Shown one piece after another: positions 1 to 61,303 of a stretch of DNA of 61,303 bases (positions are counted from its first letter, which is position 1; every line of letters begins with the position of its first letter). Source of the DNA: Salinivirgaceae bacterium (lineage in GTDB: Bacteria; Bacteroidota; Bacteroidia; Bacteroidales; SZUA-534). Made by a program: the position numbers and the translations under genes. Under the pieces are notes generated by a model. It was not told the origin of the DNA. It did not search any database and was given only the letters and a program-made list of their open reading frames with translations. The DNA lies in NCBI GenBank assembly GCA_024405635.1, contig JAKSOL010000017.1, forward strand, positions 1 to 61,303. Reading direction: 5' to 3'.

Positions 1-293
1 CTGAGCAACTTAAGGCTTGCTCATTCACCTTTAATTGTTTGGTTTTTCCTTGCCATTTTCTCCAACCTTGTTGGACAATGGCTCTACATAGTTGGTACTG
101 TCTGTTTTTTGCATAAATGGTTTGCGCTACGCACCCTAGTAGCTGGTTAAAAATTTAAACAAGAGATATAAAAACAAAAAGCGTGGGTGGTTATAGCTTT
201 GCTTGCAAAAACAAACTCAGAATACCGTTTTCTGCTTTTTTACATCTGTCACTCAAGTTCATACTCAACTTGGCAGGTTGGTTTTGGGTTTTG

Positions 294-416
294 TATGAAG
301 AATGGTGATGCGTAAAAGTAGAAAATCGGTTTAGATATTTAGACGATTTACATATATTTTTATGCCATATATTTTTATGCCATATATTTTTATGCCATAT
401 ATTTTTATGATAAATA
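294..416 (-). repeat. Dispersed non-coding element copy 1: conserved promoter-like block plus 4 x 15-bp tandem array (CATATATTTTTATGC, 351-410)
   Basis: 294-364 aligns to 45721-45792 at about 60/72 nt by manual alignment. The 15-mer occurs 4 times. 396-416 is the exact reverse complement of 61226-61246. Confidence 0.85.
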
Positions 417-529
417 TTATATGTATGGACAATAAAAAGGAATGGATTTTAGAAACAAAGTGGACAAAGCAATAGTAGTCTTGTAGTTAATCGATGGGCG
501 CAGCCACAAACGCTCTTACATGGGCTTTG

Positions 530-1465
530 TTACCTACAACGTATTACTGCCATCTTCTGCTCTATCAACCTCTTATCTTCTGCTATTTGGGCTTTTAGTT
601 CATCGAGACTGGCAAAGCGCTTTTCGTTGCGTACGTATGCAACCAATTCCACCCTAATGCGCTGTCCGTAAAGGGTTTCATTAAAGTCGAAAATATTCAC
701 TTCAAGAGTCACTGGGTTATTGCTACCAATGGTTGGCCTATTACCAATGTTGAGCATACCATTGTACCACGTTTGCGCCACCATTACACGAACGGCATAT
801 ACTCCATGAGCTGGAATTGTTTTTTCTTGCGGTGCTGATATGTTAGCGGTTGGAAATCCAATTTTTGAACCTATTTGATTTCCCGCAACCACTTCGCCTT
901 CAATAAAATAGCTATAACCAAGTTGCACATTTGCTTGCTCCACGTTGCCACTTGCCAAAAGATTACGTATTTGTGTTGAACTGATAGGCTTTTGGCCATC
1001 GGTGAGTGCTGGCAATGCTTTTACTGTAAAGCCCAATTGGCGCGACAACTGCTCAACTGCCGCAAATGTTCCGCGGCCACCTTTGCCAAATTTGTTGTCG
1101 TAACCAAGCAAAAGAGTGTCGATATGCAGCATATCAACCAAATAACGCTTTACAAAAACATCGTATTCGGTTTGCGCAAATTCTTTAGTAAAAGGCAACT
1201 GAATTAAATGGTCAACTCCCATTTGTTCAAGCAATTGCGCTTGTTCGGCGGGTGTGGTAAGTAACCTGAAATTTTGGTTTTGGTCAAGCACCATAAGCGG
1301 ATGTTGCGAAAACGAAATAACCACACTTTGGCCTCCACAAAGTTTGGCGCTTTTACATAGTTCGTTCACAACCTGACAATGTCCACAATGTACTCCGTCA
1401 AACGAGCCAATAGTAGCAACTGCTTTGTTAATGTTTAGATTGTTGAACGATGTGTGTTTTTCCAC
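530..1465 (-). CDS. ribF: Bifunctional riboflavin kinase/FAD synthetase
   Basis: Motifs GSFDGVHCGH, ISSTQIR, GFPTAN and NIGNRPT. Start moved to GTG 1465 because a TACTTTTG -7 box sits at 1485-1492, inside the longer ORF. Confidence 0.95.
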   Translation of the reverse strand: MEKHTSFNNLNINKAVATIGSFDGVHCGHCQVVNELCKSAKLCGGQSVVISFSQHPLMVLDQNQNFRLLTTPAEQAQLLEQMGVDHLIQLPFTKEFAQTEYDVFVKRYLVDMLHIDTLLLGYDNKFGKGGRGTFAAVEQLSRQLGFTVKALPALTDGQKPISSTQIRNLLASGNVEQANVQLGYSYFIEGEVVAGNQIGSKIGFPTANISAPQEKTIPAHGVYAVRVMVAQTWYNGMLNIGNRPTIGSNNPVTLEVNIFDFNETLYGQRIRVELVAYVRNEKRFASLDELKAQIAEDKRLIEQKMAVIRCR

Positions 1466-1580
1466 TTTTCTGCAAAAATTTGGGCAAAAGTATGAGTTTT
1501 GATCAATTGCCAATCAATCTAAGCAATGGCAAAAACTTTGCCAACCCGTTTTTATGGTTCAAAAACGCCGAAAATAAATG

Positions 1581-2567
1581 TCAGCCTAGCAATTGTGCGT
1601 AATGCTCCAATTCGGCATCAAAATTCAAAATGGGCATTTCTTGTTGCAGTTTTGCTATTGCCGTTCGTTGCTGTTCAACAAAGTTCCTAAACGAATCGGT
1701 ATTTACATTAAGTGGACGATGCTGCACTGCACGCTCTATTTTCATTACCTGCTCCATTATTTGCTGGGTTTGCTGGTCAAAAAAAGAGGCCCTAAACTTG
1801 TCCCAAATGTAGTCAATGGCCACTGCCGAAGGATGCAACATATCTTCGTCATAAAACCTATAATCGCGCAAATCGTCAATCAGTATTTCATACGATGGAA
1901 AGTAAACCACATTGCTAAAAACTGAGCAAAGTCGGTCAATGGCTAGTAGCAAAATCGATTTGCTTAGTTGGTTTTCGTGTAAGCCATCGCGCAAATGCCT
2001 TATTGGGCTAACCGTAAAAATGAATCGCATGTTTGGCGAGATAGTTCGTAGTCGCTGAATAAGTTCAAAAAAAACATCGTAAATCTCGTCAACTGAAAGG
2101 CGTTCGCGTTCAAATTTTTTTGCATCTACTTTATGGCAATTAGCTACCACTTGGCCTGTTGAAAGTAACCTGTAAACAAACGAAGTGCCGAATGTTATAA
2201 CCATTACCGATGTGTTTTTAATCCATTGGCTAGCTTGCAGCAAACTATTATTCATTTGTTGCAAAGCATCGTCTATTTCTGGAGATGAAAAACTGCCATG
2301 AAAATTAAAATTTGACCACACACCTTGATTATAAAATAGCTCGTTAGGTTCTATTGGTCTGTTGTCGAGAATACGATTTATGGTTTGCGCAATCGATTCG
2401 GGATTAAACAATATTCCAAACGGGTTGAGCATTGCATTAAACTTAGCCATTGCCATTTCTTGACCAATGTTTTGGGCAAAACACGAACCAAAAAGCATAA
2501 TGTTATCAGAATAACTGATAGTACACTGCGATGGCTGCAATTGAACTTCGGTGCGAAACGATTTCAT
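1581..2567 (-). CDS. GSCFA domain-containing protein
   Basis: Motifs FGSCFAQN, NPFGILFNP, TVSPIRH and YFPSYE. TACATTTG -7 box at 2599-2606. Confidence 0.9.
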   Translation of the reverse strand: MKSFRTEVQLQPSQCTISYSDNIMLFGSCFAQNIGQEMAMAKFNAMLNPFGILFNPESIAQTINRILDNRPIEPNELFYNQGVWSNFNFHGSFSSPEIDDALQQMNNSLLQASQWIKNTSVMVITFGTSFVYRLLSTGQVVANCHKVDAKKFERERLSVDEIYDVFFELIQRLRTISPNMRFIFTVSPIRHLRDGLHENQLSKSILLLAIDRLCSVFSNVVYFPSYEILIDDLRDYRFYDEDMLHPSAVAIDYIWDKFRASFFDQQTQQIMEQVMKIERAVQHRPLNVNTDSFRNFVEQQRTAIAKLQQEMPILNFDAELEHYAQLLG

Positions 2568-2752
2568 TTGTTAAAATTCGATTTTTATTGAGCAAGAGCA
2601 AATGTAATGGTTGGCTTGCGGTTTGCTTTTTTAACACTAAGAAGAAATAAACACTTTAAGGTTTATATTGGTTTTAATGCTATGCATTTTTTCGCTGTAA
2701 CAACTGTTTATCAAATAGTTGCATCTAAAAACCTACAATAAACTTATGACAC

Positions 2753-2788
2753 AAAAAAAGCTCGCTACAATTACTTGTGCGAGCTTTT
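2753..2788 (-). terminator. Rho-independent terminator after plsX
   Basis: AAAAGCTCGC...GCGAGCTTTT stem with an A-run that reads as a U-tract on the minus strand. Confidence 0.7.
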
Positions 2789-2811
2789 GGTATTAAAAAA
2801 CAAACTTGTTC

Positions 2812-3756
2812 TTATTGGAATTTCTCGGCAACTTTTTGCCAAATTTGAGCTTCAATCACATTTTTGGTTTGCATAACCATAGCTTTTATAGCCTTAGCGT
2901 TTGAAACTCCGTGACCAATAATCACAGTTCCGTTTACACCCAAAACAGGTGTTCCGCCTAGATTTTCGTAATTGAACTTCTCAAAGAACTCGTTTGTATG
3001 TCCACTCTTTTTAATAATGTGATACAAACCTTCGGCCTCTTTCAACACAATGTTTCCAGTAAAGCCATCGGTAACAACCACATCGGCAGGGCAAACACCA
3101 AGCAACTGATGGCCTTCAACATTACCAACAAAGTTGAAGTTAGAATTGTCTTTCATCAATCCATAAGCCTCTTTAGCAACAAGGTTACCTTTTGACTCTT
3201 CGGCACCAATGTTAAGCAAAGCAACCTTAGGATTCTCAACGCCATAAAGTTGTTTAATGTAAATAGCACCAATTTGAGCAAATTGGCAAAGAACATCGGG
3301 GCGAACATCGGCATTCAAACCAATATCGAGCAACAAAGTGTGCTTGTCCTCAGCAAATTGAGGCATTTCGGTTGCAATGCAAGGACGAATAACACCTGGG
3401 ATTGATTTAATGGTAGCAGCTACGCCAACAAGCATAGCGCCAGTGCTTCCTGCACTTGCAAAACCATCAATCATTTTCTTATGCAACATACCAAAACCAA
3501 GAGTGATGCTTGAGTTTTGTTTTGCAGCAAAAGCTTTTACCGGGTGGTCGCCCATTTCAATAACCTCGGTAGCATTAACAATATCGAATACTTTTGGATC
3601 AACACCTTCGCGTTGACAAATTTCTTCAATCTTGTCTTGTGGGCCAAATAGCACCAACTTTACATCCTGTGGCAACTCTTTTAGTGCTGCAATAGCACCC
3701 ATCATTGTTGCCTCGGGAGCAAAGTCGCCACCCATTATGTCAAGTCCAATTCTCAT
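2812..3756 (-). CDS. plsX: Phosphate acyltransferase PlsX
   Basis: Motifs DIMGGDFAP, LLNIGAEESKGN and DGFTGN. Lies downstream of rpmF. Confidence 0.95.
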   Translation of the reverse strand: MRIGLDIMGGDFAPEATMMGAIAALKELPQDVKLVLFGPQDKIEEICQREGVDPKVFDIVNATEVIEMGDHPVKAFAAKQNSSITLGFGMLHKKMIDGFASAGSTGAMLVGVAATIKSIPGVIRPCIATEMPQFAEDKHTLLLDIGLNADVRPDVLCQFAQIGAIYIKQLYGVENPKVALLNIGAEESKGNLVAKEAYGLMKDNSNFNFVGNVEGHQLLGVCPADVVVTDGFTGNIVLKEAEGLYHIIKKSGHTNEFFEKFNYENLGGTPVLGVNGTVIIGHGVSNAKAIKAMVMQTKNVIEAQIWQKVAEKFQ

Positions 3757-3793
3757 TTTAAATACTTAAATGAAAAAAGATTGCTACTTAAAA

Positions 3794-3979
3794 TTAAGCA
3801 GCAACCTCTTTTTCAATTGCTAATTTACCACGATAAAAGCCGCACTCTGGGCATACGTGATGATACAAAACTGGTGCACCGCAGTTTGAGCAAGTTGCTA
3901 CGGTTGGAGCCACTGCTTTGTAGTGTGTTCTTCTTTTGCGACCTCTAGTAGTAGAGTGTCTGTGTTTAGGATGTGCCAT
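3794..3979 (-). CDS. rpmF: 50S ribosomal protein L32
   Basis: MAHPKHRHS..RKRRTHYK start and a CxxC...CxxC zinc ribbon. Confidence 0.97.
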   Translation of the reverse strand: MAHPKHRHSTTRGRKRRTHYKAVAPTVATCSNCGAPVLYHHVCPECGFYRGKLAIEKEVAA

Positions 3980-3991
3980 CTTAAATTTATT

Positions 3992-4510
3992 TTAGTTTAT
4001 TAAATCTTTCAATTTATCCCAACGGGGATCTATTTCTGTTGTTTTCTCTTCTTCATTTACTTTCATCGACTCCAATCGGTCAAGCATCTCTTTGTTACAA
4101 GTGCTATTTCCGTTTTCGTCGTCGGGGTGATATTTCTGAAATGGGATTGCCAAGCATATAAATTCATATATGTATTGGCTCACATTCAGCGACGATTCGC
4201 CTTCTGGAATCATTATCAATTCGCTCGACACTTCGCCTGTTTCAGTTCCATATTCAAAAAACAATGTTTCGTTGCTCTCAATGTTTAAATCAAACTCTTC
4301 GAGGCAACGATCGCAAGCAACGGTTACATAGCCTTTAAGGTTAAACTGAACCTCAACTCCACGACCGTGTTTGGTAACATTAAGCAATGCGTGAACATTG
4401 CCTTTGTTAACTTCAGCATTTTGAAATTGTTCAAAGAACTCGTTGGTAACATCGTACTCGTACTGATGTTGGCCAGGCTTTAAATCGTTGATTGGAATAA
4501 TGCAATCCAT
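3992..4510 (-). CDS. yceD: YceD/DUF177 family protein
   Basis: CDRCL and DPRWDKLK motifs, canonical position upstream of rpmF, TACCTTTG -7 box at 4527-4534. Confidence 0.9.
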   Translation of the reverse strand: MDCIIPINDLKPGQHQYEYDVTNEFFEQFQNAEVNKGNVHALLNVTKHGRGVEVQFNLKGYVTVACDRCLEEFDLNIESNETLFFEYGTETGEVSSELIMIPEGESSLNVSQYIYEFICLAIPFQKYHPDDENGNSTCNKEMLDRLESMKVNEEEKTTEIDPRWDKLKDLIN

Positions 4511-4634
4511 CTCAATAAAAATCGCGCAAAGGTAAAACTAAATATCCAAATACAAAATTGCTAACAACTTTTTGCACAATTGAACCTAATACTCATTTAA
4601 TAATGAGCGTTGTTAAGTCCATAAAAAGCTGGTA

Positions 4635-6632
4635 TTATTTACGGCGTTTAACTTTTGGTACATAATCGCGTCCTGTCAAACCAAAGTCGGTACGACGGTT
4701 TATTTGGTGGCAAATTTCGCGTTGTTCGTTGTCTTTCAAGTTGTTAATGAATTGTTCGGTAAGCACGTCGCCTTCTTTCAAGAATGGATAGATGCGAGCA
4801 ATAGCGCGATCGACCTCTTTTGGCATAGTTTCGCCATATCCTCGTGACGACAAACGTTCTTCGTCAATTCCGTATGTAATAAGGAAGTCAACAACTGATT
4901 TTGCGCGTTTTTTCGACAATTCGAGGTTTGCTTGGTCAGAGCCGCGGAAGTCGGTATGCGAACCAATCTCGATGGTGATGTTTGAGTTATCGTTTAGTAT
5001 TTCGACTAGAGCCTCAAGTGAAACCATTGAGCTAGGTAGCAGGTTCCATTTTCCAAATTCGTAAACAATTCCCGGCAAATCCATACGCGAATCGTCTGGA
5101 GCAAGGTTTATTTCAACTGGCAACTCGGTGCTACTTGTAAGTCCTTTGGTGCTTACTTTGTCTTTTGAATTTAAGAAACCGCCGCGTTTAACCACTATAC
5201 GATAGTCGGTGTTAGGGTTTAACTTGTATGTAAATGTTCCGTCGGTTTCGGTTTTTTGAGCAACGTTTGTTCCATCGCTACCAATTAGTGTAACGTCGGC
5301 TCCTGCTATAATTTCTTCGGTTTTTTTGTTTTTCACTACACCTTTAAGTGCAAACTCAATTGGAGGCAAAGCAAATAAATAAATATCGTCGCCACCTTTA
5401 CCTCCAGCACGGTTTGAGGTAAAGAAACCGCGTTCCATATCTTGTTGGAAAATTATGCCAAAGTCGTCGGCACAACTATTTATTGGGTATTTAAGGTTTT
5501 CTATTTTCCATTTATCGCCCAATTTGGTTGCACAGAAAATATCCAGGCCACCCATTCCTGGATGTCCGTTTGATGAGAAGTAAAGTGCGCCATCGGGGTG
5601 AATGTATGGGAACATTTCGTCGCCATCGGTATTTATTTCTGGACCAAGGTTTTCAGGTTTGCCCCAATCGGCATTTTTGTTTGGTCGGGTAACTTGCCAA
5701 ATATCTTTGCCTCCTTGACCACCTGGCATATCGGCAACAAAAAGCAATGTAAGTTCATCGGGGCTAATGGCAGGGTGACCAACTGAGATGGTGTCGTTTG
5801 CTAATTTAAGTTCTTTTGGTTCGCCCCACTCGGCACCGTCTTTAGTTGAAACGTAAATGCGGCAGCTAAGGTTTTTGTTTTTGTCTTCGCGGAAGCTTGT
5901 AAAATACAAGGTATTGCATTTAAGGTTTGTACATGGTGTACCTTCGTCAAACTCGGTGTTAATAGGTTCGGACAAAGCAACAGGTTCGCTCCATTTGCCT
6001 TTACGGTCGGCACGCGAACGGAAGATGTCGCTGAAGTATTCGCCGGTAACTCCACTTATTTTTCCACCAGTAACACCATCGCGCGACGAGGTAAACATAA
6101 TCATGTTGTAGTCGTCTTTTGCAAAAGCGGGAGCATAATCGCTATACTTTGAGTTTATGTAGTGCATATTTTCAACAGTGTAACGGGTTGGCGAGTTAAC
6201 CCACTCTATTGATTGTGCACAAGCCTCAATACGGTCGTCGGTGTGTTTGTCTGACGGATTTAGTTTTTTATATGTTTTGTATTCTTCAATAGCTTGAGTG
6301 TACTCGCCTGTTTGGCACAAAGCGTCGCCTAGCCACAAGTATGCACGAGCATCGGTTTCGCCTTTTTTAATGGCTTTGCGACACCATACTATAGTTTGGC
6401 GATTATCGTGTGCCATGTGGTAACACTCGGCAACACGGAAAGTGATAGCGTTTTTAACGTCTTTGTTCTTTGCTTTTGCAAAGGCATATTTATACTCGTC
6501 AATGGCCTCGTAGTACTTACCTGCCGCATAAGCTTTATCGGCCTTTGCTGTAACGCTTTTTTGTGCCGATACTCCGTAAACCGATGCCATAACAACAATC
6601 GCAACGGCAAAAATCTTTTTCATCATATTCAA
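4635..6632 (-). CDS. PorE-like OmpA-family peptidoglycan-binding protein (TPR + PD40 propeller + carboxypeptidase-regulatory-like + OmpA C-terminal domain)
   Basis: N-terminal TPR-like helices, PD40 repeats (INTDGDEMFP, LYFSSNGHPGMGGLDIF) and OmpA motif SHTDFRGS..NLELSKKRA..NRRT. Confidence 0.85.
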   Translation of the reverse strand: MNMMKKIFAVAIVVMASVYGVSAQKSVTAKADKAYAAGKYYEAIDEYKYAFAKAKNKDVKNAITFRVAECYHMAHDNRQTIVWCRKAIKKGETDARAYLWLGDALCQTGEYTQAIEEYKTYKKLNPSDKHTDDRIEACAQSIEWVNSPTRYTVENMHYINSKYSDYAPAFAKDDYNMIMFTSSRDGVTGGKISGVTGEYFSDIFRSRADRKGKWSEPVALSEPINTEFDEGTPCTNLKCNTLYFTSFREDKNKNLSCRIYVSTKDGAEWGEPKELKLANDTISVGHPAISPDELTLLFVADMPGGQGGKDIWQVTRPNKNADWGKPENLGPEINTDGDEMFPYIHPDGALYFSSNGHPGMGGLDIFCATKLGDKWKIENLKYPINSCADDFGIIFQQDMERGFFTSNRAGGKGGDDIYLFALPPIEFALKGVVKNKKTEEIIAGADVTLIGSDGTNVAQKTETDGTFTYKLNPNTDYRIVVKRGGFLNSKDKVSTKGLTSSTELPVEINLAPDDSRMDLPGIVYEFGKWNLLPSSMVSLEALVEILNDNSNITIEIGSHTDFRGSDQANLELSKKRAKSVVDFLITYGIDEERLSSRGYGETMPKEVDRAIARIYPFLKEGDVLTEQFINNLKDNEQREICHQINRRTDFGLTGRDYVPKVKRRK

Positions 6633-6783
6633 TCGTCTGAAAAATGTGGAAAATAGTTCCGCGCGAAAGTAAAGAAAAAACTTTTAACTGCTGATTGTTA
6701 GCACCATTACATTTCATTTAGACATTTATTGTTGTCAACATAACGAAAAATCGTTTGTAAGTTAGCCGCGCAAAATTGAGCTG

Positions 6784-7575
6784 ATGGGAAAACTTGAACG
6801 ATACTACAACAAATTTAACGAAGAAGGGCGACTGACTCGCCGCCACGGCATTGTAGAATTTGAAACAACAATGCACTTTGTTCGAAAAGAGATTGAAAAA
6901 CTACAAGTTGCCAACCCAAACCGCAAGATTGACATTTTGGACTGCGGGTGTGGAACTGGTAAATATAGCACTACCCTTTGGGAAGAAGGTCACAATGTTA
7001 CAGCAATGGACCTTGTGAGCCATAACGTAACGCAACTGAAAAAAAAGAACACTGGAGTGATTGCCATGCAAGGCAACGCAATAGACCTATCGCGGTTTAA
7101 CGACCAAACTTTTGATATTATTCTTTTGCTTGGTCCCATGTACCACCTTATTACCGAAATGGAACGCATAACTGCATTAAAAGAATCGGCACGTGTTGTT
7201 AGACCCGGTGGCTGCATTTTTGTGGCATATTGCATGAACGAATACAGTGTTATTACATACGGATTTAAAGAAGGTCACATGAGCGAAATAATACAAGCTG
7301 GCAAAATAGACCAATCGGCTGGGCGGTTAATAAGTACCGACGAGGAATTGTATTGGTATGCCCGACTTGAAGACACTGAATCGCTTGCCAAATCTGCATC
7401 TTTACAACGCAAATACATTTTCAGCGCCGATGGTGCAGCCAATTACATACGTAAAGAGTTGTCGGCAATGTCGCAAGAAATGTTTGACCATTTTATGCAA
7501 TACCACCTTGCTACATGCTTGCGTCCCGAACTAATGGGCGCAGGTTTTCACACCGTTGATGTACTGACCAAATAA
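6784..7575 (+). CDS. Class I SAM-dependent methyltransferase
   Basis: ILDCGCGTGKYS motif I and FDIILLLGPMYHL. Confidence 0.88.
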   Translation: MGKLERYYNKFNEEGRLTRRHGIVEFETTMHFVRKEIEKLQVANPNRKIDILDCGCGTGKYSTTLWEEGHNVTAMDLVSHNVTQLKKKNTGVIAMQGNAIDLSRFNDQTFDIILLLGPMYHLITEMERITALKESARVVRPGGCIFVAYCMNEYSVITYGFKEGHMSEIIQAGKIDQSAGRLISTDEELYWYARLEDTESLAKSASLQRKYIFSADGAANYIRKELSAMSQEMFDHFMQYHLATCLRPELMGAGFHTVDVLTK

Positions 7576-7604
7576 TTAAACCGCACTACTAAAAAGAACA
7601 AGAA

Positions 7605-8900
7605 ATGGAACGCAATCCAAAAATTCAATTTGCTTCGCCCGCCGAAATTCGTGCCTATCAAGAACAAAAGCTACAAGAAACCATAAAATACGTAGCCGAG
7701 CGTTCGCCTTTTTACAAGAGAATGTTTGAGCAAAACGGAATAGACCCCACAAGCATTCGCACTCTCGACGACTTGCAACGCATTCCAGTAACAACAAAAA
7801 ACGACCTTCAACAGTTTAACAACGATTTTCTGTGTGTTGATCCAATTGATGTAGCCGAGATAGTAACCACATCGGGCACACTAGGAAACCCTGTTTCGTT
7901 TTCGTTAACCGATGGCGACCTTAATCGATTGGCTTATAATGAATTCCTATCGTTTAGTACAACTGGTTGTTCACGTAGCGACATGATGCAACTAATGGTA
8001 ACACTTGATAAACGATTTATGGCAGGACTAGCCTACTACCTTGGTTGTCGCGAACTTGGAATGGGAGTGTGCCGCGTAGGCAATGGCATTCCCGAACTGC
8101 AATGGGACACCATTAACCGCATTAAAGCCACTTGCGCAATGTGTGTGCCATCGTTTCTGATTAAACTTATTGATTATGCCGAAGCTAACGGAATTGACTA
8201 CCACAACTCAACCCTAAAAAAATGTGTTTGCATTGGCGAGGCACTGCGCACTCCCGAAGGCGAATACAACACTTTGGGCAAAATAATCAGCAGCCGTTGG
8301 CCCGAGCTTAAACTTTACGACACATACGCCTCAACCGAAATGCAAGCATCGTTTACCGATTGCGAATACTTTAATGGAGGCCACGTTCCTGTAGATATTA
8401 TTATTGTTGAATTTCTTGACGAAAACAACCAACCTGTGGGTAACGGCGAAGCAGGAGAAGTTACTATAACCAGCATAGGTGTTGAAGGTATGCCACTTGT
8501 TCGTTTCAAAACTGGCGACATGGTTTACCACCACGACGAACCTTGTCCTTGTGGACGAAACACAACCCGACTAAGTTCTGTTATTGGCCGCAAAGGTCAA
8601 ATGATAAAATACAAAGGCACAACACTTTATCCACCTGCACTTTTTGATATACTTGATGGTATGAAAGATGTAAAAAACTACATTGTTGAAGTTTATACCA
8701 ACGAGATTGGCACCGACGAAATAAAAGTGCGTGTAGGCAGTTTACGTAACGATGACGGATTTGCCAAACAAATTAAAGACATGTTCAGGTCGAGAGTGCG
8801 CGTTGCTCCACAAGTAAGTTTTGAATCGCCAGAGTATATTGCTAAACTGCAAATGCCACCAGCCAGCCGTAAGGTTATAAAATTTGTAGATTTACGTTAA
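7605..8900 (+). CDS. Phenylacetate-CoA ligase family AMP-binding enzyme
   Basis: TTSGTLG P-loop, YASTE and PLVRFKTGD. Confidence 0.85.
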   Translation: MERNPKIQFASPAEIRAYQEQKLQETIKYVAERSPFYKRMFEQNGIDPTSIRTLDDLQRIPVTTKNDLQQFNNDFLCVDPIDVAEIVTTSGTLGNPVSFSLTDGDLNRLAYNEFLSFSTTGCSRSDMMQLMVTLDKRFMAGLAYYLGCRELGMGVCRVGNGIPELQWDTINRIKATCAMCVPSFLIKLIDYAEANGIDYHNSTLKKCVCIGEALRTPEGEYNTLGKIISSRWPELKLYDTYASTEMQASFTDCEYFNGGHVPVDIIIVEFLDENNQPVGNGEAGEVTITSIGVEGMPLVRFKTGDMVYHHDEPCPCGRNTTRLSSVIGRKGQMIKYKGTTLYPPALFDILDGMKDVKNYIVEVYTNEIGTDEIKVRVGSLRNDDGFAKQIKDMFRSRVRVAPQVSFESPEYIAKLQMPPASRKVIKFVDLR

Positions 8901-8954
8901 TACTATAAGTTTAATTGAACACTTTCAACTTACTGAAAACCAAATAATAAAAAC

Positions 8955-9131
8955 ATGAATCTACCAGAAGACCCAATGATGTTGTTTAGCGTTGTAAACA
9001 TGAAACTACGAGACCAATACTCATCACTTGACGAACTATGTCAACAAGAGGATATTGACAAAGACGAACTAATTGCAAAACTTGCAACTGTGGGATTTGA
9101 ATACAGCGAGGAAAACAACAAATTTTGGTAG
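8955..9131 (+). CDS. DUF4250 family small protein (58 aa, not in the ORF track)
   Basis: Manual translation MNLPEDPMMLFSVVNMKLRDQYSSLDELC...GFEYSEENNKFW matches the DUF4250 pattern. A-rich leader upstream, terminator downstream. Confidence 0.85.
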   Translation: MNLPEDPMMLFSVVNMKLRDQYSSLDELCQQEDIDKDELIAKLATVGFEYSEENNKFW

Positions 9132-9151
9132 CATACTACACTAAAATTTCC

Positions 9152-9190
9152 AAAGCCAGTAATCGTTTTTAGGTTGCTGGCTTTTTTATT
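9152..9190 (+). terminator. Rho-independent terminator
   Basis: AAAGCCAGTAATC...GGTTGCTGGCTTT stem followed by a T-run. Confidence 0.75.
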
Positions 9191-9314
9191 TCAAGCGGTA
9201 AGTCAAAACATTGTCACAAATTGATTTTTAGAATTTTACACACGGTTGTTGTTTTTATAAAATATAATTGTGTCTTTTACAAATAATCGTAAAACAACCA
9301 TTCATAATAGTACC

Positions 9315-11735
9315 ATGATACTACGCAAACCATTTATTGCCCTTGGCTTGATTATGGCCACAATGGCAACCAATGCGCAAACAATTACTTTTTATTCGCA
9401 ATCGACAGTGCGTGTCACAAAAAATGCTCCTGACATGAGCCAAAATATTGACCTGCCGCTAGTAGTTAAAACACATTGTTTGGAACAAAAAATACCCGTA
9501 AAAAAAGAGGGAAACATTGCTACATATACATCGGCAAAGCTTGTGGTAAAAGTTGATGAGGAAAAACAAACAGTAAGTTTTTACGACAAAAATGGGAACC
9601 TACTAATGAAAGAAGGCGAACATAGTTTTACGCCTATTACTGACGGGCCAGACAAAGGTAGATACAAAGTACGGCAAGACTTTGCCATTGATGCCAACGA
9701 ACCTATATACGGCATTGGCATGATGCAAAATGGCAAAATGAATTTGCGCGGCGAGAATCGCCTTATGATACAAACCAACCTTGAAGACTTTGCAAACGTA
9801 TTTCAAAGCATAAAAGGCTACGGTATATATTGGGACAACTACTCACCCACTCAACTAACCGATAGTAATGCGCTGTCGCTTGAATCGCAAGTGGGCACAA
9901 AAGTAGATTACTATTTTATGTATGGCGAAAATGCCGATGGCGTGATACGCGAAATGCGTCACCTAACTGGCAAAGTACCAATGCTTCCGTTGTGGACTTA
10001 TGGTTTTCACCAAAGTCGCGAGCGCTACAAAAGTTCAAAAGAACTGCTTGAAGTGGTTGATACCTACCGCAAAACAGGCGTTCCTTTTGACGGAATAATA
10101 CAAGACTGGCAATATTGGGGCAACAACTACCTCTGGAACGCAATGGAATTCTTAAACGAAGATTTTGCCAACTACAAACAAATGATTAACCACGTGCACT
10201 CTGCCAATGCACACATGAGCATAAGCATTTGGGCAAGTTTTGGACCAAACACTAAAGGATACCGAAGCCTTGCCGAAAAAGACCTTCTTTATAGCTTTCA
10301 AACTTGGCCAATGAGTGGGCTTTCGGCTTGGCCACCCAATATGGACTACCCAAGCGGCGTGCGTTGCTACGATCCTTACAGCAAAGTTGCTCGCGACATT
10401 TATTGGGACAATCTTAAACGACTTCATGCCGCAGGCATCGATGCTTGGTGGATGGACTCAACCGACCCCGACCATCTTTATTGGCCCGATAGCGATTTAG
10501 ACGAAGTTAAAGCCATCACCAATCCAGCCGACGGCAAAGACTTTATGGGATCATGGCGAATGGTACGTAACGCATTCCCACTTTGCACCGTTGAAGGCGT
10601 GTACGAAAAACAACGTGCCTCAGACGACAGCAAACGTGTTTTTATTCTTACCCGAAGTTATTTCGCTGGGCAACAGCGCACTGGAGCTAACACTTGGAGT
10701 GGCGATGTAAGTTCGTCGTGGGACTCGTTCCGCAAACAAGTGCCCATTTGCCTCAACTATACACTAACCGCCAACCCAAATGTTAATACCGACATTGGAG
10801 GGTTCTTTGCCAATGCTTACAACAAAACATCGCAAGACAACACAGCTACTCAAAACCCTTTGTATCAAGAACTTTACGTTCGTTGGATGCAGTTTGGCGC
10901 TTTTACACCAATGATGCGCAGCCACGGCACCGAAGTTTACCGTGAAATTTACCATTACGGAAAACTTGGCGAACCTGTTTACGATGCGCTACTTGCAGCT
11001 ATCAAATTGCGTTACAAACTTTTGCCATACATATACAGCACAAGTTGGCAAGTAAGCCAAAACGACGACTCGTTTATGCGTGCTTTGATGATGGACTTTA
11101 AAGCAGATACTAACGTTTGGGACAACAACCGCGAATATATGTTTGGTCGCTCGATTCTTGTTGCACCTATTGTAAACGCTCTTTATACACCCGAAACCGC
11201 CAACGAAACCAATGAAATGAGCGGATGGAACCGAGACAACAAAACTCTATTTCAAGAAGGATTTAAAGCCGATTGGAATGCTCAAAAAAACTACAATGTT
11301 TATCTTCCCAAAGGAGCATCGTGGTACGACTATTGGACAAACACTAAACACGAAGGAGGTCAAACCGTGGCAGCCGATGGCACTTTGGCTCATTGTCCAT
11401 TATATGTAAAGGCCGGGAGCATATTGCCAATTTGCAACAAAGAAATTCAGTATTCAAACATAGCCGACTGGGCCGAAATGGACATTGTTGTTTATCCTGG
11501 AGCCGATGCATCGTTTACACTTTACGAGGACGAAGGCGATAATTATAACTATGAAAAAGGCCAATACTCAACTATTGACATTAAGTGGAACGACAAAAAA
11601 CAAACTCTTACCATTGGCAAACGAAATGGTCAATTCAATGGAATGATTGGCGAACGAAAATTCAATGTAAGGCTTAACAACGGCTCGGTTAAAACCATAA
11701 ACTACAATGGATTAGCAAAAACAATAAAACTTTAA
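9315..11735 (+). CDS. Glycoside hydrolase family 31 (alpha-xylosidase-like), secreted
   Basis: IIQDWQYW, nucleophile motif WWMDSTDP, WSGD acid/base, TDIGGF and C-terminal LYEDEGDNYNYEKG. Signal peptide ending NAQ favours ATG 9315. Confidence 0.9.
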   Translation: MILRKPFIALGLIMATMATNAQTITFYSQSTVRVTKNAPDMSQNIDLPLVVKTHCLEQKIPVKKEGNIATYTSAKLVVKVDEEKQTVSFYDKNGNLLMKEGEHSFTPITDGPDKGRYKVRQDFAIDANEPIYGIGMMQNGKMNLRGENRLMIQTNLEDFANVFQSIKGYGIYWDNYSPTQLTDSNALSLESQVGTKVDYYFMYGENADGVIREMRHLTGKVPMLPLWTYGFHQSRERYKSSKELLEVVDTYRKTGVPFDGIIQDWQYWGNNYLWNAMEFLNEDFANYKQMINHVHSANAHMSISIWASFGPNTKGYRSLAEKDLLYSFQTWPMSGLSAWPPNMDYPSGVRCYDPYSKVARDIYWDNLKRLHAAGIDAWWMDSTDPDHLYWPDSDLDEVKAITNPADGKDFMGSWRMVRNAFPLCTVEGVYEKQRASDDSKRVFILTRSYFAGQQRTGANTWSGDVSSSWDSFRKQVPICLNYTLTANPNVNTDIGGFFANAYNKTSQDNTATQNPLYQELYVRWMQFGAFTPMMRSHGTEVYREIYHYGKLGEPVYDALLAAIKLRYKLLPYIYSTSWQVSQNDDSFMRALMMDFKADTNVWDNNREYMFGRSILVAPIVNALYTPETANETNEMSGWNRDNKTLFQEGFKADWNAQKNYNVYLPKGASWYDYWTNTKHEGGQTVAADGTLAHCPLYVKAGSILPICNKEIQYSNIADWAEMDIVVYPGADASFTLYEDEGDNYNYEKGQYSTIDIKWNDKKQTLTIGKRNGQFNGMIGERKFNVRLNNGSVKTINYNGLAKTIKL

Positions 11736-11766
11736 ATTGAAATAAAACATCAAACAAAACTGGTAT

Positions 11767-14205
11767 ATGAAGAAACTAACATCGCTACTTATTCTTGCAT
11801 GCGCATTTGCAAGTGTAACTGCTCAAAACAAATTGTATCCAAACGAATTTCCACTGAGCGACATCAAACTGCTTGATGGTCCGTTGAAACATGCACAAGA
11901 CCTCAATGCTCACACTCTTTTAAGATATGACGTTGACCGACTTCTCGCACCTTTTCGCAAAGAGGCAGGTTTAAAAGAAATTGCTCCATTATTTCCCAAC
12001 TGGGCAGGACTCGATGGGCACGTTGGTGGACATTATTTGAGTGCACTATCCATGTATGCCGCCATGGGCAACAAGGAATGCGAAGAGCGCATGCTTTACA
12101 TGATTAACGAACTCAAACTCTGCATGGAAGCTGCCGAAAAAAACTACCCTGACTGGGGCAAAGGCTATCTTGGCGGTGTACCAAACAGCGACAAGATGTG
12201 GTCGGACTTCAAGAAAGGAGATTTCCACGTATTCAACAGCGCATGGGTGCCATTCTACAACCTCCACAAGATAGAGGCCGGACTGCGCGACGCATGGCTA
12301 TACTGCGGCAACGAAGATGCCCGTAAACTCTTTTTGGCAACATGCAACTGGCTCATCGACATAGCAGCCAACGTGAGTGACGAAAAATTGGAGGAACTAC
12401 TTGGTATGGAGCATGGCGGTGTAAACGAGGTGCTTGCCGATGCCTACCAGATGACCGGTGACAAGAAATATCTGGATGCAGCAAAGCGCTACTCACACAA
12501 ATGGTTGCTCAATCCGATGAAGGAGCACAACGGCAAGCACCTCGACCTGATTCACGCCAACACACAGGTGCCAAAGGTTGTAGGCTTTGCACGCGTAGGC
12601 GAATTGGCAAACAATGAGACCTACAAAGAGGGAGCCCGATTCTTTTGGGACGAAGTTGTCAACCGCCGTTCTCTCTCTGTAGGCGGAAACAGCCGTCGCG
12701 AGCATTTCCCAAGCGTTGAAGCATGCATCGACTGGACACAAGACATTGATGGTCTGGAGTCGTGCAACACAAACAACATGTTGAAACTTACTGAGGACCT
12801 GTTTCGCATGGACGTCAACAATGCTATGTTGGCCGATTATTATGAGCGAGCAACATTTAACCACATACTTTCGACACAGCACCCTGAGCATGGCGGTTAT
12901 GTATATTTCACCTCGGCACGTCCACGTCACTACCGCAACTACTCGGTACCTAACGAGGCTATGTGGTGCTGCGTTGGCACAGGCATGGAGAACCATGGCA
13001 AGTATGGCCAATTCATCTACACACACAACTTTGTTCCCTTCCGTTCTCAGGATATCCACGACGGCATCAAACTCAGACCAAATCCATACGACACTCTAAC
13101 GGTTAACCTATATGCCGCATCGGAACTCAACTGGCGACAAAAGGGAATAACCTTGCGTCAGGAGACACAGTTTCCATACGGCGAGTCGAGCAAGATAACA
13201 CTGACCAACGGCAAGGGTAGTTTTGCTCTCAGATTGCGCAAGCCATCGTGGACCAACGACTTCAAGGTAATTGTAAACGGGAAAGAATGTATAGCAGACA
13301 AATCGAACGAGGCGAAATATGTCACCATTGACCGAACATGGAAGAAGGGCGATGTGATTGAAATACAATTCCCTATGCATGCTTCGATTGAGCACATGCC
13401 AAACGTGCCTCAATACATATCTATAATGTATGGTCCGATAGCTCTTGGAATGAAAACTGGTACCGAAGATCTCGCACTATTACTTTCTGACGATAGCCGA
13501 TTTGGACAAATGGCAGTTGGCAAGAAACTTCCTGTAGATGAAGCACCATATCTAATTGCCAATAAAGTGGACGACATTGCCAACGACCTTGAACCTATTG
13601 CTGGCAAGCCTTTGCACTTTAATCTTAAAACTCGCATGGAAAACAAGATTGAAGGCGAATTGCAACCATTCTTTGAGATACACGACAGCCGATACATGCT
13701 CTATTGGCTTGCCCTCAGCACCGACGGCTACAAAGATTACATGGAGAACCTAGCTCGTGAGGAGAAGGCTCGAATGGAACTTGAGGCGCAGACAACCGAC
13801 AAAGTGCAGCCAGGCGAGCAACAACCAGAAAGTGACCATTTTATGGAAGCCGACGAAACATCGACCAAAGGTGTAACCAACGATGTACCTTTCCGCGATG
13901 CTCGTAACGGTGGCTCATTCAGCTACCTGATGCAAACACAGGGACTTACCAACCTTAGCATACGCATACGTTATTGGGGACAAGACGAATGGAGAACATG
14001 CGAGTATGACCTTTATGTTGACGATGTTCTTGTAACCTCGGTTAACAACAGCAAAAAATGGCGTAGCTCACAATGGAAATATGAAACATACAACATTCCA
14101 GAAAATGCTCTGAAAGGTAAAACTCAGGTACGTGTAAAATTTGTTGCAAAACCTTACCGACAAGTTGGTGAGATTTACGAAGTGCGATTGGTGAAACAAA
14201 ACTAA
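11767..14205 (+). CDS. GH127/GH146 beta-L-arabinofuranosidase-family glycosidase, secreted
   Basis: Motifs GHVGGHYLSA, PFYNLHK, EHGGVNE, HANTQVPK, ESCNTNN and WCCVGTG. Signal peptide ending TAQ. Confidence 0.88.
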   Translation: MKKLTSLLILACAFASVTAQNKLYPNEFPLSDIKLLDGPLKHAQDLNAHTLLRYDVDRLLAPFRKEAGLKEIAPLFPNWAGLDGHVGGHYLSALSMYAAMGNKECEERMLYMINELKLCMEAAEKNYPDWGKGYLGGVPNSDKMWSDFKKGDFHVFNSAWVPFYNLHKIEAGLRDAWLYCGNEDARKLFLATCNWLIDIAANVSDEKLEELLGMEHGGVNEVLADAYQMTGDKKYLDAAKRYSHKWLLNPMKEHNGKHLDLIHANTQVPKVVGFARVGELANNETYKEGARFFWDEVVNRRSLSVGGNSRREHFPSVEACIDWTQDIDGLESCNTNNMLKLTEDLFRMDVNNAMLADYYERATFNHILSTQHPEHGGYVYFTSARPRHYRNYSVPNEAMWCCVGTGMENHGKYGQFIYTHNFVPFRSQDIHDGIKLRPNPYDTLTVNLYAASELNWRQKGITLRQETQFPYGESSKITLTNGKGSFALRLRKPSWTNDFKVIVNGKECIADKSNEAKYVTIDRTWKKGDVIEIQFPMHASIEHMPNVPQYISIMYGPIALGMKTGTEDLALLLSDDSRFGQMAVGKKLPVDEAPYLIANKVDDIANDLEPIAGKPLHFNLKTRMENKIEGELQPFFEIHDSRYMLYWLALSTDGYKDYMENLAREEKARMELEAQTTDKVQPGEQQPESDHFMEADETSTKGVTNDVPFRDARNGGSFSYLMQTQGLTNLSIRIRYWGQDEWRTCEYDLYVDDVLVTSVNNSKKWRSSQWKYETYNIPENALKGKTQVRVKFVAKPYRQVGEIYEVRLVKQN

Positions 14206-14222
14206 TAGGCATACAATACAAT

Positions 14223-14258
14223 AAAAAAGCCGTTTCCAAATTTGGGAACGGCTTTTTT
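14223..14258. terminator. Bidirectional rho-independent terminator
   Basis: AAAAAAGCCGTTTCCAAATTTGGGAACGGCTTTTTT. Confidence 0.85.
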
Positions 14259-14276
14259 CATGTCTATTTGTATCTC

Positions 14277-14391
14277 TTACATCTGACTCGGTTTTAGTTT
14301 TTTCTCCATTTGAACTTTAAGAGCATCTATTTCTTGTTGTTGCTTATCAATAGTTAACTGCAAAATCGTCTTTTTCGGCATTGAAACAATA
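14277..14391 (-). pseudogene. Remnant of the 3' end of an S74-domain fibre gene
   Basis: 14371-14391 is identical (21 nt, YCFNAEK) to 18500-18520 in the S74 domain. The next frame reads LQLTIDKQQQEIDALKVQME, resembling the S74 terminal coiled coil. Confidence 0.6.
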
Positions 14392-14496
14392 AAGCGAAAA
14401 TCATAATAAAAAGCCAAAAGCACTAGGTGATATAAGCAAGGTGCTATTATCAAATAACACTAATCACTAGTTATATTTGCCAAAAAAAAATAGAAT

Positions 14497-15334
14497 AATG
14501 ATGCATCCGCAAAACATGGACAAAGTATCGGGCCACATGGTGAACTCTTTTACAATTCGCCGACTTGACGAGCATTGCTACAAAATGAATAGCCCTACTC
14601 CCATGATGCGATCGTTTGCTAATTGTTTCATTTTTCTAACACGCGGCGAAGTACTTGTTGAGAGCAACGGCAAAAATCTTTTGATAAAAGCCAACGATTT
14701 TATGTTTATTCCACAAAGTGTTCCATTTGCTGTAAAATACTACAACAGCAGTATAGGCTATATGGGCGGATTCAGCAATTCGTACTTTGTAAACAGCAAT
14801 GAATTAAGTCAAATGGATTTAATGCATAGCACTGAACCAATAAAAAAATGTATTTCAGATAAAGATGTTCCGTTTTTTGATTTAACCATGAATAAGTTGC
14901 TTGATGAGATTAACGCAGGCAACATTGAATCAAAATTTACCCAAAACCTTGCACTTACAATGCTTACATTTATAAGCAAACCTGTAGGAGTAGCACTTCA
15001 ACCCGAATTTGACAACATCAGCAACAATTTTTTAAAACTAATATTTGACAACACTAAGCCTATACTGTCAATACAAGAATATGCCGATATTTTTAGTGTA
15101 ACACCCAATCACCTAAATAAGGTTATCAAAAAAAGCACACAACGCCCAATTTCGCATTGGATTGAAGAGTCCATAATAATGAGGTCGAAAGTACTACTAC
15201 GCGATACCAATATGAGCATATACGACATTGCTCAAGCCCTAAACATTATGGACCAATCGTACTTTTCGCGAAAATTTAAGAAACACGAGGGGATATCGCC
15301 ATTATCTTATAGAGTAAGGAATAAAAAGTCCTAA
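14497..15334 (+). CDS. AraC-family transcriptional regulator
   Basis: C-terminal double HTH (YADIFSVTPNHL..., IAQALNIMDQSYFSRKFKKHEGISP). A TATATTTG -7 box at 14472-14479 overlaps the track's TTG start, so ATG 14497 is preferred. Confidence 0.9.
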
Positions 15335-15393
15335 TTTTTGCTTGTTTAGTCCTAACCTGCTCTTTACCTATAATATACTTTTGCGCCGTTTTT

Positions 15394-17658
15394 ATGGCGT
15401 ATAAAATGGCAAGAATCATATCAATTATTGCGATTATACTTTGCACAATATGCATAAATGTGCATGCGCAAACCAAAATCAGCCTTGACGAAATTTCTGT
15501 TGTAGCATCTGTAAAAGATAGCAAGCCAGTTAGCGAGCAACCTGTAGCTTCAAATTTGCTAAGCTTTACCCAAATTGAACAGCAACAAATAACCGAAGTA
15601 AAAAACGTTTCGGCCTACATACCAAACTTTTACATTCCCGACTATGGTTCAAAAATGACATCGTCGATTTACATTCGGGGATTAGGAGCCCGAATAGATC
15701 AACCTGTGATGGGCATGAATGTTGACAATGTGGCTTATTTGAACAAAAATAATTTTGATTTTGATTTGTTTGACTTGAGCCGAATTGAAGTTCTGCGCGG
15801 CCCACAAGGCACTTTATATGGGCGTAATACCATGTGCGGACTAATGAACGTTTACACACTATCGCCAATTAACTACCAAGGTACAAGATTGGCCATTGAT
15901 TATGGCTCGGGAAACGAATTACAAGCAAAAGTATCAACCTACATTATGGCAAATAACAAGCTAGGTCTTTCAGTTGCTGCCAACTATAAACATAGCGATG
16001 GTCTGTTTTGCAATACTTATAATAATAGCCAATGCGACAAATACAATGGTGGCGGATTGCGTTTGCGAACAGTATATATGCCAACAACCAATTTTACTAT
16101 TGACAACTCAATAAACGTTAGTTTGCTACAACAAGGTGGATATGCTTATGCGCAGTACAACGATTCGCTAAAACACAAATTGCCCATTTGCTACAACGAC
16201 TCTTGCCTATATTATCGAACTTCAATAATAGACGGACTAAACATTAAATACAAAGCCAATAGCTTTTCGCTATCAAACATAATTAGTTACCAGTTTTTGG
16301 ATGACAAAATGATTCTTGACCAAGATTTTAGCCCCTTAAATTTGTTCACCTTAACACAAAAGCAAAAGGAACATGCTATTACTCAAGATATTATAATTAA
16401 ATCGACCAACAATAGTGATTGGAAATGGCAGTTTGGACTATGGGGATTTTACAAGCATAACAACATGCTTGCCCCAGTAACATTTAAACGCGACGGCATT
16501 GTACAACTTATTCTTGCCAATGCTAACAAGGGCATACAAAAAATGTTTCCTAACGATAGTTTGGATATTAAAGAGTCGGTATTTGACATTACAAGCAGCT
16601 TTGCTTTGCCAACAATGGGAGCTGCCATTTATCATCAATCGGAACTCGAATTTGGCAAATTTACGGTTACCGCTGGGTTGCGCTATGACTTAGAGCACAG
16701 CCAAATGAAGTATAACAATCAGGCGCTTTTAAACTATATTTTCACTTTTACAATGAGCGACTACAAGCCGTTGATTTCCAATATGAAAGGCAAAGAAAAA
16801 CTAACTTTTACACAACTATTGCCAAAGCTTGCTCTACAATATAGCATAAATAGCAAAAACAGTTTATATGCCTATGTTGCAAAGGGTTACAAAGTTGGAG
16901 GTTTCAATACTCAAATTTTTTCCGACATATTGCAGAATAAAATTAAAAACAACATGATGGCTGCCCTGGGTGTGCACCTTGACAATGGAAACGAAGTAAC
17001 ATACAATTCGGCAAAAGCAACATCATACAAACCCGAGCAAAGTATAAATTACGAATTGGGAGGCCACTTTTGCGCAAACAACATTAACCTTTCGGCAAAT
17101 GTTGCGCTATTTTACATAAACTGCTTTAACCAACAACTCACAGTATTTCCGACTGGAATGAATACTGGCCGAATGATGACTAATGCAGGGCAATCGCGTA
17201 GCTTGGGGGCCGAATTAGACGTTAAATATCACATTAGCAACTTGAGCTTATCGCTCGCCTTTGGATATACCAACGCTAAATTTGTTGAGTACAACAACGG
17301 TAACACCAATTTTTCTGGCAATTTTGTTCCATACTCGCCACAAAACACAGCATCGGCAAGTGCTTGGTACACATTTTACCTAAGCGGAAATGTGGTTGAC
17401 CAAATTGCAATTGAAGCTAACTGGAAAGGCATTGGCAAAATTTATTGGGACGAGTTAAACTCTATCTGCCAGCCATTTTATTCACTATTTGGTTCTTCAG
17501 TGTCGGTAAGCCGTAAAAATGCCGAATTAAATTTATGGTGCCGAAACTTGTTGAACTGCAGCTATGACACGTTTTACTTTATGTCGGTTAGCAAAAAGTT
17601 TTTTCAAAGTGGCAAACCTCGCACTTTTGGAGTATCAATTAAGTACAATATCAATTAA
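15394..17658 (+). CDS. TonB-dependent outer-membrane receptor (non-SusC type)
   Basis: TonB-box-like LDEISVVA, plug motif RIEVLRGPQGTLYGRN and C-terminal GKPRTFGVSIKYNI. TACTTTTG -7 box at 15376-15383. Confidence 0.92.
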   Translation: MAYKMARIISIIAIILCTICINVHAQTKISLDEISVVASVKDSKPVSEQPVASNLLSFTQIEQQQITEVKNVSAYIPNFYIPDYGSKMTSSIYIRGLGARIDQPVMGMNVDNVAYLNKNNFDFDLFDLSRIEVLRGPQGTLYGRNTMCGLMNVYTLSPINYQGTRLAIDYGSGNELQAKVSTYIMANNKLGLSVAANYKHSDGLFCNTYNNSQCDKYNGGGLRLRTVYMPTTNFTIDNSINVSLLQQGGYAYAQYNDSLKHKLPICYNDSCLYYRTSIIDGLNIKYKANSFSLSNIISYQFLDDKMILDQDFSPLNLFTLTQKQKEHAITQDIIIKSTNNSDWKWQFGLWGFYKHNNMLAPVTFKRDGIVQLILANANKGIQKMFPNDSLDIKESVFDITSSFALPTMGAAIYHQSELEFGKFTVTAGLRYDLEHSQMKYNNQALLNYIFTFTMSDYKPLISNMKGKEKLTFTQLLPKLALQYSINSKNSLYAYVAKGYKVGGFNTQIFSDILQNKIKNNMMAALGVHLDNGNEVTYNSAKATSYKPEQSINYELGGHFCANNINLSANVALFYINCFNQQLTVFPTGMNTGRMMTNAGQSRSLGAELDVKYHISNLSLSLAFGYTNAKFVEYNNGNTNFSGNFVPYSPQNTASASAWYTFYLSGNVVDQIAIEANWKGIGKIYWDELNSICQPFYSLFGSSVSVSRKNAELNLWCRNLLNCSYDTFYFMSVSKKFFQSGKPRTFGVSIKYNIN

Positions 17659-17693
17659 CATTTTTAATATCAATAACTTAATTTAAAGTAAAC

Positions 17694-18167
17694 ATGAAAA
17701 AGTTTTTTCTTTCATTGGTTGCCTTTTCAACATTGGCTCTAGTTTTTTGCTCATGTGATAACGAAGAAGAGGATAACAACCCAATAAAAACGGAGCAACA
17801 AAACAACGACTCAACATCATTTGTTGGCCAACTATCTGTTACCTTTCAAGGCAATGATTTTATAACTGACGATACAAAAGTGTCGGCTCTTTTAAAAGGC
17901 AATGCTATTTCGCTTTACTTTTTTGGTGTAAAATTTGTGCCACAAATGCCTGTTACTATTGACCTTGTTGTGGCCGATATTGCTTGTAGCACAACCAACG
18001 GAATAGTTGAATTTCAAGGTGACAAAATTATCCCAACTATGGCAGGTGCTCCATACAAACAATATGTTGCCGAAGACATTAAAGGCACTATAAAAGACGG
18101 CACCATCAACTTTAGCCTGACTTTTGGCGGAATTCCTACTAAGTATAGTGGCGTTGTTGTAAAATAA
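17694..18167 (+). CDS. Lipoprotein, probable calycin-like beta-barrel
   Basis: Lipobox FCSC followed by acidic DNEEED (surface export signal-like). Beta-rich body with VKFVPQMPVTID. Confidence 0.7.
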   Translation: MKKFFLSLVAFSTLALVFCSCDNEEEDNNPIKTEQQNNDSTSFVGQLSVTFQGNDFITDDTKVSALLKGNAISLYFFGVKFVPQMPVTIDLVVADIACSTTNGIVEFQGDKIIPTMAGAPYKQYVAEDIKGTIKDGTINFSLTFGGIPTKYSGVVVK

Positions 18168-18190
18168 TTAAGTTGCTCATTACTAAAAAC

Positions 18191-18223
18191 AAAAGCGCGT
18201 TTCCAAAATGGAAGCGCGCTTTT
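18191..18223. terminator. Bidirectional terminator between convergent genes
   Basis: AAAAGCGCGTTTCCAAAATGGAAGCGCGCTTTT. Confidence 0.85.
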
Positions 18224-18244
18224 ATTTTATGCAAAAACTATTAT

Positions 18245-21200
18245 TTATTTTTTCATACTCTCCATCAGTTGTTGCATTTGCAATTTCATTGCCTCTAGTT
18301 CTTGCTGAAGGGTATTAACTGTGGATTGAAGTTTGTCGCTTTCAGATTTCAAATTGTCGATTACACCTTGTTGCTCTTTAATTGCCTCGATTAGTATTGG
18401 AGTAAATTTTTCATACGATACTGATTTGTAACCATTTTCGTCAGTTGAAACCAATTCGGGATAAATAGCTTCAACCTCTTGTGCTATTACACCAATTTGT
18501 TTTTCGGCATTGAAACAATAGTCAAGGCTATCGGTTGGCACTCCTTTAAGTGCTGCCATTTCCTCGCGCGATTTCCAGTAATAAGTTACACCACGCAATT
18601 TTAGAACATTACCTAGCGACGAACCAAGGGTTTGCACATCTTTCTTAAGTCGTGCATCAGATGATGCTGATGCTGAAGTGTAGGTTAAAGCACCATTAAT
18701 CCTAAGTGTTTTAGCACTAAAATCTCCATAAATAAGTGGTGTTGTTGTGCTTGAATTGGCTATGTAAAGTTTGTTGCTGCCAGTTTCATTATAGCCAGCA
18801 TCGTATCCAATAAATACATTCCTGCTGCCCTGCACAAGGTTTCTACCAGCACCACTGCCAATAAAAGTATTAAAATCACCCGAATTGAATTTATAACCAG
18901 CATAATAGCCAAAGAATGAATTTTGCCTTCCCGTTGCTTTTACATTTTCATCTAATTCATCTGATGTATTACCATTACCTATGCCAAAGCCGGCCATATC
19001 ACCCACAAACACATTTCCTCCTTTATTACTATCAGTTGATTCAGTGTTATTATAATGATAACCAGCTCTCCAACCAATAAACACATTATGCCATGATATA
19101 GTATTCTTGAATCCTGATTCAAGGCCCAACATTGTGTTGTTACTTCCTGTTGTATTATTATAGGCAGCCCTCCAACCCAAGAACACATTGTTTTCTCCTC
19201 TTGTATTTGAGTAGCCTACACTATTTCCTACCGCCACATTATTTTTTCCTGTGGTGTTGCTAAAACCTGATTTATTACCAATCATCACATTGTCAGAACC
19301 TGAAGTATTAAGCCAAGCTACTTTAAAACCAATAGCCACATTTCTTGTTCCTGAAGTGTTGCTATATCCTGCCTCATCACCTATCATCACATTATATTCG
19401 CCACCCATATTTCCTGAACCAGCATAATCTCCAATAAATACATTACTTTGACCTGTTGTTTGTTGTCCCGCTCTACGACCAATAAGAATATTGCATTGTG
19501 AGGATTTTGAAAGCCAACCCGCTTTTTCACCTATAATAACATTGCTAGTTGCTGTCACTATTGATTTTCCGGCATCATTACCCACAATTACATTATCACT
19601 ACCAGCCCAGTTTGAATAACCAGCATTTGTTCCAACAAAAACGTTGTTTTTTCCCGTTTCATTATTAGTTCCAACTTGGTAACCTAAAAACACGTTGTTG
19701 TAACCTGATGTATTAGCTGCACCAGCATTGTTACCCATAAATGAGTTAGCGGTACCGGTTGTGATTTTTTGGCCAGCATCCAAACCAATCAAGTAGTTCT
19801 TTTGGTTAATATCCATATAGCTTTGGTTTGTGCCATCGGCTTTTTTGCCACTAACTGAAAAACCATTTTCGGCCGACTCGTCAGAAACATGAACGCTAGT
19901 GTTGTCTTTGGTAACCATAAACATATCGTTGTCGGTTCCTTTAGCTCCACTGCGACCACGCACTGCAAATGCTGATTTAGCTGCTTTGCTATCGTCGTCA
20001 TCAACGTAAACTGTTGTTTCTTCGGTGTTTACTGCAAGAATATTGTTTTCGCCTTTAGCTCCGCTACGACCACGCACCGCGAATGCCGATTTTGCTGCTT
20101 TACTATCATCGTCATCAACGTAAACTGTTGTAGCTTCGGTATTTACGGCAAGAATATCATTCTCGCCTTTGGCTCCGCTACGACCACGCACCGCGAATGC
20201 CGATTTAGCTGCTTTGCTATCATCGTCATCAACGTAAACTGTTGTAGCTTCGGTATTTACGGCAAAAATGTCATTGTCGCCTTTGGCTCCGCTACGACCA
20301 CGAACTGCGAATGCCGATTTAGCTGCTTTGCTATCGTCGTCATCAACGTAAACTGTTGTAGCTTCGGTATTTACGGCAAAAATGTCATTGTCGCCTTTGG
20401 CTCCGCTACGACCACGCACCGCGAATGCCGATTTTGCTGCTTTACTATCATCGTCATCAACGTAAACGGTTGTTGATTCAGTATTTACGGCAAAAATATC
20501 GTTCTCGCCTTTGGCCCCGCTACGACCGCGCACTGCGAATGCCGATTTTGCTGCTTTGCTGTCGTCATCGTCAACGTAAATGGTTGTCGATTCAGTATTT
20601 ACGGCAAAAATATCGTTCTCACCTTTGGCCCCGCTACGGCCGCGCACTGCGAATGCCGATTTTGCAGCTTTGCCGCCATCTTCGTCAACGTAAACTGTTG
20701 TTCCATCGGTACCAACTGAAAGAATATCGGTTTCGCCTTTGGCTCCGCTGCGACCGCGTACTGCAAATGCCGATTTTGCTGCTTTGCTATCGTCGTCGTT
20801 TGCGTAAACTACTGTTCCTGTTGGATATACAGCAAATACCACGTTGCCTTCTTTGTCTTTTACCTCAAATAGTGCCTCATCGTCGGCGGCGGTTGATGCT
20901 GCCTGAATGCTGGCCGATTTGAATTCTGAAGTTGGGTCTTGCCATTTTGTGCCAGTGCTTGTACTTGTAAGTACTTGGCCGTTAGTACCTTTTGAGTTGG
21001 CATAGTCGTATATAGAACCACGAACTCGCAAGTTGCCATCAATATCAAGTTTTTGAGTAGGGGCAGTTATTCCTATACCTATTCTATTACCACTGTTGTA
21101 TATGGCATCGTTAGCAACCCAAGTAGTGCCATTGTGGCGTAGGGTTTGACCTTTAGTACCTGAAATGTTCATACCATCGTCACCTTTTGGTCCTTTTAGA

Positions 21201-22384
21201 CTACTAGTTGTATATGATGTTCCATTGGTATAATTAATGGTCAATGTTCCGTCGGGATTGCTTACTGTTGACGCTATTCCCACACCTGTTTTTCCTATTT
21301 CACCTTGTGGAGCACTAAACTCAACCCAATTTGATGCATCGTTTTTTGGTTCCACACTCGAAATAAATTCGGTTGCTGACTGTACTATCCACATTGATGA
21401 ATATCCCCCATTGTTTGATGCAAATACATAATCGCCTGGGTTGTATTTTTTTCCGCTTACCCAAGCGCCTTGGTTGGTTAGACCTATACCTGGATCGCCT
21501 TTTGGACCTTTTAAATTACCCGTAGTAAACGAGTTCCCATTGGTATAGTTAATGGTTAATGTTCCGTCGGGATTGTTTACTGTTGATGCTATGCCTACAC
21601 CATCGTTGCCTTTTAGTTCTGTCTTTTGTGCTTCAGTTAAATCGCTAAAGGTTAACGCATCGCCTTTGTCGCCTTTAAGGCTAGGCGTTGTAAACGAGTT
21701 TCCATCGGTATAGTTAATGGTTAATGTCCCGTCGGGATTGTTTACTGTTGATGCTATGCCTACACCATCGTTGCCTTTTAGTTCTGTCTTTTGTGCTTCA
21801 GTTAAATCGCTAAAGGTTAACGCATCGCCTTTGTCGCCTTTAAGGCTAGGCGTTGTAAACGAGTTTCCATCGGTATAGTTAATGGTTAATGTCCCGTCGG
21901 GATTGCTTACTGCTGACGCTATGCCTACACCATCGTTGCCTTTTAGTTCTGCCTTTTGTGCTTCGGTTAAGTCGCTAAAGGTTAATGCATCGCCTTTATT
22001 ACTATTAGCAGCATATAAAGCGTAAGGCACTGCATTTATTTTGGTTTTGCCAAAGTCAACTGCTTTGCCGTCAATGGTTGCCAACACTTTCATCCACACA
22101 TCGTTGCTTGCCCAATCGACATTGGCTAGGCTACTTTCGCCAATAGGTTTGCCTTCGCCTACATTGGCGGTTAAAATGCCGTAATTGTTAGTTGATACTT
22201 CCTGAGTTTCAGAATAATAAACAACAACATCGTTTTTGTCAACCAATGTTATGGTTAAAGGCACTTTGGTTGATTTTAGAACTTCGCCTTTTGCATTGCG
22301 TACCACTGCTTGGTACGAAAAACTTTGAGCGCTGATTTGCATAGCAAATGCTACTGTAATCAGCATTAGGAACATCTTTTTCAT
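18245..22384 (-). CDS. Secreted tail-fibre-like protein A with C-terminal Peptidase S74 intramolecular chaperone
   Basis: Signal peptide (..ISAQ), SYQAVVRN N-domain, collagen-like/55-aa repeats, 8 x 38-aa repeats, NVFxG..AG beta-helix repeats, SDARLKK...GVIAQEVE..YPELV S74 domain and coiled coil. TAGTTTTG -7 box at 22414-22421 supports ATG 22384. Confidence 0.85.
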   Translation of the reverse strand: MKKMFLMLITVAFAMQISAQSFSYQAVVRNAKGEVLKSTKVPLTITLVDKNDVVVYYSETQEVSTNNYGILTANVGEGKPIGESSLANVDWASNDVWMKVLATIDGKAVDFGKTKINAVPYALYAANSNKGDALTFSDLTEAQKAELKGNDGVGIASAVSNPDGTLTINYTDGNSFTTPSLKGDKGDALTFSDLTEAQKTELKGNDGVGIASTVNNPDGTLTINYTDGNSFTTPSLKGDKGDALTFSDLTEAQKTELKGNDGVGIASTVNNPDGTLTINYTNGNSFTTGNLKGPKGDPGIGLTNQGAWVSGKKYNPGDYVFASNNGGYSSMWIVQSATEFISSVEPKNDASNWVEFSAPQGEIGKTGVGIASTVSNPDGTLTINYTNGTSYTTSSLKGPKGDDGMNISGTKGQTLRHNGTTWVANDAIYNSGNRIGIGITAPTQKLDIDGNLRVRGSIYDYANSKGTNGQVLTSTSTGTKWQDPTSEFKSASIQAASTAADDEALFEVKDKEGNVVFAVYPTGTVVYANDDDSKAAKSAFAVRGRSGAKGETDILSVGTDGTTVYVDEDGGKAAKSAFAVRGRSGAKGENDIFAVNTESTTIYVDDDDSKAAKSAFAVRGRSGAKGENDIFAVNTESTTVYVDDDDSKAAKSAFAVRGRSGAKGDNDIFAVNTEATTVYVDDDDSKAAKSAFAVRGRSGAKGDNDIFAVNTEATTVYVDDDDSKAAKSAFAVRGRSGAKGENDILAVNTEATTVYVDDDDSKAAKSAFAVRGRSGAKGENNILAVNTEETTVYVDDDDSKAAKSAFAVRGRSGAKGTDNDMFMVTKDNTSVHVSDESAENGFSVSGKKADGTNQSYMDINQKNYLIGLDAGQKITTGTANSFMGNNAGAANTSGYNNVFLGYQVGTNNETGKNNVFVGTNAGYSNWAGSDNVIVGNDAGKSIVTATSNVIIGEKAGWLSKSSQCNILIGRRAGQQTTGQSNVFIGDYAGSGNMGGEYNVMIGDEAGYSNTSGTRNVAIGFKVAWLNTSGSDNVMIGNKSGFSNTTGKNNVAVGNSVGYSNTRGENNVFLGWRAAYNNTTGSNNTMLGLESGFKNTISWHNVFIGWRAGYHYNNTESTDSNKGGNVFVGDMAGFGIGNGNTSDELDENVKATGRQNSFFGYYAGYKFNSGDFNTFIGSGAGRNLVQGSRNVFIGYDAGYNETGSNKLYIANSSTTTPLIYGDFSAKTLRINGALTYTSASASSDARLKKDVQTLGSSLGNVLKLRGVTYYWKSREEMAALKGVPTDSLDYCFNAEKQIGVIAQEVEAIYPELVSTDENGYKSVSYEKFTPILIEAIKEQQGVIDNLKSESDKLQSTVNTLQQELEAMKLQMQQLMESMKK
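19880..20800 (-). repeat. 8 x 114-bp coding tandem repeat (KAAKSAFAVRGRSGAKG...TTVYVDDDDS)
   Basis: Period of 114 nt measured (GAATGCCGAT at 20081 and 20195). Confidence 0.92.
20526..20926. repeat. About 400-bp direct repeat identical to 30219-30619
   Basis: Manual comparison found no mismatch. Offset is 9693 nt. Confidence 0.88.
21505..21996 (-). repeat. 3 x 165-bp coding tandem repeat (KGDALTFSDLTEAQK.ELKGNDGVGIAS..NPDGTLTINYT..)
   Basis: GTTAA(C/T)GCAT recurs at 21651, 21816 and 21981. A partial fourth unit lies near 21180-21290. Confidence 0.92.
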
Positions 22385-22555
22385 AATTGAATATCGTTTG
22401 TTGATTGTAATCACAAAACTAATTGTTTTTTCATATAATTAAGTAAACAAATAATTAATAAAGAGAACCCATTATGAGCGTACATTTTCAACCTCTTGCG
22501 TAATTACGCCTATGTGATTGTCATTGTTAATCAATACCAATATAGGTAGGTGGGC

Positions 22556-22588
22556 AAAAAAACCGAAGACAAATTACCCTTCGGCTTT
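22556..22588 (-). terminator. Terminator after the GLUG gene
   Basis: Minus strand reads AGCCGAAG...CTTCGGTTTTTTT. Confidence 0.7.
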
Positions 22589-22615
22589 GCTTTTTATCAA
22601 TTTAGTTGTGGCTCA

Positions 22616-25600
22616 TTACAAAACCACCACCCTTGTTACTTCTGAACCTATCCGAACTACATACACACCAGGACTTACACTTATTTGCCGGTCGGTGCCA
22701 GAATAAACCTCTACTCCCGACATGTTAAAAATATGGCATTCCGAAGTTGTTCCTTCTATTATGATAGTTGACTTTTGCGAATAGACATATCCATGTGTTT
22801 TTTCATAAACATTGGTTTCATCTTTGGCAAAGATGGCAATTAGATTCATGTCATTAACAGCCTCAATGGTTCTTTCCAAATCAGTAACTCCATCGCTCCA
22901 GCCAACAAATGTTGCACTTTTATTAGGTTGTGCCGAAATCAACACTTTTGATCCGTAATCATACAAACCGCTTCCTATGCCTAATCCATTGTCAGCCTCT
23001 ACAATAATTGCCACAGACTCTTCGCCCGATTTTGAACCATCATTCATATAATAAGCATAAAGCGTGGCATCCGAATTGAGTTCAGAAGACAGCTGCATCC
23101 GTTTTCCATAGCCATTAGGCTGGGTATACCAAAGACTAATCTTTCCCTCAGATTCTAACTGAGGTAACGTAATGTTACCACTATTGGCATATACCACCGA
23201 TTCATAATTGTTAGCCTCATCAATCAATGTCAGTTTGTAAACAACATCGCCATACAATTTAGGGGATACATCGGTTCCTATTGTTTGACGCCATACAACA
23301 TTGTTTGAGCTGTTTGATTTATTCAACAAGTAGCATACCTCGCCACTAGCAAAGTCAGCACTAGGCTTTCCAAACAAAAATTCGCCCTCGCCAATTCCCC
23401 AACGAAGGCCTTGCATTGATGTCAATTCATTATTGTAGAAGCAATTGTCAATAACATTTTCACCAATTCCAACTACAGCTCCATTATAGCCTCCTTGGTC
23501 GAATAACCTGCCATTTACATAGCAATTATACAGAGTTGACTGTTCACCCAATTCTCCCACTATTCCACCAGTCCTATCTGAACCGCCTTCTTTGCTGTTT
23601 AGTGAGTAACAATCGGCAATAGAGCTAGATACAGTTTCTCCACAAATACAACTCACGCTAATACCGAAACCATATACAAATGATGACTCAACGTAGCACT
23701 TGTTTATGCTTGAATTGAAAGAGAATCCGCACAGAGCTGCAATTTTTTCATTTGCAACAAATACAGAGTTCTTTACCCCTACATTTTTAATAGAGGCACC
23801 TCTAGTGCGACCAAACAAACCTACAAATGGTTGAGAAGTGTTGTTAAAGAACAATCCTGACACGAAGTGTCCCTGACCATCGAAAGTGCCAGAATAATCG
23901 ACAACTGCACTTCCGTCTTGGCAACCAATTGGAGTCCAAGCTACAGGATTGTCGTTATTTATTCCTACAAAATCACCACTCCAATAATTATATTGAGCGC
24001 CACAAGGATCGCCATTGCTGTAAAACAAATCATCGTTAACAAACACATCGGCCACAAGCCTACCATTGATGGTTGGGTCGGTTGAATTGACCATCTCAGC
24101 AAAACTGTATAATTGTCCCATGTTTGCAATATCATACCATTCAGTTCCTTCTTCAACAACTGGCACTACAGGCTGATATGTGTTGCAATAGGAGCAAATA
24201 CCATTTACATAATTGTGCTCACCCACAACAAGACCTTCATCAACATTCGAATAATGAGCACCATCATCCATGTTTTCGCAATGTATGCTACCGCATTTAT
24301 ATACAATGTTTCCTGCAAATGATGGATAAGAATCCGTTTCTAAGTTTTGTCGCCATACCACATCTGGGCTACTGCTTTTTTCATTTAGTTTATAGCAAGC
24401 CTCGCCATTTTTAAATAATTCCATCGGTAGCCCATACACCTGTCCTGGTTTGTCGGGCTCTCTTACGTTGTCGGGGATAGCCCCAATGTAGTAATAGCAA
24501 CGTTGAACAGAAGCTAATGATGAGCCAAAAATCGCACCATAATTGAACACGCCTGTAACCTCGCCTATTGAGTAGCAATTTTTAAGTATAGCAGACTTTT
24601 CGTTTTTACCACAAACTCCACCTACCTTTGAGTGCCCAACTATTTTAGACAAGTTGAATGACTTTTCTATAGTGCCAAAGTTTACTGCGCAAATTCCGCC
24701 AGCCGACTCCATCTGCACATCCACCATGCCATTATTGAAGCACTGCGAAACCGTTTCTAAATTGTTGCCACAGATACCGCCTGCCCCATATACACAATCA
24801 ACCTTGCCTACGTTTGATGAGTTTGTAATAGTGCCACTATTGTTACCGCATATGCCGCCACCAATTCCAATTTGCGCCTTTACTGTGGCTTTATTTGTAC
24901 AACCTGCAATTGTGCCACCATTGTTGAAGCCACATATGCCACCAACCATGCTTTGACCATTGATGTAGGAATTAGACAATGTTAGGTTTTTGATGGTTGC
25001 ACCACTGACATTTCCAAAAAGGCCAGCAAGATCCAACTGGCTGTCGTTTAGATACAAACCGCTGATTGTATGACCATTACCATCGAACATACCTTTATAG
25101 GCAACCCAAAGACCATTGTAGAATCCTATTGGCTCCCACCGACGCAGCGAAGCACTGTCTGCTACCAAATTGCCTTCTTGGTCAAGCACTTGACTGTTTA
25201 TTGTAATGTCATTTGTCAATCGGCCATTGATTGCTGGAGAATCAGTATTTGCCTTATGCGCGAACCAGTATAGTTGCCCGGCATTAACTATATCGTACCA
25301 CACAACACCGTCTTCCTCAACTGGGGTAATAGATTGCAACTCTCCGCAATAATCACAAAAGCCATTGGTAAAATTATGATTTCCCGTTGTCAATCCTTGT
25401 TGTGTATTGCTGTATACTAACGATAGAATATCGTTTGAACAACGACGAGCTCCACTGGCATATATGGTAAGACCCGATGCGGTTGGCGACAAATGAGTAT
25501 TGTTAGACAAGGTTTGTCCCCATGCATTCATGCCGTTTCCTTCATTAAGAAGAAAACATACCTCTCCACTTTTGAACTGCGAAGTTGTTTTTCCAACAAC

Positions 25601-28408
25601 ATCTATTCCTAATGTTTGACCATGTACTCCATTATCTACCAAATCGGTATTGTAAAAACAATTGTCATAATTGGACGATAACGAATATCCGCACAAGCTT
25701 GCCGCATATATATCGCCATCAACAACAGCAGTACTATAGCAATTTTGGAAATTTGCATTTTTCGACATACCACAAAGACCTCCTACATAGCATTTACCCT
25801 TAAAGAAACTATTGGTCACACCTATATTTCTAAGAGTTCCCTCGCAACTTGCAAACATACCAACATAGTATTTATTGCTATTTACATACAAGCCTGATAT
25901 GGTATGGCATTGGCCATCAAAAACACCCGAGTAACTGTTTGTAAGACTCTCACCAAGTATTGGTGTCCAATCTTTTAGTCCTTGCAAAACAGCGCCATCG
26001 GCGCCAAACACCTGCGAGTTATAAACAATGTCAGCTGTCAGCTTTGCATTCAAATCGTTTCTTCCCGAATTTACTTCGTTAGCAAACCAAAGCAGTTGAC
26101 CAATTGTTGCTATTGTATACCATGTGGTATCATTAGCTACAACAGTTGGCGCTGATTTATACTCTCCACAAACTGTACATATTCCATCGGCACCAAAACT
26201 ATGAGAATACGATGTTGACACTATTGGGCTGTTAGAATAGCGACGTTTACACGAACCGCTAAAGCCAGAATAAACCACTTGACCAGAAGCCTGTGGATAG
26301 GCCTGCGAAACAAGAGTTTGATGCCATACATTGTCAACAGAACCTTGCTTGCCATTTAGCAGATAGCATGCCTCGCCACTTGCAAAGCTTGACGAAGCCA
26401 ACCCTTCTACTTGTCCAAGTTCATCGCACTCGTCAATTCCTTTGGTTGAACAAATAAATTGATCATAATAGCAATTGGCTATTGACGAAGCCATGTTGGT
26501 ACCAATCATTGAGCCAACGTGTTTTATTCCGGAAACTCTTGCTAAAGAGTAACAACTTGTGATGGTGTTATTCATCATGCTGTTTCCACATATGGCACCA
26601 ACATAAAATCGTCCCTTAAAGTAAGAGTCAACAACACCAACATTTTTAATTGTTGCGCCATACGCCAATCCTACCAATCCTGCATAGTTATCAATGCTCT
26701 CATTTTGATACAATCCACTAATAACATACCCCTGTCCATCAAAGATACCGCTATAATATACCTTATTGGGGCCATGTTTTTTTGTTCTCTCTCCGCCTAT
26801 AGGATTCCAGGTACGGAATGTTTCAGTACTGGGAGAGTGGTTATCAATGCTGTTTAATACATTCGGGTTTATTGTAACATTAGATACCAAACGTCCATTT
26901 AGCGCGCTATTGCCATTGAAAATGGTGTCTGAGAACCAATACAATTGGCCTGCATTTGAAATCTCGTACCATTCTGCACCATTATCGACAACTTTACTTG
27001 CTGGTTCAAATGCATTGCAAATACTGCAAAAACCATTGTGGTAATCATGGGGTAAAGCTGGTATTCTTAAATCGTACAATGTGCAAACTTGTTTGTCATC
27101 GTTTAAGTAGGCACCACACACTAGGCATCGATAGTGAGACTTCATTCCATACGTGCAAGTTGGAGCCAATTCGTCCTTATGTTGCAAATAATCATGAGTG
27201 CGGCAGTTCATATAACAACCGTTATAGAAATAAACCTTTTCACCATTAAAGACTGGAGCCTCTTGCTTACCATCGCCAGACAAGTTTTGTCCCCACTGGA
27301 TAGTATTCTGCTCGCTACTATTTAACAAATGACATAAATAACCATTGTTGAACTGTGCTTGAGTGAGCCCTACCAAACGACTAACATTCCAATCTACTCC
27401 AACTGAATCATTAAAATCAGAATTATAGTAACAAGTATCAATATAAGCGGCACCAATTTTACCAAACAAACCGCCGTACGCTACTTTAATATTTTCTATC
27501 TTAGGATAACTAAAACAAGCATACACGCGTTTACAATCTTCTACATATCCTATAACACCACCCACATTCTCACTGCCCGCAACATTGCCAATATTATATG
27601 AATTCAATATGTAATTGGTCCAATATGTCACACCTGCCACTCCACCTACGTTTTTTGTTCCTTGTATATTGCCTTCGTTATAAGAATTAGCTATGTCGGT
27701 GTCGTAGTCGGAATATCCACAGATACCACCAACTGTCTCTTTCCCTACTACTTTGGCATAATTTACACAATTTATTAAATGTGCACCGTTGTAAATATGG
27801 CCCGCCACTCCTCCTACGTTAATCTCTCCCTCAACAAGACCATTAAAAGAGCAATGTCTTAACTCCCGGGCAAAAATATATCCGGCAATGCCGCCAACAT
27901 CTTCCTTGCCCCGAACATAACTATCGACAAAATGCAATGAGTCAACAGCACTATTAGATCCAAGAATTTTAAAAAAACCATTTTTGGTGTTATCATTATT
28001 TAGATACATACCATAAATAGTATGTCCTCCTCCATGAAAATTCTCATTAAACTGCTCAATGGATAGGCACTTCTTCAAGTTTGAAGTATCTGATGTCAGT
28101 GTGCCATCGGCATTCAGCACATTGGCATTGAGTTGAATATCATCCATCAAATAGAAATTACAGCCAATTCCATAATTTTGATGATCGTTCAGAAACTCAA
28201 TCATTCCCATCAACTCAGCTCCCGTATATATGTAATAGCTAGTATATATATCACCAAACTTGCTACCATCTATCGTTCCATCCCACACATCAAGAGCCTT
28301 CACCTTGTTGTTTGGTGCGATGCATAGCAGCAACATGAACGAAAGCAATACTGATTTCGCACTAGGGATCATTTTTCGACATTTTATTCCAAGATGCTTG
28401 CTATTCAT
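22616..28408 (-). CDS. Large secreted GLUG-motif repeat protein with Cys-rich linkers, InlB-B-like repeats and a probable T9SS C-terminal sorting domain
   Basis: Signal peptide; five modules, four starting W-Y-x-I-xxx-GQL; VGGICG/GLUG motifs; FVGWSDG repeat; C-terminus IFNMSG...PGVYVVRIG. Confidence 0.8.
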   Translation of the reverse strand: MNSKHLGIKCRKMIPSAKSVLLSFMLLLCIAPNNKVKALDVWDGTIDGSKFGDIYTSYYIYTGAELMGMIEFLNDHQNYGIGCNFYLMDDIQLNANVLNADGTLTSDTSNLKKCLSIEQFNENFHGGGHTIYGMYLNNDNTKNGFFKILGSNSAVDSLHFVDSYVRGKEDVGGIAGYIFARELRHCSFNGLVEGEINVGGVAGHIYNGAHLINCVNYAKVVGKETVGGICGYSDYDTDIANSYNEGNIQGTKNVGGVAGVTYWTNYILNSYNIGNVAGSENVGGVIGYVEDCKRVYACFSYPKIENIKVAYGGLFGKIGAAYIDTCYYNSDFNDSVGVDWNVSRLVGLTQAQFNNGYLCHLLNSSEQNTIQWGQNLSGDGKQEAPVFNGEKVYFYNGCYMNCRTHDYLQHKDELAPTCTYGMKSHYRCLVCGAYLNDDKQVCTLYDLRIPALPHDYHNGFCSICNAFEPASKVVDNGAEWYEISNAGQLYWFSDTIFNGNSALNGRLVSNVTINPNVLNSIDNHSPSTETFRTWNPIGGERTKKHGPNKVYYSGIFDGQGYVISGLYQNESIDNYAGLVGLAYGATIKNVGVVDSYFKGRFYVGAICGNSMMNNTITSCYSLARVSGIKHVGSMIGTNMASSIANCYYDQFICSTKGIDECDELGQVEGLASSSFASGEACYLLNGKQGSVDNVWHQTLVSQAYPQASGQVVYSGFSGSCKRRYSNSPIVSTSYSHSFGADGICTVCGEYKSAPTVVANDTTWYTIATIGQLLWFANEVNSGRNDLNAKLTADIVYNSQVFGADGAVLQGLKDWTPILGESLTNSYSGVFDGQCHTISGLYVNSNKYYVGMFASCEGTLRNIGVTNSFFKGKCYVGGLCGMSKNANFQNCYSTAVVDGDIYAASLCGYSLSSNYDNCFYNTDLVDNGVHGQTLGIDVVGKTTSQFKSGEVCFLLNEGNGMNAWGQTLSNNTHLSPTASGLTIYASGARRCSNDILSLVYSNTQQGLTTGNHNFTNGFCDYCGELQSITPVEEDGVVWYDIVNAGQLYWFAHKANTDSPAINGRLTNDITINSQVLDQEGNLVADSASLRRWEPIGFYNGLWVAYKGMFDGNGHTISGLYLNDSQLDLAGLFGNVSGATIKNLTLSNSYINGQSMVGGICGFNNGGTIAGCTNKATVKAQIGIGGGICGNNSGTITNSSNVGKVDCVYGAGGICGNNLETVSQCFNNGMVDVQMESAGGICAVNFGTIEKSFNLSKIVGHSKVGGVCGKNEKSAILKNCYSIGEVTGVFNYGAIFGSSLASVQRCYYYIGAIPDNVREPDKPGQVYGLPMELFKNGEACYKLNEKSSSPDVVWRQNLETDSYPSFAGNIVYKCGSIHCENMDDGAHYSNVDEGLVVGEHNYVNGICSYCNTYQPVVPVVEEGTEWYDIANMGQLYSFAEMVNSTDPTINGRLVADVFVNDDLFYSNGDPCGAQYNYWSGDFVGINNDNPVAWTPIGCQDGSAVVDYSGTFDGQGHFVSGLFFNNTSQPFVGLFGRTRGASIKNVGVKNSVFVANEKIAALCGFSFNSSINKCYVESSFVYGFGISVSCICGETVSSSIADCYSLNSKEGGSDRTGGIVGELGEQSTLYNCYVNGRLFDQGGYNGAVVGIGENVIDNCFYNNELTSMQGLRWGIGEGEFLFGKPSADFASGEVCYLLNKSNSSNNVVWRQTIGTDVSPKLYGDVVYKLTLIDEANNYESVVYANSGNITLPQLESEGKISLWYTQPNGYGKRMQLSSELNSDATLYAYYMNDGSKSGEESVAIIVEADNGLGIGSGLYDYGSKVLISAQPNKSATFVGWSDGVTDLERTIEAVNDMNLIAIFAKDETNVYEKTHGYVYSQKSTIIIEGTTSECHIFNMSGVEVYSGTDRQISVSPGVYVVRIGSEVTRVVVL

Positions 28409-28438
28409 GATTCAATTGTTTACAGATTTATCACCGAC

Positions 28439-31093
28439 CTATTTGTTCATTAACATCTCCACCAACTTCTTCAACTCATCAATCTGCTTTTGTTGTTCTT
28501 TAATTGCCTCTATTAGTACAGGTGTAAGTTTTGTGTAGTCAACAGTTTTGTAGCCGTAAACATCTGTTCCAACCAACTCTGGGAATACCTTTTCAACTTC
28601 TTGTGCAATAACACCTATTTGGGTGTCTTGGTTTGTGCAATAGTGGTAGGTAGTGTTGCCTTCCGAATCAGATTGGGTTGCGTTAGCAAGTTGTTCCATT
28701 TCATCTTTCGACTTCCAATTGTAAGTAACACCGGTTATCTGCATCAACTTGTAAAGAGGATTGTCTATTGCGACGATATTTTTCTTTAGGTTAATGTCTG
28801 AGTTTTGTGTCAAAGTACCATTTATGTTTACCGTGCTTCCATATAAGTCACCAGTAATAAGGTTACCAATGAACAATTTGCCATTGCCTTTGATTCCATA
28901 TCCAGCCTGGTTTCCTATGCAGATGTTGTCGCTACCATCACTTCCAGAATATCGACCAATGGCAATATTTTGCGATCCTGTTGCATTGTCACCACCCGAT
29001 TGGAATCCTAAGTAAATGTTGTCATCTCCATTGCTGTTATATCCTGATCTATAACCCAACATTACATTGTTTGCGCCTGTTTTGTTGGCATAGCCACTCT
29101 CGCTTCCTAAAATTACGTTATAGCCTCCCGTTGTATTTTCAATGCCAGACCTATATCCCAAGAAAACATTTGATCCACCGATTGTGTTGTTTCTACCGCA
29201 TAATTCACCAATAAAGACATTGTCGCCACCTTGGGTGTTGTTATTTCCTGCAGAGTATCCCATGAATATGTTATACTCGCCAGTTGTATTTTTCTCACCG
29301 CAATGGTCACCAATAAAAACATTGCAGTTTCCAATACTATTCTTTCCGGTATATGTACCAATAAACACATTGCTTTCTCCGCTAACATTGGAATAACCTG
29401 ATTGACTACCAACGAAAACGTTCCATCGACCATTCTTGTTATTAAAACCTGACTGGTTACCCATAAACACATTCTCATAACCATTACTGTTACTATAGCC
29501 AGATTGGTTGCCAAAAAAGATGTTTTGGTATCCAGATGTGTTCATGTTGCCTGCTTTGTTTCCTATGATAACATTTTCGTTTCCAGTAGTATTTTCTGCA
29601 CCTGCACGGTTTCCAATAAATGTGTTGTTTATACCACCATCTAGTTTTGCGCCCGCCTCGTAACCAATCACATAGTTATCAGCGGTAATGTTCATATATC
29701 CTGAATTAGACATAGCTCCCTTTTCCTCAACAAAGAATCCACTTTTCCCTTCGTCATCTCCTTTTCCTTCAACACCAAATCCACTCTTGCTCGAGCTCCC
29801 GTCAACATAAACATGTGTGCTCTCTTTGGTAACTACCATCACCTGATTGTTGCCATTATCTTTGGCACCGCTGCGGCCTCGCACTGCAAAAGCCGATTTA
29901 GCTGCTTTGCCACTTTCATCGTCAACGTAAACAGTTGTTTCGTCGGTGTTTACTGCAAGAATGTTGTTCTCGCCTTTGGCTCCGCTACGACCACGCACTG
30001 CGAATGCCGATTTTGCTGCTTTGCTGTCGTCGTCATCAACGTAAACGGTTGTAGCGTCAGTATTTACGGCTAAAATATCGTTCTCGCCTTTGGCTCCGCT
30101 ACGACCACGCACTGCGAATGCCGATTTTGCTGCTTTGCTATCATCGTCATCAACGTAAACGGTTGTTGATTCGGTATTTACGGCAAAAATATCGTTCTCG
30201 CCTTTGGCTCCGCTACGGCCGCGCACTGCGAATGCCGATTTTGCTGCTTTGCTGTCGTCATCGTCAACGTAAATGGTTGTCGATTCAGTATTTACGGCAA
30301 AAATATCGTTCTCACCTTTGGCCCCGCTACGGCCGCGCACTGCGAATGCCGATTTTGCAGCTTTGCCGCCATCTTCGTCAACGTAAACTGTTGTTCCATC
30401 GGTACCAACTGAAAGAATATCGGTTTCGCCTTTGGCTCCGCTGCGACCGCGTACTGCAAATGCCGATTTTGCTGCTTTGCTATCGTCGTCGTTTGCGTAA
30501 ACTACTGTTCCTGTTGGATATACAGCAAATACCACGTTGCCTTCTTTGTCTTTTACCTCAAATAGTGCCTCATCGTCGGCGGCGGTTGATGCTGCCTGAA
30601 TGCTGGCCGATTTGAATTCAACGTTGTCGCCGCGCTCAGTTTTTAGTTCCATAAGTTGTTCGGGGGTAAAATCTTCGTATTTGAAAGCTTCACCCTTGTC
30701 GCCTTTTTTGCCATTAACAGCATACAATGCATAAGGTACTGCGTTTATTTTGGCTTTGCCAAAGTCAAATGGTTGACCGTCAACGGTGGCCGACACTTTC
30801 ATCCACACATCGTTGCTTGCCCAATCAACGTCGGCAAGAGTTTTTCCGTTGGTTGATGTCCCTTCGCCAATATTTGCAGTAAAAACACCATAGTTATTAG
30901 TTTTAACTGTCTGACTTTCTGTATAATAGGTTATTGCATCGTTTCTATCAACCAATGATATGGTTAGCGGAATATTGGTTGTTTTAACAACCTCGCCTTT
31001 TGCGTTGCGTACTACGGCTTGATACGAAAAACTTTGGGCGCTTACATAGTGAGCAAATGTTGCTATTATCAGCAATAAGGATATTTTTTTCAT
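28439..31093 (-). CDS. Secreted tail-fibre-like protein B with C-terminal Peptidase S74 chaperone
   Basis: Paralog of protein A: signal peptide (..VSAQ), SYQAVVRN domain, 6 x 38-aa repeats, NVFxG beta-helix repeats and SDINLKK...GVIAQEVEKVFPELV. TACTTTTG -7 box at 31118-31125 supports ATG 31093. Confidence 0.85.
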   Translation of the reverse strand: MKKISLLLIIATFAHYVSAQSFSYQAVVRNAKGEVVKTTNIPLTISLVDRNDAITYYTESQTVKTNNYGVFTANIGEGTSTNGKTLADVDWASNDVWMKVSATVDGQPFDFGKAKINAVPYALYAVNGKKGDKGEAFKYEDFTPEQLMELKTERGDNVEFKSASIQAASTAADDEALFEVKDKEGNVVFAVYPTGTVVYANDDDSKAAKSAFAVRGRSGAKGETDILSVGTDGTTVYVDEDGGKAAKSAFAVRGRSGAKGENDIFAVNTESTTIYVDDDDSKAAKSAFAVRGRSGAKGENDIFAVNTESTTVYVDDDDSKAAKSAFAVRGRSGAKGENDILAVNTDATTVYVDDDDSKAAKSAFAVRGRSGAKGENNILAVNTDETTVYVDDESGKAAKSAFAVRGRSGAKDNGNNQVMVVTKESTHVYVDGSSSKSGFGVEGKGDDEGKSGFFVEEKGAMSNSGYMNITADNYVIGYEAGAKLDGGINNTFIGNRAGAENTTGNENVIIGNKAGNMNTSGYQNIFFGNQSGYSNSNGYENVFMGNQSGFNNKNGRWNVFVGSQSGYSNVSGESNVFIGTYTGKNSIGNCNVFIGDHCGEKNTTGEYNIFMGYSAGNNNTQGGDNVFIGELCGRNNTIGGSNVFLGYRSGIENTTGGYNVILGSESGYANKTGANNVMLGYRSGYNSNGDDNIYLGFQSGGDNATGSQNIAIGRYSGSDGSDNICIGNQAGYGIKGNGKLFIGNLITGDLYGSTVNINGTLTQNSDINLKKNIVAIDNPLYKLMQITGVTYNWKSKDEMEQLANATQSDSEGNTTYHYCTNQDTQIGVIAQEVEKVFPELVGTDVYGYKTVDYTKLTPVLIEAIKEQQKQIDELKKLVEMLMNK
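29795..30490 (-). repeat. 6 x 114-bp coding tandem repeat (same family as 19880-20800)
   Basis: Six KAAKSAFAVRGRSGAK units in the translation. Confidence 0.9.
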
Positions 31094-31143
31094 AAAAAAC
31101 TTGTGTTTATTATGTGACAAAAGTAATATAATCAACTATAATC

Positions 31144-31174
31144 AAAAAAGCCTAAGCAAAAGCTTAGGCTTTTT
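31144..31174. terminator. Rho-independent terminator
   Basis: AAAAAAGCCTAAGCAAAAGCTTAGGCTTTTT. Confidence 0.85.
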
Positions 31175-31288
31175 AGGTGTTGTTTTGGTAACTTTATGAT
31201 TGAAATGAACAACTGTCATAGCGCCATCACTTTATAAACCCAAAAACAGCACTCAACATTTGAGTTTTAGACATTGCAATTTTCATTT

Positions 31289-31978
31289 TTACTTGTTGTT
31301 TACTTGCTCTCTATAATTTTCGAGTTGAATTTTAATAGTTTCTAACTCTTGTTGCAAAGCATCAACCATTTGACGCATTTTTTCTCTCTCTTCGTTTATT
31401 GAGTTAATGTTGCTCTGTAATATAGCGTTGTCGGTTTGGAATCTTTCAATCTGCTGTTTAAGGTTTTCATTTCCCGATTCAACACGACTTACCTGCATCA
31501 CAATATCACCATTAAACGTTCTAAACCTTTCTATTTGTCTGTTGAGTTTATCATTTTCTGATTTAACTTCTTCAACCTCTTTTTGTAAATTATCTTTCTC
31601 GGTTTTTAGTTCCTTAATAGCTTCAATAAGAATTGGTGTTAGGTTTTCGTATGATACCAACTTATATCCTTTGTCATTGGTAATGACCAATTCTGGATAA
31701 ATCTTTTCTACATCTTGAGCTATAAGCCCTATATGCTTTTGGTCGTCAAATTTCTGGTCAGGAAAGTCTTTTACTCGCCAGTAGTAAGTAACACCATTAA
31801 GTTTTAGTACATTTTCTAGAGCATCTTTAAGTGGTTTAATGCTCTTTTTGTAGCGTTTGTCGGAAAACTGATATGTTCCGCAAATGGCATCGTTTAAATC
31901 AATTGAAAGACTTTGAGCCTCGAGTTGTAGTACTAATGCCGATAGAAACAATAAAAGCGATATTTTTTTCATATTCAT
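31289..31978 (-). CDS. Signal peptide + near stand-alone Peptidase S74 domain + long coiled coil
   Basis: ..LEAQ signal peptide; SDKRYKKSI only 17 residues later; GVTYYW and GLIAQDVEKIYPELV; heptad-rich tail of about 110 aa. Confidence 0.85.
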   Translation of the reverse strand: MNMKKISLLLFLSALVLQLEAQSLSIDLNDAICGTYQFSDKRYKKSIKPLKDALENVLKLNGVTYYWRVKDFPDQKFDDQKHIGLIAQDVEKIYPELVITNDKGYKLVSYENLTPILIEAIKELKTEKDNLQKEVEEVKSENDKLNRQIERFRTFNGDIVMQVSRVESGNENLKQQIERFQTDNAILQSNINSINEEREKMRQMVDALQQELETIKIQLENYREQVNNK

Positions 31979-32153
31979 TTAAAAAATTAGGTTACAAATT
32001 TAACTATAACTCTATGTAGTAATACTAAGTTATTTACCTCTGCTATAATTGTTTGTTTTAGTTTGCGATACTTGTAGAACAAGGAGGTAAATAATGATCA
32101 ACTTGAAATTGAAAAAACGATACATTTACTGCCACTAAAAACATTAAAAATAA

Positions 32154-32822
32154 ATGCATCGCCGCTTTTACCCCTACTTGTTTGCGTATGCGCTTTTGCT
32201 GATTGCAATGGCATATTTGCTTTGCAATTATTCAAAAGGCGAATCGCATATACTTTTAAATGGATACCATACTGCGTGGCTTAACTCTTTTTTTAAATAC
32301 TACACAAAATTAGCCGAATGGCCATTTTATGTTATTGCAGCCATTCCTTTGTTTATTCCAAAATATCGTTGGTGGACTTATATGTACGCTGCATCAGAAT
32401 TGGGCAATGCATGCATTACAACCATTATTAAGCAAAGTTTTAACATGCCGCGCCCAAAAGCATTTTTTGGCGACCAACTTAGCGAATTAGTGCCAATTGT
32501 TGATGGTGTAAGATTACATAGTTGGCACTCGTTCCCTTCTGGTCACACTGCTACATTTTTCATATTTTTTACCACCATTGCTCTTTTGTGTGTTTACTAC
32601 AAACACCAACAGATTGCTGAAAGTGCTATAAAACGTTTAAGTTTTTGTTTTATAAATATGCTACTTGTTGTTTTAGCAGCATTAGGGTCGTACTCGCGCA
32701 TTTATTTGTCGCAACACTTTTTACTCGACTGCTTTGTGGGTAGCATTATTGGCATTGCTGTTCCGTGCTGTATGTTTACACTTTTTATTTACAAAAAGTG
32801 GGATAAACAACGTGTTAAATAA
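32154..32822 (+). CDS. PAP2-family membrane phosphatase
   Basis: K-x6-RP (KQSFNMPRP), PSGH and SRIYLSQH motifs. Confidence 0.92.
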   Translation: MHRRFYPYLFAYALLLIAMAYLLCNYSKGESHILLNGYHTAWLNSFFKYYTKLAEWPFYVIAAIPLFIPKYRWWTYMYAASELGNACITTIIKQSFNMPRPKAFFGDQLSELVPIVDGVRLHSWHSFPSGHTATFFIFFTTIALLCVYYKHQQIAESAIKRLSFCFINMLLVVLAALGSYSRIYLSQHFLLDCFVGSIIGIAVPCCMFTLFIYKKWDKQRVK

Positions 32823-34355
32823 TTAGAAACAGCTTGTTGATTGGTTGAAAATTGGACTTTCGACTCCCAACCACTTTAGCACACTGTGGAACACATAATG
32901 TTGGTCAACCTCTTTATTGGGGTTTATAAACTCGCGATAAGAGCCATCGGTCCAAACAATAAATGGAATTTCGTATTGCTCACGTGGAGCCATTTTCATA
33001 GGCATACCATGCATAAACAAATCGTTTTCGCCTAGCGATTCACCATGGTCCGACACATAAAGCATTGCGCAATGGCGGTCGGTTATAGTTGATAGCGAAT
33101 CGATTACACTACGAAGCAACCAATCGGTATAAACTACGCTATTATCGTAAGCGTTAATAAGGCGGTCGCGCTCTTTTTCGGCTTGCTCAACACTGCTGCA
33201 CACAGGTGTAAACACTTCAAACTGTTCAGGATACTGACGCTGATAATCAGGACCATGACTAGTGCTTGTATGAATAACAATTAGCACTTTATTGCTTTGG
33301 CTTTTCACTATGCGTTCTTTTAGGCCCATAAAAAGCACCTCGTCGTGTTGTTGACCCTCAACTCCGTATTGTGCAGCCAATTCTTTTCGGCTCACATACT
33401 CGTCAATATGAACAGGAGGTTCGCCCCAGTTGCTAGTGCGCCAAGCCACATCAACACCTGCGCGGAATAGATAGTTTGGCAATATTTCGTACAAATCGCC
33501 AGTTGACTTGTATTCTAAAATGCTTTTTACGCCAGCTGTGGTATATGTTGCACACGAGCGAGCCTCAAGCACATGTAGGCTATCAACCTCAGACAATAGC
33601 GGATTTGTATTGCGTTGATAACCGTATAGCGAAAAGTTAGCCTTTCGGGCCGATTCTCCTATAACCAGCACCATAGCACTGCGTTCGTTGTCGGCAAAAG
33701 TGGCATCGGGCAATTTTATCTCCTCTACTTGTTTGTCTCGTTGATGGCTCCACAATCGCAAGCTGTTTGCCACATACGACCAAGGCATTGTAAGCCCTCC
33801 CAATTCGGTATCGTACTTACCAATCCATAGTACTTGGTTCATGTTAAGTAGTATGAGTACTAAAGCTAATGCAACACTTATTCCGCTGCTTTTGGCCCAG
33901 TTTTTCCATGTTCCACGACCAACTTGCTGAGTGCAAATCCACATAGCAGGTAGTATTCCAAAAAACACAACCCAAATTACCAACCCAAACGAGAAAAAGC
34001 CCGATGCTTCGGAAAAACGTGTGTTAAACACATTGCCCATCATCGACTCGTCCATCATTGTATGGTAGGTTATGACAAAATATGTGCAAGTGGCGCTTAA
34101 AACCGAAAACAGCGATAACAACATTTTTCCAAGCCAACGCAGTTTCAGTAGCAAATAAAAAACCATGAAATTGAGTGCCAACACTATAACAACAAAGGTG
34201 ACTATTAGGAATATCTGCCTAAAGCCTCCCATATCGGCATGCGACATTACAAAGTTTAAAAACGGAATGTTGTAAAACAGTAAGTTTACAATTGACAGAA
34301 TGCCGCTCATTACAGATGCAGACATCTCTTTTTTCCAAAACATAATATTATTCAT
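32823..34355 (-). CDS. eptA: Phosphoethanolamine transferase (EptA/MCR family)
   Basis: Five TM segments at the N-terminus; GESAR, catalytic Thr in CATYT, SHGP, YDNS, SDHGESLGE and HG. TACGTTTG -7 box at 34379-34386. Confidence 0.9.
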   Translation of the reverse strand: MNNIMFWKKEMSASVMSGILSIVNLLFYNIPFLNFVMSHADMGGFRQIFLIVTFVVIVLALNFMVFYLLLKLRWLGKMLLSLFSVLSATCTYFVITYHTMMDESMMGNVFNTRFSEASGFFSFGLVIWVVFFGILPAMWICTQQVGRGTWKNWAKSSGISVALALVLILLNMNQVLWIGKYDTELGGLTMPWSYVANSLRLWSHQRDKQVEEIKLPDATFADNERSAMVLVIGESARKANFSLYGYQRNTNPLLSEVDSLHVLEARSCATYTTAGVKSILEYKSTGDLYEILPNYLFRAGVDVAWRTSNWGEPPVHIDEYVSRKELAAQYGVEGQQHDEVLFMGLKERIVKSQSNKVLIVIHTSTSHGPDYQRQYPEQFEVFTPVCSSVEQAEKERDRLINAYDNSVVYTDWLLRSVIDSLSTITDRHCAMLYVSDHGESLGENDLFMHGMPMKMAPREQYEIPFIVWTDGSYREFINPNKEVDQHYVFHSVLKWLGVESPIFNQSTSCF

Positions 34356-34523
34356 AGTTTAACGTAGCTTAAACGGCACAAACGTAATAAAATAGTGGCT
34401 TTGCGCTTGTCTGACATTGAAGTTGTAGCACTATGTTGTGGAGTCCGCTGACCAAATTGGTAGTAATCGTTACAATAGTTTATAATCATTGAGCTTTTAT
34501 AATGCACAATGGGAGGAATATTG

Positions 34524-36389
34524 TTACTTCAATAATTTTTCCACTTCGTCCATTAGTTCGTTCATACGTTTAATGGTCAAATCAAACGGCTCGCTGGTTG
34601 TTAAATCAACGCCAGCCTCTTTAAGTTGATTAATTGGATAATCAGACCCTCCCGATGACAATAGCTTTATATAACGATTCAAGGCTTTTTTGTCGCCCGA
34701 CAATATGCGCGATACTAACGATTGTGTTGCTGTAAATGATGTGCAGTATGTATAAACCGAAAAACCATCTTCGTAGAAATGAGGCACATACGACCATTCT
34801 ACATTAGCCAGTTCGTCGCAATAACAAATGCCCAAATCGTGACCAAAGTACTTACGCAACAATCCACCATATAGTTCAGATAAAATTTGTCCAGTTGTTG
34901 GCTCATTTTGCGATACTAATTTATGCACCTCCAATTCAAATTCGGCAAACAGAGCTTGACGGAACAATGTTCCTTTATAATCGTCAAGTATATTCATTAG
35001 TATTGATATACGTTGCGCCTTGCTATTTGAGTTTCGCAACATATAATCGTTAAATAGGGCTTCGTTAAATGTTGATGCAATTTCTGCCACAAACAAAGAA
35101 TAGTTAGCATTTGTATGTGTTTGATTTTTTGAAGAATACAATGCATGCATTGCATGGCCCATCTCGTGAGCTATTGTACTTGTTTCGGCATAATTGCCAG
35201 TATAGTTTATCAAAATGTATGGATGAACATCGTATGCACCCGCTTCGGCATAGCCACCCGATTCTTTTCCTCTAGTTGGATAAACATCAATCCAACGACC
35301 TTCAAATGCCGATTTAACATTTTTTACATAATCGTCACCCAATGGTTTCAACGCCTCGAGCAAAATACTTTGTGCCGCTTCGTATGTAAACTCAAAATCC
35401 GACTCTTCAACTGTAGGCGCATACATATCATAGTATCGGAGTTGATCTACGCCTAGCAATCTTTGTTTAAGTCGCAAATATCTGTGGAATGTGGGTAGGT
35501 TTTTATTTACATTTTCAATCAATGAGTAATAAACCGACTCAGGAATGCTATCGTTAAACAATTGTGCCTGCAAGGTACTTTCGAATTTATGGGCTCGGGC
35601 GCAAAAATCGTAGTATTGTATTTGTCCTGTAAGTATCTCGCCACAAGAACCTTGGTATTGTCCATAATTCTCCCAAAAAGCTTTAAATGCTTTTGCTCTA
35701 TCGGCACGGTTACGCGTTGCCATAACCACAGGATAATTTGTCTGTGTAAGTTCAACACTTTCGCCATTGGCTAGCGTAATGGTGGGACAAGGCATTTCAG
35801 CGTCCATTAACAACGAAAAAATTTTGTTGAAACTTCCGCCCATCATTCTAACTTGTACTATCAAGTTTTCTTCACTATCAGACAATGTGTGCAACCTTTG
35901 ACGAATAATGTCTGAAATGAGCATTCGATACTCGTTGAGTTTTGGCTCCTGTTTTAGGAACTGATATAACACCGAGTCGGTCAATTGGTTTATTTCGTCG
36001 GTAAACGACGATTCTTCCATTTGAAACTCCATGTATGCCGACTCGAAGACATGAGACAACACCCTGTTCTTGTCATTTGTAAGGTCTTGGCTTCCAATTA
36101 GTACCGCATACGAAAAAAGTTTATTAAACTCTTTAAGAAGGTAATCGCGTTTATCAAAATAATTGAACAACATTTGAGCAGACTGTCCAAGTTTGCCATG
36201 ATATTGCTCTAAATCCTGAACTTCGGCAACCAATTTATCTTTGTGCTCATACCATGCCTCGTTTGAGGGATATAAGTCAGACAAATTCCATTTGTACTTA
36301 TCGGGCACTTCAGCCCTATTTAGTTGCGCAGTTGCCGTTAACGATAACAATAATGCAGCGGCAAATGCTACAAATGGTTTAAATTTCAT
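34524..36389 (-). CDS. pepF: Oligoendopeptidase F (M3B) with signal peptide
   Basis: KWNLSDLY, WIDVYP..GKESGGY, HEMGH zinc motif and AEIASTFNE. Confidence 0.9.
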   Translation of the reverse strand: MKFKPFVAFAAALLLSLTATAQLNRAEVPDKYKWNLSDLYPSNEAWYEHKDKLVAEVQDLEQYHGKLGQSAQMLFNYFDKRDYLLKEFNKLFSYAVLIGSQDLTNDKNRVLSHVFESAYMEFQMEESSFTDEINQLTDSVLYQFLKQEPKLNEYRMLISDIIRQRLHTLSDSEENLIVQVRMMGGSFNKIFSLLMDAEMPCPTITLANGESVELTQTNYPVVMATRNRADRAKAFKAFWENYGQYQGSCGEILTGQIQYYDFCARAHKFESTLQAQLFNDSIPESVYYSLIENVNKNLPTFHRYLRLKQRLLGVDQLRYYDMYAPTVEESDFEFTYEAAQSILLEALKPLGDDYVKNVKSAFEGRWIDVYPTRGKESGGYAEAGAYDVHPYILINYTGNYAETSTIAHEMGHAMHALYSSKNQTHTNANYSLFVAEIASTFNEALFNDYMLRNSNSKAQRISILMNILDDYKGTLFRQALFAEFELEVHKLVSQNEPTTGQILSELYGGLLRKYFGHDLGICYCDELANVEWSYVPHFYEDGFSVYTYCTSFTATQSLVSRILSGDKKALNRYIKLLSSGGSDYPINQLKEAGVDLTTSEPFDLTIKRMNELMDEVEKLLK

Positions 36390-36479
36390 ATAGATATAAT
36401 GATAATTGTTTTGACAAAAGTAAAACTATTAGTTGACTTGTTCATAAAAATAATGCGACTATTAGATTTATTATGATTG

Positions 36480-36512
36480 AAAAAAAGAGCGCAACGTAAA
36501 AACGATGCGCTC
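36480..36512 (-). terminator. Terminator after atpC
   Basis: GAGCGCA...TGCGCTC stem with an A-run that reads as a U-tract on the minus strand. Confidence 0.7.
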
Positions 36513-36543
36513 CTGTATAATGTTTGAATAAAATTGCTGTGTT

Positions 36544-36801
36544 TTATTCTAAAGCCCCTGCCGACTCCAACAACACCACAATTTTGTTGTTATTCAATTC
36601 AACAAAGCCTTTTTCAATGCTGAACAAGTACTCTTTTTGCGACTCTTGCTCCACAATGCGAATTTGTCCTTTTTCAAGGGTTGAAATTATTGGCGCGTGG
36701 TTGTTCAAAATCTCAAACGAGCCTGATGTGCCAGGCACTTGTACTAGCGACACTTGGCCACTATACACAATTTTATCGGGGGTTATAATTTCAAGAGTCA
36801 T
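36544..36801 (-). CDS. atpC: ATP synthase F1 epsilon (short, N-domain only)
   Basis: LEIITPD and GSFEILNNHAPIIS; follows atpD. Confidence 0.93.
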   Translation of the reverse strand: MTLEIITPDKIVYSGQVSLVQVPGTSGSFEILNNHAPIISTLEKGQIRIVEQESQKEYLFSIEKGFVELNNNKIVVLLESAGALE

Positions 36802-36911
36802 AGTCTTTTTACAATTAAAAAGTTGCTATCTACACAACTTGCAAATTCTTAATTCAAACAAACGCAGGTTGTCTGCAACACTAGACAACTCTGCATTTTG
36901 TTTTAAATGGG

Positions 36912-38438
<1,527 letters not shown>

Positions 38439-38450
38439 TTATCTAAAAGT

Positions 38451-39425
38451 TTAATTGTTTCTATCTAAAAGTTGTCTATTTATAGTTTCCAAGTCGCTCA
38501 CATTCAGTCCTTCGGCTTTCAGTTCGGCAAGAATTGCATCGGCCTTTTTACTGTATTGTTCAATTTTTTGCTGGGTTTGCTCGTCTATCTTCAATTTTTT
38601 GAAAATGCTACGAACTGCTTCAATTTTTTCGTTTTCGTCAAACTCCGTTGCCGCAATCCATTTTTTAAGTTCATCGGCATCGTTACCAGTCGCCTGACGC
38701 ATGGCGTTAATCAGCAAGAATGTTTTTTTGTTGCACACTATATCGCCACCTATGCGCTTTCCAAAGTTTGCTTGGTTGCCAAAGCTATCGAGCCAATCGT
38801 CGCGTAGCTGAAAAGCCAAACCTAGGTTTATTCCGTATTGATAAAGTTTATCGGCTACTGCTATTGAAGCATCGGCAGTTAGCGCTCCTATTTTGAGACA
38901 AGCTCCTAGCAAAACCGATGTTTTTAGACGAATCATTTCAATGTATTCCTCTTCGGTAATGTTGTTGCGTGTTTCAAATTCCATATCGAACTGCTGCCCT
39001 TCGCATATTTCTTGTGCAGTACAGTTAAACACATTATATATTTCGGTTAGATGCGAACTACTAATGGTTGCCAAAATTCGATATGCCTCAATCAACATTG
39101 TGTCGCCCGACAAAATTGCTGTGTTATCATTCCATTTGATATGAACTGTTGGCTTTCCGCGGCGAATTGGTGCACGGTCCATTAAATCGTCGTGCAAGAG
39201 TGTAAAGTTGTGAAACATTTCAAGTGCCACGCCTGCTGTAATGGCTTGAGTGGCATCGGTTTTAAACATATTGCTTGCTAGTACAGTAAGCAATGGACGT
39301 ATGCGTTTGCCGCCTGCACTCATGGTGTAAGCAATGGGTTCGTACAACCCTTTGGGTTCACGTGCAAGGTTAAGTTGCGCTATACGCTCCTCAATTTGTG
39401 ACAATATGTTTTTAAAATCGCTCAT
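38451..39425 (-). CDS. Polyprenyl (FPP/GGPP) synthetase
   Basis: GGKRIRP, LLHDDLMD (FARM), GQQFD and FQLRDDWLD (SARM). Confidence 0.93.
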   Translation of the reverse strand: MSDFKNILSQIEERIAQLNLAREPKGLYEPIAYTMSAGGKRIRPLLTVLASNMFKTDATQAITAGVALEMFHNFTLLHDDLMDRAPIRRGKPTVHIKWNDNTAILSGDTMLIEAYRILATISSSHLTEIYNVFNCTAQEICEGQQFDMEFETRNNITEEEYIEMIRLKTSVLLGACLKIGALTADASIAVADKLYQYGINLGLAFQLRDDWLDSFGNQANFGKRIGGDIVCNKKTFLLINAMRQATGNDADELKKWIAATEFDENEKIEAVRSIFKKLKIDEQTQQKIEQYSKKADAILAELKAEGLNVSDLETINRQLLDRNN

Positions 39426-40366
39426 TAAAGGTTTTGTTCAAATAGTCCTTTTTCCAAAATCTTTTGAATGCCCTCCTCAACTTTAATCAATTCGCGGCCT
39501 AGTAGTGCTTTCATATCGCTGTTGTCTGGTTTGCGGCGGCGCATATCACCTTCTTTTAGTGGATCGACATAAATAATTTTCGACTTTGAATTGGTTAGTC
39601 TAACAATTATTTCAGCCAACTCTTTGATGGTAATTTCGCGGTTGCCTCCAATATTTATCACTTGGTTCACAACTTTGTTTTCGTAAAAAGCAGTTAGGCA
39701 AGTGTCTATATTGTCGTCGATGTAGCAGAAAGTACGGGTTTGCATGCCGTCGCCATAAATAGTTATATCGCGATTCTGCATTGCAGCCAACATAAATTTG
39801 CTCATTACAAAGTCGCGGCTTTGCTTTGGTCCGTATGTGTTAAAGAATCGGAAAATGGTGTAATCCAAATCAAACTCTTGCTTGTACGAACGCATAAATG
39901 CCTCGCCAACATTTTTCACTATGGCATAAGGCAAACGGCTGTTGAGCGGTGTTGTGTACACGTTTTGTGGGAACTCAGCTGGGTCGCCATATATTTCTGA
40001 CGATGACGAAAAGAACACACGTTTAACTGTTGTGCATTTTGACAACGACAAAATGTTTTTAATGCCGTTTATGTCGTCAAGCACTTGCACTGGATGTTCC
40101 TGAGTACGGAGCACGCCTACCACTGCGGCAAAATGGAAAACATAGTCGAACTGATATGTTGTCATAATTGGCAACATTTCACGATAATTGTTCACATCGG
40201 CTTTAATAAAACGCCAGTTGTCTTTGGGCAACTGTGGTAGTTTTTTGATGTGTCCGGTTGAAAGGTTGTCAACAATAACCACGTAGTTATCCTTGTTGCT
40301 GATAAGCTTTTCGGCCAATGCGCTTCCTATAAAACCAGCGCCTCCGGTAACAAGAATTCTATTCAT
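39425..40366 (-). CDS. NAD-dependent nucleotide-sugar epimerase/dehydratase
   Basis: TGGAGFIGS, SSSEIYG, YxxxK (YAIVK) and RFFNTYGP. Confidence 0.92.
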   Translation of the reverse strand: MNRILVTGGAGFIGSALAEKLISNKDNYVVIVDNLSTGHIKKLPQLPKDNWRFIKADVNNYREMLPIMTTYQFDYVFHFAAVVGVLRTQEHPVQVLDDINGIKNILSLSKCTTVKRVFFSSSSEIYGDPAEFPQNVYTTPLNSRLPYAIVKNVGEAFMRSYKQEFDLDYTIFRFFNTYGPKQSRDFVMSKFMLAAMQNRDITIYGDGMQTRTFCYIDDNIDTCLTAFYENKVVNQVINIGGNREITIKELAEIIVRLTNSKSKIIYVDPLKEGDMRRRKPDNSDMKALLGRELIKVEEGIQKILEKGLFEQNL

Positions 40367-40376
40367 TTTCTCTTAA

Positions 40377-41246
40377 TTAACTTTTTAGCGCGTTGGCTCC
40401 ACCCACAATCTCGGTAATCTCGTTTGTAATGGCAGCCTGGCGGGCTTTGTTATACTGTAGATTCAAAGTACGCAACAGTTCGGTTGCATTGTCGGTTGCC
40501 TTGTGCATAGCAGTCATACGCGAACCGTGCTCGGCTGCAAACGAATTGAGCAATGCTTGGTAAAACTGAATTTTGCGCGACAATGGTAACAACTGACCAA
40601 TTATTTCTTCTTGCGAAGGCTCAAAAATATAGTTGTCGTTTGACGCTTTTTGGTCGCATTCAATTGAAGCTATTGGCAAAAAGTCTTCGGTTGTAACCTC
40701 TTGCGATGCGGTGCTTTTGAATTTGTTGTAAACCAAAATCACTTTGCTAAAATCGCCTGCCACAAAGCGGGTAATAATAGAGTCGGCCACAGCGTTAACA
40801 TGGTCAAAATCTAACGATGAGTACAAATTGTTGTTCTCTTCGACATTTGCCACACGTACACGCAAAAAATCGTAAGCTTTTTTACCAATGGCTAACACTC
40901 TAACCTCTTTGCCTTGTGCTTTTAGTTCGTCAATAACTTGCATGGAGCGCTTGTGAATGTTGGCATTAAAACCACCGCACAAACCGCGATTTGAGTTAAT
41001 GGCAACCACCAACACTGGCGCAGCAGCATTACTTTTTGTAAGTGGACTGTTAATCTCGTCTTGCGCTGTTGCGTTCATCAAGTTAGCAATCAACTCACCT
41101 ATTTTTTTGGCATAGGGTCTGATGCGCAACACAGTATCTTGAGCTTTACGCAACTTAGCAGCCGACACCATTTTCATGGCGCTGGTTACTTGTCGCGTGC
41201 TGCGCACCGAACTCATTCTTTGCCTGATTTCTTTCAGGTTTGCCAT
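40377..41246 (-). CDS. atpG: ATP synthase F1 gamma
   Basis: AMKMVSAAKL, RGLCGGFN and RQAAITNEI. Confidence 0.98.
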   Translation of the reverse strand: MANLKEIRQRMSSVRSTRQVTSAMKMVSAAKLRKAQDTVLRIRPYAKKIGELIANLMNATAQDEINSPLTKSNAAAPVLVVAINSNRGLCGGFNANIHKRSMQVIDELKAQGKEVRVLAIGKKAYDFLRVRVANVEENNNLYSSLDFDHVNAVADSIITRFVAGDFSKVILVYNKFKSTASQEVTTEDFLPIASIECDQKASNDNYIFEPSQEEIIGQLLPLSRKIQFYQALLNSFAAEHGSRMTAMHKATDNATELLRTLNLQYNKARQAAITNEITEIVGGANALKS

Positions 41247-41258
41247 AGTTATTAGTTT

Positions 41259-42860
41259 TTATTTGTATTTAGCCACAATGTTGGCAACCAACGCTTTAAT
41301 GGCATTTTCAATCTCGTCGTTAATCACGCCTTTCTTAATCTCGGCCAAAAGGTCGGCATGTTTAGCCTCCATTTGAGCCAAAAAGTCGGCCTCAAACTCT
41401 TGCACTTTATTTGCTGGCACATCGCTCAACAATCCCTTAACACCGCAGTAGATAATAGCCACTTGCTTTTCTACTGGCATTGGAGAGTATTGTCCTTGCT
41501 TAAGAATCTCAACGTTTTTGCGTCCTTTGTCAAGCACTGCCATGGTTGCAGCATCAAGGTCGGAACCAAATTTTGAGAAGGCCTCCAACTCACGGAACTG
41601 AGCTTGGTCAATTTTCAAAGTACCGGCAATTTTCTTCATACTCTTAATTTGAGCATTACCACCTACACGCGATACCGAAATACCTACGTTGATGGCTGGG
41701 CGAATACCTGCATTGAACAAGTCTGACTCCAAGAAAATCTGACCATCGGTAATTGAAATAACGTTGGTTGGAATGTAAGCCGAAACGTCGCCAGCTTGTG
41801 TTTCGATGATTGGCAAAGCGGTAAGCGAGCCTCCACCTTTTACAAGTGGGTTGCCATCTTTGTCTTTTGCATCGCGCAACACTGGTGGAAGGTCGTTCAT
41901 TTGGCGAGCCACCTCGTCGGAGTTGATAATTTTAGCAGCACGCTCAAGCAAACGGCTGTGCAAATAGAACACGTCGCCTGGATAAGCCTCGCGGCCTGGT
42001 GGGCGGTGAAGCAACAACGACACCTCACGATACGATACAGCTTGTTTTGAAAGGTCGTCGTAAACTACCAAAGCAGCACGACCGGTGTCGCGGAAATACT
42101 CGCCAATAGCTGCACCAGCAAATGGAGCCATAAACTGCATAGCAGCAGGATCGGATGCTGTTGCCGACACAATGATTGAATAGTTCATTGCACCGTATTT
42201 CTCAAGTGTTTTGGCAACGTTGGCAACTGTACTACCCTTTTGGCCTACAGCCACATAAATACAATAAACTGGGTTGCCAGCATCGTAAAATTCTTTTTGA
42301 TTGATAATGGCATCAATAGCAATGGCTGTTTTACCTGTTTGACGGTCGCCAATAATCAACTCGCGTTGTCCACGACCAATTGGAGTCATTGCATCAACAG
42401 GTTTCAACCCAGTTTGCAATGGTTCTTTAACTGGTTGACGGAACAATACGCCAGGAGCCTTGCGCTCAAGTGGCATTTCGTAAAGGTCGCCAGTAATAGG
42501 GCCTTTACCGTCAAGAGGTTCGCCAATGGTGTTAATGATGCGGCCAAGCAAGCCTTCGCCCACGTTGATTGATGCAATGCGTTTGGTTCGTTTAACCAAG
42601 TCGCCCTCTTTAATGCCATCGGATGGACCAAGCAACACGGCACCCACGTTGTCTTCTTCAAGGTTTTGTACTATACCTTTAACACCGTTTGCAAACTCAA
42701 TCAATTCGTTCGATTGCGCATTTGACAAACCGTAAATGCGGGCAATTCCATCGCCAACGGTTAAAACATTTCCAACCTCGTTAAGTTCGTTTTCGGCTTT
42801 GAACCCTTCGAGTTGTTGTTTCAACACCGACGATATTTCTGAAGGTTTAATATCTGCCAT
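41259..42860 (-). CDS. atpA: ATP synthase F1 alpha
   Basis: GDRQTGKT and [21 protein letters not shown]. Confidence 0.99.
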
Positions 42861-42878
42861 AGTTTTGGTTTTTGTCTA

Positions 42879-43421
42879 TTAAATAGAAAAATCAGTAAAT
42901 TGTCGTTTTAGTTGTTTCAATTTGGTTGCTACGCTAGCGTCAATTTGCTTGTCGTCAACTTGCAACACAAAACCACCAATGATTGATGGATCTTGTTTTG
43001 CCTCAAGTTCAACTTTTACGTTGAGTGCATCGGCCACCACTTTTTCAATCTTTGCTTTTAGTTCGGCATCAACGGGCAACACGGTAACCACGCTGGCATG
43101 TTTAATGCCTAAATGTTGGTTGCAACGAGCTGCAAAATTGCGGCACACAGCTGCAAGTTGTTCAACACGGCCGTTTTCAACAATCAGTTTAATGAAGTTG
43201 AGGGTAAGTTGGTCAACCGAGCCTGCAAGCACATTGTTGAATAGCAGAATCTTTTTTGATGGCTTGATGGTTGGATTACCCAAAAACTGTTTCATATCGG
43301 CATCGGCACAAAGCGAGCCAACAAGCGCAAAGTCGGTTTTGAGTGCTGCCACCATGTCTTTTTCAACGGCAACATCAAACAAGGCCTTTGCATAACGTAC
43401 GGCTATTCTGCTGTTGTCCAT
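42879..43421 (-). CDS. atpH: ATP synthase delta
   Basis: RYAKALF and DPSIIGG..IDASV. Confidence 0.96.
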   Translation of the reverse strand: MDNSRIAVRYAKALFDVAVEKDMVAALKTDFALVGSLCADADMKQFLGNPTIKPSKKILLFNNVLAGSVDQLTLNFIKLIVENGRVEQLAAVCRNFAARCNQHLGIKHASVVTVLPVDAELKAKIEKVVADALNVKVELEAKQDPSIIGGFVLQVDDKQIDASVATKLKQLKRQFTDFSI

Positions 43422-43425
43422 ATAC

Positions 43426-43917
43426 TTAGAGTTTTGATTGTTTCAAAAGGTCGTCAATTAATGCCGATTGACTTTGTTTGTCGGCCAATTCTTTGCCTAG
43501 TACTTTTTCGGCTATTTCAACCGACAAGGTTGCAACCTCATTTTTCAGTTCGTTAATGGCTGCACGCTTTTCGTTTTCGATTAGAGCAAGTGCTTGATCG
43601 ATAATTTTTTGGCTTTCGGCCTTAGCTTTTTCTTGACTTTCGGCAATAATCTTCTCTTTAAGTTCGCGAGCCTCGTTCAAAATTTTGTCGCGTTCAATGC
43701 GAGCCTCTTTAAGCACTTGGTCGTTTTCGGCTTTTAGATTAGCCATTTCTTTGCGAGCAATTTCGGCAGCGTTTAGCGCGTCCTCAATGCTTTTGGTGCG
43801 TTTGTTCACCATTCCAAGAATTGGTCCCCAAGCAAACTTGTAGAGCAAGAACACCAAAATAAGGAAAATAAGTACGGTCCAAAATATGAGACCTACTGCG
43901 GGTGTTACTAAATCCAT
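43426..43917 (-). CDS. atpF: ATP synthase Fo b
   Basis: N-terminal TM (FAWGPIL) plus coiled coil; operon position. Confidence 0.96.
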   Translation of the reverse strand: MDLVTPAVGLIFWTVLIFLILVFLLYKFAWGPILGMVNKRTKSIEDALNAAEIARKEMANLKAENDQVLKEARIERDKILNEARELKEKIIAESQEKAKAESQKIIDQALALIENEKRAAINELKNEVATLSVEIAEKVLGKELADKQSQSALIDDLLKQSKL

Positions 43918-43944
43918 ATCGTTATTGTGTTTTTAGCGTTTTTA

Positions 43945-43980
43945 AGATGCGTTGGCAGCCAATCGCTACTCAACGCATCT
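43945..43980 (-). promoter_or_regulatory. Intercistronic hairpin between atpE and atpF
   Basis: AGATGCGTTG...CAACGCATCT perfect 10-bp stem. Confidence 0.55.
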
Positions 43981-44016
43981 ACAAAAATTTGTTTGATTGC
44001 TCAAACGTTTCGTTTG

Positions 44017-44226
<210 letters not shown>

Positions 44227-44269
44227 TTAATTTTAAATGTTAATAATTGGAAATGAAGTTTCGTGTTTT

Positions 44270-45340
44270 TTAATGTTCGTGCTCGGCTCCCATATTCACT
44301 GCCAAACCTATAAACAATGCCGACAACATGGTGAAGATGTAGGCTTGTAGTGCTGCTACCAACAACTCAAGCACGTCCATAAACAAGACAAATGCTATTG
44401 ATACTGGTGCAATAAACACTGTTTGGAAAATAAATATGAGCGAAATGAGCGATAGCACAATAATGTGGCCTGCCGATATGTTTGCAAACAAACGTATCAT
44501 TAAGGCAAATGGTTTTGATATAACTCCAATAAACTCTACCACTGTCATTACTGGTTGCAACCACCATGGCACACCTGGCATGCTAAATTTTTCAATCCAA
44601 TAGTGCTTGCTGGCAAACACGTTGGTAAGAATCATGGTGATGAACGATAGTGTAAAGGTTACTGCTATGTTTCCTGTAAGGTTGGCCGATGCTGGCAACA
44701 AACCCAACATATTATTTATCCAAATAAAGAAGAATACTGTGAGCAGATATGGCAGAAAACGGTCGGCATTTTTGCCAAGGTTTGGTTCGGCAATGTCTTC
44801 TTTAACAAACAGTATTAGTGGTTCGGTGAAACCACGCAAACCTGTTGGCACTTGGCCATGTTTTTCGTAAGCGCGAGCCGAACCAACAAATATGAGTAGC
44901 AACAACACTGCCGATAGCATCATTGACGCTACGTTTTTGGTGATTGAAAAATCTAATGCTGCCACGTTGGTTGGATTACCAGCCTCGTCAAATTCCATTT
45001 GGCCGTATTGGTTGGCTAGGTAAATTTTTTCGTGATGCAGAATGTATTGGTTTGTGCCGCAAGTTACTGTTGCATGACCATGCTCAAACTTTGACGACAT
45101 AAATACATCAAGTTGGTTGTTGGCATATACAATAACTGGCAAAGGCATAGCCACTGGATGCAAATTACCCTCGGCATCTTTCTTGTCAAAAAAGTGCCAA
45201 TAGTGAGCATCTTTTATATGCTCCATTATGGTTTCGGTAGGATTAAATTTTTCTGCCTGTTCTGACTCGGTGTTTCCAAAAACTTGAACCGAAGTGAACA
45301 GCATCAGCGCCAATGCCGATAGTATATTTGCTACTTTCAT
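44270..45340 (-). CDS. atpB: ATP synthase Fo a (Bacteroidetes type with N-terminal extension)
   Basis: IRLFANISAGH and LQAYIF. Confidence 0.96.
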   Translation of the reverse strand: MKVANILSALALMLFTSVQVFGNTESEQAEKFNPTETIMEHIKDAHYWHFFDKKDAEGNLHPVAMPLPVIVYANNQLDVFMSSKFEHGHATVTCGTNQYILHHEKIYLANQYGQMEFDEAGNPTNVAALDFSITKNVASMMLSAVLLLLIFVGSARAYEKHGQVPTGLRGFTEPLILFVKEDIAEPNLGKNADRFLPYLLTVFFFIWINNMLGLLPASANLTGNIAVTFTLSFITMILTNVFASKHYWIEKFSMPGVPWWLQPVMTVVEFIGVISKPFALMIRLFANISAGHIIVLSLISLIFIFQTVFIAPVSIAFVLFMDVLELLVAALQAYIFTMLSALFIGLAVNMGAEHEH

Positions 45341-45633
45341 CTTAACCTATCTTTTTCAAAAGTTAAATTTTGGTGTTTGGGCTTATTTTCCCAATCAAAA
45401 GCAACCTAAAAGTATAGAATTATTTCCGTTAGTTGAATAGTACCCTTTTCAGTTTTTGACAAAACTTTGATGCTTGCAGTAGTTTTATGCATTATAGTTG
45501 ATTGATTAACAGATTATTGAACTACACGCATTTTTTGTATATATTTTTTGTATTTGGCTTAATATGGCTTGAAAACACGAGTTTTACGTAGTTTTATTTT
45601 ACTTTTTTCATTTAGCTACATGGTTAATGCAAT

Positions 45634-45737
45634 AAACAAAAAACCGCCAACAACCTCACTTTTTGCTTGGTTGCTGGCGGTTGGTGGTGGTTTTCATGGC
45701 GGAGTTGGGGTTGTGTTGTATATGAAGTATGGTGATG
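45634..45737 (-). ncRNA. Putative sRNA of about 100 nt (dispersed element copy 2)
   Basis: TACTTTTA -7-like box at 45741-45748, 5' block shared with copy 1, and a GC-rich terminator AACCGCCAGCAACC...GGTTGTTGGCGGTT plus U-tract at 45634-45682. Insulated upstream by the terminator at 45815. Confidence 0.5.
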
Positions 45738-45814
45738 TAGTAAAAGTACAGAAACGGTTTACTTGTTTAGACTATTTGCATATATTTTTGTGAAATTTAT
45801 ATGGTTCATGAAAC

Positions 45815-45847
45815 AAAAAAAGCGAAGCATAAATGCTTCGCTTTTTT
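45815..45847. terminator. Terminator after the DUF2723 gene
   Basis: AAAAAAAGCGAAGCATAAATGCTTCGCTTTTTT. Confidence 0.88.
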
Positions 45848-45866
45848 ATTTAGTAGCTATTATAGG

Positions 45867-48800
45867 CTATTTAAACGACACGTTGCCTTGATAAACAGCT
45901 TGCATTTGTGTAAACACATCGTAAACTTTTTCAAGGAATTCGGTTGTGCCGTGTTCGCGTGTTACTTCGTAAACACATTGTGCATTGTACATACACATTT
46001 GACGTTGCGAGCTTGTTGCAGCTATGAATCGAGTGTTAGCCATGTAGTATTTCAAATCGTTTAGTGCGCGTGTCATTATGCGCATCGACATTTCCTCGGC
46101 AAGCGAGTTGAGTTTGCTATCCCACATTGAGGCCAACAAATTAACGTCGTAGTAATCGAGAGGAATTTTTTCGTCGGGCAAAATTTCAAGACAACGATTT
46201 ACAACAGCTTGAGCCGAATCGATTTTGTTTTCTTGTGCCAAGGTGCTAGCCAAACGGCCAAATGTGTTGCGCAATTTTACAATACGAATGGTTCGGCGAA
46301 TATTCTCGTCGAGATAAACTTTAGGATCGCCCATGTTGCCGTAACTGAATTTCTCCATTAGGTTTTTGTAAAGTTTATCGGAGTCGATTATACCAAGGTC
46401 GTGCATGCCGTAGGGTGAATTAACTGGCACAAGTTTGTAAGCAAAGCCATCGCATTGGAAATAGCTACGAATGCCGGTGTCGTTGCCTTGCCCAGGCGAA
46501 ACAAAGTAAATTGGGCGGTCCCAATTGCCCGATGCAATAAGGTCAAGAATCATGAAGTCGTTTTTAAGCATGTAGCGCGACGATAGTTTCCACTTCATTG
46601 TATCGACAATTTGGTTTGCAAATTTTGGGTTTACTGTACCGTTTTTAACCAATTTTCGACGCAATTCAGGAGAGATGGTCATTTTCAGATTTTTGGTTGG
46701 TATGTAGTCGGTTAGCGAGCTTGTATGAGTGCGCAATTTTGTTTTTTCATCGTCGCTAGCCACATAATCAACCACATCTTTCAGTTCGGTGTAAACATTT
46801 TCGCGGCCAGCGGTTGCTATACGTTCAAAAATATAGAGTTGGTCGCGGTTGCCAGTCTCGTACTTGTCGTGAGTAAGGCTAAATGGCACTGGTTCCGACT
46901 CGTAGTATTTTGATTTCATTTGGTCGATGTACCAATCGGTGATAAGGTAAGGCAAGCATATAACGCGAACATCGGTGCGCACACCTTCAACTTCTTGAGC
47001 GTACCACAATGGGAAAGTGTCGTTGTCGCCATTGGTGAATATTATGGCATTTGGCTCGCATGAGTTAAGGTAGTTGCGGGCCACATCGCGAGCCACGTAA
47101 CGGTTGCTGCGGTCGTGGTCGTCCCAGTTTTGTGCGCACATAATGCCGGGTACAATGGTGCAAACAACGGTGGCGGCTACTGCTGCAGGTACTTGTCCAA
47201 TTTTCTTTTCGGTAAGGAATTCGTAAATGGCAAGAACACCAAAGCCAATCCATATTGTAAATGCGTAGAACGAACCAGCGTAAGCGTAGTCGCGCTCGCG
47301 AGGTTGATTTGGATATTGGTTTAGGTAAACCACAATGGCTAAGCCAGTAAGGATAAACAATGACATAACCACCCAAAAGTTCTTTTTGTCGCGTTTTAGT
47401 TGATAAACCAAACCTAACAAGCCTAGTAGCAATGGCAAGAAATAGTATTTGTTTGTTCCAGGATTGTTGGCGTACTCGCTTGGCAAGTTGTCTTGTTTGC
47501 CTAATCGCATCTCGTCAATAAACTTGATGCCGCTAATCCAGTTACCCGACATTGAGTCGCCATCGCCTTGAATATCGTTTTGGCGGCCAACAAAGTTCCA
47601 CATAAAGTAGCGCATATACATAAAGCCTACTTGGTAGCGGAAGAAATAGCGAAGGTTTTCGCCAAAGGTTGGTTTTACAATTGTTTCTTGTTCGCCTTGG
47701 TTGTTTATCACTTTAACCTTGCGGCCTTTAATCTGTCCCCAATATTTGTATTGCTCAACGTGGTGAGGTTGAGAGCTCCACATGCGAGGGAAGAAAGTAC
47801 ACATTTTTGGGTCGTAGTTGTACTCAATTTTTTCGGTTCCCTTAACGTACACGTCTTTTCCGTCGGCAGTTTTCTTTTGCAACCAAGTGTAACCATTGTC
47901 GCCATAAGGATTTTGGTTGTCAAGAGGCGCGTTGTAGTATTGTCCGTAAATAAGCGGATTGCTGCCATATTGCTCGCGGTTAAGGTAACTAAGCAACGAG
48001 TATGCGTCTTCGGGGTCGTTTTGGTCGATTGGTGGAGTAGCCAACGAGCGAACAACTGTAACAGCGTATGAGCAGTAACCCAATATGAGCATTGCCACAC
48101 AAAGCAAAGCAATGTTTGCAAGAGGTTTGCCAAGTTTGTGAGTTTTTACAACTCCCCAGCCCATAGCCACAAGCACAGCCACCACAAAGAATAGCAAGCC
48201 TGAATTGAATCCAAAACCAAGTGAGTTTACAAAGATGCGGTCGAACACAAATCCAATTTTTACCAATCCTGGAATGATGCCCCACATTACGCTAGCCAAA
48301 ATGACACACGAGATGAGCAAAGTAACAATGAAACCTTTGGTTGTTGGTTCGTATTTTTTAAAGTAAATAACCAATGCAATGGCAGGAATGGCAAGCAAGT
48401 TGAGCAAGTGAACGCCAATTGACAAACCAATAACATAGGCAATGAGTACTAACCAACGGTTGCTGTATTTGGTGTCGCTCTGTTCTTCCCACTTCAAAAT
48501 AGCCCAAAACACAAAAGCAGTAAGCATTGACGACGATGCGTAAACCTCGCCCTCAACTGCCGAGAACCAAAATGTGTCGCTAAAAGTGTATGCCAAACTA
48601 CCAATGATGCCGCTGCCCATAATGGCAAGCATTTGACCAGTGGTCATTTGGTCTTTCACACCAACCATTTTTTTGGCTAGGTAGGTAATGGTCCAAAACA
48701 AGAACAAAATGGTGAAAGCCGAGCAGATGCCCGACATTGCGTTTACCATCATTGCAACCTTTTCAACATTGCCAAAAGCAAACTGCGAAGCAATGTTTAC

Positions 48801-48977
48801 CATAAGCATAAAGAAAGGTGCGCCAGGTGGGTGACCAACTTCAAGTTTGTAACCTGTTGAGATAAACTCGCCACAGTCCCAAAAACTGGCTGTTGGCTCA
48901 ATGGTTAGCAGATATACTATTGCCGAAATGGCAAACACTGCCCAACCAAGCAAACGGTTAATCTTCTGATAATTCAT
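45867..48977 (-). CDS. DUF2723 (TMEM260-like GT-C) membrane glycosyltransferase
   Basis: SFWDCGEF, HPPGAP, FWFSAVEGEVY, RERDYAY and GDNDTFPLWY; many TM segments. Confidence 0.88.
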   Translation of the reverse strand: MNYQKINRLLGWAVFAISAIVYLLTIEPTASFWDCGEFISTGYKLEVGHPPGAPFFMLMVNIASQFAFGNVEKVAMMVNAMSGICSAFTILFLFWTITYLAKKMVGVKDQMTTGQMLAIMGSGIIGSLAYTFSDTFWFSAVEGEVYASSSMLTAFVFWAILKWEEQSDTKYSNRWLVLIAYVIGLSIGVHLLNLLAIPAIALVIYFKKYEPTTKGFIVTLLISCVILASVMWGIIPGLVKIGFVFDRIFVNSLGFGFNSGLLFFVVAVLVAMGWGVVKTHKLGKPLANIALLCVAMLILGYCSYAVTVVRSLATPPIDQNDPEDAYSLLSYLNREQYGSNPLIYGQYYNAPLDNQNPYGDNGYTWLQKKTADGKDVYVKGTEKIEYNYDPKMCTFFPRMWSSQPHHVEQYKYWGQIKGRKVKVINNQGEQETIVKPTFGENLRYFFRYQVGFMYMRYFMWNFVGRQNDIQGDGDSMSGNWISGIKFIDEMRLGKQDNLPSEYANNPGTNKYYFLPLLLGLLGLVYQLKRDKKNFWVVMSLFILTGLAIVVYLNQYPNQPRERDYAYAGSFYAFTIWIGFGVLAIYEFLTEKKIGQVPAAVAATVVCTIVPGIMCAQNWDDHDRSNRYVARDVARNYLNSCEPNAIIFTNGDNDTFPLWYAQEVEGVRTDVRVICLPYLITDWYIDQMKSKYYESEPVPFSLTHDKYETGNRDQLYIFERIATAGRENVYTELKDVVDYVASDDEKTKLRTHTSSLTDYIPTKNLKMTISPELRRKLVKNGTVNPKFANQIVDTMKWKLSSRYMLKNDFMILDLIASGNWDRPIYFVSPGQGNDTGIRSYFQCDGFAYKLVPVNSPYGMHDLGIIDSDKLYKNLMEKFSYGNMGDPKVYLDENIRRTIRIVKLRNTFGRLASTLAQENKIDSAQAVVNRCLEILPDEKIPLDYYDVNLLASMWDSKLNSLAEEMSMRIMTRALNDLKYYMANTRFIAATSSQRQMCMYNAQCVYEVTREHGTTEFLEKVYDVFTQMQAVYQGNVSFK

Positions 48978-50422
48978 ACTATGTTTTTATTGTGTAATAA
49001 TTCAAATATTGCTCTTGCTTTAACCAACCGCAGTAGTAACGCTAACACTCCTCCAATTAGTATAATGCTTACAAAACCCACAACCCAGCTATTTACTACC
49101 ATTGGCATTGTTGTCGCAAATATCACAATTACAACTACATACACCAAACAAGCAAGTGATTTAGTTTTGTTTATAGCGAAGTCAAAAGTATAAAAAGCTA
49201 TTATTATTTGGACTATGCTAGTTAAAGTTTGGGTTAACATACTCACCACAGCAGCTCCAAATGCTCCATAACGCGGAATAACCACCAAATTGGCCATTAC
49301 GTTGAACAGCATTCCACACAACGCCACTATGTTTAACAAACGTAAACTGCCGTTGGCTGTAAGCAACGTTCCATAAATATACGTTAGCGATACTCCAACA
49401 AAACCAACCATTAACGGAGCAAATATGGCTGCTGACTCTTGAATGTGGGCATTGTAAAGCAAATCAATTATCTGGATTCGATAAACAACACAAGCAACAG
49501 TTAGCGCCACAACTGGCACAACCATCAGTATAGTTGAAAGGCGAACCAAATCGGCCACACTTTGGCGTTGCTTTATCATTTTTGAAAACATGGGCAGCAA
49601 TAGTTGCGAAAACAAAAAACCAAACATGCAAGCGGCATCGTAAATGCGAAACGACTGTGCATAAATACCTGCCTGGCAAGCTCCATTAGGCAACAAACGT
49701 TCAATCATTACCGAGTCGATGCGGTTGTAGGTTGACATTAGCAACGTTAGTATGGCAAATGGATAGCTTTGTTTAAGAACATGCATCCATTGGCGCCGAT
49801 CGAATTTTAGTTTTACCATACCAGAGTGCCACAAAACCAAGCACAATGCCACTGCTGCGGTGAGCAAATAGGTGGCGGTTTGCGCCCACACAAACCATTC
49901 GATGCGAAAAGTTGAACTTGTAACATTGCCCCAAAGCAACACACTGCATATTGCTATGAGCAAAAAACGGTCGAGTACCGAAATAATGCTATCGGTTTTA
50001 AACAATTGTAGCCCAGCAAGGTTTGATCGCAAATAAAGTATAAACGATAATAAAAACTGGTTTAACGATAGTAACCACAACATGCTTATTTGTTGGCTTG
50101 TGTAGTTACAAAGCAAAGCCGCACCAATAGTTACCGCAACATAAAGCACTCCCAAAGCCAAGCGCAAGGTTAAAATATGCTCAAACGACGATGCTAGTTC
50201 ATGCCCGTTTTGCGAAATGTGGCGATTGTTGTAGTTGGTTATACCCAAATCGAGCAACATGTTGCAAATGAGCGAAAAGTTGAACAGCGCAAAGTAGAAC
50301 CCATAACTATCGGCACCTACAACATTTTGCACTGTACGGTCGATGCCAAACACCCAAAAAGGCTTTACTAGCAAGTTGAGTGTTACAAGTAGAATAAGGT
50401 TCAGTATAAATTTTCGGTTCAA
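48974..50422 (-). CDS. Wzx-type oligosaccharide flippase / polysaccharide biosynthesis protein
   Basis: About 12-14 TM segments; LDLGI, RIDSVM, AGIYA and IPRYGAFGAA. 4-nt overlap with the DUF2723 gene. Confidence 0.85.
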   Translation of the reverse strand: MNRKFILNLILLVTLNLLVKPFWVFGIDRTVQNVVGADSYGFYFALFNFSLICNMLLDLGITNYNNRHISQNGHELASSFEHILTLRLALGVLYVAVTIGAALLCNYTSQQISMLWLLSLNQFLLSFILYLRSNLAGLQLFKTDSIISVLDRFLLIAICSVLLWGNVTSSTFRIEWFVWAQTATYLLTAAVALCLVLWHSGMVKLKFDRRQWMHVLKQSYPFAILTLLMSTYNRIDSVMIERLLPNGACQAGIYAQSFRIYDAACMFGFLFSQLLLPMFSKMIKQRQSVADLVRLSTILMVVPVVALTVACVVYRIQIIDLLYNAHIQESAAIFAPLMVGFVGVSLTYIYGTLLTANGSLRLLNIVALCGMLFNVMANLVVIPRYGAFGAAVVSMLTQTLTSIVQIIIAFYTFDFAINKTKSLACLVYVVVIVIFATTMPMVVNSWVVGFVSIILIGGVLALLLRLVKARAIFELLHNKNIV

Positions 50423-50471
50423 GATTTTTGCTTTTTAGTGTCTAATAGATGAGTTGTTCAGCTTTGGCTTT

Positions 50472-52535
50472 TTATTCAGAGCCTGAGGTGGCAAATAGTT
50501 TTCCGCTAACGTTGTTACCATTTGAATTGGTTATGCGATAAATGTACACGCCCTCTCTGATGTTTGCCGCTTTCCATGTTACTTGCTTAGCTAGTCCGTT
50601 ATGCTCAAACACAACTTTACCAATAGCATCAAACACTACTATTTTTTCAATAGGTTCGCTAAACTCAAACTGAACACTATGGCTAAATGGGTTAGGATAA
50701 ACCTTTGCTATTGGTTGGTTGTAATAAACTGAATTGGTATCAATTGGAGGAACAACAACCGTTGTGTCGGGTGCCACAGTTGAAGTATCGGCAGGCACAG
50801 TTTGCGATGTTGTGTCGGCAGGTGCAACTGATGTAGTTGTGTCGGTTACCGAAAGATTAAACACAAAGGTTAGTTTTTTGCCATAATCGATTGTTATGCT
50901 CGATGTTGTAACACATTGCTTGTTTGGCACAAAGGTTACTTGAAAATTAGCTATTGAGTTGGCTGAAATAGTACCACTAGCAGGAGTTACAGCCATTACC
51001 ACTTTTGTAAAATCGGTTTGAACCATTGTATTGTACTCGGCATCGCTCAAACCATTGTTTGACACTTGAAGTTGAATTATTTTGGGCACGCCAACAAAAA
51101 GCGGTTGTTCAATTTCAAGCTGAGTAGCACTTAATTGCGCATTGTAGTCTTCAAGCACAACGTTAAGCCAAGTTGGTTTTCCGTTTTCAACCACCACGTG
51201 TTCGGTTTTAGGCAAATAGCCTTCAGCGCTGAAAGTAATGTCGTACTCGCCAGCATACAAGTAACGATAGTAATCGCCAACTCGGGCATCGGTTGTTACA
51301 AACGAGTTGTCGGCATCGTGGTTTTTAACGGTGATGGTTGCGGCTAAAGGTTCGCCTTGCGAGTTAACCACCACGCCACGCACACCGTTAAGCGCTTCGG
51401 CCATAAAATACAATAACGATTTGTGCTGATAATTCCACAGAATAGGCAACCGTTTGCTTGACACGGTTTTGGTATTTGATATTTCAACCGTAACCTCCCT
51501 ACAACCGCAATAATAATTTCGGTAATCTTGACAACCTCTGCTAATTGAATACCAATCGTAACCATTGGTTATTCCGTTATTGCAATCGTCAAAATAAGTT
51601 GTTTCGGTGCCGCGATATTTATGCACGGTGTCGCGGTAATTACCGCCCACATATTGCCACCAGTTATCGTCGGCTGTACGTTTTTCCCACGTGTCCCACG
51701 GATAGTTAAAAACCTCATTTCCCTCGTGCAAATGCACCGACAAACTGAAATGATGCTTTTTGTCGAATTCAATAAAAGCGGCTGTTTCTTCTTGACGTTT
51801 CGAAAGGTTTTCGTCAATGGTGTAACCTATTTCAGGATAGTTGCGGTTTAAATCGTAGCTATTGCCATTGTACCGAGTATAGCCAGAGAAAGTGTTATTT
51901 CCGCCATTGAATGTCCCATCGGGGTTGGCAAGCGGACAAATCCAAATTTCGGTACTATCGAGCAAGCGTGTTACTTCGGCATCGGTTTTATAATTGGTTA
52001 CCAAATGGTTAGCCATGCGCAATGCTAATACGTAACCCGAATTTTCGTTGCCATGAATTGAACTGCACAATAGTATTTCGGGGCGTGCGCGGTTGTTAAA
52101 TTCAACATCGGCCGAAATTTTAAGGGCCAGCAACCGGCGGCCGCTTGCAAGAGTGGCAATCTCCTCAAGCCTGCAAACCGACTTGTACGTGTCGGCCAAG
52201 TCTTGCATCATTTGTTCGTAGAGTTCGTAGGTTGGATATTTGTTCCAATCGGCCATTTGGTCGGCTGAAGTTGCCATGTCGGCTTTAGAACTTTTTGAAC
52301 AACTTTCTTCAACATACTGATATTTAATATGTTGGCAGTTAAACCAATTCATTTCGATATTGTTAGCATAAGCCCAAACGGTGTCGTTTTTAACCTTATC
52401 GATTGAAATATGGTTGCTTATGCTATCAATTTGCTGGCGGTTGGGATATCTGAACTTAAAATAATGTTGCTGCGCCGACAGAAGGGTGCACCATAAGAGC
52501 ATGGTAACCAATAGGTGAAAGCGCAACTTGCTCAT
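50472..52535 (-). CDS. M14 zinc carboxypeptidase with T9SS CTD (CPG70-like)
   Basis: IHGNE, NPDG, DLNRNYP, LHEG and TVEIS; carboxypeptidase-regulatory domain; CTD VYPNP...GVYIYRI. Confidence 0.9.
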   Translation of the reverse strand: MSKLRFHLLVTMLLWCTLLSAQQHYFKFRYPNRQQIDSISNHISIDKVKNDTVWAYANNIEMNWFNCQHIKYQYVEESCSKSSKADMATSADQMADWNKYPTYELYEQMMQDLADTYKSVCRLEEIATLASGRRLLALKISADVEFNNRARPEILLCSSIHGNENSGYVLALRMANHLVTNYKTDAEVTRLLDSTEIWICPLANPDGTFNGGNNTFSGYTRYNGNSYDLNRNYPEIGYTIDENLSKRQEETAAFIEFDKKHHFSLSVHLHEGNEVFNYPWDTWEKRTADDNWWQYVGGNYRDTVHKYRGTETTYFDDCNNGITNGYDWYSISRGCQDYRNYYCGCREVTVEISNTKTVSSKRLPILWNYQHKSLLYFMAEALNGVRGVVVNSQGEPLAATITVKNHDADNSFVTTDARVGDYYRYLYAGEYDITFSAEGYLPKTEHVVVENGKPTWLNVVLEDYNAQLSATQLEIEQPLFVGVPKIIQLQVSNNGLSDAEYNTMVQTDFTKVVMAVTPASGTISANSIANFQVTFVPNKQCVTTSSITIDYGKKLTFVFNLSVTDTTTSVAPADTTSQTVPADTSTVAPDTTVVVPPIDTNSVYYNQPIAKVYPNPFSHSVQFEFSEPIEKIVVFDAIGKVVFEHNGLAKQVTWKAANIREGVYIYRITNSNGNNVSGKLFATSGSE

Positions 52536-52560
52536 TTTAAACTAAAAGGGGAAAAAACAA

Positions 52561-53529
52561 TTAAACATATTGCTTAATCACTTCCCAATCCTCGTCTATA
52601 ATGCGGCCGCCAATGTGACCAATTACTTTGCCCGAAAGTAGTGCGCCTAACTGACCACTTTTGCGCAACGAGTATTCTTTTGTGAGTCCGTACATAAAAC
52701 CAGCAGCAAACAAATCGCCAGCGCCAGTTGTGTCAATCACATTAGCATCAATAATGCCTATGTGTTCAATCATGTCGCCCGATTTTACAAGCGAACCACG
52801 CGAGCCTATTTTTACCACTGTGGTGTTACACATTGAGGCAATTTCGTCAAGTGCATCTTCGGCCTCTTTTCCTGAAGTAAAGGCACGCGCCTCTTCCTCA
52901 TTTGCAAAAAGAATGTCAACGTATTCGGTTACCATTTGGCGCAAAAACTCAAGATTTTCTTCCACCACATTATAGCTACCCAAGTCAAGAGCGACGGTCA
53001 TATTCAGTTTTTTCGCTATGCTCATTGCTGTTTCAACAAGTTCGTGATTTTGAACTAAATAACCTTCAACATAAAGGCAATCGTATTTTTTAAACACTTG
53101 CTCGTCAAGGTCGTCGGCCGAAAGTTCAACAGCTGCACCCAAGTGAGTTGCAAAGGTGCGTTCAGAGTCGGGAGTTATGAATGTGTTTGCACGACCTGTA
53201 TCGAAAATTGAGCTTGAAAGGTATGGTGTGATGCCGTTTTCAGTAAGGTCGTTTTGGTAAAGTGCACCAAATTCGTCGCGACCAATTTTGCCAATAAAAC
53301 CGCACTCTACGCCCAATTTTGCCAAACCATTGATAGTATTAGCAGCCGAACCACCAGCCGAAATTGAACAATTAAGACTGCTCATTTTTTGCGAAATGTT
53401 AACCAACTGCTTGTGGTCAATAAGTGTCATTGAACCTTTTGGTAAATTAAGTTCTTCCAACGGACGTGTATTCAATATTTGCACAAGCACATCAACCAAT
53501 GCGTTTCCAATTCCCAATATTTTTTTCAT
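52561..53529 (-). CDS. PfkB-family (adenosine kinase-like) kinase
   Basis: GNALVD, GGSAAN, FANEEE and DTTGAGD. Confidence 0.92.
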   Translation of the reverse strand: MKKILGIGNALVDVLVQILNTRPLEELNLPKGSMTLIDHKQLVNISQKMSSLNCSISAGGSAANTINGLAKLGVECGFIGKIGRDEFGALYQNDLTENGITPYLSSSIFDTGRANTFITPDSERTFATHLGAAVELSADDLDEQVFKKYDCLYVEGYLVQNHELVETAMSIAKKLNMTVALDLGSYNVVEENLEFLRQMVTEYVDILFANEEEARAFTSGKEAEDALDEIASMCNTTVVKIGSRGSLVKSGDMIEHIGIIDANVIDTTGAGDLFAAGFMYGLTKEYSLRKSGQLGALLSGKVIGHIGGRIIDEDWEVIKQYV

Positions 53530-53586
53530 AGCAGTTGTTTGTTTAAGATTGTTTCTAATTGTCTAATATTCAATGCAATACTTATG

Positions 53587-54765
53587 TTATTTAGCAGGTA
53601 AATAAGGTTCGCGCAAGTAGCGGAAAATGTTTAGGCACATATCAAAAAGCACAATTTTAGCCGATGCGTTGCGGGCAATGTGTGCGTAGGCTTTATCAAG
53701 CTCGTTTAAAATATCATTAGCATTTTGCGGATGAATGAATCGCGCGAAATTTTTTGCAAACTCGGCTTCGTTTTCATTCAGGCGATTAAGTTCTGTAGCG
53801 CTTTGGTTTTTAATTAGGTTTTCGCGAACCATGCGCATGCAATAGGCCAAAAAAGCTTTTTGCTGCTCACGGCCAAACTCAACTGCATCGGCAGCTTTTG
53901 CCTTTTTTGACGATGTTAGAGCCTCAACCACTTCCATTTTTTTCAGCACTTGAGTGGAATAGCAAGCGCGCATAAGTTCAACAAACAATTCAAAGTAGCG
54001 TTTACCTTCAGCCGATGTTTCAATCATCTCTGCTACTTGGTTCATGTCGCCATCGCTAAGTTGCGAAACCTCAATGGCACGGTTATAGTCGATTCCCATT
54101 CGGGCTTGCAAAGCTGCAACCATATCGCCCTCGCTAATACGCGGCACTTTTACCAATTGTGTACGCGAAAGGATGGTTTTGAGCATTGTTTCAGAGTTTT
54201 CGGCCACAAGCAAAAAGAGTGTTTTTTCGTAAGGCTCTTCAAGCAATTTAAGCAGTTTGTTTGCGGTGTCGGCATTCATTTTTTCGGGATACCAAATCAC
54301 CATTATTTTGTAGTCGGTGGCCTTAAGCGATAGTTTTCTGATTATTTCGTCGCTCTCGTCAACACGAATCATTCCTTGTGCATTTGCGGCACTGGCTACG
54401 CTGCTAATCCACTGCTGCATAGTAGCATACGGATTATTAAGTATAAACTGAACCCATTCGGGCCTAAAGGCGTCGCTAATGGCTTTGTATTTGCTGCCGC
54501 TTGGTACTGGCGGAACAGGAAACACAAGGTGAAGATCGGGGAATTCAAGTTTTGACATTTGTCGGCAATGTGGGCACTCGCCGCACGAGTCGGTTTCGGT
54601 AGGATTAAGGCAATTGATGTATTGCGCATACGCAAGTGCCAATTGCAATGTTCCGTAACCCTCTTTTCCCAAAAACAGTTGCGCATGGCTTATACGATTA
54701 TCGCGCACCGAATCAATCAACCGTTTTTTTATGGCACTTTGTCCTACAATGTCAGCAAATCTCAT
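53587..54765 (-). CDS. holB: DNA polymerase III delta-prime subunit
   Basis: MRFADIVGQ, HAQLFLG, zinc site C..CGECPHC, ANKLLKLLEEP and TILSR. TAGTTTTG -7 box at 54784-54791 supports ATG 54765. Confidence 0.92.
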   Translation of the reverse strand: MRFADIVGQSAIKKRLIDSVRDNRISHAQLFLGKEGYGTLQLALAYAQYINCLNPTETDSCGECPHCRQMSKLEFPDLHLVFPVPPVPSGSKYKAISDAFRPEWVQFILNNPYATMQQWISSVASAANAQGMIRVDESDEIIRKLSLKATDYKIMVIWYPEKMNADTANKLLKLLEEPYEKTLFLLVAENSETMLKTILSRTQLVKVPRISEGDMVAALQARMGIDYNRAIEVSQLSDGDMNQVAEMIETSAEGKRYFELFVELMRACYSTQVLKKMEVVEALTSSKKAKAADAVEFGREQQKAFLAYCMRMVRENLIKNQSATELNRLNENEAEFAKNFARFIHPQNANDILNELDKAYAHIARNASAKIVLFDMCLNIFRYLREPYLPAK

Positions 54766-54896
54766 AGTGAATTGTTGTTTACGCAAAACTAAAACTTTGA
54801 GCGTTTTTTTTGAGTAAAAAGTTATAAGGCTCTACTTTTAGTTCATTATTTGTAAGTGATAGTTTAGGACAATTGGTGGCATTGTCCACAAAATGG

Positions 54897-56141
54897 TTAC
54901 AAAACAACATATCCAACCAAACGTTGGCAGTCGTCGGTGTTACCACGATAAAAAACCATTATTTGGTACTGGTTTTCGGTTTCGAAATGCGACCCCTCAA
55001 AACGCGAGAATTCCAGTTCGCCTGTATAACTGTTTTTTACGGCATACATATAGTCGTAAATGCCCTGTTTTAAAACCATTTGGCTACGATATTGATGAGC
55101 TGAAAAATCGTACTCCATTTTGTTGAACGGAGTAAGCTGCCAGCCATTAAATGCGCCAACAACATAAACATCGCCATCAAAAATAGGTTGCTCGGTGTTA
55201 AGCGCCAAGTGAGCAATAACATAATCGGCAGCACGATTATGATCGGTTGTACGATTGGCATAAACCATAAAATGGCCATTGCGGTCGTTGTTTGAAAAAT
55301 ATGGCTGATGCGCACGTGGTTTGTCAATTGGTGTTGTTACGTGGTAATAAGGCGCAAAAAACTCTACTACGTTGGTGTTCATCATCGACCGTTTTTCAAA
55401 CCGCAAATCGAGCAAGCGATACTCGTTGTTGGCCTCAATAAACAGGTCGCTTTGTTGAGCATAAACAAGCTGACTGCCGTTTATCAATTTTGGTGTTGTT
55501 AGCTCAACTGCAGTGTAAGGACAACCATTTTGCATCACCACCACGTTAATTTCTTGCATTGGATTGGTTACATCAATTTCGGCCACATCAACATTTAGCA
55601 ACAACTCGTGGTGTGTGTTGCGATAATCGGCAGCAATTGGGCGGTGCACTTCGGCATTAATATCTACCAATTGTTCAAAAGCCATAAACGTTGTTTGAGC
55701 AACAAGGCTATCGGGCATTCCGGCCTTAAAAATTTTTACCAAGTAGCAGCCCGAAAGCAGCAGTTCTACATCGTCGTTTGGCAAGTTGATGCGATAGTTT
55801 ACGTAGTCGAATGTAGTGTTTATTGAGTGCCAATAGTCTGTTACCGAATTGGTTACAAAGCCATTTATATACTCCGACGGTTGCAAATCGCTTGGTTGTC
55901 CATGATTATCGCAATGAGTAACGGTGTACTCAAGGTCAACAATGTTGTTGCCCATATAATCAAAATCGATGGCAATAGTGTTGCCGCCACCAAGCATTAA
56001 CACAGGGTACGAAAGTTCGTTGCCGCTAATGTAGGTGTGTAGTGTGCGTACTGCTGGCGAGTGCCAATTTTGGCTTGCAACTTGCGCATGCAAACCGATG
56101 CCAAACAGCATCAAAAACAATATTGCGCCTACCCTACGCAT
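54897..56141 (-). CDS. DUF5103 / T9SS plug-domain protein
   Basis: Signal peptide; YTVTHCD, SINTTFDYVNY and LKQGIYDY..EGSHFETEN.Y, typical of DUF5103. Confidence 0.8.
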   Translation of the reverse strand: MRRVGAILFLMLFGIGLHAQVASQNWHSPAVRTLHTYISGNELSYPVLMLGGGNTIAIDFDYMGNNIVDLEYTVTHCDNHGQPSDLQPSEYINGFVTNSVTDYWHSINTTFDYVNYRINLPNDDVELLLSGCYLVKIFKAGMPDSLVAQTTFMAFEQLVDINAEVHRPIAADYRNTHHELLLNVDVAEIDVTNPMQEINVVVMQNGCPYTAVELTTPKLINGSQLVYAQQSDLFIEANNEYRLLDLRFEKRSMMNTNVVEFFAPYYHVTTPIDKPRAHQPYFSNNDRNGHFMVYANRTTDHNRAADYVIAHLALNTEQPIFDGDVYVVGAFNGWQLTPFNKMEYDFSAHQYRSQMVLKQGIYDYMYAVKNSYTGELEFSRFEGSHFETENQYQIMVFYRGNTDDCQRLVGYVVL

Positions 56142-56142
56142 T

Positions 56143-57402
56143 TTAAGCTTTTTGGTTTGTCATTAATTCGGCTTTTGTTGCGTACCAAATCATGTACAAA
56201 TAGATTGGAATAACCATTGCAATGGCAGTTTTGATGCCAGCATAATCGGCAACTAACCCCATAAGAACTGTTATTACACCTCCACCAGCAATAGCTGTAA
56301 GCATCAGACTAGTGGCGCGGTTAGTTAGGTTGTCGAGACCTTTGGTGCCAAGAGCAAAAATATTGCCCCACATTTTTGATTGGCAATATCCGCTTGCAAC
56401 CAATGCAATAATAGCCACTGGGCCTTTGCATAAAATGGCCACCGCAACCAATGCTATTCCGCAAATTGAGTCAAAGGTAAGCGACTGGCGGTCGGTTATA
56501 CGGCGCATTACAAAAATGCCTGCAAATCGGCCAACAAGCATTGCTGCAAAGTAAAGTGTTACATACTTAGCAGCTTCTGAAGCATCAATTCCCCATACTT
56601 GCGAGTCGGTTGCATAACGAATCATAAAACTTGGCGCGGCTATTTCCAAACCCACATAAAAGAAAATGGCAAGCACTCCAAAGCGCAAGTGCTTGTGTTG
56701 CCATGCTTGGGCAATGGTTCCCTCGCCTTGGTTGTTGTGTGTTATTGTAGGTAGTTTAATAAGCGAAAATATTATTCCTATGGTTACAAACGCGGCTACA
56801 ATGGTTAAATAAGGCATTTGCAATGCACTTGCAATACCATTTGTTTGGGCTGTTGTGAGCGAAACACTTGCACCATCGGAAATAGCTTTTTGCTGCTCGG
56901 GCGAAATCCATTGGCTCATTGCTCCCAAAAACAACGCACTGCCAATTATTGGCGCAATCATTGAGGCCGATGAACTTGCAGTGCCAACAATGTTCATTCG
57001 TACCGATGTGCGTTCGTGAGGTCCAACCTCAACTACATACGGATTGGCTGCCACTTGCAACAATGTTATGCCAAGCGCCAACACAAAAGTTGCTACCAAA
57101 AAGAATGAATAACTTACTACTGCTGCTGCTGGATAGTATAACGCACCTCCTAACGCACATACTAGCAAACCTATAAGCACACCACGCTTGTAGCCCCAAC
57201 GCTCGGTAATGCTCGATGCTGGAATTGAACCAACTGCATAGGCACCATACCAAACCAAATTGATAAACATTGATTGGGAGTCGCTTAAACTAAATAGGCT
57301 TTTCATATACGGAATAAGTATGTTGTTCATTGCCGTTACAAAGCCAAACGAGAAGAAAAGAAACGTTAGTGCGCTCATTGCCACTATGTTGGTTTTTTTC
57401 AT
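56143..57402 (-). CDS. MFS sugar:H+ symporter, FucP/GluP family
   Basis: 12 TM segments; LLQVAANPYV, FFYVGLE and GRFAG. Confidence 0.9.
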   Translation of the reverse strand: MKKTNIVAMSALTFLFFSFGFVTAMNNILIPYMKSLFSLSDSQSMFINLVWYGAYAVGSIPASSITERWGYKRGVLIGLLVCALGGALYYPAAAVVSYSFFLVATFVLALGITLLQVAANPYVVEVGPHERTSVRMNIVGTASSSASMIAPIIGSALFLGAMSQWISPEQQKAISDGASVSLTTAQTNGIASALQMPYLTIVAAFVTIGIIFSLIKLPTITHNNQGEGTIAQAWQHKHLRFGVLAIFFYVGLEIAAPSFMIRYATDSQVWGIDASEAAKYVTLYFAAMLVGRFAGIFVMRRITDRQSLTFDSICGIALVAVAILCKGPVAIIALVASGYCQSKMWGNIFALGTKGLDNLTNRATSLMLTAIAGGGVITVLMGLVADYAGIKTAIAMVIPIYLYMIWYATKAELMTNQKA

Positions 57403-57491
57403 AATAATTGGTTGTTAATTAAATTGTTACACAATAATCACCTACATAAAGTTGGCATTTTTTTGCTTTAACATTCAGCAAATGTTGCGCT

Positions 57492-58916
57492 TTACTTTAG
57501 TTTGATGTAGGCGTTTTGTTTTAGTGATGCAGGAATAAGTTGTTGCCCAAAAACAGGTTTTGATGCCGATAGCAACCTTGGTTGTTTCGCCCCAGCAATT
57601 AACTCACCATCAGAAATTAATTTGCCACGCACTGCCACATTAACTGCTTGCACAAACATCTCGTCATCATCGGCTCCAAGATAATCGCCAGTTGGATGGT
57701 TCTCAGTTACTACAAAATCGGGAGTTAGTCCATCAACAAAATCGGTAAAGCCGTTTGCGTTTTTATATTTCAGCACAATAGGCATAATGCCCCAGTTATC
57801 GTAATCATCTTCGCCTTGCACCACAATCGAACCGGTGTATTTACCGTAGGTATTTGTTCCAATGATGGTTGTATTCATGTAAGGTTGCAAACCAATAATA
57901 GTAAGTTCGCTTGCCGATGCACTGTTGCGTGTAACCATAAAGTACACATCAGATATATTGGCGTTGTGGCCGTTATCTTCAAAACGATATTTAAAAACAT
58001 CGTCGCCATAGTGGCGTGTGTAGTATTCAGTTACAAAGCTGTTGTAGTTTAGTGTTACAAACAAATCGCCGTTAAGCAAGTTTACTTGTGGCACTATCAT
58101 CGAGGCCAAAGTTTGTGCCACGTTAATTGCGCCACCGCTGTTGTAGCGTAAGTCAACAATCAGTTTTTTAACACCTTTTGCTGCAAAGTTGTCAAAAGCA
58201 TTTTCAAGCGATGCAATGTATTTATTGTCGGAACCTGCGGTAAATTGCATAAATGCCAAGTAGCCTATTCTGGTAACTGTTCCATCATTTTCAATCACAT
58301 CGAACACACGGTTGGCCAACACAGGATTGGCATCAACAACACGAGCCTCAAGGTTCATGGTTGTGTTTGATGGCATAACTGCATCGTCAATAACCTCGCC
58401 AAGCACTATTACTTGGGTTTCGGCATTATAAAGGTCGTAGTAGTTTTCGTCGTTAATTCTTTGTCCGTTAATGGCCACAATAATGTCGCCACGTTTTAAG
58501 CCTGCCTTATCGGCTGGCGAATTTGGATAAACAAAGTTTACTGCAATAAGCACGTTGTTGCCTGTTCCATAGTAATAAAACGATGGGTCGTAACCCATTG
58601 ACACTGGCTCACCATCAAGGTCGGCCTCTAAGGCTCCAAAATCGTCGGTAATGTACGACCACTTATCTTCGGCCACCATAAGGCTCTTAAAATAGTCTTT
58701 TGGAGCAATGTAGTTGGTGTAGTATTTGGCCGCAATAGTATTGTTCCAATAATACAATTGGCTCATATTTTGCCAAATCCATTTGTTCACTTCGTTGTTG
58801 CTACGTTTTTCTGTTGCACTAATTTGATTGTCTGGATTTTCATCGTCAATACCATAATTATCAGCATCACAGGCGCTTAAACATGCTACTATTACAAACA
58901 AGAGTATTTTTTTCAT
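57492..58916 (-). CDS. S41 peptidase lipoprotein with PDZ domain
   Basis: Lipobox LSAC, PDZ (SPADKAGLKRGD), DLRYNSGG, SASASE and GTNTYGK. Confidence 0.92.
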   Translation of the reverse strand: MKKILLFVIVACLSACDADNYGIDDENPDNQISATEKRSNNEVNKWIWQNMSQLYYWNNTIAAKYYTNYIAPKDYFKSLMVAEDKWSYITDDFGALEADLDGEPVSMGYDPSFYYYGTGNNVLIAVNFVYPNSPADKAGLKRGDIIVAINGQRINDENYYDLYNAETQVIVLGEVIDDAVMPSNTTMNLEARVVDANPVLANRVFDVIENDGTVTRIGYLAFMQFTAGSDNKYIASLENAFDNFAAKGVKKLIVDLRYNSGGAINVAQTLASMIVPQVNLLNGDLFVTLNYNSFVTEYYTRHYGDDVFKYRFEDNGHNANISDVYFMVTRNSASASELTIIGLQPYMNTTIIGTNTYGKYTGSIVVQGEDDYDNWGIMPIVLKYKNANGFTDFVDGLTPDFVVTENHPTGDYLGADDDEMFVQAVNVAVRGKLISDGELIAGAKQPRLLSASKPVFGQQLIPASLKQNAYIKLK

Positions 58917-60382
58917 TATTCAAATGTGGTTAGGCTATGTGTTAAATCTTCAAAGTTCTCGGGTTTATCGGCAATAACGTAAAGCAAATCGTTGGCTTTT
59001 ATAACAAACGATCCGCTTGACACTATATACTTTCCATCGCGTTTTATCATTGATATCACAATAGTATTTGGCAATCGCAAATCTATCAATGTTTTTCCAA
59101 CGCAACTATATTCTGGCAAAACTTCTACAACTCTAAACTCCGATTTTGTGTTCCATTGTTGTTCAATGTCGAGTGCGGTTTTCTTTTTAATGTTTACTGC
59201 CGATGTTACACCCAACCATCTGCCCACTATTGGCAGCGATGCGCCTTGTAGCAAAACCGATGTAACCGACACAAAGAAAACAATGTGAAACAACGTGTCG
59301 CTATTGGCTACTCCAGCTGTGAGCGGAAAAATAGCAAATACAATGGGGCTGGCGCCACGCAGTCCTACCCACGACACAAATAGTTTTGACCGCGTATCGA
59401 GTTTTGTGGTAAGCGGTGCAAGCAGAAATATGCAAAGTGGACGGGCCACAAATATGAGCACCATGGCAACCACAATACCCTCAACTAAATGCTGAAAAAT
59501 GTGGCTTGGAGTTACTAACATTCCCAGTGTAATGAACATTACTATTTGCATAAGCCATGCGTAACCATCAAATTGCTTTATAAGGCTACTTTTATGCACA
59601 AAACTGCGGTTGCTCAGCGTGCAGGCCGAAATGTAGATTGCTAAAAACGAATTGCCACCTAGCAGTTCGGTTAGTCCAAACACTGCAAGCACTGCGGTTA
59701 TCATTAACACTGAGTACAAACCATCGTAGTCAAATTTAATCCAATTGAATATGCGCTGAATTAACACACCCATGCTGTACCCCACCAACGCGCCTATTAG
59801 CATGTGCTGCACAAACATTGTAAGCATTGTAGGCACCGACACATTTGGCGACAGATTCAGTTCAATAAACATTATGGTGAGAAAATAGGCCATTGGGTCG
59901 TTGCTGGCACTTTCAAACTCAAGTAACGGACGCAACTGTCCTTTCAGTCCTATGCTTTTTGACCTTAATATTGAAAAAACCGCCGCCGCATCGGTTGACG
60001 ACACAATGGCTCCAAGTAACAAACTTTGTCTCAACGGTAAATTTAATAGCCAATGCGACAAAAGTGCTGTTGTAAAACAAGTGATAAACACTCCTGCCGT
60101 TGACAATAGTCCGCCGCTTATTATCACAGGTTTAATGTCGCTCCACTTGGTATCTAAACCGCCCGAAAACAATATAAAACTCATTGCTACCGAGCCAATG
60201 AACTTGGCTACTGTGTAGTTGCTAAATTCAATGTGTCCAGGGCCTTCAACGCCTGCCAATATGCCCACAAACAAAAACAAGATGAGCGATGGTATGCCCA
60301 ACTTTGACGTACGACTTGCAAGCAAACTAACAAACAATAGTATTGCCCCTATAAGTATTATATTGTCAAAGGTTATTTCCAT
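58916..60382 (-). CDS. K+/H+ antiporter NhaP2/CvrA with TrkA-C domain
   Basis: SSTDAAAVFS, ESASNDP and WVGLRGA; C-terminal RCK_C. TACATTTG -7 box at 60388-60395. Confidence 0.92.
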   Translation of the reverse strand: MEITFDNIILIGAILLFVSLLASRTSKLGIPSLILFLFVGILAGVEGPGHIEFSNYTVAKFIGSVAMSFILFSGGLDTKWSDIKPVIISGGLLSTAGVFITCFTTALLSHWLLNLPLRQSLLLGAIVSSTDAAAVFSILRSKSIGLKGQLRPLLEFESASNDPMAYFLTIMFIELNLSPNVSVPTMLTMFVQHMLIGALVGYSMGVLIQRIFNWIKFDYDGLYSVLMITAVLAVFGLTELLGGNSFLAIYISACTLSNRSFVHKSSLIKQFDGYAWLMQIVMFITLGMLVTPSHIFQHLVEGIVVAMVLIFVARPLCIFLLAPLTTKLDTRSKLFVSWVGLRGASPIVFAIFPLTAGVANSDTLFHIVFFVSVTSVLLQGASLPIVGRWLGVTSAVNIKKKTALDIEQQWNTKSEFRVVEVLPEYSCVGKTLIDLRLPNTIVISMIKRDGKYIVSSGSFVIKANDLLYVIADKPENFEDLTHSLTTFE

Positions 60383-60544
60383 ACTAACAAATGTAGCATT
60401 TAAACAAACTGGCTTGTCTTATTATTTACCACAGGTGGTATATTGAAGTTAAATGGATTGTTTTTGATATTTATTTACCCTTTATCGTTTTGTGTTGGCA
60501 ACTCTTAACTAATATTTAAATTAGCACACACAAAAATCTTAACT

Positions 60545-61063
60545 ATGGATTTATCTACTATCGACATTGTAATTATTGTTTTAATAGGCATATCGGCCAT
60601 TCACGGATTGTTTAAGGGATTGATTATGTCGGCTGCTTCACTAATTGCTTTAATTGTTGGTGTTTGGGCTGCGTTAAAGTTCTCGTACCTCACAGGAGCA
60701 AAACTCGAAGAGTGGTTCACCTTAAACGCCAAAATAACCACCGTTGTTGCCTTTACACTAACTTTTGTATTAGCCGTGTTTGGCGTTCACCTTTTGGGCA
60801 AAATTTTAAGCTCGGCGGTTAATTGCGTAAGCCTTGGGTGGCTCGACAAAATTCTTGGACTATTGTTTGGCGCTCTTAAATGCGTTCTGCTTATCAGCAT
60901 AGTTATTTCAATTCTTGAATCGTTTGATTATTTGGCCCAAAACCTACTAGCAGAGGCACAAGATTCGCTAATGTACTCTATAGTAAAAGAGTCGGGGCAA
61001 ACCATTCTTAATCAACTGAATTTCAACAATATGGTTGATGCGGTTAAAGGCGTTGAACTATAA
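60545..61063 (+). CDS. cvpA: CvpA (colicin V production) family membrane protein
   Basis: DIVII..HGLFKGLI and LDKILGLLFGALK. Confidence 0.88.
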   Translation: MDLSTIDIVIIVLIGISAIHGLFKGLIMSAASLIALIVGVWAALKFSYLTGAKLEEWFTLNAKITTVVAFTLTFVLAVFGVHLLGKILSSAVNCVSLGWLDKILGLLFGALKCVLLISIVISILESFDYLAQNLLAEAQDSLMYSIVKESGQTILNQLNFNNMVDAVKGVEL

Positions 61064-61225
61064 AAGAACAAGGGTATAAAGTTATTGCTTGATATAAATA
61101 CATTTCAAGATTATAATTATTGGCATCACACACTCCGATAACTTTATTTTCTTAGTACTCAATCAATTAAGTTTAGGTAGCATTGCGATTTTTGGAGTTT
61201 CACCAATCTCAAAGCCAAATCGTAG

Positions 61226-61303
61226 TATTTATCATAAAAATATATGCAATAAAAATATATGCAATAAAAATATATGCAATAAAAATATATGCAATAAAAA
61301 TAT
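61226..61303 (+). repeat. Probable dispersed element copy 3 (truncated): at least 4.7 x 15-bp ATAAAAATATATGCA
   Basis: Units start at 61234, 61249, 61264, 61279 and 61294. TATTTATCATAAAAATATATG is the reverse complement of 396-416. Confidence 0.88.

Follow-up and report, generated by a model that had tools for sequence, protein, structure and literature searches.

Four co-oriented ORFs between positions 18245 and 31978 of the minus strand of a Salinivirgaceae contig (Table 1) encode a fibre protein (fibre A), a GLUG-repeat protein, a second fibre protein (fibre B) and a 229-aa protein with an S74 domain and a coiled coil. This locus raises the question whether such fibre genes belong to a phage or to the cell and, if they belong to the cell, by which route the fibres would reach the surface. 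The initial annotation of the window, by which we mean the whole analysed stretch of 61,303 nucleotides, had proposed a candidate non-phage surface-fibre assembly system in which a T9SS-exported protein, such as the GLUG protein, could serve as partner of the fibres.

Domain organization of the S74 proteins

Fibre A is organized in the order signal peptide, base N-domain, three repeats starting with GDALTFSDLTEAQK at a spacing of 55 aa, stalk repeats, beta-helix repeats, S74 domain and coiled-coil tail. Fibre B follows the same plan, but has six stalk repeats. The beta-helix repeats of both fibres are of an NxxxG type that resembles YadA_head-type repeats. The N-termini of all three S74 proteins, read by eye, are hydrophobic and end in A-Q-S, and no Cys lipobox was seen in them. 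Searches with Pfam and NCBIfam profiles (including TIGR04183 and PF18962) gave no match to a T9SS CTD in fibre A, fibre B or the 229-aa protein, and the same profile collections identified no autotransporter or C-terminal YadA-type anchor family in the fibres. These profile searches and the putative signal peptides bear out the description of the fibres as Sec-type secreted proteins that have a C-terminal S74 domain and lack a CTD of their own.

Table 1. Positions of genes, domains and hairpins at the fibre locus (window coordinates).
Feature	Position	Strand	Remarks
Terminator-like hairpin	18191..18223		palindromic, 15 pairs; just past fibre A stop
Fibre A ORF	18245..22414	-	1389 aa from GTG; likelier start is ATG at 22384
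Fibre A S74 intramolecular chaperone	18449..18661	-	predicted cut before Ser1252 (codon 18659-18661)
Fibre A stalk	19937..20785	-	eight 38-aa repeats with KAAKSAFAVRGRSGAK core; 95% DNA identity with fibre B over 760 bp
Fibre A base N-domain	22007..22327	-	107 aa, MAT_N-like; NF053851 E 1.4e-8, 34.8 bits (cut-off 60); AF2 pLDDT 92.1
GLUG-repeat protein	22616..28408	-	1930 aa; neighbour of the fibre genes, probable T9SS cargo
GLUG protein, divergent CTD-like tail	22628..22765	-	TIGR04183 18.7 bits (cut-off 23); own-genome CTD HMM 20.1 bits
Fibre B ORF	28439..31135	-	898 aa from TTG; likelier start is ATG at 31093
Fibre B S74 domain	28571..28801	-	Ser779 (codon 28799-28801)
Fibre B base N-domain	30716..31036	-	NF053851 E 1.6e-7, 31.3 bits; alignment with fibre A domain
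Terminator-like hairpin	31145..31174		palindrome of 13 pairs flanked by A/T runs; separates fibre B from the 229-aa gene
229-aa protein	31289..31978	-	signal peptide, 17 residues, S74 (SDKRYKK), coiled coil of ~110 aa

The Peptidase_S74 domain (PF13884) was recognized in three ORFs of the window with 57, 58.7 and 68.6 bits (E-values 2.5e-15, 6.8e-16 and 5.7e-19), above the Pfam cut-off of 22. The Ser-Lys motif SDxxxK is present as SDARLKK in fibre A (Ser1252), as SDINLKK in fibre B (Ser779) and as SDKRYKK in the 229-aa protein (Ser39). The predicted cleavage of fibre A before Ser1252 would free a C-terminal piece of 138 aa. The C-terminal region of fibre A, the sole one searched, matches the solved phage long tail fibre 6f45 (E 2.2e-5), and its SDxxxK motif region aligns with SSDxRxKK of that structure.

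The 229-aa protein had been taken for a stand-alone chaperone. This role was not borne out, as a single full-length relative was present among 39 matches and a terminator-like hairpin lies between its gene and fibre B. We rejected the option that the protein arose from fibre B by a recent deletion because its S74 domain is only 41% identical to that of fibre B.

The N-domain common to the two fibres starts with QSFSYQAVVRN and is 71% identical over 107 aa. The domain recurs in nine paralogues as their conserved base. An AF2 model of the fibre A base is a six-strand beta-sandwich, for which a fold search returned no close PDB relative and only generic Ig-like sandwiches (best E 0.01, TM ≤ 0.47).

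The base-domain family and its genomic context

The NCBIfam profile NF053851 (Bdello_MAT_N), the N-domain model of the mosaic adhesive trimer (MAT) fibres of Bdellovibrio, matches nine places in the genome (best E 1.8e-9; 47.7 bits for the best paralogue). All matches are sub-threshold (25-48 bits against a cut-off of 60) and span model positions 2-80 of 162. A C-terminal S74 domain is present in four of the nine base-domain paralogues and absent from the other five, and the tips of these genes include collagen and YadA_head repeats, the latter in paralogue C13a (PF05658, E 1.8e-51). A Fibrobacter-type domain, considered for the tips of the C1 paralogues, was dropped since NCBIfam gave no such match. 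The paralogues are mosaic: fibres A and B share 95% identity across 760 bp of the stalk but 77% in the base, and the S74 end of fibre A is 97.6% identical to that of paralogue C13b across 454 bp. At C13, the same genome has another two fibre genes in tandem, and the nine paralogues are dispersed and set among housekeeping genes. Far from standing alone, fibres A and B belong to a family of nine paralogues, and to call the window locus an assembly system was an overstatement.

In a sample of 401 genomes from the phylum, 89 carried the base domain. The family comprises 27,724 cluster representatives and has no Pfam model, and thus constitutes a large, unnamed family of secreted proteins. Almost every one of the best 150 cluster representatives has the domain at residues ~23-135, and S74 was found in 27 of 91 3'-complete ORFs of related loci. 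T9SS was scored across the phylum by CTD counts. The alternative marker GldM (TIGR03517) failed outside the genome's own class and was dropped because genomes with no GldM match hold 51-150 CTD proteins. Base domains occurred in 89 of 313 CTD-bearing genomes and in 0 of 88 genomes lacking a CTD, a comparison that rests on essentially one clade (f25).

No ORF among the 33 other window ORFs of at least 150 aa fell into the PHROGs categories head/packaging, tail, integration or lysis, and at 48 related loci none of the 127 flanking proteins matched a phage hallmark Pfam family. Capsid, terminase, portal, tail tube, baseplate, integrase and lysis genes were thus absent from both sets, which bears out the earlier view that the locus is not of phage type; it is chromosomal. 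Base-domain loci were also rare in viral contigs: four confirmed loci were present in IMG/VR (three of them with an adjoining CTD ORF) versus at least 579 in genome_contigs. The fibre genes might still be leftover tail-fibre genes of a decayed prophage or tailocin, with no cellular role, as the fibres are similar to tail-fibre and tailspike families of PHROGs in their distal halves and S74 regions, and the S74 region resembles 6f45. This origin is hardly credible, however, for intact ORFs that encode putative signal peptides and a base domain not of phage type, that have no phage genes around them in the window or in the 48 related loci, and that belong to a dispersed set of paralogues amid housekeeping genes. 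The size of the family, the constant position of its domain and the rarity of base-domain loci in viral contigs argue against it as well.

Candidate partners of the fibres

The start of the GLUG gene 30 bp after the stop of fibre B was confirmed by the ORF coordinates (28439 versus 28408), and a terminator-like site was looked for at this junction and not found. RNA libraries from two metatranscriptome runs of two studies contain contigs that match segments of the GLUG gene and segments within the 3' half of fibre B at 99% identity or more, but no contig bridges the junction. These matches indicate presence in RNA libraries only, with DNA carry-over possible, and are no proof of transcription.

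The 1930-aa protein contains the GLUG motif (Pfam, E 3.8e-13). Its earlier label as T9SS-type stood in part: the tail remains below the TIGR04183 cut-off and its last 120 aa gave no Pfam CTD at E ≤ 10, but it matched an HMM built from the CTDs of this genome and could be aligned to the C-terminal end of paralogue C8:31368-36788 (domain E 3.5e-15). Because the CTD of this paralogue passes the cut-off, the tail probably works as a CTD, and the GLUG protein is probably T9SS cargo.

According to the initial annotation, the fibres would dock by their N-domain onto the T9SS-exported GLUG protein, and the four genes would form one assembly system. The short junction and the CTD-like tail agree with this, as do larger CTD proteins (404-735 aa) encoded directly after the fibre gene in some other genomes. 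However, the latter start with the adaptor module that is described below, and no such module was detected in the GLUG protein (module HMM at E ≤ 10; only C32 matched in the genome). Searches with phmmer (E ≤ 1e-5) gave 0 GLUG homologues among the ORFs of 107 other fibre loci, none of the three large GLUG paralogues in the genome lies beside fibre genes, and the C13 tandem pair has no GLUG gene. Docking onto the GLUG protein is therefore very improbable, and the protein would be an ordinary T9SS cargo that by chance sits between two fibre genes.

A survey of the neighbourhood of base-domain fibres for CTD-bearing proteins identified a different conserved neighbour, a protein of ~165 aa which consists of a 45-aa module and a T9SS CTD. 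A small CTD ORF lies directly upstream of most base-domain ORFs (25 of 30) in loci L023-L051 and of fewer (19 of 103) in loci L052-L129, and TIGR04183 confirmed the CTD in all five ORFs tested. In the genome-wide search of the 401 genomes, 77 of 101 module matches preceded a base domain on the same strand by no more than 1 kb (53 of 77 with the 24 training rows set aside), and another 13 lay on the opposite side of a fibre gene at a distance of up to 8 kb. Counted from the base domain, 65 of the 141 matches listed for other genomes had no module within 1 kb upstream. Base domain and module were both present in 66 genomes, the base domain only in 23, the module only in 5 and neither in 307; nine of ten re-examined genomes with the base domain only have a CTD ORF beside the fibre gene. 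Named isolates that carry the fibre or the pair include Chitinophaga and Flavobacterium species. A CTD within the base-domain ORF itself was found once in 153 ORFs, and a natural fusion of module and base in none of them. Other T9SS genes also occur beside fibres, namely PorV in L089 and PorP/SprF in L098. A T9SS-exported partner, the way out that had been suggested for the fibres, is reasonable.

The genome encodes a T9SS (GldM 361 bits; 33 CTD matches above cut-off). Its single module gene (C32:10358-10846) lies outside the window, on contig C32, beside a paralogue lacking S74, and a module plus CTD gene beside the fibres on the same strand was not found in the window. An adaptor gene is absent next to eight of the nine fibre genes, including both window fibres, so that all nine would need to share a single adaptor. 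A 1:1 complex prediction of the fibre A base (99-row alignment) with the module (41-row alignment), run with no controls, reached scores of 0.07 and 0.09, where the mark is 0.32.

The base could also act independently of the T9SS, by binding the outer membrane or LPS directly or by leaving on vesicles, with the small CTD protein being separate and co-regulated. Bdellovibrio is not known to possess a T9SS. Since this bacterium displays MAT fibres on its surface, with a base partner given as unknown in the Discussion of the paper (PMC10769870), the base need not depend on a T9SS. The fibre genes here that have no adjacent adaptor, and the 23 of 89 base-positive genomes with no module match in the genome-wide search, fit this explanation too. 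The pairing of fibre and adaptor genes is, however, tight, strand-conserved and spread across classes of the phylum; the CTD neighbours in re-examined module-negative genomes and the PorV and PorP/SprF genes beside fibres likewise make independence from the T9SS rather unlikely.

We estimate a probability of roughly 60% that fibres A and B are MAT-like surface fibres of a nine-gene family which are exported or anchored by means of a T9SS tag provided in trans by an adaptor. Each fibre would be exported by Sec, after which the C-terminal S74 chaperone would drive trimerisation of the stalk and beta-helix and then cleave itself off before the Ser of SDxxxK. As the C-terminus would thereby be discarded, the fibre could not carry a T9SS tag of its own. 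The conserved N-terminal beta-sandwich would be the base by which the fibre is attached to the cell, and the ligand that the variable distal part may bind is probably a glycan of another cell or of a particle. The ~165-aa adaptor, with its 45-aa module and type A CTD, would bind the base and either carry the fibre through the T9SS pathway or tie it to that pathway; here it would be the product of C32:10358-10846. Domains, family, mosaicism, gene pairing and co-occurrence were observed here, whereas trimerisation, cleavage, surface location and binding by the adaptor are inferred, and the part of the adaptor could be export or anchoring. More tentatively, the T9SS may export or anchor trimeric fibres that lack a CTD through a small, dedicated adaptor which holds on to their base and supplies the CTD in trans, one adaptor for nine fibres. 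The best lead to the surface route of the fibres is in any case the tiny secretion-tagged partner encoded elsewhere in the genome and not the GLUG gene.

If the small T9SS-tagged protein is the missing base partner, the anchor of the fibres has been named. A tag in trans would solve the loss of the C-terminus in S74 fibres and would amount to a piggy-back use of the T9SS, which was not found in the literature searched. No report of a separate small protein carrying the T9SS tag for a fibre was found there, including the T9SS passages of a review (PMC9251779), nor of a small T9SS-tagged partner for MATs, including passages of another review (PMC12428579). A single adaptor and nine fibres with different tips would make up a plug-in display platform, and a simple handle to display or remove whole adhesin sets in gut and environmental Bacteroidota. 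For the window alone the gain is smaller: its genes are correctly named and the GLUG link is removed.

Comparison with known systems

Fibres A and B share the Ser-Lys motif, a helical tail after it and beta-helix repeats before it with S74 phage tailspikes and tail fibres (K1F endosialidase, T5 pb1, 6f45). Unlike phage tail fibres, they have a signal for secretion and a base domain of cellular type in place of the virion-attachment N-terminus, and no phage genes surround them. Similarity to YadA-family trimeric autotransporter adhesins is found in the YadA_head-type repeats of C13a and the similar repeats of fibres A and B, whereas the fibre C-terminus is an S74 chaperone and no membrane anchor. 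As with type A cargo of the T9SS and with type B SprB-SprF (PorP/SprF barrel), these are large repetitive, putative surface proteins of Bacteroidota that would depend on a CTD and on dedicated partner genes alongside. In contrast to such cargo the fibre has no CTD, and a second, small protein would carry the tag.

The MAT fibres of Bdellovibrio bacteriovorus were described in 2024 as prey-handling adhesins of this predator (Caulton et al.; PMC10769870). They comprise 13 S74 and 8 non-S74 proteins, all with a beta-rich domain of ~130 aa after the signal peptide, and the paper reports no close PDB match for the MAT base; its supplementary Table S3 has five "FCB group" MATs, including a Salinivirga protein (PMC10769870). 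The fibres described here resemble the S74 subgroup of MATs (e.g., Bd3182; PMC10769870) in their signal peptide, conserved beta-rich base, long repetitive stalk, swappable tip and S74 domain with SDxxxK motif, and they likewise form a multi-gene family of mosaic paralogues with S74 and non-S74 members. They differ in that their base domain scores under the NF053851 family cut-off and in that the host is no predator but a Bacteroidota bacterium of the animal gut with a T9SS. Unlike the described MATs, fibre genes in this phylum are usually paired with a gene for a small T9SS-tagged protein.

Gene content of the fibre locus

The window contains four co-oriented ORFs, fibre A, the GLUG protein, fibre B and a 229-aa protein. 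Peptidase_S74 (Pfam) was found in fibre A, fibre B and the 229-aa protein (E 2.5e-15, 6.8e-16 and 5.7e-19, respectively) and the GLUG motif in the 1930-aa protein (Pfam, E 3.8e-13). All three S74 domains carry a motif of the catalytic type [SDARLKK with Ser1252 (fibre A), SDINLKK with Ser779 (fibre B) and SDKRYKK with Ser39 (229-aa protein)], and their proteins start, as judged by eye, with a hydrophobic leader that ends in A-Q-S and has no lipobox cysteine. Signal peptidase I substrates of Bacteroidota typically have Q at position +1. PHROGs assigned no head, tail, integration or lysis category to any of the window's 33 other ORFs, and the flanks consist of housekeeping genes (TonB receptor, AraC regulator, GH127, GH31, PAP2, EptA and M3 peptidase). 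The gene content proposed in the initial annotation, three co-oriented S74 genes with a GLUG gene and no phage genes, was thus borne out. Judged from its sequence, the hairpin downstream of fibre A is likely a two-way terminator. The window also encodes a 687-aa protein with a type IX secretion system (T9SS) C-terminal sorting domain (CTD), a further T9SS cargo with no relation to the fibres. The stretch is present in animal-gut metagenomes from several studies, and metatranscriptome contigs (two runs, two studies) are at least 99% identical to parts of it, indicating presence in RNA libraries rather than proving transcription.

Coordinates of the features discussed, in the window and elsewhere
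Feature	Location	Strand	Remarks
Calycin-like gene	window 17694-18167		convergent with fibre A
Palindromic hairpin	window 18191-18223	.	15 pairs; A/T runs on both sides; between fibre A and calycin-like gene
Fibre A	window 18245-22414	-	1389 aa
GLUG protein	window 22616-28408	-	1930 aa
Fibre B	window 28439-31135	-	898 aa
Palindromic hairpin	window 31145-31174		13 pairs; between fibre B and 229-aa gene
229-aa protein	window 31289-31978	-	ORF
687-aa ORF	window 50472-52535	-	CTD at 50496-50702, 39.3 bits, above cut-off
Small S74 + CTD proteins	C33:121846-122862, C16:46455-47519, C17:23826-24887		338-354 aa
Partial copies of the same	C30:2-850, C30:10022-10915
Peptidase_C25 protein	C33:122867-124972 (L018:5868-7973)		701 aa; GCX_COOH tail
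Split fibre gene (probable)	C14:2-2917	-	leaves contig end
Split fibre gene (probable)	C13:3-2600	+	leaves contig end
Non-S74 fibre paralogues	C1:136665-140465, C1:142674-145187
Adaptor of the same genome	C32:10358-10846		162 aa; Por_Secre_tail E 6.3e-16
Non-S74 fibre	C32:10859-12565		starts 12 bp after adaptor gene
PorV-family gene	L089:8346-9512		directly upstream of Chitinophaga fibre gene
CHU_C/SprB protein and PorP/SprF gene	L098:11751-13386		directly downstream of fibre gene

The GLUG protein had been described as T9SS-type and as a possible partner of the fibres. The first of these is the least secure part of the described gene content: the tail of the protein scored 18.7 bits with TIGR04183 (cut-off 23) and no CTD was recognized in it by Pfam. 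With an HMM built from the CTDs of its own genome it scored 20.1 bits, and it aligned (domain E 3.5e-15) to the C-terminal end of a paralogue with a CTD above the cut-off. The partnership was not confirmed: a phmmer search (E ≤ 1e-5) detected no GLUG homologue in the ORFs of 107 loci with the conserved N-terminal domain of the fibre family (base domain), the paralogues on contigs C27, C8 and C1 (those on C8 and C1 with passing CTDs) lie away from fibre genes, and the second tandem fibre pair of this genome, on C13, has no GLUG-type gene between its members. The GLUG protein is therefore probably a T9SS cargo which simply lies between two paralogous fibre genes. Its gene starts 30 bp after the stop codon of fibre B, no terminator-like site was found in this gap, and the two are possibly co-transcribed.

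The signal peptide of the 229-aa protein shares 12 of 23 residues with that of fibre B and is followed by 17 residues, an S74 domain (41% identity to that of fibre B) and a coiled coil of ~110 aa. Proteins of 125-401 aa gave 39 matches, of which one is related over its full length (73% identity); in the others the alignment is confined to the S74 part, and four of the 39 carry S74 and a T9SS CTD. A hairpin parts the gene from fibre B. The proposed role as a stand-alone chaperone found no support. Possibly the protein is a minimal version of the small S74 + CTD proteins encoded elsewhere in the genome. In those, the signal peptide is followed by a short stretch resembling the fibres, then by S74, a linker rich in Asn and Gly, and a T9SS CTD, which thus comes after the S74. 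Should S74 cleave there, it would remove the proteins' own export tag. On C33, a Peptidase_C25 gene starts 4 bp after one of them.

A mosaic fibre family and the distribution of its base domain

In fibre A (E 1.4e-8) and fibre B (E 1.6e-7), the ~80 residues that follow the signal peptide matched NF053851, the NCBIfam model for the N-terminal domain of the mosaic adhesive trimer (MAT) fibres of Bdellovibrio, with scores that fall short of its cut-off of 60 bits. The model matched at nine places in the genome, and all nine ORFs are organized as signal peptide, base domain, repetitive stalk and variable end. The base domains are 105-108 aa long, start with QSFSYQAVVRN and end with VPYALYA. Four paralogues (fibre A, fibre B, C13b and the C14/C13 gene) end in beta-helix repeats and S74, and five (C13c, C3, C1a, C1b and C32) have other ends. 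Both C14/C13 ORFs run off their contigs within the same 38-aa stalk repeats; the assembly has probably split a single fibre gene, which would encode ~1,840 aa with the base, collagen and YadA_head repeats, and S74. At the DNA level the paralogues are mosaic: fibres A and B show 95% identity across 760 bp of their stalk repeats and 77% in the base, and the S74 end of fibre A is shared with C13b at 97.6% identity over 454 bp. The two paralogues on C1, between which a ThiC gene lies, are nearly identical in the first ~330 residues and differ in their distal parts.

Of 401 genomes sampled from the phylum, 89 (in 48 of 180 genera) gave matches to base-domain profile A1; the seven genomes of the same order and those of family f25 (0/87) gave none. 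At least 579 of at least 621 pattern matches in GTDB-representative contigs were confirmed as base-domain loci; the closest among the matches listed (46-51% identity) are from ruminant-gut MAGs labelled Salinivirgaceae or uncultured Bacteroidetes. Among 1.84 billion cluster representatives, profile A3 found 27,724 proteins at E ≤ 0.001 (9,888 at E ≤ 1e-30), and in nearly all of the best 150 of the 27,724 the domain occupies residues ~23-135. In one 916-aa representative (P0041) six stretches match, so a tandem array is also possible. Homologues do not reside mainly in prophages, the situation that the initial annotation had named as a refutation: only four loci were confirmed in 2.9 million viral contigs, three with an adjoining CTD ORF, and none of 127 proteins flanking base-domain genes (48 loci) is a member of any phage hallmark family. 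The base domain is confined to genomes with CTDs (89/313 vs 0/88), a comparison of little weight as the 88 are essentially one family. The GldM model TIGR03517 matched 99 of 100 genomes of the same class and only one of ~300 others of the phylum; all five checked genomes without a match contain 51-150 CTD proteins, and the model, or the first-pass search with it, misses distant PorM/GldM.

A small CTD protein encoded next to fibre genes

A 173-aa CTD ORF directly upstream of a base-domain gene was first seen in two genomes of the phylum, and the C32 gene pair of the genome studied here is arranged likewise. Counting same-strand CTD ORFs of <260 aa located -60 to +300 bp upstream, such an ORF precedes 25 of 30 base-domain ORFs in loci L023-L051, in which 29 genomes are each represented by their best locus, and 19 of 103 in loci L052-L129, which were ranked by similarity to fibre A. 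These small proteins, here called adaptors, start with a signal peptide and a common module of ~45 aa (alignment A2, 41 rows) which no known family covers; a linker then leads to a type A CTD (35-53 bits with TIGR04183 in all five tested).

Searched genome-wide in the same 401 genomes, the module gave 101 matches in 71 genomes. Most (77) lie on the same strand within 1 kb upstream of a base-domain match, 13 beyond the opposite end of a fibre gene at a distance of up to 8 kb, three 1-8 kb upstream and eight near no base domain; without the 24 training rows, the first class holds 53 of 77. Base and module co-occur in 66 genomes; the base stands alone in 23 and the module in five (weak scores or contig edges), and 307 lack both. 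Re-examination of 20 loci from 10 base-only genomes revealed a CTD ORF in the surrounding 6 kb at 15; in 13 cases it immediately adjoins the fibre gene and shares its strand. A CTD neighbour is present in nine of the 10 genomes. Eight loci's neighbours match the module HMM (E ≤ 0.1); some of the neighbours are larger (404-735 aa) or downstream, yet still start with the module. Among 153 base-domain ORFs, one has its own CTD and none is fused to the module. T9SS-related genes other than adaptors adjoin the fibre genes of L089 and L098 (see table).

In the genome studied here the C32 gene is the sole match to the module HMM, also when hits up to E ≤ 10 are admitted, and the base domains are 30-93% identical to that of fibre A. 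One adaptor would thus have to serve nine fibres, a real weakness. A second is that Bdellovibrio, which is not known to have a T9SS, displays MATs all the same. We regard the link between adaptor and fibres as tentative, slightly less probable than its opposite.

Proposed route to the surface and comparison with Bdellovibrio fibres

The analysis establishes the domain content, the family, its mosaicism, and the pairing and co-occurrence with a small T9SS-tagged protein; the route from here on is inferred. The fibres would be exported by Sec, and S74 would nucleate trimerisation in the periplasm. Self-cleavage before Ser1252 (fibre A) or Ser779 (fibre B) would shed pieces of 138 and 120 aa, and the fibre would be exposed on the surface, held by its base. 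As a fibre so cleaved cannot retain a C-terminal tag, and T9SS is the known route for large folded proteins in this phylum, the adaptor may provide the sorting domain in trans, either for passage through the translocon or for anchoring outside only. In the literature covered, which includes few subscription journals, and in passages of the reviews PMC9251779 and PMC12428579, we found no report that connects fibres of the MAT type to T9SS, and none of piggy-back export through T9SS.

According to PMC10769870, the Bdellovibrio family comprises 21 MATs, 13 with S74 and eight without, all with a beta-rich domain, conserved and ~130 aa long, after the signal peptide, the partner of this base being unknown. 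As five MATs of the 'FCB group', including Salinivirga, Kordia and Dokdonia, already appear in its Supplementary Table S3, Bacteroidota members have been noted in print, though not studied. The base-domain AF2 model (99-row alignment; pLDDT 92.1, pTM 0.83) is a six-strand beta-sandwich with no close match in the PDB (best E 0.01, TM ≤ 0.47), and a lack of structural homologues is likewise remarked there for the MAT base. The fibres described here have the architecture of the Bdellovibrio family, with S74 and non-S74 members, and a base domain that matches the MAT model below its cut-off. We conclude that fibres A and B are probably MAT-like surface fibres (probability about 0.85). As fibres they add new members to a kind that has been known since 2024, and the unusual part of the finding is their pairing with a module + CTD protein.
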